Shown here one piece after another: positions 1-41,731 of a stretch of DNA of 41,731 bases. Both the position numbers and the translations under genes were made by a program. The stretch is from a virus (Duplodnaviria > Caudoviricetes), in IMG/VR virus record IMGVR_UViG_3300043652_000023, positions 1-41,731 of that record, one strand, 5' to 3'. Position 1 is the stretch's first letter, and each line of letters starts with the position of its first letter. Under the pieces are notes generated by a model. That model was not told the origin of the DNA, searched no databases, and saw only the letters and a list, made by a program, of their open reading frames with translations.

Positions 1-1
1 T

Positions 2-253
2 GCTTCAGCCGGACAACACGCTCCCGGCTACGCCCGAGAACTCGAACGAGCCTGCCTGATCCTGGCCTCGGTCGGGTTCCTCGCCACCGCCCTCGGTTTG
101 GTCGGAGCATTCGGCAACGGCTCGCTGATCGACGTCCTGTTCGCTGGCCTGGGCGCGTGCCTCTGCGGCTCGGCCATCGCGGTCGGCATCCAGGCCCGGA
201 CCACCGAGCAGCGCGTTCGCGCCGTTCTCCGTCGGATGCGGAAATCCCGATAA
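2..253 (+). CDS. Partial (5'-truncated) membrane protein
   Basis: Frame 2 is open from the window edge to TAA at 253. Two hydrophobic stretches (CLILASVGFLATALGLVGAF; VLFAGLGACLCGSAIAVGI). Followed by a hairpin. Confidence 0.6.
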   Translation, partial: ASAGQHAPGYARELERACLILASVGFLATALGLVGAFGNGSLIDVLFAGLGACLCGSAIAVGIQARTTEQRVRAVLRRMRKSR

Positions 254-254
254 C

Positions 255-287
255 CTGAGCCCCTGGCCGAAAAGGTTGGGGGCTCAG
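255..287 (+). terminator. Intrinsic terminator-like hairpin
   Basis: CTGAGCCCC...GGGGCTCAG directly after the stop codon. Confidence 0.6.
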
Positions 288-303
288 CTGTGTTCCCGGG
301 GTG

Positions 304-334
304 CTTGCGCGTTGGGCAAGGCTTGTGATTTAAT
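304..334 (+). promoter_or_regulatory. Cassette promoter/operator
   Basis: CTTGCGCGTTGGGCAAG; TTGCGC-18-TTTAAT with extended TG. Confidence 0.75.
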
Positions 335-380
335 TGTATTACCGGGCGGGACCACCGCCCCACACACCGAGGAGACCATC

Positions 381-632
381 ATGCAGGTCAAGTTCCAGCA
401 GGCCGAGACCGTCAACGGGCACCCGGCCAACTTCAACGACCTGGAGGTCTTCATCGACGGTTCGTTCTGGGGCTACGTCTCCGGACCGGCCAAGGGTCAG
501 CGAGGCGAGTGGATGTCGATCGCCGGGTACGAGCTGTGCGGCGAGCGCAAGATTACCCCCGGTGACTCCTGGAAGCGCGGCGGCAAGAACAAAGAGGCCG
601 CCCTCCTCGCGTCGCTCACCTTCGGCAGCTGA
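381..632 (+). CDS. Small hypothetical protein (83 aa)
   Basis: GAGGAG RBS before ATG 381; high GC3; hairpin terminator at 646-671. Confidence 0.8.
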   Translation: MQVKFQQAETVNGHPANFNDLEVFIDGSFWGYVSGPAKGQRGEWMSIAGYELCGERKITPGDSWKRGGKNKEAALLASLTFGS

Positions 633-690
633 CCGACTGCCCCCCAGCCCCTGGCCTTCGGGTCAGGGGCTCAGTCGTGTCACCAGTGAA

Positions 691-720
691 CTTGCGCAGG
701 ACGCAAGCCTGTGATTTAAT
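691..720 (+). promoter_or_regulatory. Cassette promoter/operator
   Basis: CTTGCGCAGGACGCAAG; TTGCGC-17-TTTAAT. Confidence 0.75.
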
Positions 721-768
721 GGAATTACACGGGGCGCCACCGCCCCCCGCAGTCACAAGGAGAACCAA

Positions 769-972
769 ATGGACTTCGACACCGCCATCAAGCTCGTTGC
801 CGACGACCAGCGCGCGAGCTGGCCGGAACTGTCCGATGGGGAGGCCGTCGACCACGCCCGGAACACCATCAACCCGGACACCCTCGACGCTCCAGGCACC
901 CGGCTCCACGACGCCTACCTGGTCGTGCTGACCGCAAAGCCGATCCAGATCGTGGCCGCATTCCGCCCCTGA
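769..972 (+). CDS. Small hypothetical protein (67 aa)
   Basis: AAGGAG RBS, downstream of the repeat promoter. Confidence 0.8.
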   Translation: MDFDTAIKLVADDQRASWPELSDGEAVDHARNTINPDTLDAPGTRLHDAYLVVLTAKPIQIVAAFRP

Positions 973-1034
973 CCGGCCTCCTCGGCCGCCGCTCCCTCCC
1001 GGAGCGGCGGCCTTTCGGGGTAGGAGGTACAACT

Positions 1035-1307
1035 GTGGAAACTGACGCAACATTGCGGTCCAGCGAGCCGGACAACGGCCTGATCTGGGCAGTGCACGAG
1101 GAGCTGAACGAGTTCGACACCGACGTCGCCATGCAGCGCGAGAACCGGCCTCTCCGAGCGGGTCGTATTGTGGCCACGGTCGAGGCCGCGCTGTTCGCGG
1201 ACTTCGCGGTCAAGCTGCGGGAACTCGGTCTGCCGCACCAGGCCAGCCACTACGACGAGCTGGCGGAGCGGCGCGAGATCCAGTCGACCGGCAAAGGCCG
1301 AGACTGA
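1035..1307 (+). CDS. Hypothetical protein (90 aa)
   Basis: AGGAGG RBS, GTG start, hairpin at about 1316-1345 after the stop. Confidence 0.75.
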   Translation: METDATLRSSEPDNGLIWAVHEELNEFDTDVAMQRENRPLRAGRIVATVEAALFADFAVKLRELGLPHQASHYDELAERREIQSTGKGRD

Positions 1308-1360
1308 GGCACCAGCGCCCCCGCCCGGACACACCGGCGGGGGCGTCGCCGTGTCAGGTA

Positions 1361-1390
1361 CTTGCGCCTGAGGCAAGCCCGTGATTTACT
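1361..1390 (+). promoter_or_regulatory. Cassette promoter/operator
   Basis: CTTGCGCCTGAGGCAAG...TGATTTACT. Confidence 0.75.
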
Positions 1391-1435
1391 GGTTGTAGAT
1401 CGGGGCGCTAAGCCTCGTCGGGAAGGGAGACGGTA

Positions 1436-1771
1436 ATGCGGAAGCACTCGGCAGCCACACTGGTCCACTTGATCAACGCAATGGACGGCCAGCGCGCAGT
1501 GACTATCCGCCACGTCAAGCCGAACGGCGAGGTAACCCGCCGCACGATCGAGATTCGCGGGTTCTGGGTTAGCAGGGCGGGCCACGTCATGATCCGCGCC
1601 TGGGACCGCAAGAGCGGCGAAGTCAGGGACTTCCGGCTCGAACGCGTGACCCATTACACTCTGCACCAGTCCGCCACCCTGGCCGGTTTCACCGCGCCCT
1701 ACGAGGTGGAGGAGCTGGAAGAGGACGACCGGTCGGCCGTTTGGGGGCGACCCTTTCGCCTGGCCGCGTGA
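1436..1771 (+). CDS. Stand-alone WYL-domain protein
   Basis: VTIRHVKPNGEVTRRTIEI...MIRAWDRKSGEVRDFRLERV matches the WYL signature (..R.FRxDRI); no HTH. Confidence 0.75.
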   Translation: MRKHSAATLVHLINAMDGQRAVTIRHVKPNGEVTRRTIEIRGFWVSRAGHVMIRAWDRKSGEVRDFRLERVTHYTLHQSATLAGFTAPYEVEELEEDDRSAVWGRPFRLAA

Positions 1772-1828
1772 CTGAATTGACATCGGGGGAAGTGGCGCCA
1801 GGTCACTTCCCAGAAATTGGGGGCTAAA

Positions 1829-2212
1829 ATGCTTCGCAGGGCAGCAAGCGGCGACTTCGTCCGCACGATCGGCACCAAGGAGATCGGCACCGTGGCAGGC
1901 TGGCGGGACGCCGGAACCAACGCGGGCGCCAGCGTTCTGGTCCGGTTCAGCGTCGATCGCATCCGACACGTCGAGGTGACCGACCTGGAGTTCGTGGCGA
2001 ACGCCAAGAAGGTAAATAACACCAACACTCGGGTGCTGTCCTGGGTCGGCTTCCTGGTGTCGGCCGGTCTTGGGGCGCAGATCGGTCTCGAACTCTTCAA
2101 CACTGGCTCGGGCCTCTCGCTCGCAGCCCCCCTGGGGGCGACAGTATTCACCGCCCTGCTCACCTGGTGGGGTATCGTCTGCCAACCCAGGAAGACCAAG
2201 CTCGTCAAGTGA
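1829..2212 (+). CDS. Hypothetical protein, N-terminal SH3-like barrel plus two TM helices
   Basis: GDFVRTIG..EIGTV..VLVRF pattern; two C-terminal hydrophobic segments; start uncertain. Confidence 0.65.
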   Translation: MLRRAASGDFVRTIGTKEIGTVAGWRDAGTNAGASVLVRFSVDRIRHVEVTDLEFVANAKKVNNTNTRVLSWVGFLVSAGLGAQIGLELFNTGSGLSLAAPLGATVFTALLTWWGIVCQPRKTKLVK

Positions 2213-2321
2213 ATGGTATACTCGGGGCGGTGGCGCTGATGGCGACCACCGCCCCGCGTTTGTGTGTGGAGGATGCACCAGAGTGAAACAACGTTCAATA
2301 AAGTTCCTCGGCGGAGCACAC

Positions 2322-2537
2322 GTGTTCACGCAGGACGAGCTAAACAACGCGTCCAGGTCGATAGCGGACGGCGCCCTGAGGTCACACGGTCACGCGGACG
2401 AGCCAGCCCCCGGAGAGGTCGAGAAATGGGTAGCCCGCGAACTCTTGGACTACCTGGGTCTGGTCGGACCGGAGGACGCGCGGTCGGCCACGGAAGGGGG
2501 CACCACAGCCCTCGTTCGGCCCCCGGGCGACTACTGA
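2322..2537 (+). CDS. Small hypothetical protein (71 aa)
   Basis: GGAG RBS then GTG at 2322, in the frame of ORF 2070..2537. Confidence 0.55.
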   Translation: MFTQDELNNASRSIADGALRSHGHADEPAPGEVEKWVARELLDYLGLVGPEDARSATEGGTTALVRPPGDY

Positions 2538-2610
2538 CGCGGCTTGCGCCAACCACCCCAGGCATGGTTGGATGTTCAGGGTGCAACGGACCTTGCCAGT
2601 CCTCCGAGGA

Positions 2611-2641
2611 CTTGTCCTCGACGCAAGGGACATGGTAGGAT
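2611..2641 (+). promoter_or_regulatory. Cassette promoter/operator variant
   Basis: TTGTCC-18-TAGGAT with extended TG; CTTGT-N7-GCAAG. Confidence 0.7.
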
Positions 2642-2687
2642 GGTTCTACAAGCCAACAGACTTCCACTTCCTTCCGGAGGAAACACC

Positions 2688-3233
2688 ATGAGCGAGACCC
2701 TTGAGGCCACCGACGTCGACACCGAAAACGTCGGCGAGGCCGAGGCCCCCGCGCCCCGCATCACCAAGGCGCCCGAGCCCTGCAACTGCGGCCGGTACAC
2801 GACCACGGACGAGAACGGCAACCAGGTCGACACCGACTGCACGTACGAGACGACCCGCAAGTTCGGCCCCGGCCACGACGCGAAGCTCAAGAGCCTGCTC
2901 ATCAAGGCCGCCGTGAACCGCCAGCCGGTGCGTCGGGTGTCCGACGGCGTCGAGTTGGAGGCCCTGGAGGTCGCCGGGGAGTTCGGCTTCCGTCCCCAGG
3001 TCCAGAAGGGTCTCGACGTCGCGGACAAGAAGGCGCAGGAGCTGGCCGACCGCAAGGCCGAGCGCGAGATGAAGAAGGTCGAGACGCAGCGCAAGCGCGA
3101 CGAGGCCAAGGCCGACCGCGCCCGCAAGGCCGAGGAGCGCAAGGCGAAGGCTGCCGAGGCCAAGGCCGCCGCGCAGGCCGCCAAGGACGAGGCTGCCGCG
3201 CAGGCCCCGTCCGACGACGTCGCGGCCTCCTGA
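2688..3233 (+). CDS. Cys/'FxPGHDA' family protein, paralogue 1, with charged coiled-coil tail
   Basis: GGAGG RBS; CNCG...C..ETTRKFGPGHDAKLKSLL; perfect hairpin at 3259-3293 follows. Confidence 0.85.
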   Translation: MSETLEATDVDTENVGEAEAPAPRITKAPEPCNCGRYTTTDENGNQVDTDCTYETTRKFGPGHDAKLKSLLIKAAVNRQPVRRVSDGVELEALEVAGEFGFRPQVQKGLDVADKKAQELADRKAEREMKKVETQRKRDEAKADRARKAEERKAKAAEAKAAAQAAKDEAAAQAPSDDVAAS

Positions 3234-3258
3234 CCCGGGCTGAACGCGACGTAACGAC

Positions 3259-3293
3259 TTTCGACCCCCGGCCACTCTGGTCGGGGGTCGAAA
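3259..3293. terminator. Terminator hairpin
   Basis: TTTCGACCCCCGGCCA-CTC-TGGTCGGGGGTCGAAA. Confidence 0.75.
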
Positions 3294-3311
3294 TGTACCC
3301 GCACCCAGGTA

Positions 3312-3342
3312 CTTGTCCGGTGCGCAATAGCAATGATAAAAT
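3312..3342 (+). promoter_or_regulatory. Cassette promoter/operator variant
   Basis: TTGTCC-18-TAAAAT with extended TG. Confidence 0.7.
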
Positions 3343-3371
3343 GGTATTTCCAACAAACGAGAGGGGCTGCA

Positions 3372-3569
3372 GTGGCAGGCAAGTTCGAGTTCATCACCAA
3401 GAAGTCGGTCGCACCCGGCGACGAGATCGAGGTCGACGGAATTCCGGCCCGGGTGCTGGCGACTCACGCGGAATTCGGCATCCACTACGAGGTTCCGATT
3501 CCTGGGCTGAACACGTCAGCCCGAGACTGGCTCCCCTGGGACCAGATCGTACAAGCTCGCGTCATCTGA
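3372..3569 (+). CDS. Small SH3-like hypothetical protein
   Basis: GAGGGG RBS, GTG start; VAPGDEIEVDGIPARVLA. Confidence 0.65.
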   Translation: MAGKFEFITKKSVAPGDEIEVDGIPARVLATHAEFGIHYEVPIPGLNTSARDWLPWDQIVQARVI

Positions 3570-3658
3570 AGTTTCCGGCCCGGTCGGGGAGTGATAAGGT
3601 CCCCCCTTCCGGGCCGGATTTGTTCAACCCACCACACAACCTCATTGGGGGACGTTAA

Positions 3659-4087
3659 ATGAACCGCAAACCGCAGGTCCTCGCCACCGGTCTCGTTGTC
3701 GCTGCCGCCCTGGGCGCTCTCTCTGCCTGCAGCGGGTCGACCAGCACAGTCAAGGGAGATCGGGACGACCTTCGCCATCACGCGGCGATCTGGGGCACGC
3801 ACTTGGTCAACACAACCCGGCAGCAGTGCACGCCGAAGACCACCACCCAGCGGGTCGGCAAGAACACAACGACGTCGACCACGAACAGCTGCAAGACCGT
3901 GGTAACCGGAACCCACTCCGAGCAGTATCAGCAGATCGCGCCCCGCTGGTGCGTCGAGCTGGACAACGTGGGGAAGACCAAGCAGGATGACGTGTGGTAT
4001 ACGGTCACCTCCGGAACGTACTACAAGGCCACCAACAAGCACAAGGGCGACCACATCAAACTGAGCTACCAGCATCGCGGCTGCTGA
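3659..4087 (+). CDS. Putative lipoprotein
   Basis: Basic N-terminus, hydrophobic core, lipobox LSAC; Thr-rich. Confidence 0.75.
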   Translation: MNRKPQVLATGLVVAAALGALSACSGSTSTVKGDRDDLRHHAAIWGTHLVNTTRQQCTPKTTTQRVGKNTTTSTTNSCKTVVTGTHSEQYQQIAPRWCVELDNVGKTKQDDVWYTVTSGTYYKATNKHKGDHIKLSYQHRGC

Positions 4088-4214
4088 ACGGCAGTCCGGC
4101 CGACCGCCCTCGTCCAGACCATGGGCGGGGGCGCGGCCATATCGGTGGTGGTAAGATCGGAATCGAAACGCCGGACCGTGACGGGGACGGCTTAAGCCCC
4201 AAGGAGGGCGAGCG

Positions 4215-4952
4215 GTGAGAAGGCAGGGAACAGCAGGTTACTCGGCGCGCAGGCAAGCGCGCCAAATCCGTATAAACGACCTCAAGTTGGCGTGTCAGTG
4301 GGGAGCGGGAGCCACGGTGGGCAGTGGCGTGGTCGCGGGCATGGCGCTGGGAGGCGTCTCCGTGGCATCTCTCGCAGCCGGAGGAGTCGCGGGGGTAGGC
4401 ACGGCCGTCTGGCGCTCCCGGAAGCCCTCGGCGGCCAAGCGGTGGCTGCAAGGAGCCAAGGCCGAGGCACGCACCGGCAGGGCGTTGAAGCCACTTCAGC
4501 GTTCGGGCTGGGAATTCTTGCACGACCTCAGCATCCCGAAGTCGAAAGCCAACCTCGACCACGTGGGGGTGCACCCTAGCGCTCAGTTCCTGGTGTACAT
4601 CGACACCAAGGCGTGGCACAGCAAGGGCGCGAAGATCAAGTGGGACCGCGACCGGTTGATGTATGGTCCGTGGGATAAGACCGCCAACCTGCGCACGGTC
4701 GAGTGGGAGGCCAGCAGGTTGGCCGAGATCATCCGGCTTCCCGTCATCTGCGTCATCGCCTGTGATGGCGGAACAGTAGTCGGCAACCAGGGTCCGCAGA
4801 CCCGGATCATCCAGGTCGGCGACAGCTACGTCATGCAGGCCGAAGACCTGATGTTCAATCTGGGCAACCTGGGCGCAGGGCTGCCGACCGACCCCCGAGC
4901 GGTGCGGAAGGTCCGCAACAGGATACGCGAGCAGTTCCCAGCAGCACGGTAA
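4215..4952 (+). CDS. NERD (nuclease-related) domain protein with N-terminal TM region
   Basis: W.QGAKAEART...GWEFLHDLSIP..KANLDHV.V....VYIDTKAW NERD pattern. Confidence 0.8.
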   Translation: MRRQGTAGYSARRQARQIRINDLKLACQWGAGATVGSGVVAGMALGGVSVASLAAGGVAGVGTAVWRSRKPSAAKRWLQGAKAEARTGRALKPLQRSGWEFLHDLSIPKSKANLDHVGVHPSAQFLVYIDTKAWHSKGAKIKWDRDRLMYGPWDKTANLRTVEWEASRLAEIIRLPVICVIACDGGTVVGNQGPQTRIIQVGDSYVMQAEDLMFNLGNLGAGLPTDPRAVRKVRNRIREQFPAAR

Positions 4953-4970
4953 CAACGGAAGCAGGGCGAG

Positions 4971-5705
4971 ATGAACGACCAGGACGACAAGCCGAAGTGC
5001 GTCGGGTGCCGTGGAGCGCTCAAGCTGAACGAGGCCAGCAGGCTCGTGTGTTACCTGTGTGAGGACAGCGTTCGGGAGGACCTGGAGGAGTTGGCCGGGC
5101 CGACCGGACTGTTTGCCCAGCTGGTTTGGGCGGGGGCCGACGCGTTGACGCCCGGCAGCAACCGGAGCAGCAGCGACCCGGTGGTCAAGATGTCGAAGAC
5201 CACCGCGCCCGACCCGGTCAGAATGCAGGCGATGAATCTGCTGGGGCGAGGTGGCGTAGTGAACACCCTGCAGCGTTGGGTTAAGGCGTGGTACGACGGC
5301 TTGGGATTCAGCCAGCCGATTTGGAGCGGCCAGCACCACTTCGTTGTGATGGTGTCGCCCTCCGGCAACAAGGTCCGGCGTCCTGGTCAGCTGGACAACA
5401 CGGTCAAAGCCCTGATGAACAACCTGCCCTGGGCGGTCGAGCACAGGGACGACTTCGGCTCATTCGCCAAGGACGTCCACCGGATGGTGGAGGACAGCCG
5501 ACGGGCCATCGACCCGACCGCCGCTCGACCTGTCCGGGTGTACGTCGGCAACTGTCCCAACGAGGTTAACGGCCTGATCTGCTCGGCCAAGCTGATGGCC
5601 GACCCGTTCGCCATGCACATCAGGTGCGCGAACTGCGGGACGTCCTGGCCCCGTGCCGATTGGTCCGCCTTGGGCGAGCAGACCGACCGCCGCCCCCGCA
5701 GCTAA
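4971..5705 (+). CDS. Multi-CxxC zinc-binding actinophage protein
   Basis: CVGC, CYLC, GNCP..C, CANC motifs. Confidence 0.8.
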   Translation: MNDQDDKPKCVGCRGALKLNEASRLVCYLCEDSVREDLEELAGPTGLFAQLVWAGADALTPGSNRSSSDPVVKMSKTTAPDPVRMQAMNLLGRGGVVNTLQRWVKAWYDGLGFSQPIWSGQHHFVVMVSPSGNKVRRPGQLDNTVKALMNNLPWAVEHRDDFGSFAKDVHRMVEDSRRAIDPTAARPVRVYVGNCPNEVNGLICSAKLMADPFAMHIRCANCGTSWPRADWSALGEQTDRRPRS

Positions 5706-5714
5706 CCGCGCACA

Positions 5715-5750
5715 GCGAAGCCCCCGACCTTAGCGGTCGGGGGCTTTCGC
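5715..5750. terminator. Bidirectional terminator between convergent genes
   Basis: GCGAAGCCCCCGACC-TTAGC-GGTCGGGGGCTTTCGC. Confidence 0.75.
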
Positions 5751-5756
5751 GTGTCC

Positions 5757-5924
5757 TCAGCGGCTGACGGGCCTGGCGGTGGTGATGAACCCCAGCTTGG
5801 GCGGGTACTCCCGAGTCAGCTGGCTGACGTCGTTCTCTTTCTGCTGGGGGGAGGTGGCGGTGCGGAACGTGACGAGTGCGCCCCCGTTGCGGTTGTCCGT
5901 GACGACTATCCGGTACGCGTCCAT
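5757..5924 (-). CDS. Small hypothetical protein (55 aa, MDAYRIVVTDNRNGG...), not in the ORF track
   Basis: AAGGAG RBS, with repeat promoter 5985-6001 upstream on the - strand. Confidence 0.7.
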   Translation of the reverse strand: MDAYRIVVTDNRNGGALVTFRTATSPQQKENDVSQLTREYPPKLGFITTARPVSR

Positions 5925-5970
5925 TCCCTGCTCCTTCGTCGGCCGAGGGGTTGTTCCCCTCGCTTACCCC

Positions 5971-6108
5971 GATCCAACCACGGGCTTGCCCACCGCGCAA
6001 GTCGGTTGGGGAAGGACTGCTCAATGCGCAAGTACATTAAGGCACTGGACTGCACAAAAAGAAGGTCGGCTCCGGTACTTGCCAGCGAAGCAAGCAACGT
6101 GATAAACT
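5971..6108. promoter_or_regulatory. Divergent promoter region with three palindrome copies
   Basis: 5985-6001 (-), 6016-6032 (-), 6078-6094 (+; TTGCCA-18-TAAACT). Confidence 0.65.
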
Positions 6109-6165
6109 GGTGGTCCAGTCCACGAGGGCGGCAACGCTCGACGGGCGCAGCAACGTTACCGAGAG

Positions 6166-7374
6166 GTGAAGACAGTGGAGGGAACAACTCAGGCGCCCGA
6201 GCTGGTTGGCGAGCGCGCCGTGCCAGTCGACCGCCGCACACGTCGCGGCCTCGGCCGAGTTGCGGTGAAGTCAGCGTCCGAGCAGGCCAAGTTCGACGAG
6301 GGCCTGCGACGCAGGCGCGCCAGCCGCGAGGACACGGCCGACAAGATCGAGGCCGACCGACAGACGCGGGCGCTGAAGGCCGAGGCACGATCCGAGCGGA
6401 TGGCTCGGGCTAGGTCGATGGCGGCCAAACTGGGGCGAGTGGTCATGATCACGGTCCCGATCGTCTCGCCGATGGCGGTGGCGTGGACGGGACAGGCCGG
6501 GTTCGCCGGTCGGGTTCTGGGCTGGCCGCTGGCGGCGGCGTTGCTCTACGCGGCGGCCTACGAGCTGTCGACCGTGTTCTGCGCCTGGATGTCCCACGAG
6601 GCCAAGGCCGACGGAGATCGAGGCACCGTGTACCGGGTCGCAACCTGGGTGTTCTGCTTCGGAGCCGCTGCGCAGCAGTGGTGGCACTACTCGATCAACT
6701 GGGAGCCGACCTCCCGATCTGTGATCTTCAGCTCGATGTCGATCGTAGGTCTGGCGGTCTGGGAACTGTACGAGCGACTGATCAGCCGACGAGCACTGCG
6801 GGAGGCAGGCCGGATCGGGAAGGCCCGACCCAAGATCGATCTCGCCCGCTGGGTGCGGTATCCTCGGATCTCCTGGCACGCCTGGTCGATCTCGATCCTG
6901 CACGACATCAGTACGCTGGACGAGGCGTGGACCCGGGCCGAGATCGAGATCGGTCGACGTCGGACCCAGAAGGACCTAAGGCGAGAGGTCCGCGAGCTGC
7001 GCAAGCAGTTGGAGATCGGTAAATCCGGACCCGAGGAGGCCAAGCCGATCTCGACTCCGCCTGGGGGCGTGGTGACCCTGGACCGCGAGCCGGTAAAGGC
7101 GGTGGCCGCAGCAGGTGAATCTCGGCCGGATCAAGGCAAGGCTGAGCTTCCGGCCATAGAGGCTCGACCTGCAGCAGCAAGCGAGGAGGCTGGCGACTTC
7201 ACGCCGACCAGCATCGAGAAGCAGGCCCTGGCGAACATGGTCAGCGGGGGTCTGAGCATCAACCGCGACAACTGCGCCACTGCCGTCCGTGAACTCGGCG
7301 GCGGGATCGCAACCAAGCGGGCGCGAGACCTGGCGGTTTGGGGTCGCGAGCACAAGGACAACGGCTTCGAGTGA
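6166..7374 (+). CDS. Spd/DUF2637-like multi-TM plasmid spread protein
   Basis: Coiled-coil N-terminus, about four TM helices, 'RW.R.PR.S..AW' motif typical of actinomycete plasmid Spd-type proteins; lies upstream of the TraB-like gene. Confidence 0.65.
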   Translation: MKTVEGTTQAPELVGERAVPVDRRTRRGLGRVAVKSASEQAKFDEGLRRRRASREDTADKIEADRQTRALKAEARSERMARARSMAAKLGRVVMITVPIVSPMAVAWTGQAGFAGRVLGWPLAAALLYAAAYELSTVFCAWMSHEAKADGDRGTVYRVATWVFCFGAAAQQWWHYSINWEPTSRSVIFSSMSIVGLAVWELYERLISRRALREAGRIGKARPKIDLARWVRYPRISWHAWSISILHDISTLDEAWTRAEIEIGRRRTQKDLRREVRELRKQLEIGKSGPEEAKPISTPPGGVVTLDREPVKAVAAAGESRPDQGKAELPAIEARPAAASEEAGDFTPTSIEKQALANMVSGGLSINRDNCATAVRELGGGIATKRARDLAVWGREHKDNGFE

Positions 7375-7554
7375 ACAGCGAGCGTCGCGCACGAGGCGGG
7401 TGAGACCCCGGCCGTGCACGTCGCCCATTGTTCAGTCAAACGCAAGGCGCACGGAAGCACGTCAGTAACACTGAGTAATTGTGACTGGGCCACAGTCACA
7501 CCGACACACCTCCCCTGTTGGGAAATTGTCCCAGGTCAGAGGGGGTCTGAGATA

Positions 7555-7591
7555 AATCACAATCTCAGTCTCAATCACGAATCACAGTCAC
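7555..7591 (+). repeat. Six degenerate hexamers A(A/G)TC(A/T)C, plus inverted repeat at 7480-7500
   Basis: aatcac aatctc agtctc aatcac g aatcac agtcac; TGTGACTG-N5-CAGTCACA. Confidence 0.6.
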
Positions 7592-7606
7592 GGGAGGTGA
7601 CAGCAA

Positions 7607-9439
7607 ATGGGAAAGAACAAGGACCAGCCGGTCATGCAGGTCCCTGAGGGTATCGTCCCGACGCAGCCGACGGGGTCTCCTGGCCCCTCGGACGTCGTGG
7701 CGGTACCGCTGGCCCCGGAGGTCGCTCCGAGCCCGGAGAAAGCCCCTCGGAGGCTTCGCAGCAAGGGTGTCCCAGCGGCGCCGGTGGCGTTGGCTGGCTT
7801 CAACACGGTAGCGGTCTCGGGGGCTGCTGCCTTCAGCGCATTCGGTCCCATCGGCGGCGTGGCAGTCGCAGGTATGGCGACGGCGGGGGCTGCTGCCCTC
7901 GTCAGCAAGCGGCGCAGCTCGGTCAAGAAGGCCAACGCCAAGAAGGCAGCGCTTAAGGCCGGGGCCTCGCACGGATCGGCCGCCGCCAGGTCGGGCAAGT
8001 GGTCTCCTGGGTCCGGATCTTCCGGCAAGCCTGGGGTGGCCAACAAGGCCGGGTCTGGATCTGGCCGGACGGGATCTGTCAAGGGTGGGTCGGGCGGATC
8101 TCCGATCGGGCCGAGGTCGGCCGGGTCGGGTCTGGGCTCGAAGTCGGCCGGATCTGGATCTGGCAGGCCGGGGTCGGGATCGGGATCGGGCCGAGGTCCG
8201 GCTGGATCGGGATCGGACCCGAAGAGGTCCGGATCCGGCAAGCACGGATCGAAGGCCGATCTCGGTGGGTCCGGATCTCGGAAGGGGTCGGCCGGACCTG
8301 GGTCGGTAGGCACCGGCGGATCGGGCAAGAAGGGTCTGTTCGGCCTCGGATCGAAGTCCGGAAAGGCCGGGGTCGGATCGGCCCAGGGTGGCGGCAAGGG
8401 CAAGCACGGATCGGGATCGGCCGCCGGTCAGTCCGGATCTGGGTCGGTCGGCAAGAAGGACCGACCTCGCCTGCTGAAGTCGAGCCCCACTCGAACGTCG
8501 CTGCTCCGCAAAGCGGTCGGACCCAAGCCGGGGTCGGTCGGCCAGAACGGATCGACCGCGCCCAAGCGAGGCAAGGGGATCCGGGGCAACAAGGGCCCGC
8601 GACGTCAGTCGATCCCCGGGCAGCGTGGCGGGATCGTCCGGCGCGGTGACGGATCGAGGCGCCAGCCGATCAAGGCCACGACCAACGGAGCCAAGGCGGT
8701 CGGCAACGCAGGTCGGATCGTCGGCCACGGGGTTCGGCGGGCGCACAACAGCAAGGTAGGTACGGCCGCCCGCAAGTGGTCGATCGGCGGAATCAAGAAG
8801 TCGTTCGGAGTGGGCTGGCCCGCCACCGCCGCCGCTGTCCGAGGGGTAACCTCCCTCGCAGGCGGCAAGGGGTTCCGGGGCGCGTTCCAGGCGATGAAGG
8901 ACAACTGGTCCAAGAAGAGGGCACGCTGGTCGAAGGACAGCAAGCACGGTAAGGCGGCGGCAGCAGCTGCAGCCCTGGCCAAGCCGGTGGTTCCGGCGTC
9001 GACAGTCAACTATCCCGACAAACTGGTCGGGGCGAACGCCGGACGTCCGGCGCACACTGGAGGTGTGAACAGCATGCTGCAAGCTCGATTCATTGAGGCC
9101 GCCGCCGAAATGCTCGGTGCGGCGCAGGTCTACAAGCCTGAAGGCATGATGCAGGTCGGCAACGACTTTTCGGCCATGCCGGAGGCGTTCCGCAACATCG
9201 CCAACGCCATGCAGGTGATGGCGCAGCGAGCGCACGACGAAGACCCGATTCACCCGGCCATCCTCGACCAGATGGAGACGGTCTACCAGCACCTGCTGGC
9301 CGCATCCACCGCAGCCGAGGAACTGGCGCCCGCGTTCGAGAACCTGCACGCGGTCGACATCAAGCGTCTCCGCGAGCCGCGTCGAAACGAGCACGCTTGG
9401 GATGTCGCTTCGAACCGAGACCACGTCAGCCGAGCCTGA
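7607..9439 (+). CDS. Gly/Ser/Lys-rich protein with N-terminal TM and helical C-terminal domain (plasmid transfer accessory-like)
   Basis: GGAGG RBS; low-complexity GS repeats; possible internal start at ATG 9074 after GGAGG 9059; directly precedes the TraB-like gene. Confidence 0.7.
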   Translation: MGKNKDQPVMQVPEGIVPTQPTGSPGPSDVVAVPLAPEVAPSPEKAPRRLRSKGVPAAPVALAGFNTVAVSGAAAFSAFGPIGGVAVAGMATAGAAALVSKRRSSVKKANAKKAALKAGASHGSAAARSGKWSPGSGSSGKPGVANKAGSGSGRTGSVKGGSGGSPIGPRSAGSGLGSKSAGSGSGRPGSGSGSGRGPAGSGSDPKRSGSGKHGSKADLGGSGSRKGSAGPGSVGTGGSGKKGLFGLGSKSGKAGVGSAQGGGKGKHGSGSAAGQSGSGSVGKKDRPRLLKSSPTRTSLLRKAVGPKPGSVGQNGSTAPKRGKGIRGNKGPRRQSIPGQRGGIVRRGDGSRRQPIKATTNGAKAVGNAGRIVGHGVRRAHNSKVGTAARKWSIGGIKKSFGVGWPATAAAVRGVTSLAGGKGFRGAFQAMKDNWSKKRARWSKDSKHGKAAAAAAALAKPVVPASTVNYPDKLVGANAGRPAHTGGVNSMLQARFIEAAAEMLGAAQVYKPEGMMQVGNDFSAMPEAFRNIANAMQVMAQRAHDEDPIHPAILDQMETVYQHLLAASTAAEELAPAFENLHAVDIKRLREPRRNEHAWDVASNRDHVSRA

Positions 9440-9452
9440 CGCCCACGTTCCG

Positions 9453-9483
9453 CTTGCGCTCTTGGCAAGTTCCATGGTAAGAT
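9453..9483 (+). promoter_or_regulatory. Cassette promoter/operator upstream of the TraB-like gene
   Basis: CTTGCGCTCTTGGCAAG; TTGCGC-18-TAAGAT with extended TG. Confidence 0.75.
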
Positions 9484-9550
9484 TGAGATGATACCAAGGA
9501 GCTTGCCGGGAGCGCAGGCGGTTATCTGTTTCTTAGGGAGGTGCAGCAAC

Positions 9551-11674
9551 ATGGCAAAGAACATCGACTTCGACCGAGGTCACTCGCCCATCTCGGGCAC
9601 GATTAACGCCGCGTACACCGCGCTGTCGGTGGCCGCTGTCGGCCACGAAACCGGACTGCCCGCCAGCTGGTCGCTCGGCGTCGCCGGAGTCGGCGCGGTC
9701 GGTTCAGCTATTGCGGGCGCGTCCCATGAGCCCAAGCTGTCCGGCGGCTCGATCGCCCTGCGCGCGTCGGCATGGTTGGCTGGCGGCGGCTGGGTGTCCT
9801 GGGCGCTCACACAGCCGACCGTTTACGACTGGCATGTCGTCGGCCCGCTGCTGGCAGCTGCGTGCGGCTTCGGATCAGCGGTCGGCGTCCTGTCGTCCAA
9901 GAAGAAGAGGGAAGAGCGTCGGCAGTTGGCCGCGTATTCCGCCCTGTTCCGGGTCAAGACCGGCCAGGAGTGGACCGACCGCATCTCGCGTGTCTGCCAT
10001 GTCGAAAACTGCCAGGTCATCGCCGTAGAGCAGTGGACCGACGAGGGCGGCAAGAAGAACGACTCCGGGTTCACGATCGAAATCCAGATGCCGCAGGGTG
10101 GCGCCACCTGGCGTCAGCTCGCGCGGATGACCGACGAGCTGGCTTCCGATGCCAACCTGCCTGAGGGCTGCGGCATTGAGGTGTTCGCCGGTAAGAGCCG
10201 AGGCACGGCCATCATGAAGGTGTCGACGAAGAACTGGCTGACCGCGACCCAGAACGTGCCTCACGACGCGTCCCCGCTGTCCTTCGAGGATGACTTCGAC
10301 ATCGGCGTCCTGCGTGACGGCGGCCTGGCCACCATCAACATCCGGGAATTCTCCGCGATGCTGGTCGGTGCCAAGCGTACCGGCAAGACCAACCAGCTGC
10401 TGACCATGATCACGCGGTTCCTCCGGATGCCCAACCTTCGGGTGTGGGTGATCGACTTCAATGGGGGTGGCGTTGCGCTTCAGTGGCTGCGTGCCTGGGA
10501 TGCCCTCGGTCGACCCGGCCGACCGCCGATCGACTGGGTGGCTTCGAACATCCGCGAGTCCGCGATGATGGCGGAAGCGGCGGTTCGCGTGGCCAAGGCC
10601 CGCAAGGTCGAGTACCAGCAGCTGATGGCTGACGCCGACACCGACCTGTTGCCGATGACGGCCGACATCCCGGGCATCCTCATCATCACCGACGAGGGCG
10701 CTGAGATCTACGCCAACCCGAAGGCCCGCCCAGCGTCCGACCCGATGAAGGAGGTCCTGCGAATCGCGGGTTCGTCCGGCGTCAACCAGCTGAACTGCTT
10801 CCTGCGTGCCACGGCCGACACGACCGGGGACACCATCGTCAAGTCGCAGTCTCGGGTGCGCATCGGCATGATGCAATCGGCCGAGGAGGAGATCGGATAC
10901 CTTCACGGTTGGAAGTGTGGCATCAAGCCGGAGGACATGCCGGACCGAGGATACGCTGGCGTGTCCCAGGATGAGAACGGCAGCGCCCAGGTGATGCGCG
11001 GTTACCGCACCTTGCCCAGTGACATCAAGTGGTTCGTCGAGCACACGGTCCGGTACCGTGAGAACTCGGCGTTCGACGAGGTCAGCACCCGGGCGCTCGG
11101 TGGGGACTACGAGGGTCGCTGGTCCGACGAGCGCTCGGGGTACATCTTCACCGGCCGGACAGCACCGGAGGGCGAGCCGGAGATGGCTGGCCGCCAGCCG
11201 GAGCCGACCGACCAGGGCGACGGGGAGGACGACTTCTTCGCCAAGCGCGGGAAGGCCAACGACCCGGAGCAGACCAAGCTCAACCTGCGCAAGGCCGTCG
11301 AGGAGGGCGGCGGTCCGTCCGTGGACGAGCGAGCCGAGTTCGACCGGGTCATTCGCGAGGCGGGGGTGGCGGACTGGGACAACCCGGCTACCTGGGCCGA
11401 GGGCGGCAACGAGGAGCAGCCTCCCGCCGCTCCGACCGAGGACGAGTCGGCCGACGACGAGGGTGACACCCTGCGCGCGGTGGTGTTCGGTCTGGTCAAG
11501 GCAATGACGCCGGAGGGCGGAATCTCGGTCGGCGATATCGTCAAGTCGCTGCAGCGCCAGTACGGCAAGGACACCCCGCGACGCGAGACCATCACCAGGT
11601 GGCTTCGCGAGGACGAGCGCATTTTTAAGCCTACCGGGTATGGCAAGTATGCAGTGCGAGACGAGGACATGTGA
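9551..11674 (+). CDS. traB: FtsK/SpoIIIE-family TraB-like conjugative DNA translocase
   Basis: N-terminal TM helices, Walker A GAKRTGKT, Walker B ILIITDE, acidic linker, C-terminal winged-helix-like domain; GGAGG RBS before ATG 9551. Confidence 0.75.
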   Translation: MAKNIDFDRGHSPISGTINAAYTALSVAAVGHETGLPASWSLGVAGVGAVGSAIAGASHEPKLSGGSIALRASAWLAGGGWVSWALTQPTVYDWHVVGPLLAAACGFGSAVGVLSSKKKREERRQLAAYSALFRVKTGQEWTDRISRVCHVENCQVIAVEQWTDEGGKKNDSGFTIEIQMPQGGATWRQLARMTDELASDANLPEGCGIEVFAGKSRGTAIMKVSTKNWLTATQNVPHDASPLSFEDDFDIGVLRDGGLATINIREFSAMLVGAKRTGKTNQLLTMITRFLRMPNLRVWVIDFNGGGVALQWLRAWDALGRPGRPPIDWVASNIRESAMMAEAAVRVAKARKVEYQQLMADADTDLLPMTADIPGILIITDEGAEIYANPKARPASDPMKEVLRIAGSSGVNQLNCFLRATADTTGDTIVKSQSRVRIGMMQSAEEEIGYLHGWKCGIKPEDMPDRGYAGVSQDENGSAQVMRGYRTLPSDIKWFVEHTVRYRENSAFDEVSTRALGGDYEGRWSDERSGYIFTGRTAPEGEPEMAGRQPEPTDQGDGEDDFFAKRGKANDPEQTKLNLRKAVEEGGGPSVDERAEFDRVIREAGVADWDNPATWAEGGNEEQPPAAPTEDESADDEGDTLRAVVFGLVKAMTPEGGISVGDIVKSLQRQYGKDTPRRETITRWLREDERIFKPTGYGKYAVRDEDM

Positions 11675-12384
11675 GCCTGACCGAGACAGAGCGCGACGTA
11701 CTCGACACCCTGCAGCGTTTGGGTGTCGAGGCGTCCGCCGCCAGCATAACTGAACTCCTACTACTGGTCAGCAGATCAGAGGTCAGGAGGCGAGCGGCGG
11801 AGGTGGCGCAGTTGGCAGCCAGACCAACCGTACCTAGCCAACGGTCGCACGACCCGATCGTGTACTTTGTCCGTAACGGAAACATGGTCAAGATCGGCAC
11901 CACTACCAATCTGAGACGGCGCATGTCTAAGCTGTCTCAGCGAATGGACAACGTCGTGAAGAAGGTTCCCGGTGGCCGAGACGTCGAAGCCCAGTACCAC
12001 CGTAGGTTCACCAGCTTGCGGGATGGCAAAACCGAATGGTTCCGGCTTGAGGGCGCTCTGGCGGAGCTGCTGGGCGAGGAGGACACCGCGTCTCCGTCGG
12101 ACAGGCTCCGCAGAGTACTGGAGGAAGCCGGAGAATCGCCAGAGGGCTGGGAGCCGTCAGCCGACGACGGGGCCGATAGCACCCGGGCGGTGGTGTTCGG
12201 CCTGGTCAAGGAGATGACTCCGCAGGGCGGCCTTATGGTCGGCGAGATCGTCAAAACCCTGGTGGCGATGTACGGCGAGCAGGTCGCACCTCGTCGGCAG
12301 ACGGTAACCCGGTGGCTCCGCGAGGACGACCGAGTCTTCCAGCCGACCTACGGCAAGTATGCGGTGCGAGACGAGGACATGTAA
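11671..12384 (+). CDS. GIY-YIG/T5orf172-domain protein fused to a copy of the TraB C-terminal domain
   Basis: IVYFVR....VKIGTTTNLRRRM...E..YHRRF......TEWF; C-terminus nearly repeats TraB (RAVVFGLVK...RWLRED...YGKYAVRDEDM); GTGA overlap. Confidence 0.8.
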   Translation: MSLTETERDVLDTLQRLGVEASAASITELLLLVSRSEVRRRAAEVAQLAARPTVPSQRSHDPIVYFVRNGNMVKIGTTTNLRRRMSKLSQRMDNVVKKVPGGRDVEAQYHRRFTSLRDGKTEWFRLEGALAELLGEEDTASPSDRLRRVLEEAGESPEGWEPSADDGADSTRAVVFGLVKEMTPQGGLMVGEIVKTLVAMYGEQVAPRRQTVTRWLREDDRVFQPTYGKYAVRDEDM

Positions 12385-12396
12385 CCGAACACGCGA

Positions 12397-12427
12397 AGGC
12401 CCCCGCCGGAAGATCCGGCGGGGGCCT
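12397..12427. terminator. Bidirectional terminator
   Basis: AGGCCCCCGCCGGA-AGA-TCCGGCGGGGGCCT between convergent genes. Confidence 0.75.
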
Positions 12428-12436
12428 CGTGCTGTG

Positions 12437-12622
12437 TCAGTTGTCGAGCTTGATGCCCTTGCGAGCGGCCCACTCGCGGCCGATCTTTTCAGCGTCTGCA
12501 GCGGTCTCCGACCCCACGCTCAGCTCGCGGCCTCCTATTACCGGCCAGAACCCCTCGACGCGGTACACCCCCCGCCAGCCCCGGCGGTTCACGCTCCGGC
12601 GGTTCACGGTGATGATGACCAT
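12437..12622 (-). CDS. Small hypothetical protein (61 aa)
   Basis: GAGGGGGG RBS; repeat promoter at 12684-12700 (-) with TGATTTAAT. Confidence 0.7.
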   Translation of the reverse strand: MVIITVNRRSVNRRGWRGVYRVEGFWPVIGGRELSVGSETAADAEKIGREWAARKGIKLDN

Positions 12623-12670
12623 TTGACCCCCCTCGTTGCGGCCGAGACGTTCCCTCGACCAACAACGTTA

Positions 12671-12859
12671 TTAAATCACGGTACTTGCGTCGCCAGCAAG
12701 TAATTCGACGCGCGACCTGGGCACCCAACCCGCGTCGACCTTGTCCCAGTCGACCAGGCACCGCCACTCCCGGTTCCACACGTCGAACTCGTACTCGGCA
12801 ACGGTGCCTTCGCCGAACTCGCCTGCTCGGTCGATGACCCGACAACCCTTGGTGACCAC
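12671..12859 (-). CDS. Small SH3-like hypothetical protein (62 aa)
   Basis: GGAGG RBS; repeat promoter at 12915-12931 (-); KGCRV...GEGTV...CLVDWD. Confidence 0.7.
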   Translation of the reverse strand: MVTKGCRVIDRAGEFGEGTVAEYEFDVWNREWRCLVDWDKVDAGWVPRSRVELLAGDASTVI

Positions 12860-13012
12860 GCTGGACCTCCCCCACCGGCGGCATCTCCGCCAGTCAGGTC
12901 AGTCAACCAGTACGATTGCCTACAGCGCAAGTACTTAGTACCATTTGTGTAGCCAACAAGCGCGGTGGTCTCATGGATGAGTGGGGGGCAAGACAAGCAA
13001 GGAGCACGGACG

Positions 13013-13555
13013 ATGGCTAACATCGAAGAAATGGGCACACACGCCTGCCAGTGCCGGAACTTCCGGGACGCGCGCACCGGCGAGCACTTGGCGTGCGTGG
13101 CGGAGACGACCCGCACGTTCGCCCCAGGGCACGACGCGCGGCTGAAAGGGTTCCTGATCAAGGTCGGCCGACTCGGCCACATGATCAAGGTGGCTGGCCT
13201 GCCGGGCGAGGTTACCGCCGCCCAGGCAGCTAGCGTGTTCGGGTTTGCCGACATGGTGACTCGCGGCATCCGGCGCGAGGCGATAGCCCCCCGGCCGACC
13301 AGGGCTCAGCGGGCGCCAGAACCCGGCAAGATCACCTCGGTGCAGGTCGGACCGGACGTGGTCCGGCTGCGGTCCGACCAGATCGCTCGAACCGAGCGAG
13401 CATCCGCGCGGGTCGGCCGCTGGACCTACGACGGCCGGATCGACTGGTACGACCGGGCGGACGACGGCGAGCCGGTCGCGGTGTTCTCCTACACCGACCG
13501 GAACAGCATCGAGCGGCACACAGCCACGTTCCAGCAGGCGGCAACCGCCCGCTGA
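13013..13555 (+). CDS. Cys/'FxPGHDA' family protein, paralogue 2
   Basis: AAGGAG RBS; HACQC...C..ETTRTFAPGHDARLKGFL; C-terminal ARVGRWTYDG. Confidence 0.85.
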   Translation: MANIEEMGTHACQCRNFRDARTGEHLACVAETTRTFAPGHDARLKGFLIKVGRLGHMIKVAGLPGEVTAAQAASVFGFADMVTRGIRREAIAPRPTRAQRAPEPGKITSVQVGPDVVRLRSDQIARTERASARVGRWTYDGRIDWYDRADDGEPVAVFSYTDRNSIERHTATFQQAATAR

Positions 13556-13639
13556 CCAAAAAAGGAAACGCGCGCGTACGTGGGAGGTGGCGGGCAGCCC
13601 CTCCCACTACGTGTGTCTCAGATCACGTTGGCCAATGTG

Positions 13640-13670
13640 CTTGCGCAGGGGACAAGGCCCGTGATTTAAT
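13640..13670 (+). promoter_or_regulatory. Cassette promoter/operator
   Basis: CTTGCGCAGGGGACAAG...TGATTTAAT. Confidence 0.75.
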
Positions 13671-13717
13671 TTGATTATGGAGGGGGGCGTCGCCCCCCAC
13701 GAGATGAGGAGCCAAAA

Positions 13718-13924
13718 ATGAAGGTCACCTTCCGAGTCAACCTCACCAGCTCGACCGGCCGCACCGGTACTCAGCGAGTCAGCACCACGTTCGCCGAGTT
13801 GGAGAGCGACGAGAAGGGTACCAAGGCCGAGATGGGTCGGTTGGCAGCCGACGAGCTCACCTCCCGGGACCGCCGCAACGGCAAGCCTGACACCTGGGCC
13901 GTCACCTCCACCGAGCGGGCCTGA
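13718..13924 (+). CDS. Small hypothetical protein (68 aa)
   Basis: GAGGAG RBS; hairpin terminator at 13934-13961. Confidence 0.8.
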   Translation: MKVTFRVNLTSSTGRTGTQRVSTTFAELESDEKGTKAEMGRLAADELTSRDRRNGKPDTWAVTSTERA

Positions 13925-13991
13925 ACCCGACCCTGCGCCCCCCGGGAAACCGGGGGGCGCAGCTGTGTTCGGAACCGGGTTGCTTGAGGTA

Positions 13992-14022
13992 CTTGCGCCA
14001 GGGGCAAGAGCCGTGATTTACT
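13992..14022 (+). promoter_or_regulatory. Cassette promoter/operator
   Basis: CTTGCGCCAGGGGCAAG...TGATTTACT. Confidence 0.75.
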
Positions 14023-14074
14023 TTGGTTATCGGCAGGGGAGACACCCTCCCAGCCAATAAACAAGGAGCACCCG

Positions 14075-14566
14075 ATGAACGCCACCGCCGCCAGCACCCT
14101 GCAGGTCATCACCGACACCCACCCCTGCGCCTGCGGCGGGTACCAGGCAGTGGCGGCGGACGGCGCCACCAGCCGCACCGGCTGCTCGGCGGTCACCAAG
14201 CGAACCTTCGCCCCCGGTCACGACGCCCGACTGAAGGGTTTCCTGATCAGGGCTGGCGCCCAGGGCCTGCTGATCCGCACCCCGGTCGGCGGCGACGACC
14301 AGGCCCCCGTGAAGGTAGCGGAGCGGTTCGGCTTCGGGCACATGGTCGCCAAGGGCATCGCGGCGGCCAAGGCCAGGGCGTTCACCAAGGCCCTGAAGGG
14401 CGCCAAGAAGGCCCCCAAGGCGACCCCCGCCCCCGCCGCCACCGAGGTCGCGGCGAAGGTCGGCCGGTGGGAGTACGAGGGCACGCTTAGCGCCGACCAC
14501 ACCGAGTTCACCTTCACGGACCGCAAGGGCGCGGAGCACACGGTCGCCAAGTTCACGCTGGCCTGA
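14075..14566 (+). CDS. Cys/'FxPGHDA' family protein, paralogue 3
   Basis: HPCACG...TGC..VTKRTFAPGHDARLKGFL; AKVGRWEYEG. Confidence 0.85.
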   Translation: MNATAASTLQVITDTHPCACGGYQAVAADGATSRTGCSAVTKRTFAPGHDARLKGFLIRAGAQGLLIRTPVGGDDQAPVKVAERFGFGHMVAKGIAAAKARAFTKALKGAKKAPKATPAPAATEVAAKVGRWEYEGTLSADHTEFTFTDRKGAEHTVAKFTLA

Positions 14567-14627
14567 CAGACCGACCGGCGGGGGCCATCCGAGGCCCCCG
14601 CCCTCATCCCCCCAGGAGGGCAGTACA

Positions 14628-14816
14628 ATGAGGAAGAGCATCCGACCCGGCAGTGACGTCCGCGTGAGCAGCACCGGCGAAGGCCGCGTACTGGCGGTCG
14701 GCAAGCGCAAGCAGGGTGGCGCCTGGGTCCGCACCTACCGCGTCCGGCTGGCGCACAACGAGGCCGCGATTCGCACGGTGGCTGGGCAGTACATCCGCCC
14801 CAGCCTGGCGGCCTGA
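14628..14816 (+). CDS. Small basic SH3-like protein (62 aa)
   Basis: AGGAGG RBS; IRPGSDVRV...GEGRVLAV. Confidence 0.75.
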   Translation: MRKSIRPGSDVRVSSTGEGRVLAVGKRKQGGAWVRTYRVRLAHNEAAIRTVAGQYIRPSLAA

Positions 14817-14861
14817 CGAACAGAGTGGACACCACACCTCGCAACGGGGTAAAATGCCCTC

Positions 14862-15200
14862 ATGAAGACAGCAGAAGAGAAAAAAGCGGCGCACCTTACG
14901 TACGCTCGCAACTCCAATCGCAGACTCCGACTGGCTGCAATCGAAGCCTACGGCGGAAAGTGCGCCTGCTGCGGAGAAGACGAGGAGGCGTTCCTGGTTC
15001 TAGATCACATCAATGACGACGGCCACCAACACCGCGCCAGTCTCGGATACGGTAGAATGTCCACGGCTGGCGCAGGCGTCCCGACGTACCGGGCCCTCAG
15101 ACAGGAAGGCTGGCCTGAAGGCATCGTACAGGTACTGTGCGCCAACTGCAACACAGCCAAAATGCGAGGCGAGTGCCCACATCGGGTCGGCATCAACTGA
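14862..15200 (+). CDS. HNH endonuclease
   Basis: AYGGKCACCG...LVLDHI...QVLCANCNTAK. Confidence 0.8.
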   Translation: MKTAEEKKAAHLTYARNSNRRLRLAAIEAYGGKCACCGEDEEAFLVLDHINDDGHQHRASLGYGRMSTAGAGVPTYRALRQEGWPEGIVQVLCANCNTAKMRGECPHRVGIN

Positions 15201-15203
15201 ATA

Positions 15204-15234
15204 CTTGCGCCGAATGCAAGGCGTGTGGTTAAAT
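15204..15234 (+). promoter_or_regulatory. Cassette promoter/operator
   Basis: CTTGCGCCGAATGCAAG...TGGTTAAAT. Confidence 0.75.
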
Positions 15235-15291
15235 AAAATTACGAGGTCGGGGGGCGGTCCCCCGGCCGGGGGTAACAGGGGAGAACACAAA

Positions 15292-16020
15292 ATGGCGAAG
15301 AACAAGAACGACGTCGAGCCCACCGCCTGCGAGTGCAGCCACTACGACGCACTGGACAACGAGCAGCTCACCGAGGCAACCCTCGCCAGCGGGGACTACG
15401 ACGTCTTCACCACGGGCTGCACGGCGACCACGCGGAACACGTTCGCCCCGGGCCACGACGCCAAGCTGAAGTCCTTCTTCATCAAGCAGGAGATGGCCGG
15501 GCACGAGATCCGCCGGACCGGGGGCGGGGTGGCGGTCAGTGCCGACGCGGTGTCCCACGCCAACCGGTTCGACTTCGCCCACATGGTGCGGTCGGGCATC
15601 GCCAAGGCGCAGGACAAGGCCGCTGCCCGCCAGGAGCGAGTAGCCAAGCGGGCAGCCGACAAGGCCGCCAAGCCGAAGAAGGCGGAGCGCAAGCTCGCCG
15701 AAGCGGCGGGCGTGGTGTCGACCACGCACGACGGCAACAGCGCCCGGCAGGAGCGAGAGGCCAAGGCGGTCAGCCTCGCCGAGGTCGTGAAGGCCGAGGA
15801 GGCCAAGCACTCCGAAGAGGTCGCGGCCAGCATCCCGAAGCCGGAGTGGGACGACGCTCCGGCTGTGGACGGCGAAGGCCAGCTGATGCGACGCACCAAG
15901 GCGAAGGTCGGCCGGTGGGAGTACAAGGGCGAGATCCGCCAGATCGACAACGCCGCGTGGTTCGTGTACGCCAACCGCAAGGGCGAGGTCCTGAAGACCC
16001 GCGAGTACAACGAGGCCTGA
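15292..16020 (+). CDS. Cys/'FxPGHDA' family protein, paralogue 4
   Basis: ACECS...TGC..TTRNTFAPGHDAKLKSFF; AKVGRWEYKG; hairpin at 16028-16072. Confidence 0.85.
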   Translation: MAKNKNDVEPTACECSHYDALDNEQLTEATLASGDYDVFTTGCTATTRNTFAPGHDAKLKSFFIKQEMAGHEIRRTGGGVAVSADAVSHANRFDFAHMVRSGIAKAQDKAAARQERVAKRAADKAAKPKKAERKLAEAAGVVSTTHDGNSARQEREAKAVSLAEVVKAEEAKHSEEVAASIPKPEWDDAPAVDGEGQLMRRTKAKVGRWEYKGEIRQIDNAAWFVYANRKGEVLKTREYNEA

Positions 16021-16148
16021 CGGGACCGAAAGCCCCCGCGAGAACGCCGGAAGGCGGTCTCCGGGGGCTTTCGCATGCCCAGGGTGCGCGAGTACCGGCG
16101 GGGGTGGCGCAGGCCGCCGGACGGCTACGGGGAGACTCAGCCAAGGCA

Positions 16149-16178
16149 CTTGCGCGGAAGGCAAGGCCGTGATTCACT
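16149..16178 (+). promoter_or_regulatory. Cassette promoter/operator
   Basis: CTTGCGCGGAAGGCAAG...TGATTCACT. Confidence 0.7.
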
Positions 16179-16229
16179 GGAAGTACGCCCGGGGGCTGGC
16201 CTCGGGCCGATAAAAATAGGAGAGTTGAC

Positions 16230-16310
16230 ATGGACTCCGTATCCCTGATAGCGGTTCTGTTCGCACCTGTGGTCGCGGCGTTCCTGATCATCTTCAGGCA
16301 GCGCCGTTGA
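16230..16310 (+). CDS. 26-aa single-TM micropeptide (MDSVSLIAVLFAPVVAAFLIIFRQRR)
   Basis: AGGAG RBS, own repeat promoter, hydrophobic core with basic tail. Confidence 0.65.
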   Translation: MDSVSLIAVLFAPVVAAFLIIFRQRR

Positions 16311-16314
16311 CCTA

Positions 16315-16344
16315 CTTGCGCAACGGGCAAGGCCATGGTTTAAT
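16315..16344 (+). promoter_or_regulatory. Cassette promoter/operator
   Basis: CTTGCGCAACGGGCAAG...TGGTTTAAT. Confidence 0.75.
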
Positions 16345-16388
16345 TTAATTATTGGGGGGCGCACCGCTCCCCGGTAGGGGAGGATACC

Positions 16389-16580
16389 GTGGCCGACACG
16401 ACGTACAAGCTGCAGTACCGGAACGCGAACACCGGCAAGATGCACACCGAGTTCCTGGGGACGAAGGCCGTCACCCGCCGCTGGGCGAGGCTCGCCAAGG
16501 CCGCCGCCCCCCAGACCCACGAGCTGAGGGTCCGCCGCCAGATCCCGGGCGGCTGGGAGGACGTCACCGACCAGTTCTAG
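16389..16580 (+). CDS. Small hypothetical protein (63 aa)
   Basis: GGAGG RBS, GTG start, hairpin after the stop. Confidence 0.8.
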   Translation: MADTTYKLQYRNANTGKMHTEFLGTKAVTRRWARLAKAAAPQTHELRVRRQIPGGWEDVTDQF

Positions 16581-16630
16581 GGCGCCCGCCGCCCCGACCC
16601 GAAAGGGCCGGGGCGCACCCGGCAAAGGTA

Positions 16631-16661
16631 CTTGCGCGAGGCGCAAGCTGTATGATTTAAT
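16631..16661 (+). promoter_or_regulatory. Cassette promoter/operator
   Basis: CTTGCGCGAGGCGCAAG...TGATTTAAT. Confidence 0.75.
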
Positions 16662-16707
16662 TTGATTATGGAGGGGGGCGTCGCCCCCACAACACGAGGA
16701 GCTTCAA

Positions 16708-16860
16708 ATGGCGTTCACCCAGGGACAGCGCGTCGAGCACATCCAGACCGGCGCCGAGGGAACCGTGACCGACCCCGCTCCGGACAACACCGAAGTCAAC
16801 TGGGACGCCAACGAGCACGGCGGTTACATCGCCCGGCACGAAGACTCCGAGATCCGCTGA
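16708..16860 (+). CDS. 50-aa SH3-like protein (MAFTQGQRVEHIQTGAEGTV...), not in the ORF track
   Basis: GAGGAG RBS, high GC3, hairpin after the stop. Confidence 0.75.
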   Translation: MAFTQGQRVEHIQTGAEGTVTDPAPDNTEVNWDANEHGGYIARHEDSEIR

Positions 16861-16933
16861 CCGACCAGCAGGCCGCCGCCCCCGCCCACAAAGCGGGGGC
16901 GTAGCCGTGTACGAGGCCAGTTAACATGAGGTA

Positions 16934-16963
16934 CTTGCGCCGAGCGCAAGGGCATGATTTACT
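16934..16963 (+). promoter_or_regulatory. Cassette promoter/operator
   Basis: CTTGCGCCGAGCGCAAG...TGATTTACT. Confidence 0.75.
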
Positions 16964-17011
16964 TTAGGTATGGGGGGCGGACAGGCCGCCCCCCGGACGG
17001 AGGGAAACCCA

Positions 17012-17848
17012 ATGGACACCATCACCGCAGGCAAGACGGTCCGCACGGCGGACAAGCGGTTCGGCACCGTGGTGAACGTGGGCGAGACCGCGAGCGGCAC
17101 CGTGGCAACCGTCGAGTACCTCCCGAACTTCCGCCACCTCTCCCCGTCCGGCGGCGCCGACTACCGGCTGACCGACCTCACCGAGGTCACCGTCTGCGAG
17201 TGCGCCAAGCTCGGGTACATCGGGGAATCGGGCGAGATGTACACCACCGGCTGCGACTTCAGCCGCCGCCCGGGTCGGAACAGCAAGTTCCTGCCGGGCC
17301 ACGACGCCAAAGCCAAGGGTCTGCTGGTCCGAGCGTACTCCGTCGGCCCGATGCTGGACGGACGCGACGCGCTGACCGTCGCCCGCGACTTCGGCGACAA
17401 GATCACGATGAAGGTCGCGGAGGGCATCGACAAGGAAAGTGCCCGCGAACACAAGAAGGTGAACGCCCGCCGCTGGCAGACCCAGGTGAACCGACCGCAG
17501 CGGGCGGCGGTCCGCGAGGACGAGCAGACCGAAGCCATGAAATTGGCCCGCCAGCTGAAGGTGACCGAGCCGATGCGCGAGATGCTCGCCCACGCGCTGG
17601 CAACCCGGGACGGGGAGGTGTCCGGCCCGTCTGGCACGCAGGTGGCGCTGAAGGACCGGAAGCTGACCTCCTGGGGGCACGTCACCACCCTGGGGCGCAA
17701 GGTAATGGACTACGACGACCTGGAGGTCGAAAAGGTAGTCTGTATTGACGAGGAGGGCAAGTACACCGAGCACATGTTCCGTTGGGACGAGGCCAAGGGC
17801 GACCGGTTCTGCCGCCGCTGTGGCTGGCAGGCCCCCGAGGGCTACTGA
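17012..17848 (+). CDS. Cys/'FxPGHDA' family protein, paralogue 5 (extra N-terminal barrel and C-terminal Zn-ribbon-like end)
   Basis: CEC...TTGC...SKFLPGHDAKAKGLL; ends with C..H..CRRC. Confidence 0.85.
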   Translation: MDTITAGKTVRTADKRFGTVVNVGETASGTVATVEYLPNFRHLSPSGGADYRLTDLTEVTVCECAKLGYIGESGEMYTTGCDFSRRPGRNSKFLPGHDAKAKGLLVRAYSVGPMLDGRDALTVARDFGDKITMKVAEGIDKESAREHKKVNARRWQTQVNRPQRAAVREDEQTEAMKLARQLKVTEPMREMLAHALATRDGEVSGPSGTQVALKDRKLTSWGHVTTLGRKVMDYDDLEVEKVVCIDEEGKYTEHMFRWDEAKGDRFCRRCGWQAPEGY

Positions 17849-17931
17849 CCGACCAGCACGACCCCGCCCCCGCGCCCTAACCAGGCCGGGGGCTTCCGGG
17901 GTGCCAGAACATAGCCGAGGGGGAAACCGAC

Positions 17932-18183
17932 ATGAACGCCGCGCCTGACGTCACCGAGTTCGTGTACACCGCCGACCTGTTCATCAACAACGAATACGGC
18001 GAGACCCAGCTGATTCGCGTTACTAACAGCGGAACAGTAGCCGGAAACTTCACCGAGGAGACGTTAGAACAGGCCATGATCGATGTCATTTCCCAGCGGC
18101 TTGAGGTCGACCCGGACAGCATCGACATTGCTCGGATGCTGTGGTCGACATATGTGGCCGACCCGCAAACCGAGGACGCGTGA
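17932..18183 (+). CDS. Acidic hypothetical protein (83 aa)
   Basis: GAGGGGG RBS; contains a TTA codon at 18064. Confidence 0.7.
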   Translation: MNAAPDVTEFVYTADLFINNEYGETQLIRVTNSGTVAGNFTEETLEQAMIDVISQRLEVDPDSIDIARMLWSTYVADPQTEDA

Positions 18184-18335
18184 CCGCACCGCCGCCCAGC
18201 CCCCGCACCCGCACGCGGGGGCTCCGCTGTATCCCCGGCCGCACGAGACGGCCGCCGGGTGCTGCTGGCCGACGGGCGGGCGGGGAGGCTGCCACCGGGC
18301 CACGGGAGGCCGCGCCGACCGACCCTATCGACCCA

Positions 18336-18365
18336 CTTGCGCGATGAGCAAGAGCATGATTAAAT
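18336..18365 (+). promoter_or_regulatory. Cassette promoter/operator
   Basis: CTTGCGCGATGAGCAAG...TGATTAAAT. Confidence 0.75.
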
Positions 18366-18415
18366 TAAATTTGTGAGGCCGGGACGGACCGGCCGACGGA
18401 GCCGAGGAGCACAAA

Positions 18416-18583
18416 ATGCGATACACCCGCCAGGAAATGAAGACCTACCGCGCGGTCCTCAGCAACGGCAAGGTCGCCAAGATCACCGCCCCCAGCGTCC
18501 AGCGCGCCAACGCCCGCATGGAGAGCACGATCGAGAAGCAGGGGCTCGACCTCAAGATCGTTTCCATCGACATCTGGGAGTAA
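18416..18583 (+). CDS. 55-aa hypothetical protein (MRYTRQEMKTYRAVLSNG...), not in the ORF track
   Basis: GAGGAG RBS; high GC3. Confidence 0.75.
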   Translation: MRYTRQEMKTYRAVLSNGKVAKITAPSVQRANARMESTIEKQGLDLKIVSIDIWE

Positions 18584-18669
18584 TCCGCCACCCCGCCCGG
18601 TAAGCGCCGCAGGCCCTGACCCCGTGAGAACGGGAGCGGGGCCTGCGGCATGTTGGCCCCGGGAAAGGC

Positions 18670-19030
18670 CCGGCCGTTACCCCCAGTGGGAACGGCCCGT
18701 ACCCCTCTTACGCTCCGTGACTTTGCTCCGGCGACAAGCAGGGGGGGTAACGGCTTCTCAGATGGGGGGGTAACGGCTCCGAAATATGGTTCTGTTACCG
18801 GGTCTGTTACCGTTGTCGAGGACGCAAGTTACCATAGGTAAACCCCCTCTCACTTCGTCATTTTTTCAGAGCATTAATAATAATATATATAGGGGTAACA
18901 GGGGTAACACCTCCTGGACCGAGTGGCTCAGGTGGGGAGAGACAGGTCACTCTTTGTCACAGTTAGAAGTTTTTCCCCCATCGTTCTGCCTCGTGCTCCG
19001 GAGACTGTTACCCCCGTTACCCCCCATGAG
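18670..19030. other. Candidate replication origin: GGGGTAAC/GTTACC iterons around an AT-rich core
   Basis: About 10 GTTACC/GGTAAC copies in paired direct and inverted arrangement; ATTAATAATAATATATATA at about 18873-18891; no credible ORF. Confidence 0.6.
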
Positions 19031-19248
19031 AGAGACCTCCCGAAAACCCAACCCAACACGACCTGCAGCACACGATGAACCAGTCCACCCTCGCGCGCGA
19101 GGGCGTTCTTGCGGGGGGAGTGGCGGAGTACCCTCGTCCCGGCCCAGGATGGCATCACGGAGAGCCTGGGCGGGCGGGGGCGGCACTGGACGACCCAGCC
19201 GCCGGACGAGGCCCCCGGAGACCCTGCCAGACAGCGTGCCCTAACCTA

Positions 19249-19278
19249 CTTGCGGTCAACGCAAGCTCGTGATTTAAT
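19249..19278 (+). promoter_or_regulatory. Cassette promoter/operator
   Basis: CTTGCGGTCAACGCAAG...TGATTTAAT. Confidence 0.75.
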
Positions 19279-19329
19279 TGTATTACCGGCCGGGGGCTAA
19301 ACCCCGGTCCCGAGATTGGGAGATTCCAA

Positions 19330-19494
19330 ATGGCCCTCAAGACGTTCTCCGCCCTCCTGAGCGACGGAACCCGCATCAGCGTCTCCGCTGCTTCCGGCCA
19401 GGCCGCCATCAAGAAGGCCAAGGCCGAGATTGCCGACCGCGAGGGCGTCACGGTCCGCAGCGTGGTCACCTCGATCCCGGTTTCGGGCAAGTAA
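19330..19494 (+). CDS. 54-aa hypothetical protein (MALKTFSALLSDGTR...), not in the ORF track
   Basis: GGGAG RBS; similar to 18416..18583; hairpin at about 19508-19540. Confidence 0.75.
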   Translation: MALKTFSALLSDGTRISVSAASGQAAIKKAKAEIADREGVTVRSVVTSIPVSGK

Positions 19495-19653
19495 CAGCCT
19501 CTCCAGCCTGCGCCCCCTGGCCACCCGCCGGGGGGCGCAGCCGTGTGTGGCCCCAGGACGGGGCGGGACGGTACTACGGACGGCCTGGGAGCGGGCGCAG
19601 GTCCTCCAGGCCCGCCGCGCCGGACGAGGCCCCCGGGAGGCCAGCACCGGTCA

Positions 19654-19684
19654 CTTGCGCCAGGAGCAACAACCATGGTTTACT
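19654..19684 (+). promoter_or_regulatory. Cassette promoter/operator variant
   Basis: CTTGCGCCAGGAGCAAC...TGGTTTACT. Confidence 0.7.
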
Positions 19685-19722
19685 TTGTCCTGTAAGCAAC
19701 AACCTTTTGGGGGAGGAACCCA

Positions 19723-20103
19723 ATGCCTCGTGGTGAAAACGTAGCACCCGACGTCTTCGCGGCTCTGAAGTCGTTCGCTGGCGTCGACGTCAGCCTGCGC
19801 GAGCTGGCTATCGAGTCCGACAAGACCGAGCGCCAGGTTCAGCAGACCATGGTCAGGTTGGCCAAGGACCACCAGGACCGCATCACAGTGGTCATCCCGG
19901 GTCACGTCTGGCACTACGCGCTACCGCCGGTCGAGGCCAAGCCGTCCGTGGTCGTCGGCAGGCCGCGTGTCGTCGCCAAATCCCGGCCCAGCCGGGCGGC
20001 AGGTGTCGATGCGGCCTTCGAAACGGTCGGCCAGACCGCTGGGGAGGACGTCATCGTCAGGGGCCTCGTGTCCGGCAAGCTCTACAAGCTGACCGCCCTC
20101 TAG
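19723..20103 (+). CDS. Putative winged-helix DNA-binding protein
   Basis: VFAALK....DVSLRELAIESDKTERQVQQTMVRLAK...GHVWHY pattern; GGAGG RBS. Confidence 0.6.
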   Translation: MPRGENVAPDVFAALKSFAGVDVSLRELAIESDKTERQVQQTMVRLAKDHQDRITVVIPGHVWHYALPPVEAKPSVVVGRPRVVAKSRPSRAAGVDAAFETVGQTAGEDVIVRGLVSGKLYKLTAL

Positions 20104-20191
20104 CCCGAGGCCAGCCAACCCGCCCGCGTCGACCACTAACCTGGTTGCCGTGGGCGGAGCTGTGCGGGGGAGTGGCGGGGCCCGACCAGGG

Positions 20192-20222
20192 GTTGCGCCA
20201 GAGACAAGTTCCGTGGTTTACT
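20192..20222 (+). promoter_or_regulatory. Cassette promoter/operator variant
   Basis: GTTGCGCCAGAGACAAG...TGGTTTACT. Confidence 0.65.
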
Positions 20223-20254
20223 GGTGTTGTAAGGCAAGAAGAGGAGGTGACAGA

Positions 20255-20758
20255 ATGCCTTCATTTTACGACTGGCAGGCCGACGAGCAGGCGCAAGCCT
20301 CCTGCGAGGTCGCCAACAACCCCCGCAGCTGGGAGGCACCCGCCCCCCGGCAAGGCAACCAGCTGGCAGGAAGGGTGAATGCCGTGACCGGACACGTTCC
20401 CGGCTGCGCCTGCGCCCGCTGCCCTGGCTGGTATGACGACCGCGTTGGGGTGAACGTGTCCATGGCGCCGGAGCGCAAGCCCCGGCCCCTCATCGACCAG
20501 GTCGTACCGGTTGCCATCCTGATGGCTATGGTCACCGTGTGCGGGATGGTCCTGATTCCGCTGGTCGCGCCGCTGCTGGCGCTCACCGTGGTGAGCCTGG
20601 TCGCGATCGTCGCGTCCATTGGCCTCCTCGCGATCATCGCAATGTCGGTGGTCTTCATGTTCTCCAAAACCCACAAGAAGAACGCCGAGACGGTTGGCCG
20701 GATCATTTCCGGCGAGGTCGTCAGCAGGCGTTCCGGGTGGCTTCGGGGGCGCAGGTAA
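20255..20758 (+). CDS. Membrane protein with an H..GC.C..C motif
   Basis: GAGGAGG RBS; long hydrophobic segment. Confidence 0.75.
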   Translation: MPSFYDWQADEQAQASCEVANNPRSWEAPAPRQGNQLAGRVNAVTGHVPGCACARCPGWYDDRVGVNVSMAPERKPRPLIDQVVPVAILMAMVTVCGMVLIPLVAPLLALTVVSLVAIVASIGLLAIIAMSVVFMFSKTHKKNAETVGRIISGEVVSRRSGWLRGRR

Positions 20759-20914
20759 AGCCGCGTTGCCGATGGGATTTGTGCGGCGGGCCAGTGAGAT
20801 GCTAGAATGCGTTCGCTGGTTTTAAAATACCAGTTCGTGAGGGCGGTTTCCTCGGCGGCGTTCGAACACGCCGACTGGAGCCGCCCTCATGCATGTTTAA
20901 CCCGGGGGGATTGC

Positions 20915-21154
20915 ATGCGACTCGTGTTGATCACGATAGAAGAAGCTGTCATTTGGACTGGACGTTCAAGGGCAACCATCTGGCGTTGGGCTCAAAATGG
21001 CCGCATCGAGAAGTACCGGACAGGCTCCGGCACTCGGTTCGATCTGAACGAGCTGAACCCGAGAACCGACGATGGCCCTGGCGACGCTCCTCCGTTGAAG
21101 AAACTGGAGCCGACGGATGCCATCGTTTCAAGCGCTTGCGCCCGAGGTCGTTGA
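20915..21154 (+). CDS. Small HTH (excisionase/MerR-like) DNA-binding protein
   Basis: LITIEEAV.WTGRSRATIWRWAQNGRI...RFDLNEL. Confidence 0.7.
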   Translation: MRLVLITIEEAVIWTGRSRATIWRWAQNGRIEKYRTGSGTRFDLNELNPRTDDGPGDAPPLKKLEPTDAIVSSACARGR

Positions 21155-21704
21155 CGCGGTCGTTGCCGACCTGCAGTCCGGCCTGTACGGCCGTAACGAG
21201 ATTGCCCGCCGGAACTACATCGGCCGGGCCACTGTTACGGGCATTGCCCGAGACCATGGCCTCGACCCCAGCAGGGGCAACGACATCACGGCCACCGCCA
21301 ACAAGGCTCGCGCGATCCAGACCCACGAGCGCCGCCAGCAGATCAAAGAGGAGCTGCTTGGCGACGTCGAGCGTCTCCGCGTGCGGGCTTGGTCGCCCTG
21401 GTCCAAAGAGGTCGTCACCCGCGAGGGCATCGAGTCGCTGCACGCCGAGTTGCCGCCGCTGCCTGAGGTTCAGGCGGCTTACCGGTCGATCGGCGTCGCC
21501 CTCGACTCCTACTTCAAGCTCGAAGCGCTGGACACCGCAGGCGAGGGCTCGACCCAGCAGGCCCGAGACTTCCTGGTCGACCTGCACGACAAGCTGACCG
21601 AGGCTCGCGAGGACTACGAGACCAACCCCCGCGCGGCCGAAGAAGACACCGCCCCCGGCCCGGTGACCATCCCGGGCGAGGTGGTGTCGGAGGGCGCTTC
21701 GTGA
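21117..21704 (+). CDS. terS: Terminase small subunit (N-terminal HTH)
   Basis: RNEIARR..IGRATVTGIAR HTH; GTGA-coupled to the large terminase. Confidence 0.7.
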   Translation: MPSFQALAPEVVDAVVADLQSGLYGRNEIARRNYIGRATVTGIARDHGLDPSRGNDITATANKARAIQTHERRQQIKEELLGDVERLRVRAWSPWSKEVVTREGIESLHAELPPLPEVQAAYRSIGVALDSYFKLEALDTAGEGSTQQARDFLVDLHDKLTEAREDYETNPRAAEEDTAPGPVTIPGEVVSEGAS

Positions 21705-22990
21705 GCGTCCTCGAAAAGCTGGCCGATAGGCTCAGCGTGAAGCAGGCCATCAGCCTGGTCGACAGTTTCGCCCGAATCAACGTCTGGCACGGCTCGATCC
21801 GGTCCGGAAAGACGTTCGTTTCGATCGTCGCCTTCCTGATGGCCCTGGTCCAAACGCCCAACGAGGGCTTGATCCTGATCTGCGGCCGGACGCTCGACAC
21901 CATCGGCCGGAACATCCTCGGCCCGATGACCGACGACGGCGTGATGGGCAAACTGCTGGCCTCCCAGGTCAAGTGGACCCCGGGCGCGAGCGTGGCTGTC
22001 ATTCTCGGCCGGACGGTCCACCTGGTGGGCGCGAACGACAAGCGGTCCGAGGGCAAGATCCGAGGCTCCACGGTCGCCCTCGTGTACGTGGACGAAGCGA
22101 CGCTGCTCCCCGAGGACTTCTGGAAGCAGCTGCTCGGCCGGATGAGCGTGGCTGGCGCGCAGCTGTTCGCCACCACCAACCCGGACAACCCGTCGCACTG
22201 GCTCCGCAAGAACTTCATCTCCCGGCAGGGCGAGCTGAACCTGGCGCACTGGCAGTTCGGCCTCGACGACAACCCGTCGCTCAACCCCCGCTACGTGAAC
22301 GACCTCAAAGCCGAGTACACCGGCCTGTGGTACAAGCGGTTCATCCTGGGCGATTGGGTGCAGAGTGAGGGCGCGGTCTACGAGATGTGGGACCCCGACC
22401 GCCACGTGGTCGACGTCCTGCCCTTGATGACCAAGTGGCTGGCGATCGGCATCGACTACGGCACTACCAACCCATTCAGCGGCCTCGTGCTCGGTCTGGG
22501 TGCCGACCGGCGGCTGTACCTCACCGGCGAGTACCGGTATGACAGCAAGCTGAGCAAGAGGCAGCTCACCGACGTCGAGTACTCGAAGCAGGTACGCAGC
22601 TTCCTCTTGCAGCACCCGATCCCAGGCAGCAGGCTGAAGGGCGTATCGCCCGACTGGTGGATTGTCGACCCCTCGGCGGCCTCGTTCCGAGTCCAGCTCT
22701 ACGAGGACGGCGTCACCGCGCGGCTGGCCAACAACGAGGTTAAGTCCGGCATCAACACCCTGGGCTCCCTGCTGGCAACCGACCGCCTGAAGGTGCACAG
22801 GTCGTGCACTGGATTCATCTCCGAAGCGCCCGCGTACAGCTGGGACGAGAAGCAGTCGAACGACGGCAAGGACGTCCCCGTCAAGGCGGATGACCACAGC
22901 CTCGACGCAGCCCGCTACGCGGTCTTCACAACCCGTCCGATCTGGCACGGCCTGCTGAAGGACGTCAACAACTTGGCAGCCGCCGCTTAA
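21701..22990 (+). CDS. terL: Terminase large subunit (PBSX-like)
   Basis: GSIRSGKT Walker A, YVDEAT Walker B, TTNP, GIDYG, DHSLDAARY nuclease motifs. Confidence 0.95.
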   Translation: MSVLEKLADRLSVKQAISLVDSFARINVWHGSIRSGKTFVSIVAFLMALVQTPNEGLILICGRTLDTIGRNILGPMTDDGVMGKLLASQVKWTPGASVAVILGRTVHLVGANDKRSEGKIRGSTVALVYVDEATLLPEDFWKQLLGRMSVAGAQLFATTNPDNPSHWLRKNFISRQGELNLAHWQFGLDDNPSLNPRYVNDLKAEYTGLWYKRFILGDWVQSEGAVYEMWDPDRHVVDVLPLMTKWLAIGIDYGTTNPFSGLVLGLGADRRLYLTGEYRYDSKLSKRQLTDVEYSKQVRSFLLQHPIPGSRLKGVSPDWWIVDPSAASFRVQLYEDGVTARLANNEVKSGINTLGSLLATDRLKVHRSCTGFISEAPAYSWDEKQSNDGKDVPVKADDHSLDAARYAVFTTRPIWHGLLKDVNNLAAAA

Positions 22991-23040
22991 CCACAATACA
23001 GACGACCACGGGTTGCCGTGGGCAACTCACAGCGGGGGGA

Positions 23041-24654
23041 GTGGCGGAAGTGCCTTTGCCGGATCGCAACGTGTTGTGGCCCCCGCAGGAGTGTAAAGAG
23101 GCGAAGAAGCATTACGACGAGTGGGGCGCGTGGTTCTCCGGCGACCCGCAGCAGCTCCGCCAGTACTACCAGGTCAGCAACGGCTTCGGCGCGCTGATCG
23201 ACCCGAAGCAGTACCCGGACAGCGCGAACAACCTGCTGGACCAGATCAGCAAATTCTTCTGGGGCAACCCGCCGGAGCAGGGCAATATCCGGGACGGCAA
23301 GCTGCACATCCCGCTCGCTGGCGACATCGCCAGCACCAGCGCCGACCTGCTGTACACCGAACCGCCCGCGTTCACCGTGGTCGAGGACCTGATCGGCGCG
23401 GAGCGCACCCAGGGCAGGCTCGACAAGATCGTCGACAACGGCATGATTCCCGCGCTGCTGGAGTCGGCGGAGGTGGCGTCCGCCATGGGCGGCGTTTACC
23501 TGCGGCTCACGGTAGACCCGGACATGGCCAATACGCCGCTGTTCGACGTGATTCCGCCGGAGTCGGCCGTGCCGATGTTCCGCAGCGGCAGGCTGCAGGC
23601 GGTCATCTTCTGGCGCAAGGTCGGGCAGATCGAGAATTCGGTCTTCCGGCATCTGGAGCTGCACGAGGTCGGCCGAGTGTGGCACGGCCTGTACCAGGGG
23701 TCGGACGAGGCCCTGGGCGAGCGGATCGACCTGCGGGCCATGGAGGAGACCTCCCAGTATTTCGACATCGTCGGCGAGGCCGGGTTTGTCGAGACGTTCT
23801 CCGACGGCCTCACGGCCGAGTACATCCCGAACATGCGGCCTAACCGGGTCATGAAGGGCAGCCCGTTCGGCCGGAGCGACTACCAGGGCATCGAAGCCAC
23901 GATGGACGCGCTTGACGAGGTGTGGTCGAGCCTGATGCGGGACGTCCGCCTGGGCAAATCCCGTCTGATCGTCCCCGAGAGCTACCTGGAGTCCAACGGC
24001 GTCGGCCGAGGAGCCAGGTTCAGTGCTGAGCGCGAGCTGTTCACCCCGGTCAAGGCCATGCCGGACAACGAGGGCGTCAGCATCGAACAGGTGCAGTTCA
24101 CCATTCGTGTGGACGAACACCTGGCCAGTGCGCGGATGCTGGCGGCTCAAGCGCTCCGAGGTGCGGGATACAGCGCCCAGACGTTCGGCGAGGGCGACCA
24201 GTCCGGCCCGGCCACGGCCACCGAGATCCAGGCCCGAGAGAGCCGCAGCTACACTACGCGGGACCGCAAGATCGGCTACCAGCGACCGGCGATCGCGAGA
24301 CTGGCCAGGGTGGCGCTGCAGATGGACAAGGCGTTCTTCGGCAGTGACGCTGGCGACGTCAGCGAGAACCCCAACCTGGAATGGCCGGACGGCGTTCAGA
24401 CCGACATGGAGACCACGAGCAAGGTGGTCCAGATGCTGGATGCGGCGAAGGCTGTCAGCTCGCGCACCAAGATCGAGATGGTGCACCCGCAGTGGGACAC
24501 CGGCCAGGTGCAGGAAGAGATCGAGCTGATCGAGGGCGAGGCGACCATTGCGGTCGACGTGCCCAACGGGGCGGACCAATTCGACGAGCCTGAGATGACC
24601 GACGCGGCTGACACCGACGAACCCGCTGAGCCCGCTGCGGAACCGGTCCGGTGA
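23041..24654 (+). CDS. Portal protein (SPP1/A118-like)
   Basis: Position after terL; 537 aa; GRSDY, TATEI motifs. Confidence 0.9.
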   Translation: MAEVPLPDRNVLWPPQECKEAKKHYDEWGAWFSGDPQQLRQYYQVSNGFGALIDPKQYPDSANNLLDQISKFFWGNPPEQGNIRDGKLHIPLAGDIASTSADLLYTEPPAFTVVEDLIGAERTQGRLDKIVDNGMIPALLESAEVASAMGGVYLRLTVDPDMANTPLFDVIPPESAVPMFRSGRLQAVIFWRKVGQIENSVFRHLELHEVGRVWHGLYQGSDEALGERIDLRAMEETSQYFDIVGEAGFVETFSDGLTAEYIPNMRPNRVMKGSPFGRSDYQGIEATMDALDEVWSSLMRDVRLGKSRLIVPESYLESNGVGRGARFSAERELFTPVKAMPDNEGVSIEQVQFTIRVDEHLASARMLAAQALRGAGYSAQTFGEGDQSGPATATEIQARESRSYTTRDRKIGYQRPAIARLARVALQMDKAFFGSDAGDVSENPNLEWPDGVQTDMETTSKVVQMLDAAKAVSSRTKIEMVHPQWDTGQVQEEIELIEGEATIAVDVPNGADQFDEPEMTDAADTDEPAEPAAEPVR

Positions 24655-25739
24655 ACCCCGAGGACGGGGAGGGGCTGGCCGACGAGGTGGTGGCGGCTTA
24701 CACCGAGGCCGAGACCACGCTGCTCGGCAGGATTGCAACCTTCCTGGGCTCTAAACTTGACGATGGCAACTGGTCTTTGTCAAATCGAAGCGGGTCAGGA
24801 TTCGTCCGACGCACAATAGCGTCTCTGGCGTCCAAACTGCTCAGCAAAGGTCGCAAGGCCGGAGCCAAGGCGACCAAGAAAGCGGCCGACCTGGGCGCTG
24901 CATCGGCCGACCAGGAGTTGGGCGGCTTGGCCGACGATCTGCCAGCGGCCGACACGAGTAAAGCGGCCAGCAACGGCTCGAAGCGTCTTAACGACGCGCT
25001 GGCTCCGGTCGAGAAGGCGATGCTCAGCCAGACCATGAACGCCTACCAACTCGTCATCACCGAGGTGAGCGCGGCGGTCGAGGCGGGCACCAGTAACCGA
25101 CTGGGTGCGGCGGGCAGGGCGCTGGCCAAATTCGCCAACGCCGGAATCACCGGTTTCGTGGACAAGGCCGGGCGGAACTGGGAAATCGCGACCTACGTCG
25201 AGATGGCAGTCCGAACCCAGGTCATGAACACCATGGTGGCGGCTCACACCGACCGCCTTGCGGAGGCCGGGGTCACCGTGGTCATGGTCAGCGAGGCCCC
25301 GTACGAGTGCCCTTTGTGCAAACCCTGGGAGGGCAAGCTTCTGGAGGTCGGCGGCAAATCGGGCAAGCACACCGTGACAATGCGGGTCGGCAACGAGGAC
25401 GTCAAGGTTACAGTAGACGGCTCGCTGGAAGAAGCGCGGTCCAATGGTCTGTTTCACCCCAACTGCCGACACAACACAACGGGCTACCTGCCGGGCCACT
25501 CCACTCCGGCCGCCAAAACCGGCAACAAGGGCGTCACGTACGAGGACACCCAGAAGCAGCGCGCTCTCGAACGACAGGCCCGAAAGTGGGACCGACGCAG
25601 GGCAGTGGCGCTAGACGACGACCAACGAAAGTTGGCCGACGACAAGGTTAAACAGTACAAGGCAGCGATCAAGGAGCACGTAGCCAAGACCAAGCTGCCA
25701 CGCAAGACCAACCGTGAACGACACGACGGTACGAGGTGA
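24651..25739 (+). CDS. Minor capsid / head morphogenesis protein
   Basis: GFVDKAGRNW...YVEMAVRT, CPLCKPWEG, GLFHPNCRH. Confidence 0.85.
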   Translation: MNPEDGEGLADEVVAAYTEAETTLLGRIATFLGSKLDDGNWSLSNRSGSGFVRRTIASLASKLLSKGRKAGAKATKKAADLGAASADQELGGLADDLPAADTSKAASNGSKRLNDALAPVEKAMLSQTMNAYQLVITEVSAAVEAGTSNRLGAAGRALAKFANAGITGFVDKAGRNWEIATYVEMAVRTQVMNTMVAAHTDRLAEAGVTVVMVSEAPYECPLCKPWEGKLLEVGGKSGKHTVTMRVGNEDVKVTVDGSLEEARSNGLFHPNCRHNTTGYLPGHSTPAAKTGNKGVTYEDTQKQRALERQARKWDRRRAVALDDDQRKLADDKVKQYKAAIKEHVAKTKLPRKTNRERHDGTR

Positions 25740-25744
25740 CTTCC

Positions 25745-25837
25745 ATGCGTGACAACCTGAACGTCTCGTTCCTGCTGCTCCTGGCAACCTTCATCCTGGT
25801 GTTGCTGATGTTCCTGGGCGTAACGCCCACCAACTGA
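25745..25837 (+). CDS. 30-aa single-TM micropeptide (MRDNLNVSFLLLLATFILVLLMFLGVTPTN)
   Basis: GAGGTGA RBS; fills the gap between head genes. Confidence 0.55.
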   Translation: MRDNLNVSFLLLLATFILVLLMFLGVTPTN

Positions 25838-25901
25838 CCTACTTCCAGCCGGATTGACTCCGGCGACGACCCGGGGGCGGGACGCTCCCAGGAGGCAAAC
25901 A

Positions 25902-26801
25902 ATGTCTACTCCGATCGAGCCCGCAGCCGCCGCACCGGACCTCCCCGCGCCCACGGGAGAGCCTGGGACAGCCGCCCCGGCCCCGGAGCCCCCGGCCGCT
26001 CCCGCAGGCTCTCCGGACCCCAGCGGGACCGCTCTCCCGGACGGCGTGATGGTGTCCGGCCGCGCGCTGGACGGAACCGCCCCCGGCTTCGCGACTCCGG
26101 GTCAGCCTGCCTCCACCCCGTCAGGGCAGGCTGACCCGGTGGTTACCGACCCGGCCGCTGGCGCGGCCCCCGCCGCACGACCCGAGATCACCGACCTGCC
26201 CGAGTGGGCACAGACGCTGATCAAGGACACGCGCGAGGAGGCCGCCCGCACCCGGGTGGACGCCAAAGCCAAGGCCGCCGAAGAGGCGGCAGTGGCGGCC
26301 ACGAAGAAAGTGACCGAGGACATCGGCCGGGCGCTCGGTCTGATCACCGACGACACCCCGCCGGAAGAGCAGCTCACCCCCGAGCAGCTCCAAGAACTCC
26401 TGTCCGGAGAGCGCACCTCGACCAAGATGGCGCGCACCGAGCTGGCCGTATTCAAGGCCGCCACCTCTGGCCAGTTCAACGCTTCGGCGTTGCTCGACTC
26501 CCGGTCGTTCCTCGACGCTGTCAAGGAGATCGACCCGGGTGACCATGAAAAGATCGGCGAGGCCATCGCGGCTGCTGTCGAGGCCAACCCCTGGCTGAAG
26601 GCAACCGCGCCTACGGCCGCTCCCCAGGGCGCGCCCCCGGTTGACCCGGCCGCGCCCGCAACGCCCCCGGCCGCTCCTGCGGCCACACCTCCTGTCGCCC
26701 CCCCGGGCGGCACGTTTGCCGGTGGACCCGGTGGACGGAACACGGACCTTTCGTCCATGTCTATCGACGATTTCCGGGCTATGCGCCGGAACAACACCTG
26801 A
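25902..26801 (+). CDS. Capsid scaffolding protein
   Basis: AGGAGG RBS; Pro/Ala-rich, LPEWAQ..I...R.EAA..R, LLDSRSF; precedes the major capsid gene. Confidence 0.85.
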   Translation: MSTPIEPAAAAPDLPAPTGEPGTAAPAPEPPAAPAGSPDPSGTALPDGVMVSGRALDGTAPGFATPGQPASTPSGQADPVVTDPAAGAAPAARPEITDLPEWAQTLIKDTREEAARTRVDAKAKAAEEAAVAATKKVTEDIGRALGLITDDTPPEEQLTPEQLQELLSGERTSTKMARTELAVFKAATSGQFNASALLDSRSFLDAVKEIDPGDHEKIGEAIAAAVEANPWLKATAPTAAPQGAPPVDPAAPATPPAAPAATPPVAPPGGTFAGGPGGRNTDLSSMSIDDFRAMRRNNT

Positions 26802-26822
26802 GCAAACGGAGGTTAGCCAGCG

Positions 26823-27749
26823 ATGGCCAACACGTTCCTTACCCCTGACATCATCGCGCGCGCTGCGCTCGCCACCCTGTACGAGACCACGGTCATGGCC
26901 GGACTCGTCTACCGGGACTACGAGCAGGAGTTCCAGCAGGTCGGCGACACCATCACCATCCGGAAGCCCACCACGTTCACCGCGCAGGAGTACAACCGCA
27001 CTGCCGGTATCAACGTTCAGAACGCGACGGAGACCGGCGTTCCTCTGACGCTGAACCACTTCGCCGACGTGTCGTTCGCGGTCACGTCCGAGGACCTCAC
27101 CCTGAACGTGCTGGACTTCGGCCAGCAGCTGCTGAACCCGGCGATGGAAGCCATCAGCCAGAAGATCGACCGCGACATCATGGCGCTGTCGGCCGACATC
27201 AGCCAGACGGTCGGCGTGGTCGACGGTACGAACTCCCCGCTCCCGGGCGAGAACGGCTGGCGCTACGACGACCCGAAGGCCGCGATCGACGCCGGTCGTG
27301 TCCTGACCCAGCGCAACGTGCCGATCACCGGCCGCCGCCTGGTTCTCGGCCCGATCACCACGGCCTCGTGGATGGGCGACCCGTTCTTCATCCGTGCGGA
27401 CACGCGCGGCGACACCGAGGGCCTGCGTGAGGCCAACCTCGGTCGGCGGGTGTACGGCTTCGACGCGTACCAGTCGCAGAACGTTCCGGCCCCCGGCGTC
27501 GGCGGTTCCTCGACCGAGACGGGCATCGCGTTCCACCAGACCGCGCTGGCCCTGGCGTTCCGCCCGCTCGCCCTCCCCAGGGGCGCAGCCAACGCGGCTA
27601 TCGCCAACTACAAGGGCTTCGGCCTGCGCGTCGTGTACGACTACGACGTGGACAAGAAGCAGGACGTCGTCTCGATCGACTGCCTGTACGGCACCAAGGT
27701 TCTGGACCCGAACCGTGCGGTCCTCATCCAGGGCCCTGCGGGCAGCTGA
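26823..27749 (+). CDS. Major capsid protein (P22-coat/HK97-fold type)
   Basis: MANTFLTP.IIA..AL..L, GDTITIRKP, D.LYG.K.L.P; very high codon bias. Confidence 0.9.
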   Translation: MANTFLTPDIIARAALATLYETTVMAGLVYRDYEQEFQQVGDTITIRKPTTFTAQEYNRTAGINVQNATETGVPLTLNHFADVSFAVTSEDLTLNVLDFGQQLLNPAMEAISQKIDRDIMALSADISQTVGVVDGTNSPLPGENGWRYDDPKAAIDAGRVLTQRNVPITGRRLVLGPITTASWMGDPFFIRADTRGDTEGLREANLGRRVYGFDAYQSQNVPAPGVGGSSTETGIAFHQTALALAFRPLALPRGAANAAIANYKGFGLRVVYDYDVDKKQDVVSIDCLYGTKVLDPNRAVLIQGPAGS

Positions 27750-28675
27750 TGCGAGTCGTCCTACTCGGCGCGCCCCGGCCTCTTCACCTGAATCGTTGGA
27801 AAGACGACATGGCAGAGGCGGGGGTGGTGCTGGGCTGGGACGTTTTGCATCTACCGGCCAGGGGCCTGACCACCGACCAGGTGGTTCGGGTCTCGGCCGG
27901 GTGCGACCTGTTCATCTGGGCGCGCACCCACGGGCACTACCCGGAGGGCGACCTCCACGGCATGCTCCGCCGGATCGAGGACTCAGGCACCCCAACGGTC
28001 GGCGTGCACTTCGACCTGTACTGGGGCCTGGGCACCCGGGAAGACCAGATCGGCGTCGACCCCTGGTGGTCCCACCAGTTCGTGTTCACTGCGGACGGCG
28101 GGCACCAGGCCGAATTCGCGGCGCGCGGGGTCAACCATTACTGGATGCCACCCGCTCTCGGCCATCGCTGGCTGGGGGCTGGCCGACCGAGCCCAGCATT
28201 CGGCGCGCTGGACGCGGTGTTCACCGGCTCCAACCTCCGGGCCATACACGGCGAGCACCGGCGGCAGCTGCTCGACTGGGCCACCACCAAATGGGGTCGG
28301 TCGTTCCGGATGTTCGGCGGCATGACCCAGGTGTGGGGCGCTGACCTCAGCCACCTGTACGCATCCACCCGAACCGTGCTGGGGGACAGCGCCCCGGCCG
28401 ACCGATATTGGTCGGACCGGGTGCCCTCGGTGCTCGGTCGCGGCGGCCTGCTGGCTCACCCCAACACTGTTGGATTCGAGGGTCAAGGGGTAACGGGGGA
28501 AGTGGCGGTGTTGTTCGACCGCTTCGACTTCGCCGGACTCGGCGACCAGCTGTCCGCACTTACCGACCACGACCGCACAACGATGCGGCAGAACGCCCTC
28601 GACTTGGTGCGCGATCGACATCTGTTCACCCACCGGCTGCAACAGATTCAAGAGGTCGTGTTCCAGTGCGGGTGA
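27749..28675 (+). CDS. Glycosyltransferase (GT-B, CgeB-like)
   Basis: YWSDRVP..LGRGGLL.HP and RHLFTHRL C-terminal motifs. Confidence 0.75.
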   Translation: MRVVLLGAPRPLHLNRWKDDMAEAGVVLGWDVLHLPARGLTTDQVVRVSAGCDLFIWARTHGHYPEGDLHGMLRRIEDSGTPTVGVHFDLYWGLGTREDQIGVDPWWSHQFVFTADGGHQAEFAARGVNHYWMPPALGHRWLGAGRPSPAFGALDAVFTGSNLRAIHGEHRRQLLDWATTKWGRSFRMFGGMTQVWGADLSHLYASTRTVLGDSAPADRYWSDRVPSVLGRGGLLAHPNTVGFEGQGVTGEVAVLFDRFDFAGLGDQLSALTDHDRTTMRQNALDLVRDRHLFTHRLQQIQEVVFQCG

Positions 28676-29355
28676 TCGTCGCGGCATCCGGCAGCCAGCA
28701 CAAGTGGGGAAACCACCTCGGTGTACCCTCACACCTGGTTCCGGTCCGCGACCCACTGCGGGCAGGCGGCAAGGAGCTGCTGTTGCATCGCACAGTCCGG
28801 CAGGCCTTTGACAGGCTCGGCCCGGACGTGCACCTCACCGCGCCCCCAGGTGACGACCGGTACAGGCTGCCGGGCGTTGCCACGCACGAGCGCTCGCCAG
28901 GCGACTTCGGCAACGAGTACCTGGCGAGCCGCGATCTGTGGTCGACCACCGGTCCAACTGTCCTGCTGCTGGGCGACGTCTATTTCACCGACCGCGCAAT
29001 GCGCGCGATCCGGGGACATCACCAGGCAGCCAAGACTTACCGGGTGTTCGGCCGGTACATGGGGTCACAACAGACAGGCACACCGTACGGCGAGATCTTC
29101 GCCGTGTCGTTCTGGCCCAACTGTCACAACATGCTAGACCGCCATCTCGCCCGCGTCGTGCGGGCGTTCCACAATGGCGAATCCAAGAGGCGTGACGGCT
29201 GGACGCTGTTGCGCTCAATCCAGGGCACGCCGCTCAACGAGCACATCGTCTGCCAGCCGTGGTTCGTCGAGATCAACGATTGGACCGACGACATCGACTT
29301 CCCGGCCGACTACGAGCGGCACCCGGCGACGAGGACTAAACAATGGGTAACGTGA
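28666..29355 (+). CDS. Sugar nucleotidyltransferase-like (GT-A fold) protein
   Basis: VIVAASG...W...GVP.HL, ELLLHRTVRQ, VLLLGDVYF, DDID. Confidence 0.65.
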   Translation: MRVIVAASGSQHKWGNHLGVPSHLVPVRDPLRAGGKELLLHRTVRQAFDRLGPDVHLTAPPGDDRYRLPGVATHERSPGDFGNEYLASRDLWSTTGPTVLLLGDVYFTDRAMRAIRGHHQAAKTYRVFGRYMGSQQTGTPYGEIFAVSFWPNCHNMLDRHLARVVRAFHNGESKRRDGWTLLRSIQGTPLNEHIVCQPWFVEINDWTDDIDFPADYERHPATRTKQWVT

Positions 29356-29987
29356 TGGCGGCCTTCCCGGGCCTGATCAGGCGCCTGGGGGTCGACCCCT
29401 CCGGCCAGCTCGTCCACGTGGGCGCGCACGAAGGCCAAGAGATGCCGTACTACTACGAGGCCGGGTTCACCAACATCGTGCTGGTCGAGCCCATCCCGCA
29501 GTTGGTCCGCCAACTGCGCACCCGGTTTCCCGGAGCCGACGTTGTGCAGGCCGCCTGCTCCGACGTCGACGGTTCGGCCAACTTCCACCTGATGGCCAAG
29601 AGCAACATGTCGACGCTGGCCGATCCGCTGCCGATCGACCACGTTGTGGACACCTTTGTTGTGTCCACTCGGCGGCTGGACTCGATCGCGCCCAACGCCA
29701 AGGTAGCGGTTATCGACGCTCAGGGCCTCGAACTTGAGGTGCTGGAGGGCGCGCCCTGGGACAGCCTCGAACTGCTGATCGTGGAGTCGTGCACCGAGGA
29801 CGATTCCACGATGGCCAGCCCGTACGACCTGGTGACCGAGGTCGTCACAACGCACGGATTCGTCGAGGTCGACCGGTGGGTCCGGGATTACGACTTCGTC
29901 AACAAGTGGGCGCGCGGCAACCGCCAGCAGAAGGTCACCGGCGGCGAAGTTCGCGATGTTGTGTTCCAGCGAGGTGACCTGCTGTGA
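29343..29987 (+). CDS. FkbM-family methyltransferase
   Basis: VHVGAHEG, VEP.P, RRLDSI, IDAQGLELEVLEGA. Confidence 0.85.
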   Translation: MGNVMAAFPGLIRRLGVDPSGQLVHVGAHEGQEMPYYYEAGFTNIVLVEPIPQLVRQLRTRFPGADVVQAACSDVDGSANFHLMAKSNMSTLADPLPIDHVVDTFVVSTRRLDSIAPNAKVAVIDAQGLELEVLEGAPWDSLELLIVESCTEDDSTMASPYDLVTEVVTTHGFVEVDRWVRDYDFVNKWARGNRQQKVTGGEVRDVVFQRGDLL

Positions 29988-31069
29988 GCGTTGCCGTTCT
30001 GGTCCCGTTCGACACCAGCGATCCACAACGCGCCCAGGTTTGGGCGTACCTGCTGGAGCGTTGGCAGGTCGCCCACCGAGACTGGCCCGTGTTCACCGGG
30101 CGGGATCGCACCGAGGGCGGGTGGCGCAAGGCCGAGGCCATCAAGGACGCCCTGTCGCAGACCGACGCCGACATCCTGATCGTTGCCGACGCCGACATCT
30201 GGTGCGACCGCGTTGCCGACGCTGTTGTGGCCGTGCAACAAGGCCAAGCTAAGTGGGCTGTCCCGCAGCTGGCCGTACATCGCCTGAGCGAGAAGACAAC
30301 GGCCGACCTGCTGAACGGCACGCGCGTGCTGGAGCGACCCGGCAACGCGCTGGAGGTTCACGTTGCAACGCAGGGTGGCGGCCTGACGGTCCTCACCCGC
30401 GAAGTCCTCGAAGGCGTCCCAATCGACCCCGCGTTCAGCGGCTGGGGCCAGGAGGACGAATCCTGGGCGCTGGCCCTGAACACCCTCGCCGGACCAGCCT
30501 GGCGGGGCAACACCTGGTTGACCCACCTGTGGCACCAGCCGCAGGAACGACTGTCCCGAGAAATTGGGTCGGATGCGGGTAGGGCGCGCTACCGTCAGTA
30601 CCAGCAGGCGGCGGGCAATCAGCCCGCGATGCGCGCCCTGATCTCGGAATTCTGCCCAACTCCTCTGGAAGGTTACGTGATGACCAGCCACCGTTACCGC
30701 AACAAGAACACCACCGAGGTCGTCGAGTACTCGCGCCCCAACGCGCGTCTCGAATACCTGCAGAACTGGGACAAGCTGGTCGACGGCGAGCCGGAGCCCG
30801 AGGCCGCCCCCGCTGGCAGCGGCGGTCTGCTCGGCCAGCCCCAGGTCGGCGACACTCCGCTCGAAGAGCGTGGTGCGACCCTGCCCGCTTCGGATGCCGA
30901 CTGGGACGTGCCCGCGTCCCAGACCGCTCCTGTCGGCCCGGACCCGAAGAACCGACCGGCCAAGGGCGCAACCAAGGAAGCCTGGGTCAACTGGGCGATC
31001 GAGGGCGGCTGTTCCCGCGAGGACGCCGAGCGACTCACCAAGCCCGAACTCATCGAGATCTACAGCTAG
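29984..31069 (+). CDS. Family-2-like glycosyltransferase with a fused C-terminal phage domain
   Basis: VAVLVPF, DAD motif, F.GWG.ED; C-terminal 130 aa are unrelated and preceded by an internal GGAAGG..GTG/ATG. Confidence 0.8.
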   Translation: MSVAVLVPFDTSDPQRAQVWAYLLERWQVAHRDWPVFTGRDRTEGGWRKAEAIKDALSQTDADILIVADADIWCDRVADAVVAVQQGQAKWAVPQLAVHRLSEKTTADLLNGTRVLERPGNALEVHVATQGGGLTVLTREVLEGVPIDPAFSGWGQEDESWALALNTLAGPAWRGNTWLTHLWHQPQERLSREIGSDAGRARYRQYQQAAGNQPAMRALISEFCPTPLEGYVMTSHRYRNKNTTEVVEYSRPNARLEYLQNWDKLVDGEPEPEAAPAGSGGLLGQPQVGDTPLEERGATLPASDADWDVPASQTAPVGPDPKNRPAKGATKEAWVNWAIEGGCSREDAERLTKPELIEIYS

Positions 31070-31081
31070 GAGCCCAACGTC

Positions 31082-31534
31082 ATGGCCAACGTGGTCACCA
31101 ACATCGGCAAGGGTCGGTTCGCGTACTACGCCACCCTCCCGGCCACCAACGACGCTCTCATCGCCGTTGTGCTGGAGGCCACCGGCCTCGAATCGGACGA
31201 CGCGCTGCAGGACTACGACAACCTGTCGCTCCTGCTGGCGGGCGCCAGCAACGAGCAGACCACGATGGGTCGCAAGACGCTGACCAGCGTCACCAGCACC
31301 CAGAACGACGTCGCGAACACGGCGTCGATCGACTGTGCTGACGTCACCTGGACGGCGGCCACGGGCAACGCTACCGGCAAGCTGGTCGTCTGCTACAACC
31401 CGGACACCACGGCGGGCGCCAACGACACGGCCGTCATCCCGCTGACGATGCACGACTTCGCGGTTTCGCCTGACGGTACCGACATCACGGTTCAGATCGA
31501 CGCGGCTGGCCTCGCCACCTCGTCCGACGCCTGA
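31082..31534 (+). CDS. Virion structural protein (head/neck fibre-associated)
   Basis: AGGAG RBS; Thr/Ala/Asp-rich beta-type sequence, strong codon bias, in the head module. Confidence 0.7.
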   Translation: MANVVTNIGKGRFAYYATLPATNDALIAVVLEATGLESDDALQDYDNLSLLLAGASNEQTTMGRKTLTSVTSTQNDVANTASIDCADVTWTAATGNATGKLVVCYNPDTTAGANDTAVIPLTMHDFAVSPDGTDITVQIDAAGLATSSDA

Positions 31535-31542
31535 GGAGCCGC

Positions 31543-31908
31543 ATGACCACTCCCCCCGAAGATCCGCCGCCCACCAACCCGCTGCAGGACCTGGCGGCCA
31601 GCGTCGAGAACCCGTATCCGATGTACCAGCTGAAGCTGGACGTTCGTCCGGATGAGGGTTCTGACGTTGGTATCACCGTCAGGATGAACCTGGTGTTCGC
31701 CGACCTGGTCCCTGACAACCGGCGAAACTGGCTGATCCACGACCTGGTCACTGGTCTGGAAATGCAGGGATACAACCTGGCCCCCAGCGGCGAGGCCAGC
31801 TTCCAGTATGTGGAAGACCCCGAGGACGACAGGGGTTACCACACGGAAGCCGTGGCCAACCTGCTGCCAATGCCGGTCTCTACGGGTCCCAACCCCAACC
31901 GGCCGTAA
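31543..31908 (+). CDS. Hypothetical protein
   Basis: GAGGAG RBS, in operon. Confidence 0.7.
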   Translation: MTTPPEDPPPTNPLQDLAASVENPYPMYQLKLDVRPDEGSDVGITVRMNLVFADLVPDNRRNWLIHDLVTGLEMQGYNLAPSGEASFQYVEDPEDDRGYHTEAVANLLPMPVSTGPNPNRP

Positions 31909-31938
31909 CCACAACACAACGCGAGGGAGGGCGGGCCG

Positions 31939-34900
31939 ATGGCACGGAAGTTCACCACCGGGTTCGAGGCTGGAACCGAGTGGACTGCTACTGTTGGCTC
32001 GCCCACCGTCGTTACGACGCAGGCCAACAGTGGTACGCACTCCATGCGATTCCACCCGACCAGCAGCGCGCAAACAGCAATAGCGCAAGAGGTCGACCCT
32101 GATCAGAACCAAGACCATGTATTCCTGAGAGCGTACGTCTACGTGGCAACCGCGCCAGCAGCTACCACGGGAATCATGGCGTGGTCAGACAACGACGGAA
32201 CCGAGAAGCCCGGAACGATCTCCGGCTTCTACGGCGTCAAGATGAAAAACAACCGCACGCTGATTATTACCAACAGCACGGGGACAACCGGTAGCACTGC
32301 CAGCGCAGCTATTCCGCTCAACACGTGGACTCGAATCGAGTTCGACTATGACGACCTGGCAGGCACCGGCAAGGTCTACATCAACGGTGTGCTGGCTACC
32401 TCAGATACCGACATCAGCCTCGACGGCGGCGGCATCGCCCGGTTCGGTGTAATCAACCCGACCACGGCGGACATCTACTTCGATGACATTGCGGTCAACG
32501 ACAGCACCGGGTCGACGGACAACGGGCTGCCGGGGCCGGTAGAGCCGCCCGAAGAGCCCGGGATTCCGACGGCGGACCTGGTGGATGGCTTCACCGGCGG
32601 CACGATCGATGCGGACAATTGGCCGAACGCCAGCGGGGTCAGCCAGGTCGGCGGGCGCGGCAGGGTGCCGTGTGACGCCACCTTCCCCGAGTTCTCGACC
32701 GACGCGGCGTACACGCTGAAGAACAGCCACGTCGGCTGCCAGGTGTTCCCCGCTGCCAAAGGCGGCGCGGCGACCGAGGCATTCACGCAGCTGATGGTCA
32801 CCACCACGACGTCAGGCACCGACGCGGTCATGTTCTGCGACGCGATCACCGGAACGCTGTTCACGGCTGTGCGCAGCGCGTTCACCGACCCCGACCAGGC
32901 TGGCGTCGTGTACGACCCGGTTCTCCACGCCTGGTGGCGAATCGCCGAGTCGTCCGGCAGCATCACGTTCCAGACCTCGGTAGACGGCGTCACCTGGACT
33001 ACCCGCCGCACCGCGACCTCCCCGTCATGGGTCGGCGACAACGACCTATCGATCCACCTGCTGGCGCACCGAACCGGCGGCACAGACGACTTCGCCGAGT
33101 TCGACAACGTCAACCAGCTCGCACCGGCGGTAACCGTTGTCGACCTGGGCGTGGCCCGGGAAGAGTCGGCCGTTCACACGGTCGGGCACTCCCGACACGC
33201 GTCGATAGGGCGCGCGGCCACGGAGGACGTATCCCGGGCGCTCTCGCACGGCCGCCGGTCCTCAGTGGCCCCGGCAGGGGAGAAGACAGCCGGACACCCC
33301 GTCCTGCACCGCCGCGACGGCCACCTGGCGCCTGCGGCCACCCGGGAGAGCGCGCACGCGCTGGCCAGCCGCAAGACCTACACGCTCGGTCACGCTGCAA
33401 CCACGACCAGTGCGCACGGACTCGACGTCAGTCGCGTTGTCACAGTTGGTCGAGCAGAGACGGCAGATCACGCGGGGGAAGTGGCGCCATCCCGCCTTAT
33501 CGACCTGGGTCTAGCAGAGTCGATCAGCCAGGCCAACGCGGTCACCTTCCGACAGTTCTATCCGCTGCTGATCTCCGGAACCGAGGAGTCGGCAACCGAG
33601 ATTGTCGCCAGCAGCACCGCACACCTGGTCGGCTCGGCCGCCAGCGAGACCGCACACGCGGTCACAACGTCGAAGTCCGCCACTCTGCCCGCTGCTCAGG
33701 CTGGCGACGCGGCCTTGGCCGTGTCGCACAACCACGCCGCGCACCTGGTCGCGGCAGCGACAGCCACAACGGCACACGACATCGCGTTCCGGCAGTTCTA
33801 CCCGTTGGGGGCCGCGCATGAAGCCGCTGTAACCGAGGCGGTCACGTTCGAGCAGGCCGCCCATCCGGGCGCGGCACGGACGGTCGACCAAGCGCATGCG
33901 GTCACGTTCCTCCAGTTCTACCCGCTGGGGGTGGCAGCCGAGAAGTCGTCGGCGACCAAGGTCGAGCACGACCACGCGGAGCAGATCGACCCGGCCAGGT
34001 CGGTCGACACGGCGCACGCGGTCGGGCACAGCAGGCTGGCGCACATTGGATCGGCCAGCGCGGCCGACCGGGCGCACCTGACGTTCACGGGTCACATAAT
34101 CCCGATCGGCGCGGCGGCCACGGAGACCACTGCGCAGGGCCTGGGGCACAGCCGCCGGTACCACGCGGCTCCGGCCCGGGAGCAGGCCGCCGGAGGTACC
34201 ACGGAGGCCCGGAAGACGGGCAGCCTGGGCGCGGCTGGCGTGCGGGAAATCGCGCATGCGGGTACGGTCAAGATTCAGGGTCAGCTCGGACTGGCAGTCG
34301 AAACGGCCGGTAGCCACCGGGTCACGCCCAGCAAGACCAACGGGCTATCGGCAGCCAACACACAAGACCAGTCAAATTCGGCAACCGCAAGCAAGCTATT
34401 CCGGCTTGGTGCGGCGACCACGCAGGAGGCGGGTCAGCCAACCGCCGCCCTCAAAACTTCCCCGGTCGGTCCTGCCCGGACCATCGACCAGGTGGAGGCG
34501 GTGGTCTCGTCAGCGACTCTCCGGCTCGGCGAGGCCACCGAACAGATCGCGGTCAGCGCGCTGCACATCGCTAAGGTGCGCAGATTGGGCGCGGCGTCCG
34601 ACCAGGCGACCGCCCGGCCAGTTACCCACCGCCGGACGGCGCATCTCGGCCTGTCGCGCACCGTTGACGCTGGCCGCGATCTGAAAGACCAGCACCAAGG
34701 CAAACTGGGCAGGGCAGCCGAACGCAACGTCGCCCACCCACAGCGCGCCAGCAGGCGGTTGACACTGGGGGGCAGCGGCGCAGTAGAACTGGGTCGGCCC
34801 ACGGTCCAGCGCAAACGCCTGTCGATCGGTGTGGCGCACGAGGTAGTCGAGGCCCATGAGGCCCGGCTGCCCCACCTGAACCGCCTGCTGCTGGCAGCCG

Positions 34901-35070
34901 CAACGGTGACAGTGGCCAGGCCGGTCATATTGACCCACCAACGCCCAGCCGACCAGTTGGTCCCGAGCACAACGGGGCCTGCGTTGGTACCAGGGGTCAC
35001 CGGGCCCACACTACGAGCTAGCACAACAACCCCCGCGTTGGTCGCGACGCACACAACAGGAGGCAGCTAA
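31939..35070 (+). CDS. Large fibre-like virion protein: LamG/ConA-like domains plus about 30 tandem 20-aa repeats
   Basis: IPLNTWTRIE...VYINGV...IYFDDIAV lectin-fold motifs; repeats LGxAxxxxxAHxVxxxR/K. Confidence 0.75.
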   Translation: MARKFTTGFEAGTEWTATVGSPTVVTTQANSGTHSMRFHPTSSAQTAIAQEVDPDQNQDHVFLRAYVYVATAPAATTGIMAWSDNDGTEKPGTISGFYGVKMKNNRTLIITNSTGTTGSTASAAIPLNTWTRIEFDYDDLAGTGKVYINGVLATSDTDISLDGGGIARFGVINPTTADIYFDDIAVNDSTGSTDNGLPGPVEPPEEPGIPTADLVDGFTGGTIDADNWPNASGVSQVGGRGRVPCDATFPEFSTDAAYTLKNSHVGCQVFPAAKGGAATEAFTQLMVTTTTSGTDAVMFCDAITGTLFTAVRSAFTDPDQAGVVYDPVLHAWWRIAESSGSITFQTSVDGVTWTTRRTATSPSWVGDNDLSIHLLAHRTGGTDDFAEFDNVNQLAPAVTVVDLGVAREESAVHTVGHSRHASIGRAATEDVSRALSHGRRSSVAPAGEKTAGHPVLHRRDGHLAPAATRESAHALASRKTYTLGHAATTTSAHGLDVSRVVTVGRAETADHAGEVAPSRLIDLGLAESISQANAVTFRQFYPLLISGTEESATEIVASSTAHLVGSAASETAHAVTTSKSATLPAAQAGDAALAVSHNHAAHLVAAATATTAHDIAFRQFYPLGAAHEAAVTEAVTFEQAAHPGAARTVDQAHAVTFLQFYPLGVAAEKSSATKVEHDHAEQIDPARSVDTAHAVGHSRLAHIGSASAADRAHLTFTGHIIPIGAAATETTAQGLGHSRRYHAAPAREQAAGGTTEARKTGSLGAAGVREIAHAGTVKIQGQLGLAVETAGSHRVTPSKTNGLSAANTQDQSNSATASKLFRLGAATTQEAGQPTAALKTSPVGPARTIDQVEAVVSSATLRLGEATEQIAVSALHIAKVRRLGAASDQATARPVTHRRTAHLGLSRTVDAGRDLKDQHQGKLGRAAERNVAHPQRASRRLTLGGSGAVELGRPTVQRKRLSIGVAHEVVEAHEARLPHLNRLLLAAATVTVARPVILTHQRPADQLVPSTTGPALVPGVTGPTLRASTTTPALVATHTTGGS

Positions 35071-35071
35071 G

Positions 35072-35749
35072 ATGACCGATGTTGGCGACCTGGTCACCGC
35101 GAACCTGCTGGTGCAGCCATTCGACGACTCAACAATAGCTACACTCGAAGTGGTCTCGCCGGACGGCGTGTCCGAAACGCCGGTCGCCTTCAGCGAGGAC
35201 GGCGGCAACACCTGGAACGCCCCGGTCGAGTACACCCTGCCAGGCATCTGGGTGTTCAAGTGGACCGTGATGGGTACGGGCGCGTCGGTCGAGTTCGAGA
35301 AGATCTCGGTTGCTCCCAGCCCGGATTACGTCGACCCCACGCCACGCCGCGTGTACGCCAACACCGTTGAACTGGCCAACTATCTGCAGGCTGCGCCCCC
35401 GCTGGACTCCGAACATCTGCTGCGCGAGGCCAGCCGCGTGCTGGACGACGCACTGATGACGGCGGTCTACTACACCGACGACGACGGCTACCCGGCCGCC
35501 CCGAAGCAGCGCGAGGCGTTGCGGCAGGCCTGCTGCATGGTAGTCGAATGGTGGGGCGAGACCGGCGACCCGATCGGCGCAGACGGCGACTGGCTGACGG
35601 CCAGCGCTGGCGATGTCCTGGTGACCCGAGGCGTTGGCCCCGGCGGCGTCGTGCAATCCACCCAGGTGCGCGCCAACCAGTTGCCACCCAGAGCCTGGGG
35701 CGAACTGACCCGGGCGCGGCTCCTTCCGGGAGTGATCTACCAGCGATGA
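35072..35749 (+). CDS. Head-tail adaptor with N-terminal Ig-like extension
   Basis: YANTVEL..YL...LLREASRVLD..L...AL..ACC..VEWW adaptor pattern; position. Confidence 0.7.
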   Translation: MTDVGDLVTANLLVQPFDDSTIATLEVVSPDGVSETPVAFSEDGGNTWNAPVEYTLPGIWVFKWTVMGTGASVEFEKISVAPSPDYVDPTPRRVYANTVELANYLQAAPPLDSEHLLREASRVLDDALMTAVYYTDDDGYPAAPKQREALRQACCMVVEWWGETGDPIGADGDWLTASAGDVLVTRGVGPGGVVQSTQVRANQLPPRAWGELTRARLLPGVIYQR

Positions 35750-36063
35750 GGCAAATACCTGGTTTCATGATGCGCCACAACGTCCAGGTCGAGAATTACC
35801 TGGGCACCAACGCGGTCGGCGAAGTCTACGGCCGCCCGTACGAGGTACCCTGCATGCTGGTCGAGCAGAGCAAGATGGTTCGCAACGCGCAAGGCGAGGA
35901 CGTCAGCAGCTCGTCCCGGTACATCGCGGCACCCGGCCACAACCCGCCGGAGAACAGCCGAGTAACCTTGGATGACGGCGTTGCCCGTAAGGTGATTTCG
36001 GTAACTCGCGCCACCTGGCCGAAGATGAGCGTGCCAGCCAACACCGAGGTATCGCTCGATTGA
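35746..36063 (+). CDS. Head-tail stopper/closure protein
   Basis: ATGA overlap; VE.YLG....G.VYG, VRNA.GE.V.SS. Confidence 0.7.
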   Translation: MRQIPGFMMRHNVQVENYLGTNAVGEVYGRPYEVPCMLVEQSKMVRNAQGEDVSSSSRYIAAPGHNPPENSRVTLDDGVARKVISVTRATWPKMSVPANTEVSLD

Positions 36064-36076
36064 GGGGGGTGGCGCG

Positions 36077-36430
36077 GTGGCCCAGAGCTACAAGTTGACC
36101 TACAACGGTCGGACGTTGTGGACCAACGGCGGCAAGCAGCGGGCGGCGCGCGGTCTGCAGCTCGCGTTGGAGTTGATCCTACAGGAATCCGACAAGCTGA
36201 CCCCCCTGGACGAGGGCACGCTGGTTCGCTCCGGCACGACCTCGATCGACCCCGCCACCCTCTCCGGTGCGGTCAGCTACAACACGCCATACGCGGTCCG
36301 CCAACACGAGGAGCTGACCTGGCGACACGCGTCCGGCAGGCAGGCCAAGTTCCTGGAGACGGCAGTCAATGCCAATCGGGACACCGCCGCCCAGGTGATT
36401 TCGGCCGAGATCAGAAAGTGGTTCGCATGA
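36077..36430 (+). CDS. Neck / tail completion protein (HK97 gp10-like)
   Basis: PLDEGTL.RSG, YNTPYAVRQHE, QAKFLE. Confidence 0.8.
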   Translation: MAQSYKLTYNGRTLWTNGGKQRAARGLQLALELILQESDKLTPLDEGTLVRSGTTSIDPATLSGAVSYNTPYAVRQHEELTWRHASGRQAKFLETAVNANRDTAAQVISAEIRKWFA

Positions 36431-36864
36431 CCGACGGCTACAATGCTAGGCTCATGACCGGGTTCGCCCAGCTGTTTGCCAGCAACGGCATCGGTTCGTT
36501 CGATACCTCGGGCGTCTACCCGGCCGGAGCTACCGCGATTTTCCTGGGGTTGACCCCCGACCAACCCGACCGCGCCATCACCCTGATGAGCTACCCGGTC
36601 GAAGACACGGACTTGACCAACGTGATAACCGGGTTCCAGATCCGGTTTCGCGGAGGTCGCGACCCCCGAGAGGTCGAAAACATCTCGGACTCGATTTACG
36701 ACCTGCTGCACAACAGGTCGCAGTATGACGTCAACGGGATCCACATCGAGCTGTCCTGGCGGCAGTCCGGGTCGTGGATGGGGCAGGACCAGAACCAACG
36801 CGTAGAGCGCGTGGAGAATTTCTACCTGCACGCCGAACGAGCAGCACCCCATCAACTCGCCTGA
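36427..36864 (+). CDS. Tail terminator-like protein
   Basis: ATGA overlap; P..PDRAITL..Y, FQIRFRG, G.D.N.R.ER..NF. Confidence 0.75.
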   Translation: MTDGYNARLMTGFAQLFASNGIGSFDTSGVYPAGATAIFLGLTPDQPDRAITLMSYPVEDTDLTNVITGFQIRFRGGRDPREVENISDSIYDLLHNRSQYDVNGIHIELSWRQSGSWMGQDQNQRVERVENFYLHAERAAPHQLA

Positions 36865-36882
36865 TGTGACCGGAGGTCACCA

Positions 36883-37359
36883 GTGTCTACGCCCACCCCC
36901 ATCACCGCTCTCGCCCGCCGCTGGAAGCTCGAAGTCGACCTGGGCACCGGCGACGTACCGGACTGGCAGCCGATGATCGGCATCACCGAGTTCCAGCCCA
37001 CCTTCCCGCCCAACATCGAGGACAGCTCGTCCTACGACTCGGACGGCTGGATGGAGAACACCAAGACGGGCCAGTCCTGGGAGCTGGACGTCACGTTCAA
37101 CCGCAAGATCAACGATCAAACCCTCGTCTTCAACGACGTGCACGAGGCGATCCGGCTGGCCGCGTTCGGCTCCGGTTCGGCCTCCGAGGTCCACGTGCGG
37201 TTCTACGACCGTACCGGCCTGCCCGAGGCGTACGAAGGTCAGTGCCTCATCGAGTGGGAAGACCAGGGCGGCGAGTACACCGCGCTCGGCCAGGTCTCCG
37301 CGACGATGACCGGCAACGGCCCCCTCGCCATCATCGACAACCCGATCACAGGAAGCTAA
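36883..37359 (+). CDS. Major tail protein
   Basis: GGAGG RBS; D.S.YD.DGW, VRFYDR.G..EAYEG; position before the chaperone and tape measure genes. Confidence 0.85.
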   Translation: MSTPTPITALARRWKLEVDLGTGDVPDWQPMIGITEFQPTFPPNIEDSSSYDSDGWMENTKTGQSWELDVTFNRKINDQTLVFNDVHEAIRLAAFGSGSASEVHVRFYDRTGLPEAYEGQCLIEWEDQGGEYTALGQVSATMTGNGPLAIIDNPITGS

Positions 37360-37878
37360 ATGCCAGGAAGGTTCGAGGCACTCGATGAGCTTCTTGACGA
37401 GGCCATCGAGTTGCCTGTCCCGATTCCGGGACAGACGGAGCGCAAGATGTACCGGGTCGAGTCGCCCAGCGCCAAAGACGGTCTGCAGATCGAGCGCATG
37501 ACCAACGTCGCGGTGCAGCTGGCGAACGGCGGCGAGAACATCAACACCGAGTTGCTGGACGACGAGGAGGAGATCGACCTCTACCGGTCGCTGCTCGGCC
37601 CGGTATACGACGTGATGGTGGCTGATGGCGTCAAGTGGGTCTGGATGCGTCACGTCTCGATCACCGTGCTGATGTGGGTAAGTTCCGGCCTGCAGGCAGC
37701 CGAACGATTCTGGGCGGCGGCTGGTAACCCGGAATTGATGGCCCCGAATCGGGAGACGCGGCGAGCGCAGCAGGCTGGATCGGCTGCGGAGACCTCGACC
37801 CGAGGACGGGCCTCCACGAGTGGTACGAACCGAAACCGGGGTACCAAAGGCCGCCGCCGCCCGGCGCCCCAGAAATAA
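37360..37878 (+). CDS. Tail assembly chaperone (G)
   Basis: Between the major tail and tape measure genes. Confidence 0.8.
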   Translation: MPGRFEALDELLDEAIELPVPIPGQTERKMYRVESPSAKDGLQIERMTNVAVQLANGGENINTELLDDEEEIDLYRSLLGPVYDVMVADGVKWVWMRHVSITVLMWVSSGLQAAERFWAAAGNPELMAPNRETRRAQQAGSAAETSTRGRASTSGTNRNRGTKGRRRPAPQK

Positions 37879-38084
37879 CCTGGGGCAAGCTGCTTGAGGT
37901 GTGGGACCTGATCGAACAGGACCTGCACCAATATTTCGGTATCGACGTCGGCGATCCGGACCTGTTGGCCAACCGCTCCTGGCGGTGGCTGCGCACCCGG
38001 ATCGTCGGCTGTCTCGGAGTGTACCGAGGCCGAACGGCTCAGCACTTCGCCCCACCCGAGAGACAACCACGAACGAAGAAATGA
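37728..38084 (+). CDS. Tail assembly chaperone -1 frameshift extension (GT)
   Basis: The -1 frame opens right after TAA 37725-37727 at C CCG GAA and runs to TGA 38084. Confidence 0.65.
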   Translation, partial: PGIDGPESGDAASAAGWIGCGDLDPRTGLHEWYEPKPGYQRPPPPGAPEITWGKLLEVWDLIEQDLHQYFGIDVGDPDLLANRSWRWLRTRIVGCLGVYRGRTAQHFAPPERQPRTKK

Positions 38085-38097
38085 GGGGGGTGGCGGA

Positions 38098-40917
38098 GTG
38101 GCTCTGACCATCGGCGAACTCGTCGGCATGGTCACGCTGGACACGACCGGAATGGACGACGGTCTAAACCGGGCCGAGACCCAGATGCGGCAACTCGGCA
38201 CTAACATCAGCGGGACCGCGACAACCGCCGGAGAGACGGCCGGGTCAGCTCTGGGCGACGGTATCGCCCAGGGCGCTGAAACTCAACTCCGCAACGCCCA
38301 AGGCGAGCTGGTTACGGCTGGCACCGAGGCCGGAGAGAGCTTCAGCGGGGGCCTGGAGTCGAGCGCCAGCGAGGGCGGCGAGAAGGCGTCCGAGGACGTC
38401 AAGAGCAAATTCGACAAGCTCAAGACCGGGATAGCCGGAGCGGGCTTGGCGGCAGGTGGCGCCCTGATGGCGGCGTTCGGCGAGGCCATGGACCAGCAGA
38501 ACATCGTGGCCAAAATGGGCGTGCAGATGGGCGCCACCCCCGCCGTTGCTCAGCGGTACGGCAAGATCGCGGGCTCGCTCTACTCGACCGGACTCACCGA
38601 GGACTTCCAGAGCGCGGCCGACGCGATCTCGGCGACGATGGGGGCTGGCCTTCTCCCGCCCACCGCTACCAACGCCCAGATCCAGTCGATCTCGGGCAAC
38701 GTGTCCAACCTGGCCAGCACGTTCGGACAGGACCTGGGCGGCGTTACCAACGCAGTCAGCCAGATGCTGCGCACCGGCCTGGCACCCAACGCCAAGGCCG
38801 CGTTGGACATCCTGACCGTGGGTTTCCAATCGTCCGCCAACAAGGCTGACGACCTGCTCGACACGTTCAACGAGTACGGCACCCAATTCCGCAAGGCTGG
38901 GCTCGATGGCGCCACCGCTGTCGGTTTGATGAACCAGGCCATCCAGGGCGGTGCCCGGGACTCCGACCTCGCGGCTGACGCGATCAAGGAATTCTCGATC
39001 CGAGCGGTCGACGGGTCGAAGACCACCAAGGATGGCTTCGCGGCCCTGGGCCTCAACGCTACCGACATGGCCACGAAGTTCTCTAAGGGCGGCAAGTCGG
39101 CGTCCGCAGCCCTGGACACGACGCTCGACCGACTGCGCAACATGAAGGATCCGGTAAAGCAGTCGGCCACCGCGACCAAGCTGTTCGGCACCCAGGCCGA
39201 GGACCTCGGCGCGGCGCTGTACAAGATGGACCCGAGCACCGCAGCCAAGGGCATCGGCAAAGTCGGTGGAGCTGCCGACAAGATGGGCAAGCAGCTGTCG
39301 GCGTCGGCCAGCGTGAAGGTCGAGGCATTCAAGCGTTCGCTCACCCAGGGCCTGGTGAACGTGATGGGCAACCAGGTCATCCCGATCCTGATGAAGGTGC
39401 CTGGCTTCGTACAGAAGGTGGCCACCGCGTTCCAGACGGCGGCCGGGTTCATCGACCGCAACAAGACCGCGTTCATCACCATCGGCTCGATCATCACAAC
39501 GATCATGCTGCCAACCCTGATTCAGCTGGGTGTTCAGGCCACCATCGCTGCCGCCAAGTCCGTGGCAGCGTTCGCCGCGCAGGCGGCCGGGGCAGTGAGC
39601 GCAGCGGCCAAGTTCGTGGTTTCGAATATCACGATCATCGCGGGGTGGGTGGCCCAGGGGGCGGCAGCCGCCGCAGCGGCCATCCGCACGGTAGCGGCTT
39701 GGGTGCTCATGGGCGCACAGGCGATGCTGCAAGCGGCGAGAATGGCGGCGGCGTGGCTGCTGGCCATGGGGCCGATCCCGATCATCATCGCGCTGGTGAT
39801 CGGCCTGGTTGCGCTGATCATCGCCAACTGGGACACCATCAAGTCCTGGACGCTGGCCGCGTGGGACTGGGTCTGGAACAAGATCAAGGAAGTCGCCCAG
39901 TTCCTGCTCGACCTGTTCATGAACTGGACCCTGGTCGGCCTGATCATCTCGCACTGGGACGCGATCAAATCCGCCACCTCCGCCGCTTGGGAAGTGGTAA
40001 AGAACGCCGTAATGGTCGTGGTAAACGCGATCCTGGCGACCGTGACTGCCGTCTGGGGAGCCCTGAAGACGGCCACCCTGGCAGTGTGGAACGCCATCAA
40101 AACGGCGGCCTCCGCGACCTGGAACTTCATCAAATCGGTGATCACAACGCAGGTGAACGGCGCGAAGGCCGTTGTGTCCGCAGTGTTCAACGCAATGAAG
40201 TCCCTGATCACAACGACCTGGAACGGGATCAAAAGCGTCACCTCCTCAGTGTGGGGAGCCATCAAATCGACCATCACCACCTTGGTCAACGGAGCCAAGT
40301 CGGCGGTCAGCTCGGCCATCAACACGATCAAGAGCGCGTTCAGCTCCGGGTTCAACGCAGTGAAGAGCACGGTGTCGAACGCCATCTCCAGCGTGGTCAA
40401 CGTGATCAAGGGCTTGGGCGGGAAGGTGAAGTCCGCGATCACCGGCGCTGGCACCTGGCTGGTCAACGCCGGAAAATCGATCATCCAGGGCCTGATCAAC
40501 GGCATCAAGGGCATGGCAGGCAACGTGACCTCGGCCGTGAAGGGCGTGCTCAGCTCGGCCCGTAAGCTCCTGCCGTTCTCGCCCGCCAAGACGGGCCCGT
40601 TCTCCGGCAAGGGCTGGACACTGTACTCCGGCCGCTCGATCATGGAGGCCATGGCCACCGGCATCAACCAGCGGTCCGGCCAGGTGTCCGACGCGGTCAA
40701 GGGCGCGATGGCCACGGCCTCTCGACACCAGCTCGCCTTGGGCGACGCCAACACCCCGATCGGCACGATCCAATCGACCGCACCTTCAGCAGTAGCTGCA
40801 GCTGGCAGCGGGGGGAGTGGCGCAGGGCTGGCCATCGAGAACTACTACGAATCCAACAACGGATCGGCGTCCGACACAGCCACCGAGCTGGAGTGGCTCG
40901 CCAGGACGAGGAGGTAA
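38098..40917 (+). CDS. Tape measure protein
   Basis: 939 aa, Ala/Gly-rich, DLLDTFNEYG, DAIKEFSIR, 11-residue W..IK repeats, PFSPAK.GP.SG. Confidence 0.95.
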   Translation: MALTIGELVGMVTLDTTGMDDGLNRAETQMRQLGTNISGTATTAGETAGSALGDGIAQGAETQLRNAQGELVTAGTEAGESFSGGLESSASEGGEKASEDVKSKFDKLKTGIAGAGLAAGGALMAAFGEAMDQQNIVAKMGVQMGATPAVAQRYGKIAGSLYSTGLTEDFQSAADAISATMGAGLLPPTATNAQIQSISGNVSNLASTFGQDLGGVTNAVSQMLRTGLAPNAKAALDILTVGFQSSANKADDLLDTFNEYGTQFRKAGLDGATAVGLMNQAIQGGARDSDLAADAIKEFSIRAVDGSKTTKDGFAALGLNATDMATKFSKGGKSASAALDTTLDRLRNMKDPVKQSATATKLFGTQAEDLGAALYKMDPSTAAKGIGKVGGAADKMGKQLSASASVKVEAFKRSLTQGLVNVMGNQVIPILMKVPGFVQKVATAFQTAAGFIDRNKTAFITIGSIITTIMLPTLIQLGVQATIAAAKSVAAFAAQAAGAVSAAAKFVVSNITIIAGWVAQGAAAAAAAIRTVAAWVLMGAQAMLQAARMAAAWLLAMGPIPIIIALVIGLVALIIANWDTIKSWTLAAWDWVWNKIKEVAQFLLDLFMNWTLVGLIISHWDAIKSATSAAWEVVKNAVMVVVNAILATVTAVWGALKTATLAVWNAIKTAASATWNFIKSVITTQVNGAKAVVSAVFNAMKSLITTTWNGIKSVTSSVWGAIKSTITTLVNGAKSAVSSAINTIKSAFSSGFNAVKSTVSNAISSVVNVIKGLGGKVKSAITGAGTWLVNAGKSIIQGLINGIKGMAGNVTSAVKGVLSSARKLLPFSPAKTGPFSGKGWTLYSGRSIMEAMATGINQRSGQVSDAVKGAMATASRHQLALGDANTPIGTIQSTAPSAVAAAGSGGSGAGLAIENYYESNNGSASDTATELEWLARTRR

Positions 40918-40922
40918 CCGCA

Positions 40923-41731
40923 GTGGCACCAATCTCCTGGTTGGGGTCTCGGCCCGGCCACATCCAGTACGGGAACTTCCTGTTCGGGCCGGGCACCCGG
41001 TTCAAGTGGGACACGCTGGAGGGCTGGGAGGACAGTCCGGCCATCGACTCCGGTACGGTCATGCGCGCCAGCGACCACGGCGCGTGGCCCGGCGTCCACT
41101 ACGCCCAATCCCGCACCATCACGTTGTCGACCATCATCAAGACCGAGCCCGGCCAGATGACGGCGGCGGTCCGCGAATTGAACGCGGCGTGCACGATAGA
41201 TCTCATGGATGAGATCCCGCTCGTGGTGCAGTTGGACGACGACGCACCCGAGGTGGTGTTCGCCCGCTGCACTCGCCGGACGACCACGGTCACCCGTACC
41301 AACCGGGTCGGGTACACCAAGGGCTCGATCCAGTTCCTGGCCACCGACCCCCGGCGGTACAGCCTGGCCGAGAATTCGGCCTCGGCCCACCTGCCGGAGC
41401 AGGAGGCCGGATTGTCCTGGCCGCTGGCGTTCCCGCTGGCGTGGGGCGAGACTGGGTCGTCCGGCAGCCTGTCCGCCACCAACGAGGGCGACACCGGCAC
41501 CCACCCGACGATCACGATCACGGGCCCGTGCTCCACGCCCTCCGTCACCAACGTCAACACAGGCGACCTGCTAGAGTACGACCTGACGTTGAGCGACACC
41601 GACACCCTGTTCATCGACACCAACGCAGGTACTGTTACACTGAACGGTACCCAGGCCAATCGCCTGTACACGGCCACAACGCGCAGCACCCCCGAGGGGT
41701 CGTTCGTCTTCCCGCCCGGGTCATCGTCCCT
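40923..41731 (+). CDS. Distal tail / minor tail protein (3'-truncated)
   Basis: GAGGAGG RBS, GTG at 40923; LEGW.D.P..D, HGAWPG, RTIT, F.ATDPRRY; open to the window end. Confidence 0.85.
   Translation, partial: MAPISWLGSRPGHIQYGNFLFGPGTRFKWDTLEGWEDSPAIDSGTVMRASDHGAWPGVHYAQSRTITLSTIIKTEPGQMTAAVRELNAACTIDLMDEIPLVVQLDDDAPEVVFARCTRRTTTVTRTNRVGYTKGSIQFLATDPRRYSLAENSASAHLPEQEAGLSWPLAFPLAWGETGSSGSLSATNEGDTGTHPTITITGPCSTPSVTNVNTGDLLEYDLTLSDTDTLFIDTNAGTVTLNGTQANRLYTATTRSTPEGSFVFPPGSSS

Follow-up and report, generated by a model that had tools for sequence, protein, structure and literature searches.

The transfer locus of the plasmid-phage pZL12/phiZL12 was reportedly described by Zhong et al. in 2010, and we take its genes 71c-73c to be the published traA-C. 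Lying beside head genes, it encodes a membrane protein (pZL12.73c), a low-complexity protein (pZL12.72c) and an FtsK-like ATPase (pZL12.71c), in an element that also encodes ParA together with a tyrosine recombinase and a GntR regulator. The TraB/Spd/clt systems of plasmids pSVH1, pIJ101, pSN22, pJV1 and pWTY27 have a transfer ATPase whose domain plan of membrane anchor, motor and winged helix is that of the ATPase described below, with repeats near the tra gene. Both a conjugative phage, pZL12, and the idea of phage DNA spreading are already in print, SpdB2 homologues on actinophages having been proposed to aid the spread of phage DNA (PMC4447253). Our literature search, which covered few subscription journals, returned no publication on the module described below or on conjugative Streptomyces prophages.

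Here we analyse a 41,731-nucleotide stretch of viral DNA of soil origin (the window), which represents about half the genome of a Hiyaavirus-like Streptomyces siphophage. We propose, at a probability of roughly 55%, that its module encodes a DNA pump, made up of an FtsK/TraB-like ATPase with a pair of membrane partners, which in the course of an apparently virulent infection would drive replicating phage DNA through cross-walls or points of hyphal contact. The features on which the argument draws are the following:

6078..6108, + strand: phage-wide type of promoter at the head of the operon (TTGCCA-18-TAAACT, extended -10), its -35 box overlain by the palindrome TTGC-N7-GCAA, with an equivalent site in relatives
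6166/6175-7374, + strand: ORF1, basic at the N-terminus, then a hydrophobic core and a linker, and ending in a conserved helical part; 45% identical to Hiyaa gp98
7470..7606, non-coding: candidate clt-like loading site in which short direct repeats surround an inverted one, from repeat-hairpin conservation and a fold statistic
7607-9439, + strand: ORF2, 610 aa, with two hydrophobic helices, a long basic Gly/Ser-rich low-complexity part and a conserved C-terminal helical hairpin domain
7900..8720, + strand: array of CGGATC-type words within ORF2, biased to one strand, as candidate recognition sites of the pump, from codon shuffles and a 6-mer peak
9074..9439, + strand: C-terminal domain of ORF2 (121 aa), which has a separate Shine-Dalgarno sequence and in-frame ATG
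9453..9483, + strand: second promoter-motif copy, private to the window phage, from a motif scan and inspection of relatives
9551-11674, + strand: FtsK/TraB-like ATPase, 707 aa, with membrane anchor, motor (Walker A GAKRTGKT, Walker B ITDE), linker and winged-helix-like C-terminus
11671-12384, + strand: ORF4, a T5orf172/MUG113 (GIY-YIG-like) domain joined to a copy of the ATPase C-terminal winged-helix-like domain
12397..12427, + strand: 13-bp GC-rich hairpin at the end of the operon, resembling a terminator on reading of the sequence
21117..41731, + strand: Hiyaa-like terminase, portal, P22-type capsid, tail tube and tape measure genes, truncated at the contig end

Genomic setting of the module

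The window is colinear with isolate phage Hiyaa across the structural and right-arm genes (terminase 76% and capsid 81% identical) and shares its promoter motif; it also passes the end of the Hiyaa record into gene 1, as expected of a circular or permuted genome. The module, gp98-gp102 in Hiyaa, is conserved across the clade, and the isolate genomes of Hiyaa, Spocter, Keanu and Galactica carry the same genes in the same order and position under the same motif, at 45-81% identity across the window. The window phage differs from these four in its second promoter and its T5orf172-winged-helix gene, and in lacking a small gene after ORF1. A preliminary description of the interval 6166..12384 had listed a membrane protein, a Gly/Ser-rich protein and an ATPase; four plus-strand ORFs are present, the fourth of which (ORF4) it had passed over. 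Its placement of the module about 9 kb from an intact head-tail operon is borne out as to distance, the terminase genes lying 8.7 kb downstream, but not as to intactness, since the tail operon ends with the contig.

That the module is a recent passenger, or an assembly chimera, of no use to the phage is a highly improbable reading, which we excluded. No single contig examined spans module to terminase; nevertheless, the order is identical in the four isolate genomes, and a near-identical strain in a second study's run carries module and terminase at similar depth, which together largely refute a chimeric assembly. The invariant motor residues and the conserved phage-type promoter likewise speak against a passenger. 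Given the common position and order in the isolates, the first promoter in all eight relatives and a GC content resembling that of the remaining window, the module is inherited as an integral component of the phage genome and, as the preliminary description had held, is not simply an adjacent inserted element.

Fold and kinship of the ATPase

The ATPase start at 9551 is preceded by the Shine-Dalgarno sequence AGGGAGG and homologues align from its first residue, which together rule out an alternative start at 9488. The protein is 58% identical over its full length to those of Hiyaa, Keanu, Galactica and Spocter, which have the same neighbours; genes of the clade are annotated 'FtsK-like DNA translocase'. 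Walker residues G273, G278, K279, D381 and E382 are found in 60/60 aligned homologues, and the arginine-finger position is basic in 57 of them. The AlphaFold model (pLDDT 85) comprises N-terminal helices, an FtsK motor and a C-terminal unit of three helices and two short strands, with the FtsK motor 2iut (E 1e-14) and TcpA 6o1x (E 3e-14) as best structural matches. Fold, intact Walker motifs, hydropathy and the modelled C-terminus therefore uphold the earlier view of a membrane-anchored FtsK-type ATPase with a winged-helix-like C-terminal domain.

Family profiles place the protein less readily. It has no match to Pfam FtsK_SpoIIIE, and NCBIfam plasmid_TraB (NF041214, pSN22/pWTY27 type) gives nothing at E 0.01; pZL12.71c, to which the ATPase is 28% identical over 45%, likewise falls under the plasmid_TraB cut-off (20 bits versus 800). 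In the phylogeny the ATPase groups with the pZL12.71c, pFQ12 and pSQ10 proteins (support 97/98), apart from chromosomal FtsK and in a clade separate from pSN22-type TraB; the tree (LG+G4) has long branches, pZL12.71c among them, two FtsK rows and no EccC row, and leaves out the TraB proteins of pSVH1 and SCP2. On this phylogeny, which the preliminary description had named as a check, the protein belongs with actinomycete plasmid transfer proteins rather than with FtsK or TcpA. A sister ATPase clade (30-37% identity) with the same ORF2 domain occurs in temperate carriers such as Thermobifida phage P1312 and Streptomyces prophages (NZ_CP108596), which have recombinases and unrelated heads (HK97-type in NZ_CP108596, where a DUF2637 gene lies upstream). 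Gordonia and Corynebacterium phages with capsids 41-51% identical were absent from the 8 ATPase matches, which fits use in filamentous hosts. Scanning viral contigs and GTDB contigs with the single protein gave no genuine match, the GTDB scan returning a spurious one only.

The best sequence-profile match in the PDB is YukB (E 1e-6), and Esx proteins are among the tied matches of the ORF2 hairpin (Z 7.3-7.8), as might be expected if the module exported proteins in the manner of type VII secretion, with the ATPase as an EccC analogue and the ORF2 C-terminal hairpin as a WXG100-like substrate. However, the ATPase has one motor only, which carries an FtsK alpha domain, and its C-terminus is of the DNA-binding type; FtsK and TcpA outrank EccC by structure, and the hairpin Z scores are background for helical bundles. 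We consider protein export barely credible and dropped it on the single FtsK-type motor, the structure ranking and the background-level Z scores.

Membrane partners, promoters and candidate loading sites

ORF1 has the hydrophobic core of a membrane protein, as the preliminary description had it; the accompanying Spd/DUF2637 label holds less well. ORF1 itself has no Pfam match, orthologues from 3/8 clade members match DUF2637 below the cut-off (best E 0.0011), and profile-profile comparison with six DUF2637-type proteins is not significant (probability 0.7%). The top language-model match (0.93) leads to a cluster in which 27% of members are DUF2637 proteins. BLAST detects no similarity to pZL12.73c, so that the first genes of the Hiyaa-clade and pZL12 modules have no detectable likeness. 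An SpdB/DUF2637-like assignment is therefore a remote lead, as is the likeness to the SpdB2-type partner of the TraB/Spd/clt plasmids.

ORF2 agrees with the earlier label of a Gly/Ser-rich accessory protein, residues 121-290 being 56% Gly+Ser. Keanu gp93 and Galactica gp98 are full-length orthologues; in the Hiyaa and Spocter records the gene at this locus is called on the opposite strand. Its C-terminal domain, modelled from a single sequence as a helical hairpin (pLDDT 68) with generic hairpin matches and no specific fold, lies directly upstream of the ATPase in 36/43 viral loci by profile, and is also found in pZL12.72c, in P1312 and in 16 plasmid records. The ORF4 winged-helix-like part is 74% identical to the ATPase C-terminal domain, and no second full-length fusion was found among 2892 candidates; ORF4 thus appears to be a nuclease-like/winged-helix fusion private to the window phage.

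TTGC-N7-GCAA occurs 17 times in the window, versus 0-2 times for spacers of 4-6 and 8-10, with all copies between 305 and 19655 and none in the head-tail region. Hiyaa and two further relatives (G001, G002) have 25, 25 and 27 copies; in relatives the motif precedes helicase, polymerase and nucleotide genes and is missing from head-tail genes. No copy is present in the 30 kb of pZL12 examined. The preliminary description placed the same operator-promoter before the first gene and the ATPase, and both motif copies are real: those at 6079 and 9454 are each trailed by a -10-like hexamer, the former picked up and the latter missed by a promoter scan. By eye, the site upstream of ORF1 has an equivalent in 8/8 relatives, whereas the ATPase copy is private, being absent from 9/9 relatives inspected. 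We infer the "operator" role from the palindrome. The closing hairpin at 12397..12427 went unreported by a terminator scan that requires a T tail.

Two elements are candidate pump-loading sites on sequence grounds. The first, at 7470..7606, is conserved in 8 clade members and has a fold z of -2.9, equalled by 0/200 shuffles. The second is the array in ORF2, where CGGATC-type words number 15 against a mean of 3.8 and a maximum of 10 in 300 synonymous-codon shuffles, and where CGGATC gives the highest local peak of any 6-mer in the window; it is not among Hiyaa's eight strongest. Against a loading role, 22/25 GGATC copies of ORF2 are read in the same frame, as slippage in the Gly/Ser tract would also produce. 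Covariation between recognition helix and motif (0.19, P 0.003; sister clade 0.21, P 0.02) comes from rows of shared ancestry and is unspecific: equally high scores are reached by 8% of 131 motor windows and by the remainder of the domain. In comparison with the TraB/Spd/clt plasmids, the candidate sites lie partly in coding sequence and no TraR/KorA gene adjoins the module; the four isolate genomes contain no GntR-type gene.

In sister prophages, lineage-specific 6-mers flip polarity around the ORF1/ORF2 junction. Directional sequence signals serve in segregation, and these polar repeats may by analogy resemble such signals, which would suit a pump acting inside one mycelium for a purpose other than lateral lytic spread, such as prespore loading of phage DNA, membrane anchoring of replication or clearing of competing DNA. 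The top structural match of the ATPase is indeed a chromosomal FtsK, and FtsK/SpoIIIE proteins work at division and sporulation septa (PMC3218068). Such a role is nonetheless distinctly unlikely: in the tree the ATPase falls among plasmid proteins and far from both rows of chromosomal FtsK, and the partner domain of ORF2 is common to small plasmids whose examined parts carry no annotated virion genes.

Lifestyle of the clade and a possible route of DNA spread

The genome half with replication and any lysogeny genes lies outside the window, and lifestyle is read from relatives at 43-61% ATPase identity. Among nine close-clade records, 5 of them complete, serine recombinase, tyrosine integrase and ParA were each found in 0/9, whereas 19/25 more distant ATPase carriers have a recombinase; a GntR regulator is present in 1/9 versus 14/25. 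Conversely, 7/9 close records and 0/25 other carriers have a PurZ0-like (PurA-like) gene, a count from relatives only, whose corresponding region is outside the window. The Hiyaa PurA-like protein best matches 7VF6 (E 1e-83), the PurZ0 of phage Archimedes (PMC12884076). In these respects, and in having DNA polymerase A, the Hiyaa clade is unlike pZL12, with which it shares a supported ATPase clade. Infection by the clade is thus apparently virulent.

The preliminary description had read the element as a phage-plasmid whose putative hypha-to-hypha transfer might sidestep receptors and extracellular defences. A repressed circular replicon with a prim-pol and an unrecognised partition system, conjugating like pZL12, deserves consideration. 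In its favour are the pZL12 precedent, the circular or permuted genome, and a Cro/XRE-type gene, conserved in four relatives, which together with the palindrome on about 25 promoters could form a lysogeny repressor system. Prim-pol proteins also act as Rep in some AICEs (PMC3218068). We nevertheless judge this state unlikely. Besides the ParA, recombinase and GntR counts, no ParB-type match was found in the scanned ORFs of G001 (47/56), G002 (68/82) and G004 (98/107) or in 31 Hiyaa genes; no Hiyaa-like plasmid occurs among 72,556 plasmid records, and PLSDB has no record resembling the clade polymerase beyond generic PolA. Bacterial isolates name 0/63 of the closest ATPase clusters and 0/40 of the closest terminase clusters, against 17/56 of the next ATPase clusters. 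Moreover, a repressor acting on the shared promoters would keep the transfer genes off for as long as the phage persisted as a plasmid. The search of relatives for ParA, ParB-type and integrase genes thus leaves the phage-plasmid claim unsupported.

A DNA pump in lytic infection is supported by the clade ATPase identity, the invariant motor residues, the FtsK/TcpA fold, the promoter class and the lack of recombinase and ParA; the plasmid_TraB and Pfam misses, the remoteness of pZL12.71c, the weak Spd link of ORF1 and the Cro/XRE gene count against it. In the model, the module would be expressed early together with the replication genes, as the shared promoter class suggests, and the ATPase would assemble with its two membrane partners at cross-walls or hyphal contacts, possibly as a hexameric pore like that of pSVH1 TraB and with ORF1 as an SpdB-like septal partner. 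Its winged-helix domain would load the pump on the repeats at and inside ORF1-ORF2, and replicating phage DNA would be pushed into neighbouring compartments, each of which could start its own lytic cycle, so that one adsorption would yield a multi-compartment burst. Passage of DNA into another mycelium may be incidental to this. More tentatively, a strictly lytic, probably aminoadenine-modified lineage might have domesticated plasmid conjugation, its naked genomes moving from cell to cell through and between mycelia by a pump loaded on in-gene words.

Whereas the known case is a conjugative temperate plasmid-phage, a similar pump is kept here under the replication-gene promoter class by a lineage without recognisable lysogeny genes. 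Candidate in-gene loading words would partly explain the need for 'adjacent genes' in transfer, and with four cultured phages on laboratory Streptomyces hosts carrying the module, the old speculation on DNA spreading becomes testable. The module bears on how phages handle compartmented multicellular hosts: if the model is true, a single infection could reach many compartments without further adsorption and faster than the host can contain it, and a virulent bacteriophage would spread from cell to cell free of its capsid.

Genome context and composition of the module

The 41.7-kb window, for which the virus record estimates 51% completeness, is colinear in gene order with Streptomyces phage Hiyaa, first along its right arm and then along its left, passes through the end point of the Hiyaa record into the terminase genes, and shares 76%, 71%, 81% and 57% identity with Hiyaa in terminase, portal, capsid and tape measure, respectively; lysis, replication and nucleotide genes belong to the half absent from it. 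The region is present in two soil runs from two studies, the second of which holds a near-identical strain whose contigs cover both module and terminase at similar depth, with no single piece spanning the two. Given this strain and the matching gene order in four isolate genomes, an assembly chimera, which the preliminary description had raised against its own reading, is unlikely.

Elsewhere in the window, five paralogous genes (2544-3233, 12965-13555, 14075-14566, 15013-16020 and 16970-17848) have in common an 'F.PGHDA.LK' segment with cysteines before it; such paralogues, which match no Pfam family, are multiple in Hiyaa too. Directly behind the capsid gene, positions 27749-31069 encode a glycosyltransferase, an FkbM methyltransferase and a glycosyltransferase/head-tail connector fusion, whose presence suggests virion glycosylation. 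A small gene at 1436-1771 is homologous to Hiyaa gp85, and WYL-domain genes of similar size occur in two relatives, G001 and G002.

Main features of the module
6175-7374, + strand: ORF1, matching Hiyaa gp98 (45%)
7470-7606, non-coding: candidate loading site 1, an inverted repeat flanked by short repeats of 6 bases
7607-9439, + strand: ORF2, Hiyaa gp100/101 region (43-48% in two conserved ends)
7900-8720, inside ORF2: candidate loading site 2, CGGATC-type words
9551-11674, + strand: ATPase, matching Hiyaa gp102 (58%)

A structural model of the ATPase (pLDDT 85, from a 60-sequence alignment) comprises membrane helices, motor, linker and, at about residues 635-707, a winged-helix-like end. Its best structural matches are the FtsK and TcpA motors, with the secretion-type EccC lower, and protein export appears a very improbable role. 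The sequence matches neither Pfam FtsK_SpoIIIE nor NCBIfam plasmid_TraB; Walker residues are invariant in 60/60 homologues, 57 of which have R or K at the arginine-finger position, and we give little credence to the module being a passenger. In a motor tree of 43 rows, which has long branches and no EccC row, the protein falls in a clade of 8 (support 100/100) that is sister to prophage-type proteins (96/88), within a wider clade (97/98) holding pZL12.71c from the Streptomyces plasmid-phage pZL12, Frankia pFQ12, Nocardiopsis pSQ10, a Streptomyces linear plasmid and Thermobifida phage P1312; the pSN22/pJV1/pWTY27 TraB proteins, pIJ101 Tra, TcpA and FtsK all lie outside. The proposed Streptomyces-plasmid kinship thus holds for the pZL12.71c/pFQ12/pSQ10 group, apart from FtsK and TcpA, but does not extend to TraB of the pSN22 type.

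ORF2 is correctly annotated in phages Keanu and Galactica, whereas the opposite strand was called in Hiyaa (gp100, 27528-28856 of locus L001) and likewise in Spocter (gp97). Its C-terminal domain lies upstream of the ATPase in 36/43 viral loci, as well as in pZL12.72c and P1312, and is found in 16 plasmid records. For ORF1, originally described as Spd/DUF2637-like, an iterated profile reaches four proteins passing the DUF2637 cut-off and a language-model search agrees (0.93), but direct comparisons are weak or negative, and the relationship to DUF2637/SpdB is a lead only. A lone DUF2637 gene (locus L053, 30893-31702) sits on a Rhodococcus 'plasmid' of 85 kb whose capsid is 46% identical; no ATPase match was found there in the 50 kb examined or in a plasmid search. 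In ORF4, the last domain of the ATPase recurs as a second copy, fused to a T5orf172 domain; no second full-length fusion of this type was found among 2892 candidates. The gene looks like either the product of a recent insertion of a nuclease gene accompanied by duplication or a private accessory protein that binds DNA.

Promoter class and lifestyle of the clade

The motif TTGC-N7-GCAA occurs 17 times in the window, against 0-2 for each of six other spacers, is restricted to the non-structural half, and usually supplies the -35 part of a promoter whose -10 is extended. Hiyaa, G001, G002 and a further relative, G004, carry 25, 25, 27 and 3 copies, and the motif is absent from the sister prophage and from the part of pZL12 examined. 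Since the Hiyaa copies precede genes for helicase, polymerase and nucleotide metabolism and are absent from the first 27 kb, which hold the head-tail genes, the motif likely marks an early/middle promoter class. A Cro/XRE-type gene common to Hiyaa (gp32), G001, G002 and G004 (51-55%), in the half missing from the window, encodes a candidate motif binder. As to the phage promoter reported before both ORF1 and the ATPase, the ORF1 site is retained, by eye, in 8/8 relatives, sometimes as a TTGTC variant, but the ATPase site is found in 0/9. Short single-gene cassettes, each with this promoter and a GC hairpin, occupy positions 300-20200, and three leftward motif copies (5986, 12685 and probably 12916) flank the module.

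We searched 34 records for lifestyle genes: 25 others and 9 of the close clade, namely four complete isolates, one 99% and one 87% complete genome and three fragments, with two pairs being near-copies. Profile matches to serine recombinase, tyrosine integrase and ParA were each 0/9 in the close clade, with GntR in 1/9 and a PurA-like gene in 7/9, missing only in 31% and 55% fragments. Among the other 25, we found recombinase in 19 (one below cut-off), ParA in 3, GntR in 14 and the PurA-like gene in none; as only 9/25 match the tape-measure profile, some may be plasmids or AICEs. The positive control pZL12 matched ParA, integrase and GntR. Close relatives also encode DNA polymerase A, a prim-pol, a helicase, a dUTPase and a PurB-like lyase. 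The Hiyaa PurA-like protein and its counterpart in Arthrobacter phage Wayne, a phage whose DNA contains aminoadenine, share 48% identity. The best match of the Hiyaa protein is PDB 7VF6, described as PurZ0 (PMC12884076).

Bacterial names are absent from all 63 ATPase clusters with at least 40% identity, whereas 17 of the following 56 bear one; the 40 closest terminase clusters have none either. As most clusters are nameless and Logan includes isolate runs, this absence is supporting rather than decisive. Furthermore, no Hiyaa-clade-like plasmid was found among 72,556 plasmids. The phage-plasmid with two transmission routes envisaged in the preliminary description, for which pZL12 offers a published precedent with a transfer locus (PMC3583192), is therefore unsupported and, in our estimation, unlikely; an unrecognised carrier state is possible. 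G002 and G004 (L060-L068) share replication, PurA-like and transfer genes with Hiyaa and differ in their capsid genes, so the head module was exchanged and the transfer module retained.

Candidate loading sites and proposed function

In known clt loci, repeats both direct and inverted lie close to tra (PMC3583192, PMC4447253). The non-coding candidate at 7470-7606 can be aligned across 8 clade members, and its repeat words are specific to each lineage. Within ORF2, CGGATC-type words number 15 (shuffle mean 3.8, maximum 10) and only 2 on the other strand; in an unbiased scan, the strongest local 6-mer peak of the window, and likewise of G001, G002 and G004, lies in ORF2 and consists of a CGGATC-type word or CGGACC, while in Hiyaa the CGGATC word is outside the top eight. 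In 11 sister loci, carriers of prophage-type ATPases chosen from about 20 for showing a G[GT][AG]GCG-type word, this word exceeds all 300 shuffles in the forward orientation of ORF2 in 11/11, and its reverse complement does so in the upstream gene in 9/11. One word in two unrelated genes in opposite orientation is a DNA-level signal, not explained by protein low complexity, and the flip may mark the direction of pump loading. Lineage-specific 6-mers likewise switch direction where the DUF2637-type gene meets the gene that follows it, both in a prophage (L009, NZ_CP108596, 2940-5952) and in L028, L030, L022, L025 and L017. For the window's own words, slippage stays a rival, as no such flip is seen in its clade, most copies share a single reading frame and the words were selected after inspecting sequences. 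The repeat words show a tendency to vary with the recognition helix, but no more than controls do.

In pSVH1, TraB is described as a hexameric channel whose C-terminus recognises clt, and TraB with Spd proteins as driving spreading across septa (PMC4447253). A septal or spore-loading role for the phage pump, other than lateral lytic spread, is a rather remote prospect. The same source suggests that SpdB2 homologues on actinophages aid phage DNA spread (PMC4447253), and the isolates' ATPase gene is already annotated as an FtsK-like translocase; in the literature searched (titles and abstract openings), we found no study of this clade's module. What is new is the pairing of a transfer module with an integrase-less, ParA-less, PurZ0-like lineage, together with the intragenic repeat words.

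The module is real: its parts, conservation, kinship and promoter class, and its relatives without recognisable lysogeny genes, are observed, and from these we infer its function. We propose, with a probability of roughly 0.55, that the operon would be expressed early, together with the replication genes, and that the pump would be loaded on phage DNA in circular or concatemeric form and would move this DNA across cross-walls, perhaps into touching hyphae too, before lysis.
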